A stretch of DNA of 64,000 nucleotides. It comes from Macrostomum lignano (Eukaryota). The DNA is taken from assembly GCA_002269645.1 (NCBI GenBank), contig NIVC01000112.1, forward strand, positions 1-64,000, written 5' to 3'. The notes under the pieces are model-generated. The model worked only from the letters and a program-made list of their open reading frames with translations. It had not been told where the DNA came from and ran no database searches. The number at the start of each line of letters is the position of its first letter. The first letter of the stretch is position 1. This document shows, piece by piece, positions 1 through 64,000 of the stretch. The position numbers and the translations under genes were made by a program.

Positions 1-255
1 AACCCTATGAGAAATCGCCCTAAAACCCTATGAGAAATCGCCCTAAAACCCTATGAGAAATCGCCCTAAAAACCCTATGAGAAATCGCCCTAAAACCCTA
101 TGAGAATTCGCCCTAAAACCCTATAAGAAATCGCCCTAAAACCCTATGAGAAATCGCCCTAAAACCCTATGAGAAAATCGCCCTAAAACCTTATAAGAAA
201 TCGCCCTAAAAACCCTAAAAGAAATCGCCCTAAAACCCTATAAGAAAGAGCCTTA
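1..255. repeat. Intronic minisatellite, ~23-24 bp unit (AAAACCCTATGAGAAATCGCCCT), ~10 copies
   Basis: Tandem units directly visible; lies upstream of the splice acceptor at 321-324. Confidence 0.9.
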
Positions 256-324
256 AAATATTGACAAGAGAGATATGCTTGATAGGAATCCAATAATACC
301 AAGTCTCCGCCTAACTCTATCCAG

Positions 325-2663
325 GTATTCGTGCCAGACGTGCACCCGGACTACAAGCCCCGCCAAATGCACAGCAACTTGCACAGGCCACAGCATGATC
401 ATTCCCGCGCCAAATCGATACGAAGATTACCAGACTGTTCTGACCAATGCGCTGTCGTTTGCCTCCACTCCACCGGAGCTCGGGTCACCGACGTGCAGAG
501 CTTCAACATCACCACCTGCGGTTGGTGCTCTATGTACTTGTTCTGTCTCTACTCTCTTGCCTTGCCCATCTCCCTCTCCGATCTCCCAACCCCCCTATCC
601 CGTCTCCCCTCCCATCTCCCTCTCCCGTCTCCATCTCCCCTATCCCGTCTCCCTTCTTCCAATTCCCATCTCCTATCTCCCCTCTCCGATCTCCGATCTC
701 CCCTCTCCGATCTCCCATCTCCCCTCTCCCGTCTCCCCTCCCATCTCCCCTCTCCCGTCTCCCATCTCCCCTTCCCGTCCCATCTCCCCTCTCCCGTCTC
801 CCATCTCCCTCTCCCGTCTCCCATCTCCTCTCCCGTCTCCCATCTCCCCTATCCCGTCTCCCCTCTTTCACTTCCCATCTCCCATCTCCCTCTCCGTCTC
901 CCCTCTTATCTCTCCTCGTCTCTCCTTCCCCCTATCCTACGAGTAGTTTCCATCTCCTATAATCTCTATCATTCCTATCCTTTATCTGGCCTGCTTTTCC
1001 TGTCTCCCACGTCTCCCACGTGTGCTTACCTAGCAAAAGTGTCCATACCCATACCGATACACCCGCAGACTTCCTAATGAGCCCGGTGCAAATCGCTCTG
1101 CGCAGTCAACGCGAGGCGGACGATCAGCAGCAGCTGGGGCCCAGCAACATGAACAAACTGCTGCAACTTGACGGCAACATGTCTTATGAGTTCCTGCCGG
1201 CTGGCGTGCCCTTCAGGGAGCACACCTGCATCCGGTGAGGAGAGCTGTGCTCAGGGGAAATGTGTACAGAGAGGTGTACCGGTACAGAGATGTTTACAGA
1301 AGGATGTGTACAGATGTGTGTACGGATAGATATGCACAGATATTTGTTCAGAGGCGTGTACAGATGGGTGTGTACAGATATTTGTTCAGAGGCGTGTACA
1401 GATGGATGTGTACAGATATTTGTTCAGAGGCGTGTACAGATGGATGTGTACAGATGGGTGTGTACAGATGGATGTGTACAGATGGTGTGTACAGATGGTG
1501 TGTACATATGGATGTGTACAGATGGATGTTTACAGATGGGTGTTACAGATGGATGTGTACAGATGGGTGTGTACAGATGGATGTGTACAGATATTTCTTC
1601 AGAAACGTGTACAGATGGATGTGTACAGATGGATGTGTACAAATGGATGTGTACAGATGGATGTGTACAGATGGGTGTGTACAGATGGATGTGTACAGAT
1701 GGGTGTGTACAGATGGATGTGTACAGATGGGTGTGTACAGATGGATGTGTACAGATGGGTGTGTACAGATGGGTGTGTACAGATGGGTGTGTACAGATGG
1801 GTGTGTACAGATGGATGTGTACAGATAGGTGTACAGATGGGTGTGTACAGATGGGTGTGTACAGATGGGTGTGTACAGATGGGTGTGTACAGATGGGTGT
1901 GTACAGATGGATGTGTACAGATGGGTGTGTACAGATGGGTGTGTACAGATGGATGTGTACAGATGGATGTGTACAGATGGGTGTGTACAGATGGGTGTGT
2001 ACAGATGGATGTGTACAGAGTTTTTTTCAGAGGTGTGTACAGATGGATGTGTACAGAGGTTTGTTCAGAGGTGTGTACAAAGATTGTACACAGGGAGTGT
2101 GTTCAAAAGAAGTGTGTACAGAAGTGATAGATCTGAAATCAAGCGAAATCCCTCATTAATTCCCCACCCAGGTGGCCTACGTGAAGTCGCCTCTCACAGC
2201 CGGGCTGCAGACAGGCCTGCCCACAAACTCGGGCCTGGTGACCTCGAAGCTGTTTGTGCCCGACCGGATCTCGGTGAAGAGTTTCGAACCGCTGAACAGA
2301 TTCATGCAGCGACTGCTTGATGGCGCGCCAAGGCCAGTGAGTGGCTCCAGTGTTTACGTGCGCTCTGATTCCTCAATCTGGGACAACTAGAATCCTCATA
2401 AATTAGAGTCCCCACAAACTACATTGCTCATAAACTAGAGTCCTCTTAAACAAGATTTCTCATAAACTACTTTGAAACTTGCTCTTGCTTTCAGACTGTA
2501 GAGTTCTCACTGCCGAGACATTCAACATGTACGTGGACCCGACTGCTGCGTCCATTAATACAGAGCTCACCTACAGGCCTGAGCTGGCTTACAACGGACG
2601 ATACCGACTCACCGTTGTCAGGTGCGTTCAATACTGTGTTCACAGTTCACTGTTTGAGCTCTC

Positions 2664-2755
<92 letters not shown>

Positions 2756-2814
2756 GGCATTAAGACAGACACACACACAGACAGATAGACAGACAGATAG
2801 ACAGACAGACAGAC

Positions 2815-2851
<37 letters not shown>

Positions 2852-2878
2852 GGCATTAAGACAGACAGACACACAGAC

Positions 2879-2923
<45 letters not shown>

Positions 2924-2950
2924 GGCATTAAGACAGACAGACACACAGAC

Positions 2951-2989
<39 letters not shown>

Positions 2990-3006
2990 TAGACCGACAG
3001 ACACAC

Positions 3007-3043
<37 letters not shown>

Positions 3044-3252
3044 TAGACAAACAGACAGACAGACAGACAGACATTAAGACAGACAAACAGACAGACAGAC
3101 GGACAGCCGCCCGGCACTGCACCCGCAGGATGCTGTTCGATGGCCCGAGCTTCGACCTGCCGCCGAGTTTCTCTTACATTCCGCAGAAGCAGCCGCCTGC
3201 AGGCGGTGCCGCTCAGCCCAGCAACTCCTGCTGCTCCTGCCAGCTGCTGTAG
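325..3252 (+). CDS. 3' part of a multi-exon gene of unknown function, C-terminus ...PSNSCCSCQLL* (CaaX)
   Basis: GC-rich exons with AG/GT boundaries at 325-520, 1069-1234, 2172-2336, 2495(or 2502)-2621 and 3129-3252 (TAG). Exons 1-2 and 4-5 join in phase; exon 3 does not join cleanly. No family recognised. Confidence 0.6.
545..960. repeat. Intronic CT-rich low-complexity repeat (CTCCCATCTCCCCT/CTCCCGT)
   Basis: Directly visible between exons 325-520 and 1069-1234. Confidence 0.85.
1260..2125. repeat. Intronic minisatellite, 14 bp unit GTGTACAGATGG(A/G)T
   Basis: Tandem units visible; explains the repetitive ORFs at 1235-2320. Confidence 0.92.
2665..3105. repeat. (ACAG)n microsatellite in the last intron of the first gene
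   Basis: Directly visible, with occasional GGCATTAAG interruptions. Confidence 0.95.
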
Positions 3253-3865
3253 GCGAGACTACTGTGATGCTACTGACAAGTAGTCTTGTTCGCCGGATAA
3301 AATACCAATGACTATTTTCTTTAACAATTTTAACATGTACTTTTTGCACAAAACCGCGTTAAATTTTACTATTTATCTTTTTGCAGTAGTCCTGTGATCG
3401 ATCCTGTTTTACTATGATTTGTCTAATCTCTAGTCACCAGATTTTCTGCTTTTATTTCACCTTTTTATTTTGCCTTTGGCCTTTTATTAATATCCGTCCA
3501 GATTCTCTAAGTGCAATTTTTCTGCTGAATAAAGCCTTTTTTCTTTGGCATTATGCCAGCTAAAAATATTGATTGTTGTTGCCAACAGCGTACAAATGAA
3601 GGTCAAAACAATAGTGATACATAAATTTCATTTGTTTACATTTGAAAGAAAAAATAAATAAATAAAGATACTCTTTGTCATATTGTTAAGCAATTCTATA
3701 TCGAAAAAAAAACTTGTTTTATGTGTTTATATTATTAGTCCGAATTTCTTAGCTTGGTATATAGCGCATGAAAGATGGTCTTAGTGAGTGTGAAATATTT
3801 GGAATACGAAATGTACATTGAATGTACTGGCATGTGAATTCTATGCATGTTTTGCATTTGCAATT

Positions 3866-4110
3866 GGAATCTCGGCTTGGCTCTGCTCGTGCAATTAACG
3901 CCCTTGAAGGCCAACCCCCACCCCAAGGCACAGTGAAGTGTACATGCTAACGATAAATAAAGCTAGGACCGCTGTGCACTCCTGTATGAGGGTTTGCCTG
4001 TGCGTATGACTGCGTACGCATCCGCGGGAGTCGGCGGAATGGGCAATAATGCCTCTCACCAGTTGTGAGACAATGTCGCTTATGGGTGCACACAGCCCCT
4101 GCCTTTTTGG
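3866..4110 (+). mobile_element. Dispersed repeat, diverged copy of the SINE-like element at 5140-5400
   Basis: Shares GGAATCTCGGCTTGGCTCTGCTCGTGCAATTAACG...GGCACAGTGAAGTGTACATG...TAAATAAAG...AATGCCTCTC...GGGTGCACAC with 5232-5400. Confidence 0.6.
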
Positions 4111-4940
4111 TCTTCTTCTGTTGGTTAGTTTGGCCATAGACAACAACTCGAAAAAGAGGAGGGTGATAATAATGTGTTGTTAGGTAGGCTTTTTACCATA
4201 GACATTTCCCGCTGCTAGCGGGGGTGCAGAGGCAGAGCGTCGCTTAGAAGTGAGGGCCGAAGCCCCATATTCTAACCATAGAGTAAATATGCACCCTGTG
4301 ACCCCTAATAGACATTTAGGAACCCGTTTCAGAAGAAAAATGTTTGTGACCAATCATTGCCTATCATTAGAAACAAAATTTCCGAACTTACATCCGGGTT
4401 GTGTTAGGTGATGGCGTACCTTGTGGAGTTTCATCAAACACCGGTCTAACTGGGGAGCGGACCGTGAATTCGACTATTGGCTACAAGAAAGTGACACATT
4501 TTTGTTTTTGCTATTCTATCAATAAACCTGTTGTCCATGGTCCAATATGCTTGAATAAAGTTGACCACCTTCCCTAATGGACTTTTAAACAAGGGCCACT
4601 GCTAGAAGAGCAAGTCTAAACTACAACATTGTAGCACTCGTACAAACCATAGCTTCAAGTGGGACTTCACTGTGAACATGAGGAAAGATTTGGAACTGTT
4701 TTGTTTAGGAAGTCTAATTAGGTGAGTAAAATCGGATTACAGTATATAAAAATAGAGAAAACAATCAGTCATACGAGTATGTTTTATTGAGATGCTGTTG
4801 GAAAATGTTTGCTCAATTAAAATCAATTGAATTTGCTTTATCGGCAGGCAACTCTGGGGTAAGCAAAGTACAGACTGTAAGTTACCAATAATGTAATATC
4901 TTGTGATAGTCAATCAGTTACGACACCTTTCGGGAACTTT

Positions 4941-6210
4941 TTAACGCAACTTCTGATGATGCGAACTAACGTAGAGCATGAGCTTCTCCAGACTGTCGAA
5001 TGTCATCTCTGGATTGCGTCTGACTGTGAAGGTCTCCTGGAAATGGAATTGCTTTCTTATTGCTTTTAAGACTTGATTGCACCATAAGAGCCAACCCCCC
5101 CCCCCCAGGAAAGTCAGCTGCTGTACATCCTTCCTGAGCTTAATGGGGGCCGGTGGTCAAGCGCGGGGCTCTGATGTCCAAGCAAGCTCAGTCTCGATTC
5201 CAGGTGAAGTCAAATTATTTTGGGGCTAAATCGGAATCTCGGCTTGGCTCTGCTCGTGCAATTAACGGCCTTGAGGCCCGGCCCCCATGGCACAGTGAAG
5301 TGTACATGTCTAATGATAAATAAAGTGGGGCCCTCCTGTGTGAGTGTGTGCCTGCTCAGTAATGCCTCTCGCCGGGGTGCACACCTAGCCCCTGCTTCAA
5401 ACTAATAAAAACGCATGCAATCAACAATTGGCTTACATCGAAGCAGCGATATTCGCTGGATTTGACATCGATCGGGCCCTTGTACTGGTAGCTGTTGGAC
5501 AGCTTCACCTGCAGGATTGGCACGGGCTCCAGCGACAGGTCGGTGCTGCTCTCGTTCTGCACGGTGACGGGTCCGAGTTTCTTGGTCTCGATGAGTACGC
5601 TGCCTCCGCGGGTCCCGCAGCCCGGGAGCTCTTCGGTCTCCTCCTCGATCTGCTGGCCCAGGTAGCGCTTGATGTTCCGCTCAACTTGTCTGGAGGGGGA
5701 AATCGGAAATTTCCGGATTGCTTTTTCTAATCCGGTTGATTAGGAGTAGTAGGAAATGGTACGGTCTGGTGCACGTTGCTGATTAGCTGGCCAATCAGCG
5801 ATGGGGAGGCCCTGGAGGCGGGGTGTGTTGACCAACGAAATCATGCTCGGACCACCAGGACTCTCGACCAATCGAATTCCTTCCTCACATACCCCTCAAC
5901 TCGGAAATTCCGAGGAAATCGGTGCCCTTCTAAATGCTTTCTCGACCAATAGAATCTCTTGCCCCACAATACCCAGCTAATCGGAAATTCCAAGCAATCG
6001 GACCCTCTAAGGGAGCGACCCCACTCCTCGGCCTGTCCCACCCCGCCTCCGAGGCCTCCCCCTCGCTGATTGGCGGGTAGATTCGGGTAGATTACCTCTG
6101 TCTGTCTGTCTTAGTGTCTGTCTATCTGTCTGTCTTAGTGTCTGTCTGTCTGTCTTAGTGTCTGTCTGTCTGTCTGTCTTAGTGTCTGTCTGTCTGCCTG
6201 TCTGTCTTTG

Positions 6211-6255
<45 letters not shown>

Positions 6256-7564
6256 TTCTGTGTGTCTGTCTGTCACTTTTACCTCGATTCTGTCCTAGTG
6301 TTAAAATATTATAAACTTATTGACTCGATCTAAAATCTTGAGCATCTCCAACCGTCAGGATGTACATGTACTTGATGACTCACTCGGACAGCTGACAGGG
6401 GGTCGTCAGGCGGAGACCCATGCGTCTCTGGCTGTTATTCAGTGTCAGCTCCAGTTCATGCTGGTGATAGTGGACCAGCAGCTCCTCCAGTGAAGAGAAT
6501 TTCACGAGTGGCTCGGCCCAAATCTTGCCCTGCAATTATTTCAGTTGGCTCTATAAGGCTATCTTATTCACGGCATGAAGCAACTCTAGGGTAACCAGGT
6601 CTCACCAACTCTCATTGTCACTCTAAAATCATTCTGGCACTCTCATTGTCACTCTCACTATCATTCTGTCACTCTCTTTGTCACTCTCACTATCATTCTG
6701 TCACTCTCTTTGTCACTCTCACTATCATTCTGTCACTCTCTTTGTCACTCTCTTTGTCACTCTCACTATCATTCTGTCACTCTCTTTGTCACTCTCTTTG
6801 TCACTCTCACTATCATTCTGTCACTCTCTTTGTCACTCACAGCCGAGCGCTCCAGGGGCAGCTTAACGAGCTGGCCATTGTGAGAGGCGTACAGGAACAG
6901 GCGATTGGTCGCTGCGTCGCTCACGGCGGCAAATGTGCCGCTCGGCGCGCCTCCAAACAGCCTGCGAAATTTGCGGGTTTTGATCTTTCAGCGCTTATCG
7001 GTGCTGGGCAGATTAAATGATTTATGCTAATGGAATTTTGAAACTTACTTTTGACACAGGACCCGGTCGCCCAGGGTCCAAGCTGCAGCACAGTGAAAAC
7101 TGATGGCTCTGCAGTGATGAAATTAAGGCTTGCAAGTCTGTGTCTGTCTGTGTGTCTGTCTGCCTGTCTGTCTGTCTCCCTGTCTGCCTGTCTCTCTGTC
7201 TGTCTGTGTGTCTGCCTGTCTGTCTGTCTGTCTGCCTGTCTGTCTGTCTGTCTGTCTGTCTGTCTTTCTGTGTGTCTGCCTGTCTGCCTGTCTGCCTGTC
7301 TGCCTGTCTGTCTGTGTGTCTGTCTGCCTGTCTGCCTGTCTGCCTGTCTGTCTGTCTCCCTGTCTGCCTGTCTGTCTGTCTGTCTGTGTGTCTGTCTCCC
7401 TGTCTGCCTGTCTGCCTGTCTGCCTGTCTGTCTGTGTGTCTGTCTGCCTGTCTGCCTGTCTGCCTGTCTGCCTGTCTGCCTGTCTCCCTGTCTCCCTGTC
7501 TGCCTGTCTGCCTGTCTCCCTGTCTGCCTGTCTGTCTGTCTGTCTGCCTGTCTGTCTGTCTGCC

Positions 7565-7601
<37 letters not shown>

Positions 7602-7620
7602 GCCTGTCTGCCTGTCTGCC

Positions 7621-7653
<33 letters not shown>

Positions 7654-7676
7654 GCCTGTCTGTCTGCCTGTCTGCC

Positions 7677-7721
<45 letters not shown>

Positions 7722-7740
7722 GCCTGTCTGCCTGTCTGCC

Positions 7741-7773
<33 letters not shown>

Positions 7774-7776
7774 GCC

Positions 7777-7809
<33 letters not shown>

Positions 7810-7828
7810 GCCTGTCTGCCTGTCTGCC

Positions 7829-7861
<33 letters not shown>

Positions 7862-7884
7862 GCCTGTCTGTCTGCCTGTCTGCC

Positions 7885-7929
<45 letters not shown>

Positions 7930-7948
7930 GCCTGTCTGCCTGTCTGCC

Positions 7949-7981
<33 letters not shown>

Positions 7982-7992
7982 GCCTGCCTGCC

Positions 7993-8030
<38 letters not shown>

Positions 8031-8064
8031 CCTGTCTGCCTGCCTGTCTGTCTGTCTGCCTGTG

Positions 8065-8109
<45 letters not shown>

Positions 8110-11100
8110 GCCTGTCTGTCTGTCTGTCTGTCTGTCTGCCTGTGTGTCTGTCTGTCTGTCCGTCTGTCTGTTTCTCCGCCCTTCCATCTTCTCACTCATC
8201 GCCGTCAAGCGGTCTAAGGAGCCGGACCCCGGTCTCTGGATTGGAATCGCTAACGGGCAGGTCAAAGATGTGGTGGTGGTACAGCAGCTGGCTCATGCTG
8301 TGGTGGCGCTCCTCCGATGGCAGCACCTTGAACCCGCCGCTCTGCTCGCACACCTGATAGGTGGCCACCCGTCTGCCAGTCTGCACGAGCAGCAGAAACA
8401 GTTTAAGCGGCTTGCTGGATGTGAAACCAACAACGCAGAAAGTGCCGCGCGGGTTTGGTAGAGCTTCCTGTTGGGAAATTTGAGGGTCGTTTTAGTATCT
8501 CGGGCTCTCTAGAGTAACTGTTGAGGGCACCTGGGTGTCCTGGATGTCTATACGTCTCACATGACCTGTTTTTAGGTCAGTTCCGTAATCCCAGACACAG
8601 CCAATGAGACACAGCCACCAATGAGACACAGCCAATCAGACACAGCCAATCAGACACAGCCAATTAGACACCGCCAATCAGACACAGCCAATCAGACACA
8701 ACCAATTAGACACCGCCAATCAGACACAGCCAATCAGACACAGCCAATTAGACACAGCCAATCAGACACAGCCAATCAGACACAGCTACCAATCAGACAC
8801 AGCCAATTAGACACCGCCAATCAGACACAGCCAATCAGACACAGCCAATTAGACACCGCCAATCAGACACAGCCAATCAGACACAGCTACCAATCAGACA
8901 CAGCCAATCAGACACAGCTAATTAGACACCGCCAATCAGACACAGCCAATCAGACACAGCTACTAATCAGACACAGCCAATCAGACTCACACAGTAGCTT
9001 CAGCCGCTTGTCCAGCCGGGTTCTGATAGGCCTGATAGAAATATCTCACTGACGCGTCGATCGGCTGGTAGCTGGTCACCATTTTCTCCAGCCCGCCAGC
9101 GGCAGAAGCAGAAGCAAAACCAGAGGCAGCTGTAGCGGCAGCAGGCAATCGAGGCTTCGGTGGCAGCGGCTGCTGCGGTCGTGAAGGTCTCGAGTCATTG
9201 TTCGAAGTCATCCAGGCCTTTGCAGCAGGTGGGTCGGTGGCATCTGGAATTTCGTAGTGGTCCTCGTCGGCATGGCCGGTCGCCAGTTCAGCCGACGGTT
9301 GTGGAGACTCCGTTGCCTCATCGTAGACCTCTTCCACCTGCGATTCAGACTGCCTGTTGGCTAAGGCTGCCGTCATTCCAGAATCCATGGCGTCATCGTA
9401 GATCGCCTCATCGGCCGGCGTTTCAAAACTCGGCTGCGGATCGTCCGGAATCTGCCTGGGTAGCGTGCCGAACGACTCTTCGTAGGAGTTCGGTTTGGAC
9501 TTTTTGAGGCCGAGGTTGGCGAACGGGAACTTCTGATGGTATTGGGGGGGGGGGGTTGCAGTTCCGTGAGGGCCGCATGCGACACAAGCGGCTTTTCCAG
9601 CTCAGCATCAGAAGGGATGGGTTTGATGAGGATCAGGTGATAAGAGATAGGGTGTAGCAGGTGATGCTGAGGATATGTGGATGGAGCAGGTGATGCTGGG
9701 GAACTGTGGATGCAGCAGGTGATGCTAAGGATCTGTGGATGCAGCAGGTGATGCTGAGGATCTGTGGATGGAGCAGGTGATGCTGGGGAACTGTGAATGC
9801 AGCAGGTGATGCTGAGGATCTGTGGATGGAGCAGGTGATGCTGGGGAACTGTGGATGCAGCAGGTGATGCTGAGGATCTGTGGATGCAGCAGGTGATGCT
9901 GAGGATCTGTGGATGGAGCAGGTGATGCTGGGGAACTGTGGATGCAGCAGGTGATGCTGAGGATCTGTGGATGCAGCAGGTGATGCTGAGGATCTGTGGA
10001 TGGAGCAGGTGATGCTGGGGAACTGTGGATGCAGCAGGTGATGCTGAGGATCTGTGGATGCAGCAGGTGATGCTGAGGATCTGTGGATGGAGCAGGTGAT
10101 GCTGGGGATCTGTGGATAGAGCAGGTGATGCTGGGGATTTGTGCATGGAGCAGATGATGCTGGGGATCTGTGGATGGAGCAGGTGATGTTGAGGATCTGT
10201 GGATGGAACAGGTGATGCTGGGGATCTGTGGACAAAGGAGAAGATTCTGGAAGGAGATCAGGTCGAGTCTCTACCTACAAAATCCCTGCAAATAATTTCA
10301 AACCTTCGGCGTTCGCCTCGGCAGCGGAATGTCGTGCATGCTGTCCAAGTTTGTCCCGTCCGCGCTGTCGCTTTCTCCAGAGAAGGCTCCGTTGTCTTGG
10401 GCAATGGAGTTTTCGCCAGCTTCTGCTGCTTCAAGAGCGTCGGCTTTGGCCTGCGAGCGCAGCGCGATCATCAACCTGCGGTAGGCCAGCAGACCTTCTT
10501 CGCGTCGACGCCTTGCCAGCTCGTCAAGCTCGGCGGACTTGCCCTCCCGGCCTCCGACGCTGTTCTTCAGGGGCCGCTCCCAGCTGTACGCGTCCGTCCA
10601 GCCGAGCTCAAGCTCGCCGCTGGACTCGGGCCGACACACCGTGGCGTCCGTGCGAGCTCGCAGCCGGCAAAACAGCATGCCCTTCGGCCTGTGGTGTCGC
10701 TTCTCCATCGAGTCGAAGCTGTGGTTGGTTGGTTAGTTTTTCGGTTCGCGGTAAACATCGTGAAATTGCCTGCTCCATGCACAGCTCCCCAGCATCACCT
10801 GCTCCATGCACAGCTCCCCAGCATCACCTGCTCCATGCACAAATCCTCAGCATCACCTGCTCTATCCACAGATCCCCAGCATCACCTGCTCTATCCGCAG
10901 ATCCCCAGCATCACCTGCTCCATGCACAAATCCTCAGCATCACCTGCTCCATGCACAAATCCTCAGCATCATCTGCTCTATCCGCAGATCCCCAGCATCA
11001 CCTGCTCTATCCACAGATCCCCAGCATCACCTGCTCTATCCGCAGATCCCCAGCATCACCTGCTCCATGCACAAATCCTCAGCATCACCTGCTCCATGCA

Positions 11101-13810
11101 CAAATCCTCAGCATCATCTGCTCTATCCGCAGATCCCCAGCATCACCTGCTCTATCCACAGATCCCCAGCATCACCTGCTCTATCCGCAGATCCCCAGCA
11201 TCACCTGCTCTATCCGCAGATCCCCAGCATCACATCCTCCATCCGCAGATCCCCAAAATCACCTGCTCCACCCGCAGATCCCCAGCATCACCTGCTCCAC
11301 CCGCAGATCCCCAGCATCACATCCTCCATCCACAGATCCCCAGAGTCACCACCCGCAGATCTCCAGCATCACATCCTCCATCCACAGATCCCCAGAATCA
11401 CCACCCGCAGATCCCCAGAATCACCACCCGCAGATCCCCAGAATCACCACCCGCAGATCCCCAGAATCACCACCCGCAGATCCCCAGCATCACCTGCTCT
11501 ATCCGCAGATCCCCAGCATCATAGGAGATAGGAGTGCTAATAGGAGATCTGTTGTTGTTAAACGGGTGTGGGAAGCCGGGGGCTACCCGCGGATCAGCTC
11601 TGGGAGGGGCTCTGCCGCTGAGGGGCACTTCCAGGGGCCTTAGCCCGAGATACCCCGAGGTTGGACCCTGACGTCTGGGCCAGGGGAGCTACTAACCCAA
11701 GCCTTATGGACTAAGACACCGCCAACCCAATATTAGTGGAATCAGGGACGGTGCAAGGAAATTCCACCCAGGCCACCACCCAGCAGACAGATCTCGGGAG
11801 TGCGCGAAAAAATAATTGGAATAAAAAATGTTTGGGTTACTACTGAAAGCGGTCCGAGAGCAGGGAATATCCTGAAGTCTTAAATGGCTTAATATTGGAG
11901 TGAGTCTGGAAGGCTTGTTTCCGAGAGCGAGTCTCCTGTCAAGGGGTAAAAGCTCCTAAAATCCTCTTATAGGGCTGCAAGCCTCAAGGGTATCACTTAT
12001 CCAGCTCTATATTGGAGGCCAGGCCAAGGGGGCGGCGGAGAGGGGCACAAGGGGCAAGAGGAAACCGGACTCAGCCGGTTTTCCCCGATTCGGGACGAAC
12101 ATCCAGCCCAGCTAGGACTCCAATCCACTGTCAGAGATGAGAGCCAAGACACAATAGGCAGGGAGACAACCAGAGGAGACAACAGATGGACCGGGCAGGT
12201 AGGGCAGAGCTCATAACTCCAAGATTTGGAATGGCAATCTAATGGTCGGGTAAAATACAAAGGGATAAAAACACGGGGATGCCAGCCCAGATAAAAACAC
12301 AAAGAATGGCAGAATGGGAGGAGCACCTGAACCCTAACCCGGGGCCAGCCTCAGGGGGGGGGGCTCAAGTCCCGTTCTAGCCACACTGCAGTCCAGATCT
12401 CCAACTCACTCCAGGTACACCCCCCCCCCTAACCCAAGGCCGAGGGCCAAATTGATTGGATAGCAATAAAAAGGGTTATTTTTAGATCAGGCACAGCCCC
12501 TCCAGGGCGGACCCTAAGAACATTGGGCTAGCGAGAGCTAGGCCAATTGAATTGCGCACAACCCGAGAAATGCCATCTTTCGTCTCACTCTTTCTAGCAT
12601 TGAACTGAAGCCTTCCATTATGTAATATTTTGCTTAGTGTAGCCTACTTATAGTAGCATCTCATAAATGTATCCCAGTTATAAATTTTCTCTACAAGATC
12701 GAGAAATCCGCTGAAATCATAACAGTTTAAACAAATTGGAAGCTTACTAGTATTGGCACAGCAGGTGGTACTTTTGACAAATTGCAGACTTCTCGGCGTT
12801 GCGGAATAAAAACAAATGACCGGCACGGATCACCGCCCAGTAGTGGCACCCTGGGGTGTGGAAATTGAAGATTGTTACAGTGCTTACAGACCCCTAATCT
12901 GGTACAGTGCTTACAGACCCCTAATCTGGTACAGTGCTTACAGACCCCTAATCTGATACAGTGCTTACAGACTCCTAATCTGGTACAGTGCTTACAGACC
13001 CCTAATTTAGGTACAGTACAGGTAACAATCTGGTACGGTACAACTAGACTCCAATCTGATACAGTACAGCTAGACTCAAATCTGGGTACATTACAGATAG
13101 ACTCCAATCTGGTACAGTACAGGTCACAATCTTGTACAGTATAACTAGACTCTAATCTGGTACAGTACAGCTAAACTCCAATGTGATACAGTACAGGTCA
13201 CAATCTGGTACAGTACAGCTAGACTCCAATCTGGTACAGTACAGGTCACAATCTGGTACAGTACAGCTAAACTCCAATGTGGTACAGTACAGCTACATGT
13301 AGACTTTAATCTGGTACAGTACAGGTCACAATCTGGTACAGTACAGGTCACAATCTGGTACAGTACAGGTCACAATCTGGTACAGTACAGGTCACAATCT
13401 GGTACAGTACAGGTCACAATCTGGTACAGTACAGGTCACAATCTGGTACAGTACAGGTCACAATCTGGTACAGTACAGGTCACAATCTGGTACAGTACAG
13501 GTCACAATCTGGTACAGTACAGGTCACAATCTGGTACAGTACAGGTCACAATCTGGTACAGTACAGGTCACAATCTGGTACAGTACAGGTCACAATCTGG
13601 TACAGTACAGGTCACAATCTGGTACAGTACAGGTCACAATCTGGTACAGTACAGGTCACAATCTGGTACAGTACAGGTCACAATCTGGTACAGTACACAA
13701 GCTCTTACATTGATCCTCTTTGTCGTCATCAAACCAGTCTCTCAAACAGATGAAGCCTTTGTACAGCACTTTGCTGTTGTCATTGGGCAGAATTTTGTCA
13801 ATGAGGCCAG
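4941..13810 (-). CDS. PH-like domain + Tyr/Pro-rich linker + three tandem degenerate SH2 domains (SH3BP2-like architecture); 5' end not found
   Basis: Exons in transcript order: 13810-13709, 12850-12748, 10718-10304, 9532-8991(or 8993), 8467-8196, 7108-7049, 6961-6841, 6529-6384, 5689-5437, 5036-4941 (TAA). All junctions are AG/GT and phase-compatible except 8991/8467. PH-like: VLYKGFICLR..WCHYWAVIRAGHLFLF..ELELGWTDA. SH2-like: PRGTFCVV..HSMSQLLYHH; PSGTFAAV..KFSSLEELLVHY; RGGSVLI..TFDSLEKLMLY. Confidence 0.75.
5140..5400 (+). mobile_element. tRNA-derived SINE-like element
   Basis: A-box-like TGGTCAAGCGCGG and B-box-like GTCTCGATTCC, followed by the body shared with 3866-4110. Confidence 0.45.
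5791..6073. mobile_element. Small intronic foldback/MITE-like element with ~35-bp imperfect inverted repeats
   Basis: CCAATCAGCGATGGGGAGGCCCTGGAGGCGGGGTG (5791-5825) is nearly the reverse complement of 6039-6073. Confidence 0.55.
6098..6275. repeat. (TCTG)n microsatellite, intronic
   Basis: Directly visible. Confidence 0.93.
6615..6840. repeat. Intronic minisatellite of TGTCACTCTC(TT/ACTATCATTC) units abutting a splice donor
   Basis: Directly visible; ends at the donor ACTCAC (6835-6840). Confidence 0.85.
7136..8170. repeat. ~1 kb (CTGT/CTGC)n microsatellite, intronic
   Basis: Directly visible; explains five long spurious ORFs at 6921-8461. Confidence 0.97.
8590..8985. repeat. Intronic minisatellite, 14 bp unit AGACACAGCCAATC
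   Basis: Directly visible; abuts the donor at 8985-8990. Confidence 0.92.
9655..10230 (+). repeat. 29 bp minisatellite GCAGGTGATGCTG(A/G)GGATCTGTGGATG(C/G)A, left arm of an inverted pair
   Basis: Tandem units visible; reverse complement of the array at 10768-11522. Confidence 0.92.
10768..11522 (-). repeat. Same 29 bp minisatellite in opposite orientation (CAGCATCACCTGCTCTATCCGCAGATCCC), right arm
   Basis: Tandem units visible; degenerates to shorter CAGAATCACCACCCGCAGATCCC units near 11340-11490. Confidence 0.92.
12875..13697. repeat. Compound intronic minisatellite: 27 bp unit (TACAGTGCTTACAGACCCCTAATCTGG) grading into a 22 bp unit (TACAGTACAGGTCACAATCTGG)
   Basis: Both units visible; they share AATCTGGTACAGT. 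Confidence 0.92.
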
Positions 13811-15602
13811 CTGGAAAAGCATTAATTAAGTTGATGATGCATTTATGTATGAACAGCTCCTCACACACAAAGATGGGTCTAAATTAAGTTACATGAGCAA
13901 ATGATGTAAACTAAATACCTGTTAACTTCTCCCAACTAAGGGGCTGATTAACAGAACTGTTATTTGTTGGCTCGAGTTCCATTCGCAATGTTCCAGTTCG
14001 GCAGCTCGAAATGAATGATAGTATATTGTGGAACTAATTCTCTTTGAGCTTAAGTGAGCTGAGGCGAAATCCTTGACAGTTTAAAAACGGAGAGATTTTT
14101 TTTGCTTTTTAGCTTCTACAGAAGAAGACTGAGCTATAGGACCCGCTGCTCACTGCATGCATGGCCAAGGCAGCCAAGCCTTAGTTGGAGAGATAGTTAT
14201 CTTTTAAAGTTTCTCTGCCAGTTAGATAAGAATGCGTGCGCTCGCGGGGCTCGACTCAACAACTGTTTGAGTTGCATGTGGCAGCTGCTGCGGTGTGTCC
14301 GCAGTGTGCAAGCATGCAAAGTTTAACTAACAGACATCATTTTACTGCAGATTTTTTATCTACTTTGAAGTAATTTCTATTTTATGCACATAATTAATAG
14401 GCACTAATTACAGACATGCGCTATATGAGAGCCAGCTAGATCATATTCCCGGGGCATTACGTAACGGTTACTAAAAATTCTGCTTGCTTCTTAATATATA
14501 ATAGTGCAGCTTCGGTGCAGCAAGTCGGACACATGTTGGCCAAAATATTTTTTATCATTTACTGGCAATAGAAATCAGTATAGATAAGCCTGCGGGGGCT
14601 CTGGAAACTTGCCTAAGTCGGTTTAATTGCAACCATATTTGTTTTCGTTTCGGTTATTTTAGCTCGCTAGAGATAGAGCTGTAGATAAAGTTATTAGACT
14701 TTTACAGACCGCAGCACGGTGGCATCCGCAATTGGCATCTCAGCTTTGCACAGCTAATATGCACATGCATTGCACATGTACTTGACACTTACTTTGACTT
14801 AGCTGCAAGGGGCGTCCGGCGGATGCAGCGAGGAGGCGGAGGAGACCGCGCCAATTTCGCTAGCCCCTGGCGACCAATGACTTCCATTGAAGCGATGTCG
14901 CTCAGGGGGGCCCGTCAGTCTCGCCTGCAGCGCGGTCCTCCTCACCGGCGGTGGGGGAGAACTCAGTTTGTCCCGTGTCCCTGAGGTACCAAGCGAGCAG
15001 CGGGATTCTCTCGCGGGCCTGCAAACGTCGGAGAGAACCGGGTTTGGCCAGGTGGGGGTGAGTTGTGCACTTGCTACAGACGCAATTACGTACAATTGCA
15101 TGTCCTGTGTCTAAAAACCATTAAATTGGCGCGGCTCAGCTCTACTGTGACATGCATTTTTATGGTTTTTAAGGTACAAGAAAATGTACGTAGAATAAAA
15201 AATTAACAAGAGTCCTAATTTTCTGAACAAAAAGCTTTATGAATATCGATCAATAGAGCTATCAAGAAAGGCACAATTTCTATAGCAAAAGATGAACATT
15301 GGATCTGCTTCCTATCGAAAACAATAACAATTTTTATGCTGAAAAATGAAAACTTCTATCCCCGTAGTGTCTTTTTCGGCGAAAAGTGGCCTTCAAGGCA
15401 TTTTCCATAGAGTTCGAGCTTGTTGAGTCCTACTTTAGCAGTCCTTGACATGTACTCGTACTTTTTGTATAATTTTCGTAAAACATCCAAAGTTAAATAG
15501 AAAGAATTGCTTGATGGACAGATAGGATAGAAAACAAGGGGGAGAAATAAGAACAAAAAACTGTATGAATTAACTCTGGTCATAGACAATTTGTCTTGAC
15601 AT

Positions 15603-17506
15603 GTTCATGACAGCACTGACATCCGAGGTCCCATCATCAGGCAGACGCGGCTCAACATCGAGCGACTCAGCAGAAACCGGAGGCCCACAGGCGACGCTGA
15701 AGATGCATTTGAGCGCCTTCTAGACGAGCGGCAGCAGGCCGCTGTCGACGACGCCATTAGGTCCATCACTGCAGCCGGCCCCGACGTGAAGAGCCGCGCA
15801 GTGTGGACGGCCGTCCGGACTCTGACGGGGCGCAAAAAGCGCGTGGCGCTGAACCTGGCCGGCGACACCCCGGAGGAGCGCAGGAATGAATTGCGCGACT
15901 TCTTCGCCGGCATCGTGAACGCGCCCGCGTCGCCGCTGCCCGCCAGCTTTGCGCTCCCACTGGACACGCCGCTCCCAGCTGAGGAGGACTTCTGCACCAG
16001 GCCAGTCACCACGGAGGATGTTGTGCTGTACGCTCGGAAAACATCAGGCGGCAAGGCGCTCGGCCCCGATGAAGTCCCGGTCGAAGCGCTGCGGCTCCGC
16101 TGTGTGGCCTCCCAGGTCACAGGCGTCATGAACCGCGTGCTCGCCGGCGCTCTTGCGCTTACCGAGTTGACAGTCGCGCACATCGTGCCGATCCCAAAGA
16201 AGGCAGGGACAATGCGGAAGGAAGACCACCGCGGGATCTCGCTGATGTCCTGCACCGCGAAGCTCTTCAACCGGCTGCTGCTCGATCGTCTGCAGTCGGT
16301 GCTGGACCCGTACCTGCGGTACGAGCAGAACGGATTCCGGCCGCAACGCGGTACAGTGACACAGATCCTCGCACTCCGCCGTGTCATCGAGGAGGCGCGC
16401 ATCCGCCAGTCTACGCTGATCATTGTCTTCGTTGACTTTCGAAAGGCGTTTGACTCGGTGTTGAGAGCCGCGCTTCCCTTCGTCCTTCGAGCCTACCGGG
16501 TACCCCAGCAGCTAATCGACGCTGTCATGGCGCTGTATTGCGATACTCGAGCTGCTGTGGTGACGGCGGACGGCCTGTCTGACCTGTTCGATACCTCATC
16601 AGGAGTTCTGCAGGGCGACACGCTAGCGCCGTTCCTCTTCGTTCTGCTGCTGGACTGGGTGCTTCGGACCGCACTCCCCTCGGCTAATGACGGCTTCCTG
16701 CTGCGCAGACGCATCGGTCACCGCCACGGCGAAAAACGCCTAAGCGTGCTTGGCTACGCTGACGACCTCGCCCTCCTGTCCTCGTCCGTTGAAGGCGCCC
16801 AGCGCCAGATTGACAGGCTGGTCGAGGTGGCATCGAGCGTTGGTCTGATCGTCAACACGCTGAAGACCGAGGTGCTGACTGTGCCGGCCGACATCCCAGC
16901 GGACCTGACATGTCGCTTCGCAGACGGGCAGACGACCAGGCTCGCACGCTGCCAGCGCGCGGTTCACCTACCTCGGCGGTCTGGTGCCCCACGTGGAAGG
17001 ACCTCCGGCGGCGCAGAGGACTTGCCTGGGCGGCCTTTTGTTCGATCCGGGCCGTCCTCCAGTCCGAAGCGCTGCCCGACCGCCAGAGGGCTCGGCTGTG
17101 GCAGGCGGTGGTCGAAACCGTCCTGCTATACAACGCCGAGACGTGGACGCTGAGGGCTACGCTAGAGCGGCAGCTGGACTCGGCGCACTCAGGGCTGCTC
17201 CGTGCGGCCTTTCGAGCTGACGAGAGCGTCGGGACCGAGGCCCTGTACGATTGGGCCAAGCTGCAGCGCCCGTCCATCATTCTGCGCCGGCGGCGACCTC
17301 AACTGGCGGGTCACGTGATCCGGGCTGAGGGCTACTGCCCCCAACCTGTTCAGGACTTTCTGCTGCTCACCTTGCAGGGTCCGTTCAGGCGGGGTCAGGC
17401 CCGAACCCGTCGATACGTGGACTGCCTGCTGTGCGACGCTGGGGCGCCCGACACTGCCAACGGAGCGGACTTTGTTCGCTCCCAGGCTCTGCGGCGCGCC
17501 ATCTGA
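15603..17506 (+). mobile_element. 5'-truncated non-LTR retrotransposon (RTE-like) reverse transcriptase, frameshifted
   Basis: RT motifs in ORF 15786-17153: GKALGPDEV, PIPKK, RGISLMS, EQNGFRPQRGT, FVDFRKAFDSV, GVLQGDTLAPFLF, LGYADDL (YADD 16755-16766). FTYLG and DLRRRRGLAWAAF continue in other frames after shifts at ~16955-17000; stop at 17506. No endonuclease domain present. GC-rich relative to flanks. Clade assignment is tentative. Confidence 0.88.
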
Positions 17507-17619
17507 CGCGCCCTGCTCTAAGTTGAGTCTCCTCTGTAGTAGACTCACTGGTTGAGCAGCATTTAGCCACTGCTTTGAAAGGGAATCTCCCAGCCACGGC
17601 CTGCCACTGGCTACTTGTG

Positions 17620-17760
17620 TTATTCCAGATGGCCGAATTCATTCCAGACAGAGTGCCTGCGGAGCGAGAACTATATATGGAGCGACACAGTATGGACGTG
17701 TATCGCGAGTATGAGTATAAGCGGCTCTTTCGCTTCTCTCGTGAAAGCGTTGGGTTTCTG
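17620..17760 (+). pseudogene. Possible N-terminal fragment of a PIF/Harbinger (HARBI1-like) transposase
   Basis: YEYKRLFRFSRESVGFL resembles the HARBI1-type N-terminal motif from memory; no DDE core found. Confidence 0.3.
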
Positions 17761-19324
17761 GGACCTCTTCGTAGTCAGTTTCTACAGGGCCCATCTCTGT
17801 TGAATTCCTGTTGAAATCAAACTGACGCAAAGCTAAGCTAATTGTTTACTTCTACTTCGAGACAGACGCTATAGGACGAAAGATAAGGCGATTTATACGA
17901 CACACGAGAGATGCCGGAGACCGCTTTCTCTTCGTCTATGGCCAAGAGGTGCCAAGGAGTTACTCAGAATGAGGAGCAAATAGCTCCGCATTTATTTGAG
18001 AAATTTCTTTATTCATATGAACATTGAGCAACTAGCTGCCCCAGATCAGAGCAGTTGCTCGAGTTCGAGCTCTTGCTCCATCTCAGAGTTTGTGGTGAAA
18101 CTCGCCAGTTATTGCTCACTTTATTCATATGGCCAGGTAAATGTACATTGATCTTGTATATGTGCATGTCAGTCAAACAAAGACGTGCACGTACTACTAG
18201 TGGTAACTTCTAGTGGTCCTTGCAATCAATTTCGGAATACATGTAATGTACAGAATTTACATGTTACTGTACCAGTGACGATAGTAATTTAGTTCATGCA
18301 ATATCAAAGCTGCTCTTAAAAAGGGAAACGATACAGTATGCATTAACATAGGTATAGATTCATACATGTGATGTAAGCCCTCTCTGCAAGGACCATAATA
18401 ATAACAAGGCGTAAAACTCAAAGATTGTGTAAGTTTTTGGAGGCCAATTTATCCTAACTATACACAGCGAAGAGCGGATCGCGATATACGCTCCAAAGCT
18501 CGTACATATGCATGTGTCAAAGTTCATGTACATGTATAGGGACGGATCGTTTTTTCAATTACAAATCCAGGGACTCACTTAAACTATAGGGACAGAAAAC
18601 TGCATGGCCACATCATGCTGAAAATAGTTTTAAAATGGAGACTGGTTTTTTCCAGCCCCCCCCCCCCCCCCCTAGAATTAATTATTGCAATTGAACTTAG
18701 ATCAAAAGCTGTTTTTTCGCCATTCTGTACAGAATTTATTCCTCTAAAAGATGAACAACTCGACTTTTGTCAATCTTTGTTTTGAGAGGAGTGTAGTGAG
18801 CTTTTTTGTTCAGGACCCACTTTTCACGGTGTTTAATTTATAGACAATGTCGTATAAAAATCTGCACTCGTGTAAAGTACATGTAGTCCCTGTACTTTAC
18901 AAATCCGCGCAATGACTCTTACTTTTTGCGGGGCATCAATGTAGAATTTTGTGAGGGCGCGACTGCATTTGATCTGGGGCAGTGAAAATTAGCATTGCTT
19001 TAATTTATAGAATGGACAACACGTTAGGGCCTCCAAAATTTACGCGATCTTTCATTTTACGGCATTTTGTACCATGGGGTCATCATTTCTAGTACGTTGT
19101 TGATGACGTTGCATTACATGTATAATGTATATACACGCTCTGTATAAAGCTCTGTATAAAATTTATAAGGAGAGAGAGGTTTGTATATAGTCTTGAAAAA
19201 TTACGATGCAGTATTAAAACAAAACTTGAAAAATGTTTAAACTTGATGGCAAGAAGTTAAAACTAGCATTCAAAATTGCTAACTATTTAAAATTTATTTG
19301 CTTATAAACTTTTGAAAATGACAA

Positions 19325-19407
19325 GAATTTTCCTAAAGTAATTATTCTAGAAGAAAATTCTCGAAAAGTCCTTGTGATTAATGCACCGCCGCCGCACGTA
19401 TAATAAT
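19325..19407 (+). promoter_or_regulatory. Heat shock elements plus a TATA-like box upstream of Hsp110
   Basis: GAAttTTC (19325-19332), TTCtaGAA (19345-19352), GAAaaTTCtcGAA (19353-19365), TATAATAAT (19399-19407); the ATG is at 19537. Confidence 0.7.
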
Positions 19408-19527
19408 TTCTGACGCTCAAGTTGTTACATCCTTCAGGTCTTTCAACGATAGCTCCGTATTTCAATTTGTTTCTGCAAATCTTCTCTACATTCTGAAAAT
19501 TTAGCTTCAAAATAAACTTCAGATTAA

Positions 19528-30148
<10,621 letters not shown>

Positions 30149-31656
30149 GCTACCACCAGCCTCGCAGCAACCAAGTACTTTTTGATAGGACTGTGTGTAC
30201 TTTTTCGTGATTCCATGAGTCTACGTCTGTTTTGTGTGTCATTGTAATTTTTGTTTTCAAGTGCGCCACCCAGCAGCAAGCAAGATCCTCGTGCACCTTT
30301 TCCCGCTTGAGCAGCCTGTCGCAGTCGGCTTTTTATTTTCTACAGCAACAAAACTAATTAAGTAGCCTCATCCCAATAATTCAATCAGTTCCCAGTCGTG
30401 AATCTATTAAAACTAATCAATCACAGTCTTGGATTTCTAGCTCGCTTTTTTCGCCATACATATTACTTTTCTCTTTGTAGCAGTAGCAGTAGTAGCATGT
30501 TGCTGTCTATTTTTAGTTATTCCAGATGAAAATATCTGTTTTGTTACGTAGGTACCCAGCAAAGCACTGTTAGCAATAGCAGAAATTGCTTATTAAAAAA
30601 TTCCAAACCCCTATTCACCGATGACTATTATTATGATCATTTAATAAATAAATATTGCAATTCTTCTATTATATTGCCACTGCTATTTAAATATTTATCT
30701 GTCTCTCCCCGAGCCCATTGCGCAGCAGTTCTCTCTAATTGTATTGTTTTTTGCTTTTTCTGCAGTCAGTTTCTTGTGTTCAGTTTTGTATGCTGATCAT
30801 TTATTTACCATATTATTAATATTATTATTGAGCTGCGCGTCCCCTCGGAGCATTTTCACCAAATGCATTGGCAAGCCTGTCGCGAACAGCCTATGATACC
30901 CCCATACTAGTATAATCCCTCCAGCTTATCCCCTACATAGTGCAAATGGATTAACAAATATATTTAATTATCAATTCAAAATCAGAGCCAGCGGCTTGGC
31001 AATAAATTAATTAACATCATCTCTACAGCTCTGTGAAAGTTGATTGACAGTCAAAAGATATCCATCAAATTTCTGCACACGTCTGCTCATGATCTTTTAT
31101 AATCAGCGACTTGAGTCATTTGGGTTTGGAGTTCGAATCCGGAGTGGCAATGAATTGAAAACGATCCGATAGAGAAGAGAAATGAATGAGCTGATAGCTG
31201 TGTATTTCTGAAGTCTCCAGGACCTGCACAGTGCAAAGTTAGTCTCACTTAAAGGTGAATTAAAAAACTAAAAAATGGTGCTAAATGTTAGCACTTGAAT
31301 CTGCGATTGCACTTTGACACAGCCGTGCTGTTTGAGCACTTAGAAATGTTGCCATTAAAATTAATATGCGGAACAGTTAAAAAACCAGGGCATGAAAAAA
31401 TGACCGACAAAAGCAACCTAGTGGAGTAGCATCAAAACTATGCACGCTGGTGCTTAGGGGAGATTGCACATTATTTACTGGGATATATATTATACTAATG
31501 CAAGTAAAAAAGGCTACTGGCCTAAAGAAAAAAAGGCAAATTATTGCAATTCTTGGCAAAGAAAACACAATTTGAGACTCTGACCGGTAGCAATTACGGC
31601 ACAAAAAATTAAAAACTGAAAAAAATCAATAAATCCACAGGTACACAGACGCCAGT

Positions 31657-34600
31657 CTAGCAGTCCTCCCGTCCGTACATATCCTCAATCGCCTTTCTGT
31701 AGCGGTCCAGCAGCTGCCGCCGGCGCAGCTTGAACGAGTCGGTGACGAGGCCAGACTCCGGCAGCCAGGCGGTCTCAGCGCACAGGTGCACCCGGGCCGG
31801 AGTCTCGAACCGCTCCAGCCGACCCTTGGCCGCGGCGGTCAGCTCGTCTAGGGCCGCCTTTCTCAGCCGAGGGTCGGACAGCAGCGCCTCGTCCGGCTGG
31901 AGCCCGTCGCCGTTGGCGTGGCTCTGACCGCCGCCTGTGGCGTCAGTTGGCACTGGCCGGAGGCCCAGCTGTTGCGCCAGCTGCATCAGCCGGCGTCGTT
32001 TCGGCACAACCAGCAGCACCACGAAGTCGCGGCGACTGTCGGCATAGGCGCACAGCTGCTCCACAATTGGCGAGCTGCTGAGCGCCAGCTCCACCTTGCC
32101 CAGGGACACGTACTCGCCTCCCTGCGGCAATGGTTGATAGAGTTGGCATCGGGCACATCATGACACCGATAGCTCACTGATATTCCAGATTGGAACAAAG
32201 ACTAATTTGATAGCTCACTGATATTCCAGATTGGAACAAAGACTAATTTGATAGCTCACTGATGTTCCAGATTAGAACAAAGACTAATTTGATAGCTTAC
32301 TGATATTCCAGATTAGAACAAAGACTAATTTGACAGCTCACTGATATTCCAGATTAGAACAAAGACTAATTTGATAGCTCACTGATATTCCAGATTAGAA
32401 CAAAGACTAATTTGACAGCTCACTGATATTCCAGATTAGAACAAAGACTAATTTGATAGCTCACTGATATTCCAGATTAGAACAAAGACTAATTTGATAG
32501 CTCACTGATATTCCAGATTAGAACAAAGACTAATTTGATAGCTCACTGATATTCCAGATTAGAACAAAGACTAAGTTGATAACACACAGCATAAAAACAA
32601 AGACTAATTTTGACTGATAAACTATTAAACAAACAAAGACCCACCTGCAGCTTGACCAGGTCTTTCTTCCTGTCCACAATCTGCAGTCCGGCTGTCCCGG
32701 CCACCTGTCCAACATCGCCGGTGCAGAACCATCGCACGCCGCAGCCGTCAGTCCAGAAGTCTTGGCCGGTCAGCTCGGGCATTTGAAAATACCCGGCCGT
32801 TACGCAGGGCCCCCCGATGAGCAGCTCGCCTCTCGGCCACGGCTTGTCCGCCTTGGAGTAGCCGCCCTCCGGCCAGTCCCGCAGGCGCAGCAGGCAGGAG
32901 TCCAGCGGAGGCCCGGCCGAGCCCAACGGGGTGGCGGCCAGCGGCTGGTGGCCGGGCCCGGGGCTGGCCTGTATGCAGCCGGCGCCGCAGGTCTCGGTGA
33001 GGCCGAAGCCCTGCACCACCGGGCTGCCGAATGCCGACATGGCGAAGGTGTGCGTCTCGGCCGACAGCGGGGCGCCGCCGGACAGCATAAGGCGCAGCCG
33101 GCCGCCCAGGATAACGCTCACCTGCGGGAGTTTTGGTGTGGGATTTTTTGGGTGTGGGATTTTATGGTGTGGGATTTTATGGTGTGGGATTTTATGGTGT
33201 GGGATTTTATTATGTGGGATTTTTATATGGGATTTTTTGGTGTAGGATTATTTTATATAGGATTTTTTGGTGTGGGATTATTTTATATGGGATTTTTTGG
33301 TGTGGATTTTTGTATATGGGATTTTATGATGTGGGATTTTTATTTAGGATTTTTGGTGTGGGATTTTTCGATAAGGGATTTTAGATGCGGGATTTTTTTA
33401 TGTGGAATTTCGGGTGTGAGTCTTGTTTTCGAGACTTTTTTGATTCCACATCTATGGGATTTAAACGCGGAGTTTATACAATTGTATAGAGATTTCCTCA
33501 ATCGGGTCTGCTTTACATGTACATTCGTATTTTGATTTCAAATATGCGCAATACCCGGCCTTACCTTCTTAAATACCAGCCGGTCAAGCAGCGGGGTGGC
33601 CCAGCCCCGCAGTCCCCAGCGAAGTTTGTAATCCAGCGCCCAGGTCAGCAAGGCGCGCCGATGGCGCCGCGCGCCTCTGCCCGGTCGCGAACAGCGCGCG
33701 AGGCGCGGTCCAGCACTGCGGGCACGGCGGCCATCAGGCTGGGCCGCAGTGCGGTGGCGTCGCCAGGTGTGCCAGGCTTCACCTGCCGGGCAGTTTGGAG
33801 GCTTTGATCTTGCCGACAACCAATTAATTACATAACTGGAGGCTTTGATCTTGTCAATTACCAATTAGTTAAAAAAAACAGGACTTTTTGATCTTGCCGA
33901 CAACGAATTAGTTAAATAACTGGACTCTTTGATCTTGCCGACAACTAATTAGTTAGAATAACTGGACTTTTTTATCTTGCCGACAACTAATTAGTTGAAA
34001 TAACTGGACTCTTTGATTTTGCTGACAACTAATTAGTTAGAATAACTGGACTCTTTGATCTTGCCGAAAACTAATTAGTTAGAATAACTGGACTCTTTGA
34101 TCTTGCCGACAAATAATTAGTTAAAATAACTGGACTCTTTGATCTTGCCGACAACTAATTAGTTAGAATAACTGGACTCTTTGATCTTGCCGACAACTAA
34201 TTAGTATTCACCGCCAGGCAATGCCTCGCCTCACCTTATTGGACGCATCCGTCAGCGTCAGCGGGCTGCCGTAGCCGATGGCGACTCCGCAAGCCAGACA
34301 AGCCAGCTCAGCTGCCAGCTCCAGCACGTGAGCCAGCGGCAGGTAAGCCAGGTAGCTGTCATCGGCCCGACTCCCCAGCTCGGGAATTCGCCTGGCAACG
34401 CCGGCTGCCATCGCCAGCAGGTTGGCGTGGCTGATCATCACTCCCTTAGGCTGGCCCGTGCTGCCACTGGTGTACATCAGCACGGCCAGGTCGCCCGGCT
34501 CCGACACCGCCGCCGCCGCTGTATCGTCCTCCGTCGCATCGTCGACATCCTCGCCAATCAGCTGACTGAGTCCGACCAGCCGCACCGACTGTCGACTTTC

Positions 34601-36886
34601 GGCAGGCCTGCCCGACACTAGTGCCGATTCATCGCCAACTCCGCCGTCTAGGTAGATGACGCACCGGATGTTGGGCATCTGATCCAGCATCTTGGTGACC
34701 TTGTCCAGCAGGCTCAGCGAGGTCACCAGCACTGCAGCCTCCGACTGGTTGACGCCGTAGGCCAGGGCATCCTCGCCCAGGCTGGCGTACAGCGTCACCA
34801 CGGGCAGGCCGCAGCGGAAGCAGGCCTGAGCGCACAGCTGCCAGTCTGCCCGGGTCTCCGCGTACAGAGCCACCCGAACGCCGGGCCTGAGGCCGAGCTG
34901 CTGCTGCCGCTGCGAGCGGAGACTCTTGGCCAGTTGAATAACCCGACGGTGAACTGAGCGATAACTCAGCCAGCTGTAGGGGCCCAGCGACTGCTTCTTG
35001 AACTTGCGACCGTCTGGTTGAAGCTGGTGAGGGGGTTCAGATGTCGATGGCTCAGTCACGGGGTTGAGAAACTTTTCGTTATGATAGTTAGATACGCTGG
35101 GAGTCTATGATGACTCTTTGACTAAATGAGTGACTCTATGACTAACGGAGTGACTCTATGACTAACGGAGTGACTCTATGACTAACATAGTGACTCTATG
35201 ACTAACGGAGTGACTCTATGAATAACGGAGTGACTCTTTGACTAAATAAGTGACTCTATGAATAACGGAGTGACTCTATGACTAACGGAGTGACTCTATG
35301 ACTAACGGAGTGACTCTATGACTAACGGAGTGACTCTATGACTAACGGAGTGACTCTATGACTAACGGAGTGACTCTATGACTAACGGAGTGACTCTATG
35401 ACTAACGGAGTGACTCTATGAATAACGGAGCGACTCTATGACTAACAGAGTGACTCTATGACTAACGGAGCGACTCTATGACTAACAGAGTGACTCTATG
35501 ACTAACGGAGTGACTCTTATGACTAACAGAGTGACTCTATGACTAACAGAGTGACGCTATGAATAATGGAGTGACTCTTATGAATAACGGAGTGACTTTT
35601 TGACTAAATGAGTGACTCTATGAATAACGGAGTGACTATGATTACTGTAATGATTTCATGACTGCTTGGATGACTGAGACTTCATGACAATCAAATTGAC
35701 CTCATGACTATGAACTGTGGCAAACACTGACTAAATAACAAGGACTCTATAGAAATTTACAACAATCCGAATTCAATCTACGTATATTAAGCAATCAAGC
35801 CCTAAAAGCAGATTACGAGCGTACAAATAAAATCTTGATCATTTTCATTGGTTTGTAATGAAAATTTTCAAAAAGTCACCAAAAAGCCAAAAATCAAATT
35901 CAAAGTGTTCGCTAAAATATTTAGACTAAAAAATTCAGGCCAAGTGTGAATTATCAGCACACAGTTAGCTCGTACAGCAGCCCTTCAAAGCAAATTAATT
36001 GCAATTTTGAGAAGCAATTTTGCCGCTAAGCAAGCGCAGGTGAATTGCACAGCCAAACAGAGTTAATATCTGTATGTATGCAGTACCTGAACTGTCAATG
36101 GGACAGTCTGTGACTGTCTGAGCTGGTGTGCGATCTAAATCTGAAAATTTTTTATACAGTCATGTTTAATAAGGAAGATGCAGAAATGCAATTTGGGATC
36201 CAATGAATGTCTTAAATAACTGTCTGTCTGTCTGTCTGTCTGTGTGTCAGTCTGTCTTTCTGTCTGTGTCTGTCTGTCTGCCTGTCTGCCTTAGTGTCTA
36301 TCTGTCTGTCTGTCTGTCTGCCTTAGTGTCTGTCTGTCTGTCTGTCTGTCTTAGTGTACCGATCAGTCTGTCTGTAATGAAACAGTTCAGATTCAGGCCA
36401 ATTAAAAATTCAACAAACCTGCTATAAAGTTCACAAAGTCCCTCAACTATTGAACTTACAGTTACTCAAAATACGAGCAATATCAATCGACCAGCATTAG
36501 AAGCTCACCTCGTCTGCCTCCGCCAGCAGCTGCCGGGTGCCAAAGCAGCGCCGCTCGGGGTACTTGCCAGCCGCTTGATCCAGCAGATCTGCCAGATTCT
36601 CAACTCCGGCAAAGGGCCTGCTAGCCAGACAGTCAGGCACTGACTTGCCAGTCTCCGCAGCCGCCTGCGCCACAGCTGAGCTGGCCCACACAGCTGGGCA
36701 GCTGCCATCTTCATCAGTTCCCGGATAGTCAACTTTCACGGTAGCTACTACAGCCTGTTGTTTGCTACTACTAACAGTAGTCGAATTTGGCCAAAATGTC
36801 AAATTAGCGGCATAGTATAGAGGCAGTGTGACTAGACTGTACAATCCTGATACTGCATCCATAGACCAGATTAAAAAGTTTTGCAT
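31657..36886 (-). CDS. ACSL3: Long-chain fatty acyl-CoA synthetase, ACSL3/ACSL4 type, 5 exons
   Basis: Exons 36886-36509, 35023-34235 (LMYTSGSTGQPKG, YLAYLPLAHVLEL), 33782-33565 (1-nt shift near 33655), 33121-32645 (SGGAPLS, QGFGLTETCG, WFCTGDVG, IVDRKKDLVKLQ), 32121-31657 (GEYVSLGKVE..LVTDSFKLRR). ACSL3 versus ACSL4 cannot be resolved. Confidence 0.9.
32165..32590. repeat. Intronic minisatellite, 41 bp unit
   Basis: GATAGCTCACTGATATTCCAGATTAGAACAAAGACTAATTT, about ten copies. Confidence 0.93.
33130..33420. repeat. Intronic degenerate ~15 bp repeat (TGTGGGATTTT..)
   Basis: Directly visible. Confidence 0.85.
33800..34205. repeat. Intronic minisatellite, 42 bp unit
   Basis: GATCTTGCCGACAACTAATTAGTTAGAATAACTGGACTCTTT, about nine copies. 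Confidence 0.92.
35100..35640. repeat. Intronic minisatellite, 20 bp unit ACTAACGGAGTGACTCTATG
   Basis: Directly visible. Confidence 0.94.
36220..36372. repeat. (CTGT)n microsatellite in ACSL intron 1
   Basis: Directly visible. Confidence 0.9.
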
Positions 36887-39800
36887 TTTTTATTATGATT
36901 TTTATTAATGTTACCTTGCAATAATTCTGATTGTTAAATGTATTTCACATGAAATTGCAAGACAGAAGTCTGATAAGGTTTTGACTAGAGTCAATTTATG
37001 GTACTAGAAAACAACAAAAAAATATAGTAATAAATATAATACATTCAAAGCAATTTTGCTATGATAGAAAATTTCACTATGCACTTTGGTTTAAATTCAA
37101 TTGGCAAGAACTAAGATAAACAAACATAGGCCTAAGCCCATTCAAAGTTCTATTTAAATATTAGAAAGCACTTGAAAAATTCTCTTTAGATCTATTTCTT
37201 GCTAATTTTCAATATATGATTTTTTATGCATACAGTATCCAGAAAATGTCTTAAAATGAGTGGAAGGATTGTGTAGCACCTCTAATTAGGGGAGGGGTAT
37301 GGTCAGGTCAGGTGGTCACCTCCCTTCCCTAGCAAATATTTAGAATTAGTGCAACTCATTACACTAAAATCTTAAAAATTTAAATTTTATTGGTCACCCC
37401 ATGGAGAGATAAGAAAGTGGTTACCCCTAGGGGGATAAGAAGATGGTCATCCCTAGAGGAATAGGAGTGTGCCCCCCTTAGGCAGTTGAGTCACTAGGGA
37501 AGGAGGGCTATATCCCCTTTGCACTTTGCCTTTAACATAAATGCATAAAACCTCTACAATTTTACAAAACATTCCTCAAACAAAAATTTATAACATAAAA
37601 ATATAAGAACATACAGATAGAGTTAAAATCTTAAATTTTATTTTAATTAACTTGTCTTTTATATTTTTGCAAATAATCTAGGTATATAAAAGTGTTAGTT
37701 AGGCTTTGTTGAACTTTTTGAAAATCAATTTATTATTAACCATTAGAGGGAATACAAGAATTAGCAATAGACAAAAGCCTTACTAATATTTGCTAATTGC
37801 CTTTGAAAGATTTGCCCATTGAGCTTTTCTTGCCAATATTTGTCTGTAGTGAATTTTGCCCATGAATGAATTGCCCATTGATATTTACCTGCCAAGAGTT
37901 GTCTACCAAGATTTGCTCATTTTGCAATTATTCCATCATAAGTCAAATTGCCTATCAATTTTTTCCCACTGAGGTTTGCCTAGCTTTTTTTTGCAGTATT
38001 TTTAGTCACATAGCAGATGTTGTCTGCATTCTCCCTCTCCCTTCTCCCCAATGCTTAGTACCATTACTACCATAAAACCATAGGCTTAATAATAATAAGT
38101 CTTAATAAATAGATTTGGAAGACAAAGTGACATGGCATATGCATAAATTAATAGCTTACAAATGTACCCCTACATGCATATAGAATTAAATATCTATAGG
38201 CCTAAGAAAACATGTATTTGATAAGAAAATTTCTTTATTAAAACTTACTAAGCATTGCCATGGCATTGGGTGAAGAAAAAGCATTGCAGGCAAATCTCAA
38301 AATCAATTTTTGTTTATATAATTGAGTTAAATTAAATTTATTAATGCTTTTTTGCAATTAAACTTAGATAATTCAATTTATCTAAGGTTTTTATAAATGT
38401 ACATAGATTTTTAGTAATTATAGTATGAATATAAGGAGGAATGATAAATTTAATTTTTAAATAGATTGATAGATAGCCTATAGAGTTAAACTGAAAATTT
38501 TTCATTTGTTTGTGCTTTCAAGCAAAAATATTGATCTAGAAAATTCTTATCAAAACTTTAAACAATTAGACATAGGCTTAAACACTAACCTATTTAGGCA
38601 AGTTACTAATATATCTAGGCCTAGTAACATTGGGCCTATTTTATTGATTGTCAATTGAGTGGTAAGCAATGAAATGAATGATGGTTGGTCATGAGACTCA
38701 TGGCCTATGCTTTGGAAGGTTATATGATCTACTAAGTTATATATACCAGGATATACTTTGATATACACAAAAAATGGTAAGACCCTGTTGTACACTGGGA
38801 AATCTTGGCATACATGTTGCCTTCCAAACTAGGCCTATGGGTTGTTAGTAAGAATAATTTTGCCATAGGCAATTTTTTCTAGCATATCATGCTGCACACC
38901 TGCACCATCTCAACTATGGGCATGGCTCTTACCTTGACAAGCTCATTAATAACTAGGCCTATTGACAGCTAAGCTAGCACAAGGAATGGCATTTGCCATT
39001 TAATTTTAAGTATTAGCTGCATAGCATCTCCTGGAAAAAATTCAATGACTCATGGAATATGTACACTGCAATGTGACTGCATTAGACAACTAAATAATTG
39101 CAAATAAAATTGCAGTAAGCTGTAAGCAATATAAGCAATATGAACATTAAAACTATCTAAAAAGATTATTGACACTAAGCACATAAAAATAATTACTAAA
39201 TTACTTGATAGACTTAGGGGCCTAGTCTTAAAAGGTACTACACCTTTTCACATTCAATTTTGATCAAAGTCCAATTCTAAAAAAACTAGCGGAAATTCAA
39301 TTCAGACAATTTAGACTGGGGCCCAGTCTAACCCCAGTTCAAACATTCTAACCGAAGTAAGGTTTAGCCATAGACAAAATTATCCTCAGTCTGAATTGAA
39401 GTTCCAACAATGCATGATATGTAAGATCCCGTGCTCACTGCACAATTCAGAAAAAAACTGCAGGTTTTGATTTCACATGCATGTACATGTATATTAACGT
39501 ATTGATTAAATTTATTGTAATGTAATACATGTATGATTGTATGTACAATGTATGCCCAATGCTGATTTTTAACTAAACCATTGACTAACAGTAAGCATAG
39601 ACAATTGCAGTTGTATTTTTGTTGTCCATGCGTGCTATTTACGATCATCAACATTTATTCAAGAATTCCAACACTTCAAGCGACTAATTAAAAACCAAGG
39701 ACGACTTAAGTCACTTAAGTCGTCTACTTAAGTCGTCCTTGTTAAAAACATGCTTTACATACATGCAAATGTAACATGTAATTTAAAATCATGACTTCAT

Positions 39801-40611
39801 TCCAACAAAATGACTTCATACATGTACAATACATATATGCATATGTAAACTATACACATGTATTTGATACTGGTATATGTTAGGCTTTGTTAGGCTATTT
39901 TTCAACTATATTACAAGTAAAACTATACACATGTATTCAGGACGACGAATTAAATTATCTTTTAGAAAATTCAGTGATATACATGTATGTAACATGTACG
40001 AATGCATGGTTTTCTGTGAGCCTGTGAGACTGTATGATCAGACGCAGCTAACTGTTAGGACCAGTAGTGTGGTGTCCCCACCGGGGGACAGGGTGACAAT
40101 GTTCATGTACCCCCGATAAAGGCCCTGGGGGTCGACATGCCAAATACTTTAATTGTCCGTCCGCCCCATGCATCAATTGTTGTCTGTGACCGTTATGGAA
40201 ATCAATACTTCAGAGGGCGCCAATACATATGAGTGTCAGCCTATGGCGCCAAAATGATGGAAACAACGCCGATTCTGGAAATAATTGTAGGTAGCTCGTA
40301 CATGTACATGTATAAATTGCATGCATGCACTTTCATCTGTACAGCACAACGTAGTTCTGTAAATTACCCCCGCACTCACCAATAAAATTTGCAGCATTTT
40401 CATGCATACATAAGGCTGTTAGAAAAGCCGAACACCTGGAAAGTTTCATTTCTTATCTTTTTGAAAACTGATATAAAAGCGAGACAGCTATATACATGTA
40501 CATGTAGTTAAGCGGTTAACCGTGTGAGCAGTGGTAAAATCCTTGCTCAGTAGCAAATAATTAAGTCAATTCAAATAATTAATTTCGATTCTGCAACATC
40601 GCAATATGCAA

Positions 40612-40720
40612 GCATCATTGCAGCCATTATCAGTTGAACTGGACCGCATCATTGCAGCCATTATCAATTGAACTGGACCGCATCATTGCAGCCATCATCA
40701 GTTGAACTGGACCGCATCAT
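40612..40720. repeat. 34 bp unit x3 (GCATCATTGCAGCCATTATCAGTTGAACTGGACC)
   Basis: Directly visible. Confidence 0.85.
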
Positions 40721-41199
40721 TGTGTTCACACAAAGTTGCTGCAGAACTTACTTAAAAACGCTTTCGAAGTCAGTTGAGACGCATGGATCTAAGCGCAGCC
40801 CTTATATAAACTTATGTCAATTAAAATTTCTATAGGAGAGGGCATTCGAAAGTTACCGCAGACAGGCAAAAAATCTCTGAACACAACAGAATTCGAAGCT
40901 GAAAACGTTTTAGATAAGCTGGAAAAGTACAGAATGTCTGGCGCATACAAATAAGACAATGTGGATCTCGAACAATTACTGAGTGGCAAAATCTGTTCGT
41001 GCACTGAGCTCATTCGATTTAGTGATGAGAAAGAAAGTGCGAAGGCCCTGCTTGTATAAAATTGATTGACAGGTAGACCTAATGAATCACATGCGAGCAT
41101 AGCTGACTTAGTTATTGACTAGGCAGTGTGCATGACTTCCGATTGATAATGTCCGGCGATCGTTGCGTATTGAAGGAAGTTAGAAGTATGGTAAATAGG

Positions 41200-41660
41200 G
41201 AATTAGGAGAGAATTAGGAAATAGCGAGAGAGATTACGAGAGGGGAATTAAAGAGGGCGGATGAAGAAATAATTCAGTTAGGGGAATGAGAGAGGGGAAT
41301 TAGGTACGTCAATGATAGGGGTAAATAGGGTAGGGGAATAAGAAAGGGAACTCAGGCTAGGGGAATGAGAGAGGGAGCTCAGGCTAGGGGAATGAGAGAG
41401 GGAAATCAGGCTAGGAGAATGAGAGGGGAATTAGGCTAGGGGAATGAGAGAGGGAATGACAGAGGGGAATCAGGCTGGGAGAATGAGGGAGGGGAATTAG
41501 GGTAGGGGAATGAGAGAGAGGGGAATCAGGCTAGTGGAATGATAGAGGGTAATTAGGCTAAGGAAATGAGAGCGGGGATCAGACCAGAGGAGTAAGAGAG
41601 GGGAATTAGGCCAGGGGAGTAAGAGAGGGGAATCAGGCCAGGGTAATGAGAGCGGGGAAT
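41200..41660. repeat. Purine-rich degenerate repeat (GGGAATTAGGCTAGGGGAATGAGAGA)
   Basis: Directly visible just 3' of the ZDHHC gene. Confidence 0.85.
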
Positions 41661-41791
41661 TTAGATACAATGTAACGAAACGACAGGAGAATTCCGGGAA
41701 CGAGGAGAATCAGAGAATGAAAACCCAGTCAGTCAGCTGGTGACTCAACTGAAGCAACTGTGCCGATATGTATCGAAATCAAAGAAACTCT

Positions 41792-43828
41792 TCAGGCAGT
41801 CTTGGCCGGCCTGGCGAAGTCCTCGGGCATTGGCAGGGCCGGGCAGGGCCACAGAAACTGCAGCAGGCCGCAGCGGCCGAACACCCTGGCGCAGTTTCGC
41901 CTGCAGCTGCCCAGCGACATCTTCGGCGCCGACACCTCGGCGAACTCGTGCGGCGTCTGGCCGCGGCAGACCAGCAGCAGTTGGAAGAAGAAAAAATAAA
42001 AGCTCGCCAAAACGCCGAATAGCGTAGCGAATAACAGCGTCACCATGGCAACCACTGAAGCGTCGGCGTTGCCGGTAGCATACAGAACGACAGTAATGGG
42101 ATAAAAGTACATCCAGATATTCACGGACAGGGCTGGCTGGAACACCCTGGCCAGGTACAGGTACTGCAGACAGACGCACAGGCTGCTGCCCAGCAACACA
42201 TGGAGCATCAGGGGGAGGAAATGCCGGCGGTTGCACCGGCCGATGCAGCAGGCGGTGAAGAAGCAGTGGTGGTCGTGGCCGAGGACGCACACGCGGCAGA
42301 GTGGGCAGTGGTGCGCGCCGGGTGGCCTCTTGGCCCGGCAGTGCAGGCAGAACTCCGCGTTGGCCAATCCGGAGTAGCCCAGAACGGTTGAGGACCCGTT
42401 AGTTGACGCCGGAGTGCGAGCGAAGGCCGTGCTGGTGGCGCTGTTGCGGCGGGATGTGCGCAGCACAGCGAAATAGTTGGCCAGAACCTGCGGGTAGGCG
42501 GTTTTGCCGGTTATGACGCCTGGGACATTTCTTGGAAAATGAATAGATTTTTCTATGAAAAGATATATAAATCATGGGTTCTTCGAAACAAATCCGACGA
42601 TTCTTAGAAACTAACCAGACGATTCTTGGAAACCAACCTTGCTATTCTTAGAAACTAACCACATAATTCCTAGAAACTAACCACATAATTCCTAGAAACT
42701 AACCACATAATTCCTAGAAACTAACCACATAATTCCTAGAAACTAACCACATAATTCCTAGAAACTAACCACATAATTCCTAGAAACTAACCACATAATT
42801 CCTAGAAACTAACCACATAATTCCTAGAAACTAACCACATAATTCCTAGAAACTAACCTGACGATTCTTAGAAACTAACCAGACGATTCTTAGAAACTAA
42901 CCAGACGATTCTTAGAAACTAATCAGACGATTCTTAGAAACTAACCAGACGATTCTTAGAAACTAACCTGACGATTCTTGGAAACTAACCAGACGATTCT
43001 TAGAAACTAACCAGACGATTCTTAGAAACTAACCAGACGATTCTTTGAAACCAACCTTGCTATTCTTAGAAACTAACCAAATAATTCCTAGAAACTAACC
43101 AAATAATTCCTAGAAACTAACCACATAATTCCTAGAAACTAACGACATAATTCCTAGAAACTAACCTTACGATTCTTGGAAACTAACCAGACGATTCTTA
43201 GAAAATAACCAGACGATTCTTGGAAACTAACCTGACGATTCTTGGAAACTAACCTGACGATTCTTGGAAACTAACCAGACGATTCTTAGAAGCAAAAATC
43301 ACTATTCTCAGTAAGTTTACTTCAGGTTTTTGCTTCAAATTATTTGATGATTTTCATAAATCAAGTTGAACTGTTACTACGAAACGAATCTAACAGATTC
43401 TCGTGAACGAATCCAGGTGATTCTAAGAAATCGAAACGAATTAGATCGGGAAATTCTTAGAATCGAATCAGAGATTTTTTGAAGCGAATAAGATCGACTT
43501 TTAGAAACTTTTTATAGTTACTTCGAGAAAAGTAATCAGGCCGTTTCTTAGAAATAAAATAATTTTAGAGCAATTATTCATTTTTCATGGTCTTATTACT
43601 ACACTGTTCCGAAAGAGTGGAAGCTCAGGTGTCTAGATAAGATATTCTTACCTCGGCTATGACACAGTACAGCAGGAGCCGCACACAGCCCGGACTCGCC
43701 AGATCCCCATCCGCTGACAGTCTCGGCAGCACCAGCAGATCTGCGGTGAAGAAGCAGGCAGCAGTGACGCCGAAAAAGTACACCACACCGGCCGCGTTTA
43801 ACAGGTTGAGGCTGAGAGCGCGCTCCAT
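41792..43828 (-). CDS. ZDHHC22: DHHC palmitoyl-S-acyltransferase, ZDHHC22/24 type, 2 exons, ~290 aa
   Basis: Exons 43828-43652 and 42487-41792 join in phase 0. Cys-rich domain FCLHCRAKRPPGAHHCPLCRVCVLGHDHHCFFTACCIGRCNRRHF, hydrophobic segments, and a TTxE-like QTPHE. DHHCFFT favours the ZDHHC22 group. Confidence 0.85.
42590..43290. repeat. Intronic minisatellite, 22 bp unit (C/T)TAGAAACTAACC(ACATA/AGACG)ATTC
   Basis: Two variant blocks visible. Confidence 0.93.
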
Positions 43829-45105
43829 CGGTTGGCTGCTCTGCTGTTGGCCTCAACCTGAGGGTTGGGCCGCTGTAACTTGGCCGACCTAAATGCCCAG
43901 CACGGCAAAGGTATCTCAAAAAACACAATGTGGCTTTATGTCGCAATGCTTTACAGACAGAACAATGCAGAAACAGATCTGGAAAATATGAATAAGGTTT
44001 TTGGGGAAGTTAGTGGCATTGATGTACACCAGGTAAAAATGTCAACCTGTAGCTGTTAAACAGTGGTGCGGATCCCACGTACAACGTACCACGTCCCATT
44101 AAAATGGATAGTTGCGGTTTTAAGATTCAAAGACATTCATTTCAGAATTATCCTAATTAAGTCCTCGACCATACCACCGTTCTCAACTTTTCATCCTTAA
44201 GTCTAAAAACCGCCTCAAAAATTCATCAACAGAAGCCTTTGTAGAAATGCATGCAATGAAGAAAAGACCCGATCGTTAGATTCATTTGAGTCATCAAAGT
44301 AAAAAAGACAAGGAGATTAGAGAAGAGATGAAGAGAGAGAAAGCAGATTAACGTCAACTCCGGGAGCCCAATTATCTGCACCTGGCAACAGAGATTGCTA
44401 ATTAGCAGGATTATTACTAGAATGCATGACAGTGTTCAGCGTTTCACCGAGGTGAATGACACGAGTGAAGGATCAGCTCTATATATGCACACTATTTATA
44501 ACAATGCATATTAATCAATGAGGCTCGTCTCTCAACAATGCAGCTCAAACTGTGACTTCTTGCCCTCAGCTGCCCCTGGAGGACTGGCAGACCTGAAGTC
44601 CTTGACGAGTGGGTGGAAGAGACGTCAATCAGAGCGGGATAGGGAGGCCAACTTAGGGCGGATAAGCTCGGCTTATTATTCACGGTTAAGAGGAGCCCCG
44701 GAGGATGAGAAGATGAGGCAGGCAGCCAGGCTCATCATCGCCTACTCAGTCCTCTCTGCTCCCAGTCTCTTTCCCTCGGGGGGAAGGGAGCTAGCTCGGG
44801 TCGAATTGAGACGCCTAACTTATCAGTTTCCAGTGCCTCCTCTATCTCAACCTTTATATCTGCTGCCCCTAGAAGCCTCGCTCAACCTTTTTTGCAAGAG
44901 CGCGACGGGCCCTCCTGGCCACGGAGCTCTCCAATTGGGCGATTCACGGGGCAGCAGAGAAAGCCAAAAAAGAAAAACAGTGGCGGATAGGCAAATGGAT
45001 AAGAGATAAGAGGAACGAAAAAGAGATTTGTGACGCACCGGATAACTGTATCGAAGTCAAAGCTCCGCTGTTAGCCAGCGATACCCGATCGATTGCTTGC
45101 AAACG

Positions 45106-47559
45106 ATGAAGCTACCAAGTGTTCTCCTGTCCTACCTGAGCATACTGCTCCTAGCAAAATCGGCGCAAGGAAATTTCACGGCCAAACAAAAGCGAATCCT
45201 GCAAGACATCTACCAGGTAGTAGCGCAAGATTTTCACTACAGGCGACATGAATGGAACTCCTTAGCTGTGAGGTACACAGGATTTTTGCACTTCTTTGGC
45301 ACCAGTTGGCGCTTAGTAACCAGACTCGGCGGCACGTACAGCGTGGGCTCGTCCACCTACTACAACCGGTGGAACTGGGACCAGGCGCTAGAAGAGTCCA
45401 CTGAGCTTCTGCGCAGCCTAGAAAGGTACCACCGAGTCTATAGACACCTCAGCTGGAATGGAGACAAGGAGCTTCAAGCCGAGTGGTACAAGCGCAATCC
45501 CAGGCACTGGTCGGACGCTGTCACCTTTCTAGACTTTATGTCGAGTCGGTCTGGCCAGCTGCACAATCCGGCAGGCGCTGAGGTGCCGGGCTATTTATCA
45601 GCCGATCGTAAACAATATGACGAGCTGCTTCGACTCGCCTACAGCGGCTATACTGCCTGTCCCTCAGCTCTGGCCAACGTCACCCGTCAGCTGTTGGATT
45701 CGACAGTCCAAATAATCAATGAAACCAGCCGTCAAGTGGACGCGATGCTTTACGAAGACGAACCATTGTCAAGAAACCTATCGGACTCAACGAACACTTC
45801 AATTGCAGACGACGCAGTCATACAACTAGTGTCGATAACAAGCGAATACAACCTCCTGTCTGGCCTAGTCTGGGACACAATGCCAGCGCTGATAGCTAAC
45901 TATTCCCAATCGATAGCAGACTCGCCAGCGGGCTGTCAGAATCGCACAGGCCCGATGTCGACAGAGCAGCTGACCAGTCGAGCTAACAACATTAGCCATG
46001 CCGTGGCTAGCCTAGGGCGACAAGTGCTGGCCCACGTGCTGCTTTTTATGCAGCACTATCAGGAGCACTGGTCTCAATGCTGCACTGATAACAAGATTTC
46101 CGAACCCGATCTCACTAATGAGCAGCGGGCGAGTCTACTAGCATTCTATTGCCGCGTATTGCAAGAAGACATTGACAAAGACTTAGCTAGGCACCTGGAG
46201 ACGGGCGAGATGACGCAGCTAAGGCAGCTGTTGGCTACTTGCAATCAGGCGACGGTCACTGGCGGCAGATGCTACAGCATTCTGGCCGACCTCTGGCATC
46301 AGCTGCGGAGGAAGATATCTCGCGAGTACTCGGCCTTTCAGCAGTACTCAAACCGCATACCAGCCATCCTGCAGGCGAAATCAATCATGAAGTTTGTCCT
46401 CCCAATGCTGGCCGTGGTTGGCTCCAGCCTCAACTTCGTCATCATATTGTATTACGCCAGACATACGCAGGTACGAAAGGTTGGTCGCAATTTTTTAATA
46501 GTATTGCTGGCCTGCTTTGACACTAGCATACTTATCGCATCGAACTTGGTTTTATTCACCGACAAGTACATGGAGCACGATCAAGAATTGAAGCCTAATG
46601 GAGCAACAGATATCTGGTGCAAATTTCAAGTCTATTTACTAAACCTAACAGTTGAATCTAGCGCATTCACGGTGGTAATCCTCAGCATAGAACGTTTCCT
46701 AGCCGTCCACTCGCTCTTCAGACAGACTTCATCAACAGGCGCACGCAAAGAGCTGCCATTCAGGCAACTGGCCATTCTGTCATTGTGCGCATTCTGCTTT
46801 GCCTGCATATTTAACTGCATGCTGATCATCGGAGACGAAATCGCTGCACCGGCTAAGTCAACAGTTGGCCGCCAGTGCGTCCAGTACGTCAGGCTGCAAA
46901 ACTTTCGCACCAATTTAGCATTTGTAACGCTGGTAAAGCCGGTGTTAAACGCTCTGGCCAGAAGCCTCCTGCCTTACAGTTTGGTCTGCGCTCTCAGCCT
47001 GGCAACCTGTTGGTTGCTATTCAAGAAAGGCGCTTATCAGAGTTTGCGCAACGAAGAGCACGGAATGCAGCAGCAGATGGAGGAACCAGCGGTACCTGCA
47101 TCGCCAATGCAACAGCAACAGTATCAGCAGGATGGCCAGCTAAGCAGAGCAATTGGTCAGTTGGGTCTGGCGCTTGCCTACCTGGTGCTTACAGCTCCAG
47201 CGCCTGTGATCTACACAATGTTCATGACGGCTCACGCGGACCGTCTCATAGTTAAACTGTCCAACGGCCTGTACGACGAAGTAGATCCGGCATTTCGAAC
47301 CCACTGGAGCCGCATCGGGCAGCTGACGGTGGCTCAGTACGCCACAGAGTACGTGCTGGTACCGCTTAGCGCGTCTATCAACTTCTGGGTATTCTACATC
47401 ACTGACAGGTCCTTCCGAACTTATGTCAATGGCTGCTTCGGCTCAGCCAGAGGTTCCGCAACGGTTGCAACAGGCGACTACGACGAGGGGATGGCAGCGG
47501 CAGCGGATGCCAACGAGGAGTTGACCGACTGCTATGAACTGCACACGGAGACTCTGTGA
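45106..47559 (+). CDS. Intronless class A (rhodopsin-like, peptide-receptor type) GPCR with signal peptide and very large ectodomain, 817 aa
   Basis: Uninterrupted ORF. Signal-like MKLPSVLLSYLSILLLAKSAQG. Seven hydrophobic segments start at ~aa 428, with GSSLN (TM1), LACFD (TM2), WCK..SIERFLAV (TM3), LPY (TM5), VLTAP (TM6) and SINFWVFY (TM7). Confidence 0.88.
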   Translation: MKLPSVLLSYLSILLLAKSAQGNFTAKQKRILQDIYQVVAQDFHYRRHEWNSLAVRYTGFLHFFGTSWRLVTRLGGTYSVGSSTYYNRWNWDQALEESTELLRSLERYHRVYRHLSWNGDKELQAEWYKRNPRHWSDAVTFLDFMSSRSGQLHNPAGAEVPGYLSADRKQYDELLRLAYSGYTACPSALANVTRQLLDSTVQIINETSRQVDAMLYEDEPLSRNLSDSTNTSIADDAVIQLVSITSEYNLLSGLVWDTMPALIANYSQSIADSPAGCQNRTGPMSTEQLTSRANNISHAVASLGRQVLAHVLLFMQHYQEHWSQCCTDNKISEPDLTNEQRASLLAFYCRVLQEDIDKDLARHLETGEMTQLRQLLATCNQATVTGGRCYSILADLWHQLRRKISREYSAFQQYSNRIPAILQAKSIMKFVLPMLAVVGSSLNFVIILYYARHTQVRKVGRNFLIVLLACFDTSILIASNLVLFTDKYMEHDQELKPNGATDIWCKFQVYLLNLTVESSAFTVVILSIERFLAVHSLFRQTSSTGARKELPFRQLAILSLCAFCFACIFNCMLIIGDEIAAPAKSTVGRQCVQYVRLQNFRTNLAFVTLVKPVLNALARSLLPYSLVCALSLATCWLLFKKGAYQSLRNEEHGMQQQMEEPAVPASPMQQQQYQQDGQLSRAIGQLGLALAYLVLTAPAPVIYTMFMTAHADRLIVKLSNGLYDEVDPAFRTHWSRIGQLTVAQYATEYVLVPLSASINFWVFYITDRSFRTYVNGCFGSARGSATVATGDYDEGMAAAADANEELTDCYELHTETL

Positions 47560-48419
47560 ACCCTGCGATATCTATGACCTTATATAACCGTGACTATTTG
47601 ACAATTTCACTTAAGTCACATGACACTGAAGCCTCCTGGCAATTTTTTCTTGAACCGTGAATATTTGCACTTTAAAATGTTTCTGTGAAAACTATCATCA
47701 CGCATCTAAAAACTTTGTACACTCTTTATTATTTATAAATATATCCTAGCAAGCACACTTATGAAAGCACTGATGAAAATAAAAACGTTGCTGGAAATCT
47801 TCAGATAGATTTCCTTGGCATAATTCTGATTTAAATATAGTCTAGAAAAAATAAAGCTCGGCAATAAGACCGTGTCTAAGAGACAGATTATATCACTTCA
47901 TCTTCTGCAATCCTATTTGCGTGTCGCGATGATTTAAATAGCAATAAACTGAAAAAAAAACTCGGAAAATTTCAAAGCTGAATCAAGATGAAGGATTTAA
48001 TCACGTAATCAGAATGTATATTTAGAACTCAGCTTCGTAATCAGCAACGAAAGCTCAAACATACAGCCCTAATTATTGGGGACACGAGATTTGCCCGCAG
48101 ACGAATTGCCCGCCGAGGTTTGCCAGCAATGCTTTTTCCCTGCAGCGCATTGAGCTACAGATGTAGTTAAAAAATGAATGGCTCACAGATGCGCCCCTCT
48201 ATGTATATGGAAATGAAAAAATACAAGAAGAATATGCATTTAATATGCAGTTACCATCAAAACGTTTTTATCGGGTAAATCTTTTATTAAGAATTACTAA
48301 GCATTGGATGGGGGCAATGCAGAAATAATCAGCCACGTGGCAAAGTGCGCTGCAGCAAAAAAGCATTGCGGGCAAACCTCGGCAATTCTCTCATCATCTC
48401 TTTTCCCGTACCTTCATCT

Positions 48420-49290
48420 TCCCTGATCCCATCTCTCTCTTCTCTTATCCCTCACTCTCTTCCCGTATCCCCACTCTTTTCCCTTATCCCTCACTCTCTT
48501 CTCTTATCCCTCACTCTCTTTCATTATCTCTCACTCTCTTCTCTTATCCCTCACTCTCTTCCATTATCCCTCACTCTCTTCTCTTATCCCTCACTCTCTT
48601 CTCTTATCCCTCACTCTCTTCCATTATCCCTCACTCTCTTCTCTTATCCCTCACTCTCTTCCCTTATCCCTCACTCTCTTCTCTTATCCCTCACTCTCTT
48701 CTCTTATCCCTCACTCTCTTCTCTTATCCCTCACTCTCTTCTCTTATCCCTCACTCTCTTCTCTTATCCCTCACTCTCTTCCCTTATCCCTCACTCTCTT
48801 CTCTTATCCCTCACTCTCTTCCCTTATCCCTCACTCTCTTCTCTTATCCCTCACTCTCTTCCCTTATCCCTCACTCTCTTCTCTTATCCCTCACTCTCTT
48901 CCCTTATCCCTCACTCTCTTCTCTTATCCCTCACTCTCTTCTCTTATCCCTCACTCTCTTCTCTTATCCCTCACTCTCTTCCCTTATCCCTCACTCTCTT
49001 CTCTTATCTCTCACTCTCTTCCCTGATCCCTCACTCTCTTCTCTTATCCCTCACTCTCTTCCCTGATCCCTCACTCTCTTCTCTTATCCCTCACTCTCTT
49101 CCCTTATCCCTCACTCTCTTCTCTTATCCCTCACTCTCTTCCCTGATCCCTCACTCTCTTCTCTTATCCCTCACTCTCTTCCCTGATCCCTCACTCTCTT
49201 CTCTTATCCCTCACTCTCTTCCCTGATCCCTCACTCTCTTCTCTTATCCCTCACTCTCTTCCCTTATCCCTCACTCTCTTCTCTTCATTC
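48420..49290. repeat. Pyrimidine-rich minisatellite, 20 bp unit CTCTTATCCCTCACTCTCTT
   Basis: Directly visible; explains ORF 48345-49226. Confidence 0.96.
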
Positions 49291-50899
49291 TCTTCATTCT
49301 CTTCCCTGATCTTCCATTCTCACACCTATCACTCTTCACTCGTAGCTCGCAGATTCGTAGATTATTGTTCACTTATTTCCATATCTAATAAAAGTTTTAT
49401 TTAATTTATCATTTCCCTATCAAAATTACCGGGATTACATAAAAGTGGACAGAAATCGGAAAGCCTGAACAAGAAGCAACAGTGTCGGGTATTAAAAGCA
49501 CAGCCAAGAGAGAACGAAGACTCCAAAGCAAACTCAGGCGTGACCCTAAAATCTGGGAGCTTCCCCGCCCCAGAGAAAAATGTAGACGGGGAGACAAGGG
49601 AGATAGAGACCAGGGCGCGAACAAACAAGGCAATCCGAGCTTAGCCGAGTGGAAAACTCGGGCTCTAAGGGGGGAAAGGGAACAGGGAGGCCAAACTAAC
49701 CAAAATTTTAATCAAATTCAGCACAGCGAGCGGCGGGATCCTTCAGCCAGCCGTGGCAGCCGCCCCGAGTCCTCCTGACACAAGCTTGTCCTATCCAGCA
49801 ATTTCTAATCCCACATCCCAAACTCTTCTTCCTTGCTTTTGATGAGAGAAATCTCTGTTAAAAAATCTAAATCAGAGTTTCTAAAAAGTCTGTTTAAACT
49901 CCCATATGCCAAGGACTAAGGAGGAAATTTCCCCGATAACTTTTTTGGTTTTGTTGCACAAAAAAATCCAAAAGATTATTGCTTAGTTAGAATTATATAG
50001 GAATATAAGTCGGCTGTCAGCAGTTTCATTAAATTTTAGAAGCCTATAATGGCTCTCTATTTTGGTCTCTAGCAGCAAAAATGTTGAGAATTTTCATCTC
50101 TTGCCCATTGCACTGACCCCTGAGCTCATGACAGGCAGGCAAATACTCAAAGCTGGCCCTGCCTGATTCATGCTCACACAAGATGTGCAGTGACCCTATG
50201 CTGCTTTTCTCCTATCTCTTGAACTTTAAATTCTGTGCATATACCTTAGTTGCAATCTAATTTATAATTACAAAAAAAGAATAATTTTTATTCATGTACT
50301 ACCACTAGTAGCATATTATGGTAATAATTGCATAAATTTTTATATTAAAAGTGGAAAAGGATAATTTACTAAAAACTCTAATGTTCATTGTTCAACCATA
50401 AATATGGCTATAGAATATAACAAAATATTGCATGAGCAATAATAGCTAGTAGATACACTAAAAAACTTATAAATCTGAATATATAACACTTGTAGTTTGA
50501 ACTTTTTAGTTTATAATTTTTTTTCTAAAATGTAGATATTTACAACTCTAGTATAATAGGTTTTTACTGTTTAAAAACTATAAATTAAACATTTTTTTAA
50601 ATTATAGGTCTAACACAGATCAATGTGAAAGTTAAAATAATATTACAATGACAATTAGTGAAAAAAGCATAGTTTATTATCCAAAATAGAATTCTGTAAT
50701 ACTAATTTTTGTTTGCTACTTTTTTGTCTACTAATATTCATAGAGTCATTTTTTCTACTCATTTGGGTCATTTCTTCTGCTATAAAAAACTCCAATACAA
50801 GATTAATGAACTTAGAAAAGGGTTCTAGTCTCAATGTAAGAAGATTTCTTAATAATTTTTGCTTACCTTCAGATGTTCCAAGATGTTAAGATGTACAAT

Positions 50900-52660
50900 G
50901 AAGTACATATAAATGTAGATATACATGTAGGGCTATATATATAATTCAATAGATTCCTAAGTGCTACACTTTGATTTTGTATACTAATGCATTGTTAATT
51001 TTATTATATCTATGTATAAAGTATAAAATTATTACAACAATATACAAAGCCATTTAAAAAATACTACTTTTGTTCAAACAAGTAAATTAATATATTATAT
51101 TAATTGAACTTTTGAACCTTTTATTTAATTTTAAGCCTATCCTGTGGGTGCAAAACCATATAACTAGGACCTATATCATATTTGTCTACTAGTAAAAGTT
51201 CTTACATTTGCTTGAAAGGTGGCAAACAAAATCACTATATACTAAATAGGCCTACTATTAAGGCTAAAGGAAAAAAACATTTTTTTTTCAAGATGCAAGA
51301 ACAATGTAATAAACTATTTTTTTCTATTCTCAAGGCTTAATCAATTTTTTATATTAAAAATATTTAAATTTTTTATATTTTTTTATTGTTCCTATTTTTT
51401 ATAATAGGTTAGCTTTGTTGCCTCTAGTTATAAAACAACATATTAATATGCATAAGTATATCCATTAAAAAAACAAAAATTAAGATATTGGCTTTACTAT
51501 AGCAAAATTAGCAAAAAACCTTTTTATAGGCCTTTTATATAGGCCCATATTATATACCTATATGCCCCTTATTAGTAGCCAAGGGTCAACTTATACCAAA
51601 TGTTTCTTTTAAATACAAGAAAGTTGAAACAGTAAATATACTAGATAAAGCCAATTGTCTCCTATTTTTCTTTGCTAAAGATGCTTGACACTTTGAGCCT
51701 TAGTAGAATAGTATGCCAAGAAATTATTAAATCTAATAGGAATCTAGTAGGAATTGGACCATAATTAAAAACTTCAATAAAGGTTCCCATGGCTTGCCAA
51801 TATGTATATAAAAAGCAAGTTTGAATAGTGTTTTTTGCAAATGTTTGGCTTTGCTTATATATGGTCATAAAATAATAATAAAGAATAAAAAGCAAATATA
51901 AGTTACAAACAATAGAAAAATCTTGTTCTAATATTGTAAAGTATTTTTATACTTTTTTTATAGATAAAACCAATAGATATAGAAATATACATCTGACTTT
52001 CATTTAGATGATAAAAAACTATATAAAATTTTTCATAAAAAGATAGGCCTATTAAAAAATGGTAACACACAAAAAGAAACTTGCATTTTTTAAATTGAAT
52101 AACATTGTCAAAGCTAGCATAAGATAGCATAAAAAGCCTTTATAAAATGCAAGAACAATGTAATAAACTATTTTTTTCTATTCTCAAGGCTTAATCAATT
52201 TTTTATATTAAAAATACTTAAATTTTTTATATTTTTTATTGTTCCTATTTTTTTATAATAGGTTAGCTTTGTTGCCTCTAGTTATAAAACAACATATTAA
52301 TATGCATAAGTATATCCATTAAAAAAACAAAAATTAAGATATTGGCTTTACTATAGCAAAATTAGCAAAAAACCTTTTTATAGGCCTTTTAGTCTTATGC
52401 ATTTCAAGCTTAAGGCTAACTTTTTTAGGTTTTATTGCAAAGGTTTTGGCTATTCTGGTTATATTAGATTTACTTGTTTGAACAAAAGTAGTCTTTTTTA
52501 AATGGCTTTGTATATTGTTGTAATAATTTTATACTTTACATATAGATATAATAAAATTAACAATGCATTAGTATACAATTCAAAGTATAGCACTTGGGAA
52601 TCTATTGAATCATATATATAGTCCTACATGTATATCTACATTTATATGTACTTCATGTAT
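50900..52660. repeat. AT-rich composite: ~190-bp inverted repeats (50900-51087 / 52470-52657) enclosing ~245-bp direct repeats (51293-51537 / 52146-52390)
   Basis: Both repeat pairs are readable by eye with few, mostly transition, differences. Confidence 0.8.
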
Positions 52661-52847
52661 TAGATTTATTTTATCAATAGATAAATAAGAGATAAAGAAG
52701 CTAAAATATTAGACCCTAAGCCTAGCTTAGGCCTAAGCATTGAAATTGGTTTTTAAAAATATTAAAATGTTAATAGGCTTAATAAACAATTTTTCAATCA
52801 AAAATTATTAGGCCTAAGCCTATTTGCCTATAGTACTCAATAGTACT

Positions 52848-53436
52848 TGTTGTATGCATATGCGAATTATTTGTCTATGTGCAAAACCATCTGCCCCCAT
52901 TTATATGTTGACCCCAAACAAGCAACCAAATATATTAACTCATTTTCAGCCTAGCACCAATTACTGTGGCTTAATGCCAAGAACATAACATGGTGTTGCA
53001 AGCAGGATTACATGGTCAAGTTAGTAAGCGACCAAATTTTCTGTCCCAATTGCGTGTACATCCACCAATGTCTACTACTAGAACAGCTCTCTACTACTGG
53101 TGTATCTCAGAAGCAAGGTGAAGCACAAGAGGCCCTAGACAAGCCAAAGACCGTATAGCCAAGGCAAAGTCAATGGTCAACAAGGGAGTCCCGGCATCCA
53201 AGTTGCATTACAAGAAGTTGGATGAACCAGTTAAAGCTTAAAAGGGGAGATAAAGAAGAAAGAACTGTAAAATTGATTTGCTTAAAAGGGGAGATATTGT
53301 ATGCATATGTGAATTATTTGTCTATGTGCAAAACCATCTGCCCCTATTTATATGTTGACCCCAAACAAGCGACCAAATATTTAACTCATTTTTGGCCTAG
53401 CATCGATTACTGTGGCATAATGTCAATAAAATAACA
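52848..53436 (+). mobile_element. Miniature LTR retroelement (TRIM-like), 589 bp
   Basis: LTRs at 52848-52990 and 53295-53436 (TG/TA...ACA ends). PBS-like TGGTGTTGCAAGCAGGATT starts at 52991. Polypurine tract AAAAGGGGAGA at 53284-53294. 5-bp target duplication GTACT (52843-52847 / 53437-53441). No internal coding capacity. Confidence 0.85.
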
Positions 53437-53493
53437 GTACTATAGTATAGTAAGCCTACTCAATAGTACAGATAGTACTCAATAGGCAAAATA

Positions 53494-54279
53494 GGCTCAT
53501 TCCATATAAGATGGACATATTTGGAAAATAGAAAAAAGTCAATATTTTTGCTTGCCATTGCCTAATTAGCCTATTTTTTTACCAAATGTTTATATTGTGC
53601 AATATATACAATCTAAGAATAAAGGAATGGTAAAATGTTGGATTAGTATGTTATCAATTGGCAAAAAGTCATTTTTGTAAAAATTTGGACATTTTTCGAA
53701 GCAAAAGACATCATTAAGATTTTGTACCTTTTAAAAACAAATAGAAAGCTTTTGAAGGTTGAAACAAACTATAGATAAAAGTATAGTACTTGCATCATCA
53801 GATAAAAGCATTGGTGACCAAATAATCTATTATATTTTTAATGTATTAGTACCTCAAAGTTACTGAATTGACAGAAAAAATATGTTACGACCATAATGTT
53901 ACGACTATAAGGCTGCCTTTTCTTTTGTATCTTAGTTGCCTTTTGAGTTTATATATTCTAATAAAAGAGTATGATTTCTAAAGATGTTCTTAGTCAAATT
54001 TTAAAAATGTATTGCAAAATATCAAAAATGAAAAATGTTATAAGACTTTTACCTTTCAGTTTCTATATGTCAAAAATCCTGTCGTTACGACCATAAGTGT
54101 CATTTAAGGTTTAATAGCATCTATACTAATGATGATATCTATAATGAAACTCTATAAATATATTCTAGACAAAATAATCTTTCATTTAAAATATTGGTTT
54201 AGTATATTCTATTATTAGATTTCATTTTATAAGTAAAAATAACCTGTCATGTTACGACCATGCTTATATGGAATGAGCC
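53494..54279. mobile_element. MITE-like element with 17-bp TIRs GGCTCATTCCATATAAG
   Basis: TIRs at 53494-53510 and 54263-54279; internal repeated GTTACGACCAT motif (53884, 54085, 54251). TSD unclear. Confidence 0.6.
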
Positions 54280-55259
54280 ATTAGACCTATAAAAAAGTTA
54301 ACATTTAAGATAGGCCTCAAGTTAGGCCTATATAAAAAGTTTTGTAGCTATTTATTACCCATAGGCCTAGTCTGAAGGAAGATGCAATAGAAGTTAAGAA
54401 TAATAAATTAGTAGGCCTACTTGACAGTTTTTAAAACAACAAAAGGTGTTTCTTTATTCTAGTAAAAAAATTATCAAATGGAATAAAGCATTGCTAAAAA
54501 AGGCCCAAATTTCAAAATCTCCCAAGACTAAGTCCTTAACTAAGTTAGGGCCTGACTTAGTCTTGGGAGATTTTGAAAGGCCCTAATTGGTTCTAATATT
54601 GTCCCTAATAGCATAGGGCCTAACTTAAAAGTCTTAAACAGTCAAGATAGCTAGGCCCTAGTGCTGTTTTCTGGGGAATTTTCCTTTACAGAAATGGATT
54701 TGACAAGGCCCACTACTTATTCTGGTGCAGAGAGGATAGCAGGCTATCTACCTAAATTTCTGGACTGATACAAATCCATATGGAATCACTGGAATGGCAT
54801 TGGCATTGGTACAGCTGTACAGCAGGTGCAGGATATCTACCAATATCTATCTAGACTCTAGACTAGAGCCATAGTCATAAATATACTCCCCCTATATGTC
54901 ATAGGCCTATATTTATATGATATTCCTATTCAAATCAATATTTTTACAGTAGTACAATAATAGAGCGATTATAAATGATGTAATATTAGGCCTAAGCCTA
55001 ATATAATGTAGCACCATGGCCTATTTCCTAATTTCTAATGATCCACCGTCTGCGCGGGGAAAAACTTCGCTTTCTTGCGTCAAAAGATGACACACGGCTT
55101 AACTAATATATATGATGGAGGCCTAATATAGAGCTGAACCCTGGGACCTGCCGCCCTGGGGCTCCAGCCGGCTAAGCCGGGATATAAGTGCGTATATATG
55201 CCGTATGGGTTTCTTAGAAAGTTTCGTATCAAATTAGAATCTTTTTTCTTCGTCTCGAC

Positions 55260-57429
55260 CACAGATACTATAAACACTAGATAGGCCACTCCAGCTAATT
55301 TTCACAACACGACAGTTTACTCTACTTTCTGCTTAGTAGTAGTAAAAACATTTTAGCGTTATTTATATTTTTTAAAAATAAAAAAACAGATGAATGCAAT
55401 GCAGCAATTGTATTGATTTTTTTGCAAAAAGAAACTTATAATTATACTTTCCACAATTCAAAGCAACATTGTGAATGCTTTAGATTGCATAGAAGGCTAT
55501 ATTATTGCAGTCAACTATTGTATATTTAGCAAATACGAGCTATATCATATACTCCATAATCCATATTCGTGTAGCAAAATAGAAAGATTTCTCATCTTAA
55601 TCAGCTCATCTGTTTGTGAAACTCGCAGCGTGCTGTTGAAGAACAGGGTCGCCAGTCGCCCTTGTTCAGAGGCAGCATTCAGAACGGCCCAACAGATGAA
55701 AAAAAACTGGCGAATGCGCCACTTCAAGGTCCAGGGATGTATCCGATGGAGAGCCAATCCTCAGTGGTTTCGTAACAGGCAGCCGATAAGCAGCAGGACT
55801 TTTGTGGTGCAGCTGCAATGAGCTGCTGATGAGATGACATCCTTTGACCAGAGCACCCCTGACTGCGAGCGCCCTGCCGCCCAGTCGACCGCTGGAAGCT
55901 GCGCTAGCCACGCCTCCACAGTCCATGGATGCACGACTGCGCTGCACTTGCCTTGACCATCGAATGTTGCCGCTGCAGCCGCTTGATTTGCCTGTCGCTT
56001 TCGGGATTGCCGCTGCAGCCGCTTGATTTGCCTGTCGTTTTCGGGATTGCCGCTGCAGCCGCTTGATTTGCCTGTCGCTTTCGGGATTGCCGCTGCAGCC
56101 GCTTGATTTGCCTGTCGTTTTCGGGATTGCCGCTGCAGCCGCTTGATTTGCCTGTCGCTTTCGGGATTGCCGCTGCAGCCGCTTGATTTGCCTGTCGTTT
56201 TCGGGATTGCCGCTGCAGCCGCTTGATTTGCCTGTCGCTTTCGGGATTGCCGCTGCAGCCGCTTGATTTGCCTGTCGCTTTCGGGATTGCCGCTGCAGCC
56301 GCTTGATTCGCCTGTCACTTTCGGCCTCGGGATCGTTGCTGCAGCCGCTTGATCGTTGCCTCTAGCGCTTGGAACCCGCGAATCGGCTGCAGAGGTGAGA
56401 GCTTTCAGCCGCAACAGCTGTTCTCGGCGCAGAATCTGGTAGCCGAAGGTTGCTCTGCCACAGCACTGGCAGCAGGCAAGTCGCAGGCTCGGCTGCAGAT
56501 AGATTGCTAATTGGCCCCAGCACTGGAGGGTACATGTCGTCTGCCTCTTCATCGTTTATCAGTCCTTTGCACAGAGGGTAGCTGGTCTATTTGAACGAGC
56601 CGAGGCAGCATCAACTCTTGGTGTGGGATTGCGTCCCAGCGAAAACAGATGTCTTGCACATCCGTGGCACTTTGTAAGGCAGCAGTAGGCCTCGTCCATA
56701 AAGTGCAAGCTGAACACACGGAGGCCCCGTGATTTAATTGTTTATAAAGGTCAATATCCACGCTCCTGCAGTAGCTGCTGCCAGCGCTTCGCCAGTGTCA
56801 TCTTTTGGTAATTTATGCATTCGCAACGGATTTTTCTTTCTCGGATGTTAATAGCACTAGTACAAAGCTCGTGCAAGTGGGAGCACAGCAGTGGTTCGAA
56901 TCAAAACATTTCTCGAGTACAAGATTAGATAGAAAAGCTAGTATGCACTCGAACTTTCTTTAACTCTGACTCTTGTCCTGTTCATCTATATAAGCTTGTA
57001 TTTAAGCACGATTCGCCACCCCCAAATTTTCTAACCCACAACCTCTCAACCCCCACCCCTAACCCAGGCTAGCTATGTGCAGTCCTTTATTTTCTATCCC
57101 ACCACCAGTGGGCCTAAATTATCGATCCACTCACCCTGCCTTATACGAAACTGATATTAACCCTATTCCAGACTACCCCCCTTCCTCCACTTTGAAAGAT
57201 AGCGGCATTGCACACTGTCTGTCGCGTCTTAATGTACACCATTACTGCACAAAACAAGTTAGTTGTTTATGGCGTTAGCAAAACGATGTCTTAAAAACAG
57301 TCACTCGATTTGTCTAATTTAGCAAATAATACTGTTGCTTCCTTTCATTGCTACTAAGCAGAAAGTAGAATAAAAAACTTGCCCAGAAAATTAGCCTGAG
57401 TGGCCTATCTAGTGTTTATAGTATCTGTG
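55260..57429 (-). mobile_element. Non-autonomous P-element-like DNA transposon with a decayed THAP domain and an internal 40-bp tandem array
   Basis: 44-bp TIRs CACAGATACTATAAACACTAGATAGGCCACTC.. (55260-55303 / 57386-57429, 2 mismatches). Flanks GTCTCGAC / GTTTAGAT may be an eroded 8-bp TSD. THAP motifs across frames at ~56620-56900: NHCCAPTC, MHKLPKD, KRWQQLL, VCS-(L)HF, RWDAIP. Confidence 0.75.
55965..56320. repeat. 40 bp tandem array (TTTCGGGATTGCCGCTGCAGCCGCTTGATTTGCCTGTCG[C/T]) inside the P-like element
   Basis: Period 40 (GCTTGATTTG at 55981, 56021 and onward), about eight to nine copies. Confidence 0.95.
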
Positions 57430-57690
57430 GTTTAGATATCCGTAACGTTTAGTAGTACACCCACTGCCTCAGGTGATATCCAAGAGGTGTTGCTCAAAAA
57501 AATAGCTCTCTAAAGCAAAGGCCTTAGTTTACGGTAGACCTAATTGCGATTGTACACTTTAAGTCCATTTATTGCAATTAATAGGCTTATCTAATGACAG
57601 TAGTGGCGCAGCGCAAGCTAGGTGCCTTAAAAGTGAAATTCTTTAATATTTTTGCATGCATTTTTACGCTTTCACTAACGTTAAAGCGTC

Positions 57691-58335
57691 GTCAGGGGCG
57701 TCTGCACCAACGGGGGGACAGGGGGGACATGTCCCCCCCAGTAAAATATTTGGGGGGACATGCCACAATGCTTTGTCCCCCCCCCCCCACCATTACCTTT
57801 GTGACGGCCGTTATGGAAATTTTGCTGCATGGTGCTAAAATTAGTTCTCGCGGCGCCAAAATGAGTGCCTGCGGCCAGGGGCATCGCCGTGGATTTTATG
57901 GTGGGAGGGGGACAAAGCCAACACTTCTACATGTAACATGTACAGGACTAAATTCCTACATGTACATTATTTTCAGAATCGGTGTTGTCAGCACTTTTAG
58001 CGCCGCAGGCAGTCATTTTGGCGCCGCTGGCACTCATTTTGGCGCCGCGGGCACTAATTTTAGTACAATGCAGCAAAATTTTCATAATAGGTCACAAAAT
58101 TGGTATGGTTGAGGGGGACAAAGCATATGGCAAATGCCCAAATCTTTTACTGGGGGACATGTCCGGCCCTGTCCCCCAGTTGGTGACGCCCCTGCCTGCG
58201 GCGCTAAAATGAGTGCTGACAACACCGATTCTGAAAAAAATAATGTACATGTAGGAATTAGTCATGTACATGTACTACATGTATAAGTGTTTCGTCCCCG
58301 GCCCCCACCATAAAATCCACGGCGACGCCCCTGAC
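57691..58335. mobile_element. Composite of interleaved inverted repeats A-B-A'-B' from a CAGGGGCGTC-terminal MITE family
   Basis: A 57691-57875, B 57876-58009, A' ~58022-58194, B' 58195-58333; A' and B' are diverged reverse complements of A and B. Confidence 0.75.
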
Positions 58336-58767
58336 GCTTTTTTGCATGAATTTTTTGCAATAATTTAACACTTCAAAAATCATGGCTGAGCCGCTGTAAT
58401 ATTATTTTTTTTATATTTGTGCATACACGGTACATGTAATATACATTCATTTAATGCATACAATGTAATGCAATGCATGCATGTACACACATGTAATGCA
58501 CATTCGACAGCTAGTTCCAGGCCCCTTCTAAAATTTTAATATCATTTTCTCTCCCATGCGCGCTCATTCCCGATCATTGACTAACTGTTTTAATTGTTTG
58601 ATAATGCCTGAATCGGCTGTACAATTTTCGCAAAAGTCCAGTGCTCACACTGCATGCAGATTTGAGCACGGGTTCGATTAATGTTACTTAATAGCGATCG
58701 ATGCAGTCCGTAATTCCAAAAAGGTTTATGATTTCTATTTTATAAATTGCGCAGCCATGCGTGTAAC

Positions 58768-59316
58768 AAGAAGCCCATTTGAATAGGAAACTTAGTACAC
58801 GTAGACTAGCTAATTGCATGTAGTTGTCAGCGCAGCGTCATCTGATCTACATGTACATATATATCGCTTCACCCCGATACATCAGCTTTAGCTCATCCTG
58901 AAACTCCGCGGCACCGCGATACATCAGCTATAGCTCATCCTGAAACTCCGCGGCACCGCGATACATCAGCTATAGCTCATCCTGAAACTCCGCGGCACCG
59001 CGATACATCAGCTATAGCTCATCCTGAAACTCCGCGGCACCGCGATACATCAGCTATAGCTCATCCTGAAACTCCGCGGCACCGCGATACATCAGCTATA
59101 GCTCATCCTGAAACTCCGCGGCACCGCGATACATCAGCTATAGCTCATCCTGAAACTCCGCGGCACCGCGATACATCAGCTATAGTTCATCCTGAAACTC
59201 CGCGGCACCGCGATACATCAGCTATAGCTCATCCTGAAACTCCACGGTGCCGCGGTACAAGATCAAAAGACGCTGACAACTACGTGTACTAAGTTTCCCA
59301 TTCAAATGGGCTTCTT
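58768..59316. mobile_element. TIR-bounded element enclosing nine 42-bp tandem units
   Basis: AAGAAGCCCATTTGAAT(A/G)GGAAACTTAGTACACGTAG..TTGTCAGCG is inverted at 58768-58848 and 59260-59316. Internal unit GATACATCAGCTATAGCTCATCCTGAAACTCCGCGGCACCGC spans 58877-59255. Confidence 0.8.
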
Positions 59317-62300
59317 ATTGTTGCGTGAATGTGCATAAATGTATAGGGCCGCCTGTGCCGACGTGATACCGCTGCTCCTTTAGACGAAAGCATTTCCCGC
59401 TTATGCAAAGGTGCTAGACTACGATCGCGTAGAACTGCGTGCTCTTAAAACTGTCGCAGCAATATCTACGATCGAGCTAGGAGTTTCCCTGTGTGTACTT
59501 TTGCGCAGGTAATTGCATGGGTTGGCCATGTCGATCGCTGTCAGCTTGATACAGTGCAATTTGTATTCGAGTTGGACAGAAACTCGTGCATTTCGCCAAA
59601 TTATTCTACTTGAAGTACGCAATCGCGGACAGTTTTTGCATTCGTGTTTAATTTTTTTGCAAATTTAACAGTTGTACTTAAAGTATTTTTGCAAAAGTCT
59701 TTATTTTGACTTACAAATAGGAGGCCATGCATGCAAGATAGATTGTGCATTCTCTCAGGGTACTACTTACTTGCAAAAGTGCATGTACTGATCGAATGAA
59801 TTCATAACAAATGAATGCATTATATAGCACAGTAACAATTATGATGAGTCTATCTTCGATATTCGATAGGTTTTATGTCTTTATTATACATGTAAAAAGT
59901 GCGTGAATACTGTTTGTTGCATGTGCCTGAGAAATGCGAGTCAAAAGTGCTTAAATGTGCGATCATTTCTCAGAAGTCACTGGGTCACAAAGATGGTCAC
60001 TCGGCTGAATTTGGGTCGAAGTGCTCACCTGTTGGGAATAAACTTTCCTATGTTATAGAAGGGATACGCTCACCTGATGAACAGCTGCAATAAAATACTG
60101 TTAAAAGAGACTTGGTTATAGAGAAAAGTCACATATGTTATACATACATCGGTATCGGTTGTCAAGTTGTCAAAGAAAACTGAAAAACAATTAAGCGAAA
60201 AGCAAATTTAGATTGGCAGCAAGGAGCCATGCAGACAGTAAAAGCATCTTAAGTCTGTCTGCATGGGATGCTGGCTGGGGTCAGGGTTCATTGTTAGGGT
60301 TTTTTAGTCGCAGCATGCATAATAGCATTTAGGGGGCTGCTTTACCATACAGAAAATGCAGGGTTCTCATGCACAATGCATAAATAAATTGGTTTTATAC
60401 GCAGTTCTGTCTGAGCACTCCGTGTGAACTACAGGACGGCAGCTAAGAGTTGGGTAATTCAACACCCTCCAGTTTCTCTATTTGGAATCCATTGAGTGAC
60501 GTCTGCGCTCTCACGCACACAGCAGCTCGCTCTCTCCATCAGCTGCTATGAGCTGCGTTGAGTCTGTCGGAGAAAAGAGCTCAATTTCTCCGCCCACTCT
60601 GCGTGTCCTCTTTTGCACCCCCGCTGGGTTGTCAGCCACCCCCGCCCTGCCAGCCACCGAAAATCTGTCTTCTTCTTTTTTGTAGTCTTCAGCGGGCTCA
60701 GTCGCGCTTTCTGCTTGGCAAAATTTTCATCCACCTCCATCCCCCGTTTGAACCCCCTGTCCCTGTCTGTAATAAGGCCTTCTCTCCTCTTCAACTCTCT
60801 GCCTCTGTGCCCCCAGCTCTCACCAGCACTCCTAGTTGCCATGACTACAACCCAGCCAGCATATTCGGGTCCATCCACAAACTCGCTGCGTGAGACCGAT
60901 CGCTGCAATGCAAAGCCAGTCTGTCCCGGCAATTCTATACTCTCTCCCTGCAACCCCCCCTCCCCGACTTGTGCTCAGTTGAGCAAGGCGCTCTCCTGCT
61001 TTCTGTGTGTTTGTGTGTGTACTCAACCGACCCGCGCGGCCTCTCCTTCCTCTCCACTCTCTCCTCATGCCCCATCCAGCTCGATTTTCTCTCCACTGTC
61101 CACCCCCTCTCCGCGTGAGCTCGGTGAGCCAACAGAGCTCCGTGTGAGTTCTCTCCTTTTCAATCTTCTATCTGCCTAAATAGACATTGCATGCTCGCTA
61201 TAGCTATCTCTCTGCCCAGGCGATATTGGCAATTTGAGTCGAGTCCTAAATATACTCAGGCCTCTCCCTGTTTTCGGCCTGCGCTGTCACCTGCATCCAT
61301 GTTCTGAACCCTTCTCAGCAGGCTGCAGTGCTATTCTTATGCTACTCACACGCCCCACCCCCCCCCCACAGGCGCGGGACCACTCGAGTCTGGCATTCGT
61401 GACGAGGGCGGCCTGGGCTTTACGAAAACAGGCCGCATCTCGCCCCCCCCTGGTCCACGCTGTCTGAGCCACCCATAGCTACTCAGCGCTTTCTATGTGC
61501 TCAGCGGGTGGGTGCATGGCCGGTCTTGCTCAGGTAAAAAAGAGAGAAGTGAGAAAACACACGATATGAAGCTTAAACAAACATGTCAGGCAATGCATTA
61601 GGAACTTAGATAAAAGCTTATAGAGTATTATTTTACTATCAGTCAGTCCAGTCAGTCAGTCAGTCAGTAGGTCAGGTCCTAATAGTTAATTCAATGCGCT
61701 CTTATGAGATTTCGACCGAAGTCTCTTTATCCATTTTACCTACGTTAAAGCCCTAGCAGAAATAAGCCTGAATCAAGCTATAATCCTCTTTCACGCATTT
61801 CACATGGGAAAGCGACACTGTAAGGTTTATGTGCACTCCCAGACGTAAATGCGCCGCTCTTGGCTTTGTAAGGCACAATGCAGAAATGACTTATCACGAA
61901 AGCGTCGTGATGCAAATTTTCTTTAGCAGATACCGCTCGTACATGTATGTATGTATCTATATCCATGTATGTATGTTTCATTGCCAGTTGTCGGTCACTG
62001 AGAAGTCGTCGCTCTCGGTAAATCTTAAGGTGGATAAAAAAATCATCGAGTCTGGAAAACAGCACATCTTTTGCCGGTTTTGCGAGAAAAATAATCCAAT
62101 TTGCGTGTTTCAGCAAATATCGATTCGCGCAGATTTATTTAATATCGGGGGTAGTTTCAGTTCGTCTGGTGCGACAAAGAGGTTTTAAATTTAAAGACTT
62201 CGAAAATTATTTGTTGTTTAATCTCGCAGGTCACAGACGACGATTAAAATTGATCGGATATTGCGTTCAGGAGGCTGACGGACCAGCAAAGGAGCTGGTG

Positions 62301-62680
62301 GACATTTACACAAGGACACGAGTTTTTTTGTGGCGCGATATAGCAATCCGACTGTTTGCTTTTGTGGTTACTCAACTATAAGATTGCCTATCAGAAATGT
62401 CAGAATAAAAACAGTTCGGGCAGATTCTCTTGATAAAGCTTTGATAAATAATCTTTATGGCAGATTTGACAGTTTGCTTTCTGGAGCTAATGATTCAGTT
62501 AGTGATGCTTCATGCAAACGTTGACGTCGGCTTCTCTCCTACTTAATTGAACTTCACATCTCTATTCGCGCTGGGAACAGTTAATAAAACACTGATTGGG
62601 ACAACATTCACGGGTTCGGTCTGTTTCATTGTCGAGACTTATTTCAATGATTTCCAACTCTCGGGCCTGGGCAGTTCGTT

Positions 62681-64000
62681 TCACTCAGTGTAACTCTTCT
62701 TCTCGTGGATCTTCTTGATGACGTCAATCTTGCTGCTGAGACCGCTCCTCAGCTTCTTGTAGGGCTGCTCCTGGGTTCCGTGGATCACCAGAACCCATTC
62801 GCTGATCACTCCGTGGACGCTGGCGTCGGTGGCATCAAGGGCGACCTTCAGCTTCCATTTGCCGCGAGGTGACTCGCCCCACATGTGCGTCGTCATGAAG
62901 GGCCAGGAGGTAAATCCAACCTTGCTGTCCGCGTCCTTCGGGCGCTTGCTCAGGATGAGCGAGGTCGTACCGGTCGGGGCAGTCAAGAACACGGTGACGT
63001 CACCGCGCCTGGTGGACTTCAGCGTGATGAAGGCCTGCACGTGCTCGATGTAGTTGATGCGGTGCTTCGGATCGTCCTTGCAGGCGTCAGTATCGATTTC
63101 CATCTCGATGGCATTCTGCACGTTGAAGTGGTAGAGCCTCTTCACTTCGCCAGCGATGCAGTGGAATCGCTCCGGCACAGTCTTCCAGTCCCTGGCCGTC
63201 TTCACGATGTCGCCAGCGTCAAGAACTCCGTAGCCGAACAGGTGGTTGAACTCCAGGCCGGCTGAGTTGACAGTCCAGTCGTGCTTGCCGTTCGGATCGT
63301 ACAGGTGGTTTCTCTTGGAGGTCAGGACCACCAGGTGCTGCATGTCGCGCCAGGTCAGGTTCGAATTGGCCTCCAGGGCCAGAGCAAACACGCCAGCGGC
63401 CTCGGGAGCGGCGGCGCTGGTGCCGCTGTGATGCAGGGTGCACTTTCCGTACAGGTCAACCGTGGCAACTCCAGCGTCCAGAGTCGAAGCCTTGCCATTG
63501 GAGAAGGTAGAGGCCAAGGTGGAGGAGCAGGACTCATCGTACAAAGCGGTCTCGCCATCGTTGGTGGCAGAGTTGATGCTGATGGTCCACATGCTGGCGG
63601 CGTAACCATCGCAGTTGCAGTCGTCGTCCGGACCACCGTCTCCGCTGGCCCACACGAAGATGCTGCCCTTGCCGTTCCTGCCCTTGTTGACGCCCTCAAC
63701 GATGGCGCGCATCGTCTCGTTGCGCGGACCGTCGACAGTTTTGCCATCGTCAGTTGGGCCCCAGCTGGCGGAGTAGATGTCAATGATGTCCCGCTTGTAG
63801 GACATGGCGGCCGCCTCGATCAAGTCGGTCATGTAGGGCTGGTCGAGCATCCTAAGGCCGGCAATTTTGCTGCCGTAGGCAACACCGACACCGCAGATTC
63901 CGTTATCACGCTTGGACGAGATTTCGCCGGCGCAGCGGGTGCCGTGGCTGTTGAACCAGTCGTCGGTGTAGCGCGGGTAGGGGTACGGATCGTTGCTGCT
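62681..64000 (-). CDS. PCSK2: Prohormone convertase 2 (catalytic and P domains), 5' end beyond the window
   Basis: A continuous frame reads SSNDPYPYPRYTDDWFNSHGTRCAGE (catalytic His), VWASGDGG (PC2-specific Asp in the oxyanion hole), HSGTSAAAP (catalytic Ser), RRGD in the P domain, and KKSYTE*. Confidence 0.96.
   Translation of the reverse strand, partial: SSNDPYPYPRYTDDWFNSHGTRCAGEISSKRDNGICGVGVAYGSKIAGLRMLDQPYMTDLIEAAAMSYKRDIIDIYSASWGPTDDGKTVDGPRNETMRAIVEGVNKGRNGKGSIFVWASGDGGPDDDCNCDGYAASMWTISINSATNDGETALYDESCSSTLASTFSNGKASTLDAGVATVDLYGKCTLHHSGTSAAAPEAAGVFALALEANSNLTWRDMQHLVVLTSKRNHLYDPNGKHDWTVNSAGLEFNHLFGYGVLDAGDIVKTARDWKTVPERFHCIAGEVKRLYHFNVQNAIEMEIDTDACKDDPKHRINYIEHVQAFITLKSTRRGDVTVFLTAPTGTTSLILSKRPKDADSKVGFTSWPFMTTHMWGESPRGKWKLKVALDATDASVHGVISEWVLVIHGTQEQPYKKLRSGLSSKIDVIKKIHEKKSYTE

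Follow-up and report, generated by a model that had tools for sequence, protein, structure and literature searches.

A Macrostomum lignano gene family encoding putative SH2-derived repeats, with a paralogue group that lacks the FLVR arginine

SH2 domains are textbook phosphotyrosine (pTyr) readers. The locus described here, which lies within a 64,000-nucleotide stretch of the Macrostomum lignano genome (contig NIVC01000112.1:1-64000, assembly Mlig_3_7; hereafter the window), raises the question of what SH2-type domains do when none of them keeps the arginine of the FLVR motif. An earlier note, made from the letters alone, had proposed a minus-strand gene of ten exons that encodes a PH-like region and three SH2-shaped repeats of this kind.

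All of the strings quoted in that note fall within one minus-strand model with GT-AG introns and consistent phase, with 13810 as the start of the first exon proposed and 4941 as the end of the stop codon. The ten-exon model is essentially right but lacks a start codon, and an eleventh, in-phase exon at 13982-13919 supplies the ATG. The gene structure is thus established as 11 exons, with a spliced product of ~723 aa:

13919..13982, minus strand: exon 1, carries the ATG (MELEPTNNSSVNQPLSWEKLT), a start common to the GenBank models P0001 and P0003
13709..13810, minus strand: exon 2, start of the PH-like region (KVLYKGFICLR), with AG/GT sites, phase 1
12748..12850, minus strand: exon 3, PH-like region (WCHYWAVIRAGHLFLFRN)
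10304..10718, minus strand: exon 4, end of the PH-like region (LGWTDAYSW, conserved Trp), then a long predicted helix (aa 151-191)
8993..9532, minus strand: exon 5, disordered acidic linker and alphaA of repeat 1; ends at 8993 (weak donor) or 8991
9409-9383, 9334-9308 and 9265-9239, minus strand, exon 5: linker tyrosine motifs EAIYDDA, EEVYDEA and EDHYEIP, respectively
9169-9143, minus strand, exon 5: proline motif PLPPKPRLP
8196..8467, minus strand: exon 6, repeat 1 (SH2 fold) from betaB to its end
7049..7108, minus strand: exon 7, alphaA of repeat 2 (AISFHCAAAWTLGDRVLCQ), alphaA2 Arg kept
6841..6961, minus strand: exon 8, betaB to betaD of repeat 2
6384..6529, minus strand: exon 9, betaE, alphaB (FSSLEELLVHYH) and betaG of repeat 2
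5437..5689, minus strand: exon 10, N-terminal helix and strands of repeat 3, including GSVLIET
4941..5036, minus strand: exon 11, C-terminal strands and alphaB-like helix (FDSLEKLMLYVSSH) of repeat 3, then the TAA stop

A duplicate locus (L001), ~150 kb away, is 96-98% identical to the window copy, and transfer of the 11-exon structure to it gives an exact match to GenBank entry PAA90348.1 (P0001, 722 aa). Mlig_3_7 gene models are transcript-derived (PMC5730564), and such a model in the duplicate copy, together with divergent paralogues of the same layout, argues against a chance observation. GenBank and UniProt already list the protein, uncharacterised, under the name ‘SH2 domain-containing protein’, and no publication turned up in literature searches with its gene IDs.

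The PH call for the N-terminal region is weak. What favours it is the automatic UniProt name of P0003 and P0004 (‘PH domain-containing protein’) and an AlphaFold2 (AF2) prediction of strands at residues 34-130 followed by helices, i.e. a beta-sandwich-plus-helix arrangement of low confidence (pLDDT <50). Sequence comparison adds nothing to this, since Pfam PF00169 gives no match at E≤10 and a two-paralogue profile has zero matches in the PDB. P0001 shares W130 and W136 with P0010, one of the divergent paralogues. The linker that follows is acidic and disordered, and contains the three tyrosine motifs as well as a conserved PPLPPKP proline motif.

In sequence searches, the family is restricted to M. 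lignano. An exhaustive phmmer search with P0001 against a library of 1.84 billion representatives returned M. lignano proteins only, with no relatives outside this species, which bears out the proposal of a lineage-specific gene. Similarly, word-indexed searches with the gene model and with the family alignment recovered only near-identical M. lignano entries. Three more distant members, namely: P0010 (A0A1I8FWC5), P0011 (A0A1I8G3B9) and P0015 (A0A1I8FKK4), share the proline motif and the repeat order, and the match that connects P0011 with P0001 has E=2e-6 in the 1.84-billion-sequence library. All three are uncharacterised database entries and some are poor gene models. P0010, at 36% identity, is full length and has three repeats behind its PH-like region.

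Purifying selection acts on the repeats, as pN/pS over them is 0.13 when the two copies are compared, a value that comes from just 15 substitutions (Sd 10.5, Nd 4.5).

The window copy itself appears defective or mis-assembled. Its frame across exons 5 and 6 holds only via a weak donor, ACT/GTGTGA, where the slash marks the exon end (8993). Every other copy has a strong donor, TGT/GTGAGT (exon end 8991), together with a run of CCCC, and reads ...EATVKL(Y/N)QTPRGTF. If the strong donor is used in the window copy, the frame shifts and a stop is reached at codon 467. Furthermore, the GenBank model at this locus, PAA90336.1 (P0003; 399 aa, window 13982-9000), is cut short and offers the PH part only. 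A frame-shifting skip of 17 nt reproduces it exactly, and the SH2 exons of the window copy are unannotated. The locus is therefore flagged for an annotation or assembly problem. The two features concerned are:

8451..8453, minus strand: short C-run, CCC in the window and four C in the duplicate copy, a 1-nt difference
9117..9133, minus strand: the 17 nt skipped in GenBank model P0003, causing the frameshift

With its frame shifted by 1 nt shortly before repeat 1, the window copy is either a pseudogene of recent origin or reflects a PacBio homopolymer error that was left uncorrected. It may be a non-functional duplicate and, more widely, the arginine losses described below might stem from redundancy in a neopolyploid genome, with surplus copies decaying, and not from a new function. 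The shortened C-run and the stop that it entails fit this account, as does the truncation of the annotated product, which is shared by P0004 and P0005; truncated copies beside a frameshifted one are what relaxed constraint in a redundant neopolyploid genome could leave. In addition, duplicated blocks at ≥95% identity total 180 Mb of Mlig_3_7 (PMC5730564). However, a 1-nt homopolymer difference and a 17-nt skip are also typical of PacBio or transcript cross-mapping artefacts, and transcripts for the Mlig_3_7 models were BLAT-mapped at ≥80% identity (PMC5730564). Decay also sits poorly with the low pN/pS, with repeat 2 showing 0 non-synonymous against 5 synonymous changes, with the intact, transcript-derived 722-aa copy and with the full architecture of P0010, whose identity of only 36% implies that Arg-less domains have persisted for a long time. 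We thus consider decay an unlikely explanation, though the strongest of the alternatives, and prefer a family that is maintained by selection.

The SH2 assignment of repeats 1 and 2 is well supported by profile and structure comparison. The profile of repeat 2 matches the PLCgamma1 tandem SH2 (1.5e-7), VAV2 (1e-5) and p85 (1.5e-4) in the PDB, while that of repeat 1 matches the Src SH2 (0.004), with SH2 domains making up 36 of its 37 matches. With hhalign, the two repeats align with each other at 91% over 102 columns; leave-one-out controls give 95% and 97%. AF2 run on a four-row alignment yields pLDDT values of 55-84 for repeat 1 and 51-70 for repeat 2 and places the elements in the order alphaA-betaB-betaC-betaD...alphaB expected for SH2; a single-sequence run of P0001 has a mean pLDDT of 36. 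In Foldseek, the best 50 matches of the two repeats are all tandem-SH2 proteins (PLCG2 at 2e-10, Syk, SHP2, ZAP-70). Pfam PF00017 scores the window protein and P0007 at only 13.7-15.4 bits, in repeat 1 only, below its gathering score of 21 bits. Taken together, the models show repeats 1 and 2 as a tandem pair of true SH2 folds, and to this extent the SH2 shape read from the letters stands.

Repeat 3 is weaker. It has no significant match in the PDB or Pfam and its AF2 pLDDT is <50; against repeat 2 alone, hhalign aligns 24 columns (46%), and against repeat 1 none. These results would suit a protein with just two SH2 domains, whose C-terminal ~115 aa adopt another fold and share the helix motif by chance. 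Against a broader SH2 profile, however, repeat 3 aligns at full length (90 columns) and in the correct register, with a score of 29.3 (probability 55%, P=1.2e-4). This is about 9 SD above shuffled sequences (10.7±2.1, maximum 19.7), 0 of 200 of which reach 29.3, and the reversed profile scores 10.1; much of the score is due to the alphaB motif. All 17 of the weak PDB matches of repeat 3 are Src-family SH2 domains, and its predicted helix-strands-helix order fits SH2. Furthermore, repeats 2 and 3 share an intron position and phase, a phase-0 intron lying 10 and 12 codons, respectively, ahead of the F.SLE helix, and repeat 3 of P0010 reads G-S-L-V-R at the FLVR site. A two-SH2 protein is therefore improbable, and repeat 3 is weakly demonstrable as a very degenerate SH2 relative. 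Of the three SH2-shaped repeats first claimed, two hold and the third is left as a tentative member. When repeat 3 of P0015, which is probably a poor gene model, is added to the repeat-3 profile, the weak SH2 signal is lost. That repeat 3 might instead have a PTB or PH-like fold is unlikely, as the full-length alignment in SH2 register and the shared intron position speak against it.

The residues that stand at the position of the FLVR arginine (betaB5) were identified by alignment to Src, p85 and PLCgamma and with hhalign. None of the repeats has an arginine there, as had been read from the letters; the residues are Val421, Val532 and Glu642 in repeats 1, 2 and 3, respectively:

8446-8426, minus strand: repeat 1, GTFCVVG; betaB5 Val codon at 8431-8429
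6939-6919, minus strand: repeat 2, GTFAAVS; betaB5 Val codon at 6924-6922
6918-6916, minus strand: repeat 2, betaB7 Asp, invariant among all paralogues
5604-5584, minus strand: repeat 3, GSVLIET; Glu codon at 5589-5587, at the betaB5-equivalent position

The C-terminal, alphaB-type helix motif is kept in all three repeats (minus strand; HSMSQLLYHHH, FSSLEELLVHYH and FDSLEKLMLYVSSH), again in agreement with the first reading. Other parts of the pocket have changed as well. Repeat 1 also lacks the alphaA2 Arg, betaD4 His and betaD6 Lys, so that no basic residue remains at any of the four pocket positions, while repeat 2 retains the arginine of alphaA2 and carries a lysine at betaD4. SH2 domains very rarely lose the FLVR arginine: 3 of ~120 human ones have done so, and the domains concerned, those of TYK2, RIN2 and SH2D5, do not bind pTyr through the betaB5 residue (PMC7530234). 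An Asp at betaB7 accompanies absence of pTyr binding in Legionella LeSH1a (PMC6208348). By analogy, the Macrostomum repeats have probably lost pTyr binding. A pocket of a non-canonical kind could still bind acidic or phosphorylated (pTyr, pSer/pThr) ligands, above all in repeat 2 with its two basic residues. Precedents are p120RasGAP, whose ‘FLVR-unique’ C-terminal SH2 relies on other basic residues, and the pThr/pSer recognition of Spt6 SH2 domains (both cited in PMC7530234), but such binding is quite unlikely given the invariant betaB7 Asp of repeat 2, the same substitution as in LeSH1a, and the wholly non-basic pocket of repeat 1.

The loss of the arginine is secondary. At betaB5, P0011 has Arg in its first two repeats, the second of which scores above the Pfam SH2 threshold (30.3 bits vs. 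21); P0010 has His, Leu and Arg, i.e. an arginine in repeat 3 only. Because these paralogues retain the residue, its absence from the paralogue group of the window gene is derived.

The protein resembles several known systems without matching any of them. SH3BP2 (3BP2), to which it had been compared, follows a similar order: a PH-type domain at the N-terminus, where the Macrostomum protein has its PH-like region, then a linker in which proline and tyrosine motifs occur, and lastly a C-terminal SH2 domain. Neither protein has a catalytic domain. However, SH3BP2 contains one SH2 domain with the canonical FLVR arginine as opposed to three SH2-type repeats, and its SH2 structure (2cr4) is matched at E 0.13-1.4, behind Src and no better than other SH2 domains. 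The exhaustive search of 1.84 billion representatives returned no SH3BP2-type protein. The likeness is hence architectural only, and orthology to SH3BP2 is rejected. The best HMM and Foldseek matches, namely: PLCgamma1/2, Syk/ZAP-70, SHP2 and PI3K p85, share the two adjacent SH2 folds. These proteins have catalytic or regulatory domains and the canonical arginine in both SH2 domains for bidentate pTyr reading, whereas the Macrostomum protein has a third SH2-like module, no betaB5 arginine and no catalytic domain; a Pfam scan of the 723-aa product found no PLC, kinase or phosphatase domain. TYK2 and RIN2 (His), SH2D5 (Trp) and the C-terminal SH2 of Spt6 likewise keep the fold and have lost the arginine, but they are single exceptional domains in conserved, widespread proteins, whereas none of the SH2-type domains of the Macrostomum protein has it, the residues in its place being aliphatic or acidic (Val, Val, Glu). 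STAP1/STAP2 (BRDG1/BKS), small docking adaptors with PH and SH2(-like) domains, undergo tyrosine phosphorylation themselves. They are vertebrate proteins with a single SH2 domain each, and no sequence link to them was detected in any search of this analysis. Literature searches for ‘triple SH2’ or ‘three tandem SH2’ returned nothing, the phrase ‘three SH2 domains’ being used, in the papers examined, for sets of three separate domains; no paper on a protein with three SH2 domains was found in these searches.

The reading that we favour, at a probability of roughly 0.6, is that of a small, Macrostomum-only family of cytoplasmic adaptors with three SH2-derived domains whose pTyr pockets are dismantled and which likely serve as phospho-independent modules. 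The protein would consist of a PH-like N-terminus, a long helix, the acidic disordered linker and then the three SH2-derived domains in succession. In the paralogue group Mlig007324/Mlig013114, the pocket would have been dismantled in all three domains while purifying selection persists, so that the modules would have stopped reading pTyr and may act as protein-binding or structural modules, for which the SH2 domains of TYK2/JAK and the C-terminal SH2 of Spt6 offer a precedent. With its YDDA, YDEA, YEIP and PxxP motifs, the protein probably remains tied to tyrosine-kinase signalling, in which it would be a substrate or provide docking sites, and it may either act beside P0011 and P0015, the paralogues that retain the arginine, or compete with them. 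The window copy is a recent duplicate that carries, as assembled, the 1-nt frameshift just upstream of repeat 1. As judged from sequence, the adaptor role and the nature of the ligands are putative. A fuller version, in which PH-type adaptors with three SH2-derived domains, a count described for no characterised protein, evolved in Macrostomum and the three pockets of one lineage were turned under selection into pTyr-independent binding surfaces, is tentative, at somewhat less than even odds.

The general picture of pTyr signalling is unchanged by this adaptor. The genome of M. lignano nevertheless contains homologous domains with and without the FLVR arginine, possibly with three SH2 modules in a row. 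If the fuller version above is true, a single genome would hold a natural series that begins with SH2 domains still carrying the arginine and ends with fully ‘pseudo’ ones. In any case, the family offers a natural comparison for the role of the SH2 fold after pTyr reading ends. Since M. lignano is a model in which transgenesis and RNAi work, this question can be tested in the animal itself.

The earlier note had read a ten-exon adaptor gene from the minus strand, and all the peptides it quoted are present in a six-frame translation of that strand. The model, from 13810 to 4941, is phase-consistent with GT-AG boundaries throughout, but it leaves out one exon, recovered by splice-site enumeration:

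13982-13919, minus strand, upstream exon supplying the ATG

With this exon, the full model encodes 723 aa. A word-indexed search matched the product at 97% identity to PAA90348.1 (P0001; 722 aa), named 'hypothetical protein BOX15_Mlig007324g1' in GenBank and 'SH2 domain-containing protein' in UniRef; GenBank and UniProt already list the adaptor, uncharacterised. The locus of P0001 (L001) lies on the same contig, ~150 kb from the window gene, in inverted orientation and 96-98% identical including introns, and P0001 is the exact translation of the window exon structure transferred to it. Gene models in Mlig_3_7 come from genome-guided transcript assembly (PMC5730564), so the exons lie in a single transcript, not in separate ones, at least as far as the duplicate copy is concerned. 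The doubled block also holds the neighbouring HSP70/HYOU1-like gene (window 1-24000 vs. 152945-182564 of NIVC01000112.1, inverted, 96-98% identity), and reflects a large inverted segmental duplication or else a contig-end assembly artefact in a neopolyploid genome.

Introns in the window are filled with minisatellites, with a different one in nearly every adaptor intron (periods 14, 22, 29 and 32 bp). In intron 6 the 8-bp unit TGTCTGTC, present ~129 times, forms a ~1-kb array (7141-8171), and similar (TCTG)n-type arrays lie at 6097-6274 and around 2600-3100. Exon 4 (10718-10304, 415 nt) is flanked by two ~570-600-nt arrays of one 29-bp minisatellite in opposite orientation (9650-10250 and 10769-11357), which are 87% complementary, ~550 nt apart and also found in L001; pairing of these inverted repeats in the pre-mRNA could promote back-splicing or skipping of the exon. 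Other features of the window are:

15786-17506, plus strand, reverse-transcriptase ORF (Pfam RVT_1, E=1e-29) in a 61% GC block ~1.8 kb upstream of the adaptor ATG; given this match, probably a retrotransposon fragment
31600-35100, minus strand, AMP-binding (acyl-CoA synthetase-like) enzyme gene
41792-42466, minus strand, DHHC palmitoyltransferase gene
45097-47559, plus strand, uninterrupted ORF of 820 aa, carrying a rhodopsin-family 7TM domain (E=1e-9) behind an N-terminal extension of ~440 aa; apparently an intronless GPCR gene
62681-63850, minus strand, subtilisin-type proprotein convertase gene with a P-domain

The family appears to be lineage-specific, as had been proposed. When P0001 was searched exhaustively with phmmer against 1.84 billion representatives, the only matches were four M. 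lignano proteins, among them P0010 (735 aa, 36% identical, with the same layout) and the 289-aa fragment P0011 (28% identical); P0015, another paralogue, came from a later word-indexed search. No paper was found that names the gene identifiers of the adaptor, and, in agreement with the earlier note, the literature brought up no protein described as having three SH2 domains in tandem.

Of the three SH2-shaped repeats originally described, the first two are a true tandem SH2 pair by profiles and predicted structure, while the third is much weaker. With the window protein alone, repeat 1 is sub-threshold for Pfam SH2 (13.7-15.4 bits vs. 21) and the match of repeat 2 is to the C-terminal SH2 of p85 (E=0.002). 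Small profiles made for each repeat from M. lignano paralogues were far more informative: against the PDB, repeat 2 matched the PLCgamma1 tandem SH2 (1.5e-7), VAV2 (1e-5) and p85 (1.5e-4), while repeat 1 matched Src SH2 (0.004), with SH2 domains making up 36 of the 37 matches listed. hhalign aligns the two repeats at 91% over 102 columns, and repeat 2 of P0011 (30.3 bits) exceeds the Pfam threshold. AlphaFold2, given a four-row family alignment, predicted the element order alphaA-betaB-betaC-betaD...alphaB (pLDDT 55-84 in repeat 1, 51-70 in repeat 2). Foldseek against the PDB returned tandem-SH2 proteins in all 50 matches listed (215-390 aligned columns), the best of these being PLCG2 (2e-10), then Syk, SHP2 and ZAP-70.

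The FLVR arginine is absent from all three repeats: in every alignment the betaB5 residues of the window gene are Val421 (GTFCV-V-G), Val532 (GTFAA-V-S) and Glu642 (GSVLI-E-T), none of them basic.

Residue at betaB5 in the window gene and two divergent paralogues
Repeat 1: window gene Val; P0010 His; P0011 Arg
Repeat 2: window gene Val; P0010 Leu; P0011 Arg
Repeat 3: window gene Glu; P0010 Arg; position absent from the P0011 fragment

Because the paralogues keep the arginine in different repeats, the family descends from canonical SH2 domains, with arginine loss secondary and independent in different repeats. With Val at betaB5 and Gly, Phe, Thr and Gln at alphaA2, betaB7, betaD4 and betaD6, respectively, the repeat 1 pocket is wholly uncharged. 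A less likely reading is that repeat 2 retains residual, non-canonical phospho-binding: its alphaA2 residue is still Arg, and its betaD4 residue is Lys. Its betaB7 residue is an Asp invariant across the family, and Asp at this position accompanies absent pTyr binding in Legionella LeSH1a (PMC6208348).

Repeat 3 is probably a degenerate SH2 domain. A non-SH2 identity would fit the lack of a Pfam match, the pLDDT below 50 and the hhalign comparison with repeat 2 alone, which covers only the alphaB motif (24 columns, 46%). All 17 PDB matches are Src-type SH2 domains, aligned to their C-terminal half at E 0.2-1.3. Against a broader profile, which combined four canonical segments with the first two repeats of three paralogues, repeat 3 aligns full-length in the expected register (90 columns, probability 55%, P=1.2e-4), scoring 29.3 vs. 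10.7±2.1 (maximum 19.7) for 200 column shuffles and 10.1 for the reversed profile. A phase-0 intron is also common to repeats 2 and 3, lying 10 and 12 codons ahead of the F.SLE helix, respectively.

Pseudogenisation is the less likely reading for the arginine-less domains. Between the window copy and L001, pN/pS is 0.13 across the repeats (small counts: 10.5 synonymous vs. 4.5 non-synonymous changes), and P0010 retains the whole layout at 36% identity; together these data argue for domains that are functional rather than decaying. Overall pN/pS is 0.27; in repeat 2 every change is synonymous.

For the window copy alone, pseudogenisation is certainly possible. At the exon 5/6 junction all other copies read ...AAEATVKL(Y/N)QTPRGTFCVVG, by way of the donor TGT|GTGAGT and with CCCC opening exon 6; the window copy has CCC there (8453-8451). 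Here the strong donor leads to a frameshift and a stop at codon 467, immediately ahead of repeat 1, and the originally proposed frame needs a weaker donor, ACT|GTGTGA, 2 nt upstream. GenBank annotates no gene over the SH2 exons at this locus (window 1-23982, 100% identity over 23,982 bp); the product it does list, PAA90336.1 (P0003; 399 aa; 'PH domain-containing protein' in UniProt), results exactly when exons 1-4 are joined to an exon 5 in which 17 nt (9133-9117) are skipped. The assembly is PacBio/Canu, Pilon-polished, with 180 Mb in blocks duplicated at ≥95% identity and transcripts BLAT-mapped at ≥80% identity (PMC5730564), so homopolymer error and transcript cross-mapping are as plausible as a real lesion. 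The Ala/Ser-rich GCT/GCC tract of exon 5 (9117-9143) differs by indels between copies (6 nt in L001; the 17-nt skip in P0003 and in P0004, another truncated copy), and is a hotspot either of real length variation or of mapping artefacts truncating annotated models.

The PH-like region of the earlier note has no sequence support in Pfam or the PDB; the call is based on automatic UniProt names, two Trp conserved with P0010 and a beta-sandwich with helices after it, predicted at low confidence. A long predicted helix (aa 151-198) comes next, and then a linker for which disorder is predicted. This linker contains three acidic Tyr motifs (EAIYDDA, EEVYDEA and EDHYEIP) together with the proline motif PLPPKPRLP, and all paralogues conserve the core of the latter.

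Taken together, the best-supported reading is that of a docking adaptor specific to the lineage, with SH2-derived modules that would have been turned to phospho-independent interactions. Through the motifs of its linker it probably remains linked to tyrosine-kinase and SH3 networks. Known analogues are the SH2 domains of TYK2/JAK, SH2D5, RIN2 and the C-terminal SH2 of Spt6 (PMC7530234); the comparison drawn with SH3BP2 holds for architecture only. The adaptor is a variant within the very well-known SH2 family and not a new kind of system, a curiosity worth attention in a tractable model organism.

Follow-up and report, generated by a model that had tools for sequence, protein, structure and literature searches.

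Few class A receptors have a large structured ectodomain, and leucine-rich-repeat (LRR) types dominate the well-known ones. The glycoprotein-hormone, LGR and relaxin-family receptors carry an ectodomain made of LRRs with or without an LDLa module; this folded ectodomain serves in ligand binding, and a hinge and the extracellular loops couple it to the transmembrane bundle. A sequence-only reading of the locus described here took large class A ectodomains to be normally of the LRR type, which is broadly right, although exceptions such as GPR37 exist. GPR37 and GPR37L1 are endothelin-B-receptor-like class A orphans with a long N-terminal ectodomain in which no domain is recognised; the GPR37 N-terminus is shorter than the one reported here, and largely unstructured or proteolytically processed. 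Flatworms have specific rhodopsin-like orphan receptors, PROF1/Srfb (Zamanian et al. 2011, PMC3261222; Saberi et al. 2016, PMC4862687), and all PROF1 genes lack introns, are confined to flatworms and diverge strongly (PMC3261222). PROF1 group II is marked by the motifs [F/V]...T.P in TM6, [N/D]F..[Y/F] in TM7, DR[L/V] in TM3 and [L/I][A/T]..[H/N] in TM2 (PMC3261222).

The window (the whole 64,000-nucleotide stretch of Macrostomum lignano DNA that was analysed) contains a receptor gene of another architecture (Table 1). We consider it fairly probable that this is a single gene free of introns and that its product is an orphan receptor of class A, restricted to one lineage (probably the flatworms), whose helical ectodomain is unclassified. 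The frame runs from the ATG at 45106 to the stop at 47557-47559 through 817 uninterrupted codons, for which the window stop-codon frequency of 0.051 over all frames gives a chance probability of 3e-19, and this one frame suggests a single transcript. In-frame codon usage agrees with that of neighbouring exons at a cosine of 0.838 in each half of the gene, against 0.59-0.68 out of frame, and GC3 is about equal in the two halves (0.62 and 0.61). The receptor GC3 of 0.61 is clearly below the 0.76-0.83 of neighbouring conserved genes, as fits a gene that is young, weakly expressed or evolving fast. As the sequence-only reading had it, the gene is intronless among intron-bearing neighbours: the adjoining genes are split into exons. 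A search for paralogues returned none within the window, an Rfam search of the window gave no match, and a reverse-transcriptase open-reading frame is present elsewhere in the window.

Table 1. Features of the receptor gene and its product, in window coordinates.
Feature	Position	Strand	Basis or remark
Intronless complete CDS	45106..47559	+	817 aa plus stop
Signal peptide, aa 1-22	45106..45171	+	MK, hydrophobic core, then AQG/N, read from sequence
N-terminal module, aa 27-163	45184..45594	+	47-48% identity to P0001
Central glycan-rich region, aa 185-300	45658..46005	+	7 of 8 sequons, Cys185, Cys277
Membrane-proximal helical region, aa 301-427	46006..46386	+	low-confidence AlphaFold2 helices, two runs agree
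7TM domain, aa 428-768	46387..47409	+	Pfam 7tm_1, hydropathy, motifs
Gln-rich third intracellular loop, aa 641-681	47026..47148	+	sequence
Third extracellular loop (ECL3), ~39 aa	47221..47337	+	conserved in P0002/L001
Acidic cytoplasmic tail, aa 769-817	47410..47556	+	helix-8-like DRSFR at start

The protein begins with the signal peptide MKLPSVLLSYLSILLLAKSAQG, followed directly by NFT, and continues into an ectodomain of ~405 aa with eight N-glycosylation sequons (NFT23, NVT191, NET205, NLS224, NTS230, NYS265, NRT279 and NIS295) and seven cysteines (185, 277, 325, 326, 349, 379 and 389), all as first read from the letters. The sequons exceed the 3.07 +/- 1.57 expected from 20,000 shuffles (P = 0.0046), and eight of the nine in the receptor lie in its N-terminal half (binomial P = 0.018), the ninth being within TM3. 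The N-terminal module is Cys-free and rich in aromatics and Arg (YQVVA..F.YRRHEW ... YY.RWNW ... YHRVYRHL), whilst five cysteines (325, 326, 349, 379 and 389) fall in the membrane-proximal region, whose last predicted helix reaches TM1. Pfam confirmed that aa 1-425 match no LRR, LDLa, cadherin, EGF or GAIN domain; even at E <= 10 neither LRR nor LDLa appeared in the ectodomain or its thirds, where the search returned only noise (DUF4714, FAM194, Wtap and DUF6559, 12-14 bits). The adhesion-GPCR features GAIN/GPS and 7tm_2 were likewise absent in Pfam, 7tm_1 alone being found. A PDB profile search with the ectodomain gave no match, and no internal repeats were found within it. Judged by these searches the ectodomain belongs to no described family, and the data support a genuine, translated domain that is unrecognised and joined in frame to a 7TM of class A type.

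Relatives are very few. Across 1.84 billion representatives and 5.8 billion clusters, searched besides Pfam and PDB, the sole relative of the ectodomain is P0001 (M. lignano UniProt A0A1I8FML4), a merged, truncated gene model whose C-terminal half resembles it: receptor aa 31-163 align with P0001 aa 215-344 at 47-48% identity (phmmer E 2.8e-29, BLASTP 2e-37). P0001 carries a signal peptide of its own in the corresponding position, immediately ahead of the module, and the two together argue that the start codon and ectodomain of the receptor are genuine coding sequence; the stretch aa 185-300 lacks a homologue because the P0001 model is truncated before it. A check of synteny with the P0001 locus found no Atg27-like gene upstream of the receptor gene. 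The sole close relative of the 7TM is P0002/L001, a fragment on a 1-kb environmental contig, which shares the long TM6-TM7 loop and aligns at 31% identity from TM5 to helix 8 (BLASTP) or 39% over aa 679-775 (phmmer); it reads LTCP in TM6 and TVLIL in TM7, has no N7.49, and conserves DR.FR in the tail. Conservation covers both ends of the receptor: the N-terminal module and, in the independent contig of P0002, the stretch from TM5 through the long ECL3 into the tail. Repeat searches with the ectodomain and masked-7TM alignments recovered P0001 and P0002 only, and no relative was confirmed in scans of JGI metagenomes with patterns for the ectodomain and the 7TM. Exact look-ups gave no record of either the receptor protein or P0001. 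A word-indexed search with the whole protein found no relatives and missed P0001 too, probably because the Gln-rich third intracellular loop filled the candidate list. We call the receptor lineage-restricted, probably to flatworms, because the sole ectodomain relative is from a free-living flatworm.

The first reading had the ectodomain as probably helical, and structure prediction bears this out at the level of secondary structure, although at low confidence and with no fold match. AlphaFold2 gave a pLDDT of 37.5 for the whole receptor from a single sequence, and a pLDDT of 43.5 with pTM 0.34 for the ectodomain from a two-sequence alignment; helices fell at matching positions in both low-confidence runs and no sheet was predicted in the ectodomain. 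These pLDDT values are too low for fold assignment, so the predicted all-alpha-helical character is a statement of secondary structure only. Foldseek gave no PDB match at E <= 0.001 (best query-normalised TM-score 0.28), and its matches to CorA, vinculin and syntaxin were rejected as generic helical bundles without meaning.

The C-terminal half carries seven hydrophobic segments from ~aa 428 on, and matches Pfam PF00001 7tm_1 at 38.6 bits with the whole protein and 40.4 with the half alone (gathering cut-off 30.5), over profile positions 2-190 of 260. Landmarks of class A are N443 (1.50), LACFD 468-472 with D472 (D2.50), Cys505 (3.25), ERF 529-531 with R530, Cys591 (ECL2), P623 (5.50), LTAP 695-698 with P698 and NFWVFY 759-764 with N759. 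The anchors N1.50, D2.50, the Cys3.25-ECL2 Cys pair, R3.50, P5.50, P6.50 and N7.49 are kept, whilst W4.50, W6.48, P7.50 and Y7.53 are lost (TM4 without Trp, LTAP in TM6, NFWVFY in TM7). The motifs noted at first sight are exact, and on this evidence the protein is a very divergent rhodopsin-type (class A) 7TM receptor. Its first intracellular loop is strongly basic (four K+R, no D/E), in line with the positive-inside rule, and the enriched sequons (P = 0.005) are confined to the predicted outside, both in agreement with an N-terminus outside the cell. ECL3 is unusually long, with the motif DPxFRxHW and then YATEY at the start of TM7. Since W6.48, P7.50 and Y7.53 are lost, and P0002 is even without N7.49, canonical G-protein activation may be altered or absent.

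Among named receptors the best 7TM matches are to allatostatin-A-, KiSS1- and endothelin-B-type receptors (E 1e-4 to 0.04), with the beta-2 adrenergic receptor close behind, so of the label peptide-type a weak leaning survives and a firm assignment does not. The allatostatin-A/galanin/kisspeptin-type receptors are the nearest nameable relatives (P0004 and P0006, E ~2e-4; KiSS1R, E 0.037 in PDB), with marginal similarity limited to TM1-TM3/4; unlike this receptor, they retain both W6.48 and NPxxY, their N-termini are short and so is their ECL3. The glycoprotein-hormone/LGR/relaxin-family receptors share with it the layout of a class A 7TM after a large glycosylated ectodomain, but its own ectodomain is predicted to be all-helical and its 7TM is not specifically related to theirs. 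GPR37/GPR37L1 are a lead only: the best PDB match of the family profile is the endothelin B receptor (E = 0.011), no significant similarity between GPR37/GPR37L1 and the receptor was shown, and the receptor ectodomain looks folded and helical.

PROF1/Srfb come closest in kind. They too are class A receptors of extreme divergence that lack introns and have Thr for Trp6.48 and Phe for Pro7.50, with no significant homology to receptors outside their lineage; the only relative identified here is likewise from a flatworm. The two substitutions, which the sequence-only reading had treated as peculiar, are in fact the published signature of PROF1 group II (PMC3261222). The receptor could be a PROF1/Srfb group II member that acquired an N-terminal extension, its 7TM known and its ectodomain alone new, and it would suit such an origin that PROF1 genes as a family have no introns, are limited to flatworms and diverge strongly (PMC3261222). 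Y-LVL-T-A-P and N-F-WV-F resemble the group II TM6 and TM7 (T and P fit with Y for F in TM6, NF..F fits in TM7), the HMM alignment sets LTAP on LT.P, and two of seven database matches (P0005 and P0007) carry the same motifs. However, TM2 (LA..D) and TM3 (ERF, where group II has DR[L/V]) do not fit, the signatures DDFLGRGL (ECL1) and LS[RK]LFSS.KD are missing, and the scores fail to separate the receptor from ordinary peptide receptors: on a 14-sequence group II HMM it reached 52.7 bits, beside outgroup controls at 50.1 (P0006, allatostatin-A-receptor-like), 51.3, 58.8 (P0003) and 72.7, and on a profile of S. mansoni sequences only it reached 23.2 bits, below controls at 35.8-51.8. Its best pairwise score against any PROF1 was 23.5 bits, against 37.9 for an allatostatin-A-like control, and the PROF1-I and PROF1-III profiles gave it 3.2 and 13.1 bits. 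In size, too, there is a difference: the 36 PROF1 sequences used from the files of PMC3261222 (18 from S. mansoni and 18 from Schmidtea) are of ordinary length (~190-490 aa) with a short stretch before TM1 in place of a ~405-aa ectodomain, and the ~39-aa ECL3 sets the receptor further apart. We rejected PROF1 membership, as non-PROF1 controls score equally on PROF1 profiles, and hold this origin to be unlikely.

That the gene is a recent retrogene or gene fusion, maybe drifting without a conserved signalling role, would suit its missing introns beside split neighbours, its GC3 below theirs, the loss of several class A microswitch residues and the reverse-transcriptase frame in the same window. 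The missing introns had been taken earlier as a hint of retroposition, but they give none because to be intronless is the norm for divergent flatworm class A receptors (PMC3261222), and the relative P0007 is also intronless on its 67-kb genomic contig. No poly(A) tract follows the 3' end of the gene, no direct repeats or target-site duplication flank it, the frame is intact over 817 codons, and the conservation of both ends at 31-48% identity in other sequences indicates age and purifying selection; we regard a retrogene or recent fusion as distinctly improbable. Still harder to credit is that the functional product is the 7TM alone, from a downstream start, or that ectodomain and 7TM are parts of two products. 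Such a division would agree with the truncation of the sole ectodomain homologue P0001, in which no link to a 7TM is visible, and with P0002 being a fragment without its N-terminus. Yet the frame is free of stop codons from the signal peptide through to the 7TM, and translation from the ATG must therefore yield the fusion; a start at the nearest internal methionine (M428), where TM1 begins, would give a product with nothing ahead of TM1. Codon statistics are identical in both halves, and every ectodomain sequon falls on the side that GPCR topology assigns to the exterior.

The preferred reading remains a single receptor with its own ectodomain. As LRR types dominate the well-known receptors, an ectodomain that is helical, glycosylated and outside every known family would represent a separate solution to the coupling of ectodomain and bundle. 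The gene is also one more piece of evidence that strongly divergent class A receptors without introns, Trp6.48 and Pro7.50 occur in flatworms; they pose the question of how such bundles are activated, and in parasitic relatives they attract interest as targets for selective drugs. Its significance is limited in that the family is known from three sequences and that orphan domains are a common sight in taxonomically restricted genes. A further-reaching proposal, which we regard as doubtful, is that the ectodomain is a new fold and, with the long ECL3, defines an undescribed class A subfamily in free-living flatworms. There the ligand would be recognised not by LRRs or a TM pocket but by a rigid ectodomain of helices, which might instead serve as a tethered modulator, and which would gate a bundle working without the Trp6.48 and NPxxY switches. 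In protease-activated, tethered-agonist receptors a cleavage site exposes an agonist sequence at the N-terminus, a site for which orphans like this one have no sequence rule. A cleavable signal peptide directs the N-terminus to the exterior, and the glycosylated ectodomain runs straight into the class A bundle. In the working that we propose, the N-terminal module may be what recognises a ligand or a partner protein, with the glycan-rich middle as a spacer, and the membrane-proximal helices and the long conserved ECL3 may relay binding to TM6 and TM7; G-protein signalling would then proceed via the retained arginine of ERF. On the cytoplasmic side, Cys777 in the tail is a candidate palmitoylation site.

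The receptor gene codes for an orphan class A receptor that is lineage-restricted and carries a large, glycosylated, probably helical ectodomain (residues 23-427) of no described family and a long conserved third extracellular loop (ECL3). The features listed by the sequence-only reading, a signal peptide, eight N-X-S/T sequons, seven cysteines and a seven-transmembrane (7TM) domain with ERF, LTAP and NFWVFY motifs and a fourth segment (TM4) lacking Trp, were all present, with the seven hydrophobic segments lying beyond residue ~428. Ectodomain cysteines are at positions 185, 277, 325, 326, 349, 379 and 389 of the first 427 residues, and the eight sequons fall within residues 23-295, against 3.07 +/- 1.57 in shuffles (P = 0.0046). 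The predicted extracellular N-terminus holds eight of the nine sequons of the receptor (P = 0.018), the ninth being inside TM3. Charges fit a predicted topology with the N-terminus out and the C-terminus in: strongly basic in the first intracellular loop (four K+R, no D/E), acidic in the first extracellular loop and in the tail.

Coordinates of the receptor, its neighbours, repeats and related loci (window positions unless another contig or residues are named)
Feature	Position	Strand	Remarks
Receptor gene	45106-47559	+	single ORF, 817 codons, terminator TGA
Receptor signal peptide			MKLPSVLLSYLSILLLAKSAQG, cleavage before NFT; typical, read from sequence
ERF	residues 529-531
LTAP	residues 695-698
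NFWVFY	residues 759-764
AMP-binding exons	34208-35059, 32543-33121	-	split gene spanning 31660-35104 (-)
HSP70-family exon	27728-28276	+	split gene, also 29158-30113 (+)
DHHC exon	41792-42466	-	split gene
Proprotein-convertase exon	62681-63850	-	split gene
RVT_1 ORF	15786-17153	+	reverse-transcriptase domain, E 1.2e-29, 455 aa
Minisatellite arrays (examples)	7141-8171, 22721-24098, 25556-26886, 42579-43296, 48417-49285		introns and intergenic DNA
29-bp minisatellites	9656-10232, 10769-11402		inverted, ~540 nt apart
23-bp tandem repeat	1-258		AACCCTATGAGAAATCGCCCTAA, 11 copies
P0007 gene	L002 (ENA ERZ25069296, 67-kb contig), 3001-4065		intronless, class A
P0005 gene	L003 (metagenome scaffold), 32-976		intronless, class A
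Stop codon	L001 (ENA ERZ21788738 ctg10629l), 1-10		second codon of the contig, aligned with the end of TM4 in the receptor

The ectodomain and 7TM halves behave as one coding unit. At the stop-codon frequency of the window (0.051, all frames) an open stretch of 817 codons has a chance probability of ~3e-19, and the ATG is nine bases 3' of an upstream in-frame stop region. The halves are nearly equal in GC (0.53 vs 0.51) and third-position GC (GC3; 0.62 vs 0.61), and each has an in-frame codon-usage cosine of 0.838 to neighbouring conserved exons, the other two frames giving 0.59-0.68. As judged from the reading frame, a product limited to the 7TM domain is unlikely, because no stop codon separates the halves and the nearest internal Met (M428) is the first residue of TM1. 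The receptor GC3 of 0.61-0.62 is far below the 0.76-0.83 of the neighbouring DHHC, proprotein-convertase and AMP-binding (34208-35059) exons, which is compatible with a lineage-specific gene that evolves fast or is weakly expressed.

The ectodomain had been described as unrecognised, and our searches bore this out: Pfam searches of residues 23-427, whole and in thirds, gave only 12-14-bit noise at E <= 10, a PDB profile search returned no match, and no internal repeat was found. An exhaustive phmmer scan recovered one relative, P0001 (E 2.8e-29; UniProt A0A1I8FML4, Macrostomum lignano), which was again the sole ectodomain match when 5.8 billion clusters were searched with an alignment; scanning JGI metagenome contigs gave no confirmed relative, and the paralog search proposed earlier found none in the 64-kb window. 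P0001 carries the database name 'Autophagy-related protein 27', and its residues 1-182 are an Atg27/MRH-type protein (precomputed Pfam PF02157, PF09451). From residue 183 it continues with a second signal peptide, MPGPLLLALLMLPGALG, and a module 47% identical to receptor residues 31-163. The gene model is a merger, joining the Atg27/MRH-type protein to the beginning of another gene, for a secreted protein or a receptor (residues 183-345). As the similarity reaches its very last residue, the model is truncated at the C-terminus. Synteny between the two loci is lacking, since nothing Atg27-like lies upstream in the window. The shared N-terminal module is Cys-free and rich in Trp, Tyr, His and Arg (YQVVA..F.YRRHEW, YY.RWNW, YHRVYRHL), and a sequon directly past the signal-peptide cleavage site is kept (NFT in the receptor, NGT in P0001).

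AlphaFold2 placed ~12-13 helices and no sheet in the ectodomain, at nearly identical positions, both for the whole receptor without alignment (mean pLDDT 37.5) and for the ectodomain with a two-sequence alignment (pLDDT 43.5, pTM 0.34). The suggestion of a probably helical domain holds as a low-confidence statement on secondary structure, and does not extend to a fold: Foldseek of the ectodomain model against the PDB gave no match at E <= 0.001, with query-normalised TM-scores <= 0.28 to generic helical bundles throughout. The last predicted helix reaches up to TM1.

The 7TM domain matches Pfam 7tm_1 (38.6-40.4 bits, gathering score 30.5) and no other Pfam 7TM family. It keeps N1.50, D2.50 (LACFD), the Cys3.25/ECL2 pair (C505/C591), R3.50, P5.50, P6.50 and N7.49, and lacks W4.50, W6.48, P7.50 and Y7.53. 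Only seven of 1.84 billion representative proteins matched the receptor at E <= 0.001, two of them allatostatin-A-receptor-like (E ~2e-4); single-sequence search of the PDB gave KiSS1R as best (E 0.037), closely followed by the opioid, apelin and beta-2 adrenergic receptors, and a two-sequence family profile matched the endothelin B receptor (E 0.011). The best matches thus lean towards the peptide type claimed earlier, but similarity to named receptors is marginal and 'peptide-type' is therefore a leaning, not a classification. The only close 7TM relative, P0002 (E 2e-15), sits on the 1044-nt contig L001 of ENA assembly ERZ21788738, and its frame is homologous beyond the called start, upstream through TM5 and ECL2 to the contig end, where the stop codon may point to an intron acceptor, an error at the end of the contig or a pseudogene. 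Both share LT.P.P.IY in TM6, a ~39-residue ECL3 with DPxFRxHW, YATEY(V/I)L(V/I)PL where TM7 begins and DR.FR in helix 8, whilst TM7 reads TVLIL in P0002 and NFWVF in the receptor. Such a long conserved ECL3 is unusual among class A receptors, and it is the best candidate contact of the ectodomain with the bundle. In the proposed function the N-terminal module would recognise ligand, and binding would be transmitted via ECL3. Across the databases searched the architecture is rare, totalling three sequences, partial or complete. Large lineage-specific class A expansions are reported for free-living flatworms (PMC11886862), with which the receptor's link to that group agrees.

The flatworm-specific PROF1 family is 'exclusively derived from intronless genes' and retains remnants of class A motifs (Zamanian et al. 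2011, PMC3261222). Its group II motifs, [F/V]...T.P in TM6 and [N/D]F..[Y/F] in TM7 (PMC3261222), are matched by Y-LVL-T-A-P and N-F-WV-F in the receptor, and by two of the seven database matches, P0005 and P0007. We built group profiles from the authors' Additional file 7 sequences, grouped per their tree (PMC3261222). The 14-sequence group II profile gave 52.7 bits for the receptor 7TM, 50.1 and 58.8 for the controls P0006 (allatostatin-A-receptor-like) and P0003, 51.3 for P0005 and 72.7 for P0007; with S. mansoni sequences only, the respective scores were 23.2, 37.9, 47.1, 51.8 and 35.8 bits. Groups I and III gave the receptor 3.2 and 13.1 bits, and in pairwise comparison it reached at most 23.5 bits with a PROF1 sequence, below the 37.9 to the allatostatin-A-type control. 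Group II signatures DDFLGRGL (ECL1) and LS[RK]LFSS.KD are missing. As the controls score about as well or higher and the signatures are missing, we do not place the gene in PROF1; the likeness is therefore confined to motif level and may reflect distant kinship or convergence. P0007 and P0005 carry T6.48/F7.50-type motifs like the receptor's, and, given the P0007 profile score, environmental eukaryote assemblies appear to contain PROF1-like receptors.

This motif likeness to an intronless family, by kinship or convergence, deprives the earlier argument that lack of introns hints at retroposition of its force. Intronless relatives also occur on genomic contigs, such as that of P0007, and the receptor's AT-rich 3' flank has AATAAA signals and no poly(A) tract, nor do direct repeats bracket the gene. 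Flank and bracketing repeats thus gave no evidence of recent retroposition; an ancient event is conceivable. The RVT_1 ORF shows that a retroelement copy is present in the window. Amongst the split neighbours, the HSP70-family and AMP-binding genes, which from their translations we take to be HSP110-like and long-chain acyl-CoA-synthetase-like (ACSL-like), contain minisatellites in their introns.

Minisatellite arrays pack the window: TRF lists 56 rows, whose units measure 8-44 bp and reach 129 copies, and the receptor is flanked by one between it and the DHHC gene and another beginning ~860 nt past its stop. The consensus units of the two 29-bp arrays are reverse-complementary save one base and could form a large hairpin, and the 23-bp repeat at the window start has telomere-like CCCTAA/AACCCTA cores.

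What the first reader, a model, noticed from the sequence alone, without database searches (positions are those of the whole stretch)
52848..53436. Structurally complete TRIM-like miniature LTR retrotransposon
Seen: 143/142-bp LTRs, a PBS abutting the 5' LTR, a PPT abutting the 3' LTR (with a second GCTTAAAAGGGGAGATA copy upstream), a perfect GTACT target duplication and a 304-bp non-coding interior. Inference: the PBS resembles the complement of a tRNA-Ser 3' end after C-to-T/G-to-A changes (from memory). Established: TRIMs are common in plants and rarely described in animals; one family is known from taeniid tapeworms. This may be an undescribed animal TRIM family mobilised by a Gypsy-type partner.
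Basis: partly seen in the sequence, partly recalled or inferred. Interest (0 to 1): 0.72.

Follow-up and report, generated by a model that had tools for sequence, protein, structure and literature searches.

The report
Old miniature LTR retrotransposon in Macrostomum
This is a real but old and probably dead 589-bp non-coding LTR retrotransposon with textbook TRIM anatomy in the flatworm Macrostomum lignano; such elements are not yet reported in this species but are known in several other animal groups, and its copy number, primer tRNA and helper element could not be checked.

Summary
Window 52848-53436 carries two direct repeats of 143 and 142 bp (90.9% identical). The 5' LTR has TG..CA ends, and TGG abuts it, opening a 19-nt tRNA-like primer binding site. 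An 11-nt polypurine tract abuts the 3' LTR, a second 17-mer copy lies 44 bp upstream, GTACT flanks both ends, and the 304-bp interior is non-coding.

The window is Macrostomum lignano contig NIVC01000112.1:1-64000. The element fits every structural criterion of a TRIM. It is old (LTR K2P 0.091), and its 3' LTR now starts TA instead of TG.

The only other copy found is the same insertion in a near-identical assembly duplicate (2 differences in 669 bp). About 150 kb of M. lignano DNA, two protein-collection searches and DNA scans of public collections gave no independent copy, no gag/pol remnant, no host tRNA and no partner. Whether it belongs to a multi-copy family or is a one-off deletion derivative therefore stays open.

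The tRNA-Ser guess is not supported: the inferred discriminator base is A, which fits tRNA-Leu at least as well. The Gypsy-partner idea is untested.

TRIMs are already known from ants, taeniid tapeworms, bivalves and, as Helenus/Ajax, several further phyla. If this is a family, it is a new member of a known kind. Interest is low to moderate.

The parts
52843..52847 (+). Left target-site duplication, GTACT
   Evidence: Identical pentamer at 53437-53441. The reconstructed empty site ...CAATAGTACT|ATAGTATAG contains the palindrome ATAGTACTAT.
52848..52990 (+). 5' LTR, 143 bp, TGTT...AACA
   Evidence: Aligns to 53295-53436 at 90.9% identity, BLAST E = 1e-52. No tRNA- or 5S-like module.
52991..53009 (+). 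Primer binding site candidate, TGGTGTTGCAAGCAGGATT
   Evidence: Abuts the 5' LTR. Its complement AATCCTGC-TTGCAAC-A-CCA has the invariants of a tRNA 3' end (A58, C61, C72, A73, CCA; read from the sequence). No self-priming complement of 7 nt or more in the LTR. Host tRNA not identified.
52991..53294 (+). Non-coding internal domain, 304 bp
   Evidence: ORFs of 48 aa or less lie wholly inside it. Six-frame search of the whole element against 5.8 billion proteins gave no hit. The RNA fold is no more stable than shuffles (z = +2.1).
53236..53264 (+). Upstream exact copy of the PPT-containing 17-mer GCTTAAAAGGGGAGATA, followed by the purine run AAAGAAGAAAGAA
   Evidence: D10, 100% identical, 44 bp spacing; purine runs. 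Possibly a second plus-strand priming site; this is inference.
53280..53294 (+). Polypurine tract region GCTTAAAAGGGGAGA (11-nt purine run at 53284-53294) abutting the 3' LTR
53295..53436 (+). 3' LTR, 142 bp, TATT...AACA (the terminal TG is mutated to TA)
53437..53441 (+). Right target-site duplication, GTACT

Best explanation
This is a fossil insertion of a small non-autonomous LTR retrotransposon with TRIM architecture, of the canonical pol II type, in Macrostomum lignano.

Inferred life cycle, following the standard LTR-retroelement mechanism:
1. An RNA starting in the 5' LTR and ending in the 3' LTR was packaged by the Gag/Pol of an unidentified autonomous LTR retrotransposon.
2. Minus-strand synthesis was primed by a host tRNA annealed to the 19-nt PBS that abuts the 5' LTR.
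3. Plus-strand synthesis started at the polypurine tract that abuts the 3' LTR.
4. The helper's integrase inserted the cDNA into a palindromic AT-rich target and produced the 5-bp GTACT duplication.

The copy has since decayed. The LTRs are 9% diverged, transitions sit at CpG sites, and the 3' LTR terminus is TG>TA, which would give progeny a defective integrase end. It is most likely no longer mobile.

What is shown: the anatomy, the host, the age relative to local duplications, and the absence of coding sequence. What is inferred: mobilisation in trans as a miniature element, a tRNA primer (tRNA-Leu-like is as good as tRNA-Ser), and the existence of sibling copies.

The confidence of 0.6 is for the whole statement, including arrival as a miniature element. 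That it is an LTR-retroelement insertion at all I put above 0.95.
For: - LTR pair, TG..CA ends, PBS, PPT and TSD all sit at canonical positions.
- The dimensions (589 bp in all, LTRs 143/142 bp, interior 304 bp, 5-bp TSD) fall inside the TRIM definition quoted.
- No coding capacity and no gag/pol remnant in any frame.
- The element is 39% GC inside a 26-29% GC block, as expected for inserted DNA.
- The target site is palindromic, as integrase targets tend to be.
- The same insertion is present in the 99.4-99.9% identical duplicate locus L003, with 2 differences in 669 bp. LTR divergence (0.091) exceeds the 2.4-4.7% divergence of the older duplicate L001, so the insertion is old.
- The host genome is 21% LTR retrotransposon, with 137 or more curated autonomous families that could act as helpers.
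- The published M. lignano surveys could not have detected such an element: LTRharvest was run with -mindistltr 1000 and unclassified repeats were dropped, and DARTS starts from an RT domain.
Against: - Only one independent insertion was seen. There was no second copy or solo LTR in about 150 kb of M. lignano DNA (window, L001, L003, L008-L010).
- That sample only excludes very high abundance, roughly more than 19,000 copies.
- No host tRNA was available to validate the PBS.
- No autonomous element sharing termini, PBS or PPT was found. The single Gypsy element examined differs.
- No empty site could be examined, because the older duplicate's equivalent site lies beyond the end of L001.
- No transcript evidence.
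Confidence: 0.6

Rival explanations
1. This is a one-off deletion derivative. A full-length autonomous LTR retrotransposon inserted here, made the GTACT duplication, and later lost nearly all of its interior by illegitimate recombination. Only the leader after the PBS and the stretch before the PPT remained. Under this reading there is no TRIM family propagating as a miniature element.
For: - Only one independent copy was observed.
- The genome is rich in LTR retrotransposons that could decay in this way.
- The copy is old (K2P 0.091), which leaves time for deletion.
- The negative protein searches are equally expected if only UTR sequence survived.
Against: - No trace of gag or pol in any frame, although random deletion endpoints often leave coding fragments.
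- The dimensions match typical TRIMs closely.
- Both PBS and PPT are exactly retained, along with a duplicated PPT motif.
- None of these points is decisive.
Confidence: 0.3
2. This is not a retroelement. It would be a local segmental or tandem duplication, or an assembly artefact, that happens to look like LTR-interior-LTR.
For: - The window is full of tandem arrays and local duplications. One example is a 249-bp direct repeat 854 bp apart at 51290/52144 that lacks LTR hallmarks.
- GTACT is locally frequent.
Against: - TG..CA termini, TGG plus tRNA-like invariants directly after the 5' repeat, an 11-nt purine run directly before the 3' repeat, and a flanking 5-bp duplication all occur together at the exact repeat boundaries.
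- The neighbouring 249-bp repeat shows none of these features.
- The structure is present in two separately assembled contigs.
Confidence: 0.03

Closest known systems
Plant TRIMs (Witte et al. 2001 definition, as quoted in PMC6934838 and PMC10886601)
   Same: Total length under 1 kb. Terminal direct repeats of 100-250 bp. The internal domain starts with a PBS and ends with a PPT. 5-bp TSD. No coding capacity.
   Different: No sequence relationship is expected. Plant TRIMs use a tRNA-Met PBS, and this PBS is not tRNA-Met-like. The host is a flatworm.
ta-TRIM of taeniid cestodes (PMC4558846)
   Same: Flatworm host. Non-coding LTR-PBS-PPT-LTR miniature element with TG..CA ends. Candidate class II tRNA primer with discriminator A (ta-TRIM uses tRNA-Leu).
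   Different: ta-TRIM has LTRs of about 198 bp, an interior of about 590 bp, a PBS 4 nt from the LTR with 9 nt of complementarity, a PPT 3 nt from the LTR, and mostly 4-bp TSDs. It was reported as taeniid-specific, with no similar sequence in other flatworms. Here the LTRs are 143 bp, the interior is 304 bp, the PBS and PPT abut the LTRs, and the TSD is 5 bp. Sequence similarity was not tested because no ta-TRIM sequence was at hand.
PbTRIM of ants (PMC3532108)
   Same: Size range 480-781 bp and LTRs of 152-184 bp. The PBS lies immediately after the 5' LTR. Insertion into AT-rich DNA.
   Different: PbTRIM makes 4-bp TSDs (often ATAT), has a tRNA-Leu PBS of about 15 nt, and is abundant and young. 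Here the TSD is 5 bp, and the only copy seen is old.
Helenus, Ajax and Cassandra ('TRIMp3', PMC10886601)
   Same: Small non-autonomous LTR elements with PBS and PPT. Ajax (nemerteans) also makes 5-bp TSDs.
   Different: Those carry a tRNA- or 5S rRNA-derived pol III module in the LTR. None is detectable here (permissive Rfam scan, best E = 4.8).
biv-TRIM of bivalves (PMC6934838)
   Same: Animal TRIM with terminal direct repeats, a short inner domain and a PPT.
   Different: biv-TRIM lacks a recognisable PBS. This element has a well-formed one.

Membership tests
TRIM (terminal-repeat retrotransposon in miniature) | Total length under about 1000 bp | tested here: met
   589 bp, 52848-53436
TRIM (terminal-repeat retrotransposon in miniature) | Two terminal direct repeats of about 100-250 bp with TG..CA ends | tested here: met
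   143 and 142 bp, 90.9% identical, E = 1e-52. The 5' LTR is TG..CA. The 3' LTR is TA..CA, one substitution at the terminus.
TRIM (terminal-repeat retrotransposon in miniature) | PBS next to the 5' LTR, complementary to the 3' end of a host tRNA | tested here: inconclusive
   TGG abuts the LTR, and the 19 nt have tRNA 3'-end invariants (sequence). No M. lignano tRNA gene was found in any DNA at hand. Scans for the inferred tRNA 3' end gave only non-tRNA chance hits.
TRIM (terminal-repeat retrotransposon in miniature) | Polypurine tract next to the 3' LTR | tested here: met
   AAAAGGGGAGA at 53284-53294 abuts the LTR
TRIM (terminal-repeat retrotransposon in miniature) | Target-site duplication flanking the element | tested here: met
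   GTACT on both sides. The local chance of a match is about 1-1.5%.
TRIM (terminal-repeat retrotransposon in miniature) | No coding capacity for Gag or Pol | tested here: met
   Longest ORF is 70 aa. No protein similarity in any of six frames against 5.8 billion proteins, or for the 70-aa ORF against 1.84 billion representatives.
TRIM (terminal-repeat retrotransposon in miniature) | Dispersed multi-copy family whose copies have independent TSDs | not testable with these tools
   There is no DNA-level access to the M. lignano genome. The only other copy is the same insertion in a duplicate locus (L003). There is none in about 150 kb sampled.
TRIM (terminal-repeat retrotransposon in miniature) | Autonomous partner sharing LTR ends, PBS and PPT | not testable with these tools
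   The single Gypsy element available (L001 15264-19743) has termini TGTAGTG.., a different PBS region and the PPT GGAGGGAAGGGGAAAAC. The consensus sequences of the 137 published families are not held.
ta-TRIM (taeniid cestodes) | LTRs of about 198 bp, interior of about 590 bp, PBS 4 nt from the LTR, mostly 4-bp TSD | tested here: not met
   143-bp LTRs, 304-bp interior, PBS abutting the LTR, 5-bp TSD (compared)
TRIMp3 (Cassandra, Helenus, Ajax) | tRNA- or 5S rRNA-derived sequence (pol III promoter) inside the LTR | tested here: not met
   Permissive Rfam scan of 52700-53600 gave no tRNA or 5S hit. The best matches are unrelated families at E = 4.8 or worse.

The most novel reading that the evidence does not exclude
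The element is one member of an undescribed, multi-copy TRIM family of Macrostomum. That would be the first TRIM in a free-living flatworm. Every TE survey of this model organism missed it because of their search settings. It may be transcribed from its LTR in neoblasts or germline, as ta-TRIM is in Echinococcus stem cells.
Probability: 0.5. Interest if true: 0.4.

Novelty: new member of a known kind. Interest (0 to 1): 0.25.

Why it matters
- M. lignano is a transgenic regeneration and stem-cell model whose genome is more than half repeats. Its LTR-retrotransposon catalogues were built with methods that cannot see elements this small, so a class of non-autonomous elements may be missing from its annotation.
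- If a family exists, it would extend flatworm TRIMs beyond taeniid tapeworms.
- It would also give insertion markers for dating the recent genome duplication. This insertion appears to predate the local duplications.
- It would allow a test of whether stem-cell expression of TRIM RNAs, as in Echinococcus, is a wider flatworm trait.
- If it is a single decayed copy, it is an ordinary genomic fossil.

Tried and rejected
1. **Other copies in the window.** Self-BLAST at word size 7 found none.
2. **Empty-site test in duplicated loci.**
   - L003 carries the same insertion.
   - L001, the older inverted duplicate on the same contig, ends about 1-2 kb short of the equivalent site, inside an unrelated inverted-repeat element.
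   - Attempts to reach the site from the other side failed because the two neighbouring ORFs are not on record.
3. **Sibling copies through spurious ORFs.** The 70-aa LTR ORF against 1.84 billion representatives gave only a low-complexity hit. All six frames of the element against 5.8 billion proteins gave nothing.
4. **DNA scans of public collections.** The LTR core 20-mer had no match in JGI metagenomes or IMG/VR. The PBS junction gave two chance hits in phage coding sequence.
5. **Naming the primer tRNA.**
   - ARAGORN found no tRNA in any M. lignano DNA held.
   - The scan for the inferred tRNA 3' end gave two non-tRNA hits.
   - A full-text search for the PBS string returned only unrelated PCR primers.
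6. **Partner search.**
   - The RT in the window (15786-17153) is a LINE, with a YADD motif and no LTRs.
   - The Gypsy element in L001 does not share termini, PBS or PPT.
   - The supplement with the M. lignano family consensuses is not held.
7. **Small-RNA module in the LTR (Helenus, Ajax, Cassandra).** Rejected.
8. **Tf1-like self-priming.** Rejected; there is no complementarity of 7 nt or more.
9. **Structured interior RNA.** Rejected; z = +2.1.
10. **The neighbouring 249-bp direct repeat (51290/52144) as a second TRIM.** Rejected; it has no TG..CA ends, PBS or PPT.

Full report
**What is there.** Window 52848-53436 is a 589-bp unit with these parts.
- Two direct repeats: 52848-52990 (143 bp) and 53295-53436 (142 bp).
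- They align over their whole length with 130 of 143 identical columns, 12 substitutions (9 transitions, 3 transversions) and one 1-bp indel. BLAST E = 1e-52 and K2P distance = 0.091.
- The 5' repeat reads TGTTG...ATAACA. The 3' repeat reads TATTG...ATAACA, so one terminal TG has become TA.
- Directly after the 5' repeat comes TGGTGTTGCAAGCAGGATT.
- Directly before the 3' repeat comes GCTTAAAAGGGGAGA, which contains an 11-nt purine run.
- The 17-mer GCTTAAAAGGGGAGATA occurs a second time 44 bp upstream and is followed by another purine run. All purine runs of 9 nt or more in the element lie in the last 55 bp of the interior.
- GTACT flanks both ends.

The flanks contain a short TACTCAATAGTAC-type repeat. 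GTACT is therefore locally enriched, at 10-15 per kb, and a chance TSD has a probability of roughly 1-1.5%. The reconstructed empty site holds the palindrome ATAGTACTAT, which is typical of integrase targets.

**Coding and RNA features.**
- The longest ORF touching the element is 70 aa and runs through the 3' LTR.
- That ORF found nothing meaningful among 1.84 billion representative proteins.
- A six-frame translation of the whole element found nothing among 5.8 billion proteins. There is therefore no detectable gag/pol remnant.
- The interior does not fold better than shuffled sequence (z = +2.1).
- A permissive Rfam scan found no tRNA- or 5S-like module in the LTRs. The element is therefore not of the Cassandra/Helenus/Ajax type.
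- No stretch of the LTR is complementary to the PBS region, which argues against Tf1-like self-priming.

**The PBS.** Its complement, AATCCTGC-TTGCAAC-A-CCA, has the layout of a tRNA 3' end: A58, C61, a 5-nt T-stem strand, a 7-nt acceptor strand ending in C72, discriminator A73, then CCA.
- No M. lignano tRNA gene was present in any DNA I could reach.
- A scan of metagenome contigs for the inferred 3' end gave two hits that are not tRNAs.
- From memory, eukaryotic tRNA-Ser has discriminator G73 and tRNA-Leu has A73. Recalled human tRNA-Leu(CAA) and tRNA-Ser(AGA) 3' ends each match 14 of 19 positions.
- The ant and taeniid TRIMs both use tRNA-Leu. This is a lead, not a test.

**Host and context.** A furin-like exon in the window identified a neuroendocrine convertase 2 gene. 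Its encoding contig is NIVC01000112.1 of GCA_002269645.1, which is the Macrostomum lignano Mlig_3_7 assembly. Window coordinates equal contig coordinates 1-64000.
- The element sits in a 26-29% GC block and is itself 39% GC.
- It lies in intergenic DNA about 9.2 kb downstream of the convertase gene and 5.3 kb downstream of an unannotated GPCR-like ORF.

The convertase locus exists three times.
- L003 (NIVC01000111.1) is 99.4-99.9% identical to the window locus. It carries the same insertion with the same TSD and only 2 differences in 669 bp. It is a redundant or very recent duplicate, not an independent event.
- L001, an inverted duplicate at about 102 kb on the same contig, is 95.3-97.6% identical. 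It ends inside an unrelated inverted-repeat element before the equivalent site, so no empty-site test was possible.
- LTR divergence (0.091) exceeds the divergence between these duplicates. The insertion therefore probably predates both duplications.

**Copy number and partner.** Neither could be determined.
- About 150 kb of M. lignano DNA (window, L001, L003, L008-L010) held no further copy or solo LTR and no second instance of the PBS. This sample only excludes tens of thousands of copies.
- DNA scans of JGI metagenomes and IMG/VR were negative or gave chance hits.
- The RT in the window is a LINE.
- A full-length Ty3/Gypsy element found as a 4.6-kb insertion in L001 has different termini (TGTAGTG...), a different PBS region and a different PPT. 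I inspected only its ends.
- Published M. lignano surveys report 137 curated LTR-RT families, of which 129 are Ty3/Mdg4. A Gypsy-type helper is therefore the prior expectation, but nothing here tests it.

**Interpretation.** The combination of features leaves little doubt that this is an LTR-retroelement insertion. The open question is how it came to be so small.
- It may have arrived as a miniature element mobilised in trans, making it a member of a TRIM family. I put this at about 0.6.
- It may be a one-off internal deletion of a full-length element. I put this at about 0.3.
- The dimensions, the exact retention of PBS and PPT, the duplicated PPT motif and the absence of any coding remnant favour the first. 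Seeing only one independent copy keeps the second alive.
- Either way this copy is old. Its TA terminus in the 3' LTR would pass a defective integrase end to any progeny, so it is probably immobile.

**Comparison with what is known.**
- The element meets every structural criterion of a TRIM, as listed.
- It does not fit ta-TRIM in any quantitative feature: LTR length, interior length, PBS and PPT spacing, or TSD length.
- It lacks the pol III module of the TRIMp3 groups.
- Animal TRIMs are already documented in Hymenoptera, taeniid cestodes and bivalves. [quoted passage not shown]
- No paper in the library links Macrostomum with TRIMs.
- The two M. lignano LTR-RT surveys could not have found one. 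LTRharvest was run with a minimum LTR distance of 1000 bp and unclassified repeats were discarded. DARTS starts from an RT domain.

**Verdict.** The novelty is at most a new member of a known kind. Interest is low to moderate (0.25), rising to about 0.4 if a multi-copy, expressed family is shown.

Noticed in passing
window 55260-57429: A 2170-bp element with about 32-bp perfect terminal inverted repeats (CACAGATACTATAAACACTAGATAGGCCACTC; about 88 bp at 83%). It is present in the window copy. In both duplicate loci (L003 and L001) the 10-bp sequence ATCAAGTTTC stands in its place. It looks like a non-autonomous TIR-type DNA transposon that is polymorphic between duplicates 99.4-99.9% identical, which suggests recent movement. 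No clear TSD. It holds a 263-aa repeat ORF (55761-56552).
   Followed up: partly
L001 15264-19743 (NIVC01000112.1, about 107.2-111.7 kb): A full-length Ty3/Gypsy-type LTR retrotransposon: LTRs of about 244 bp at 98% identity, a gag with a zinc knuckle, a protease and a 772-aa RT-RH-IN ORF. It is inserted in the older duplicate and absent at the equivalent window site (about 59285), so it is a fairly young insertion. Only its termini were inspected.
   Followed up: partly
window 45106-47556 (+): An 817-aa uninterrupted ORF with a signal-peptide-like start and a weak rhodopsin-family 7TM match (7tm_1, E = 1.1e-9). It has no homologue at all among 5.8 billion proteins and is not on record as a called gene. 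It may be an unannotated lineage-specific GPCR.
   Followed up: partly
window 62681-64000 (-), L001, L003: The intronless neuroendocrine convertase 2 gene (634 aa) is present three times in the assembly. One copy is an inverted duplicate about 37 kb away on the same contig (95-97.6% identical). Another is on NIVC01000111.1 (99.4-99.9% identical). This fits the known redundancy and hidden polyploidy of M. lignano.
   Followed up: yes
window 15145-15396; L001 21300-21905: An inverted-repeat (foldback- or MITE-like) element occurs in the window, next to the LINE, and again as an insertion in L001 at the position equivalent to window 55193. The arms are about 83% identical between the copies.
   Followed up: no
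window 15786-17506 (+): A degraded, GC-rich (about 60%) non-LTR (LINE) reverse transcriptase split over two ORFs (RVT_1, E = 1.2e-29; YADD motif).
   Followed up: partly
window 51290-51537 and 52144-52391: A 249-bp direct repeat, 98.4% identical and 854 bp apart, in the AT-rich block just upstream of the TRIM. It has no TG..CA ends, PBS or PPT. Colinearity with L003 breaks at its edge, so it is probably a local rearrangement or another repeat type.
   Followed up: partly
window 50000-54500: A sharply AT-rich block (26-29% GC against 45% for the window), rich in AGGCCTA/TAGGCCT motifs, hosts the TRIM. The element's CpG observed/expected ratio is 0.31 against 0.70 for the window, and 3 of the 9 LTR transitions are at CpG sites.
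   Followed up: no
window 1300-2100, 2600-3100, 6000-8300, 9500-11500, 12900-13800, 22700-24100, 25500-27000, 32100-32650, 35000-35600, 42500-43400, 48300-49300, 58870-59260: Very many minisatellite arrays (periods 8-42 bp) generate long spurious ORFs. This matches the reported 15% tandem-repeat content of the genome.
   Followed up: no
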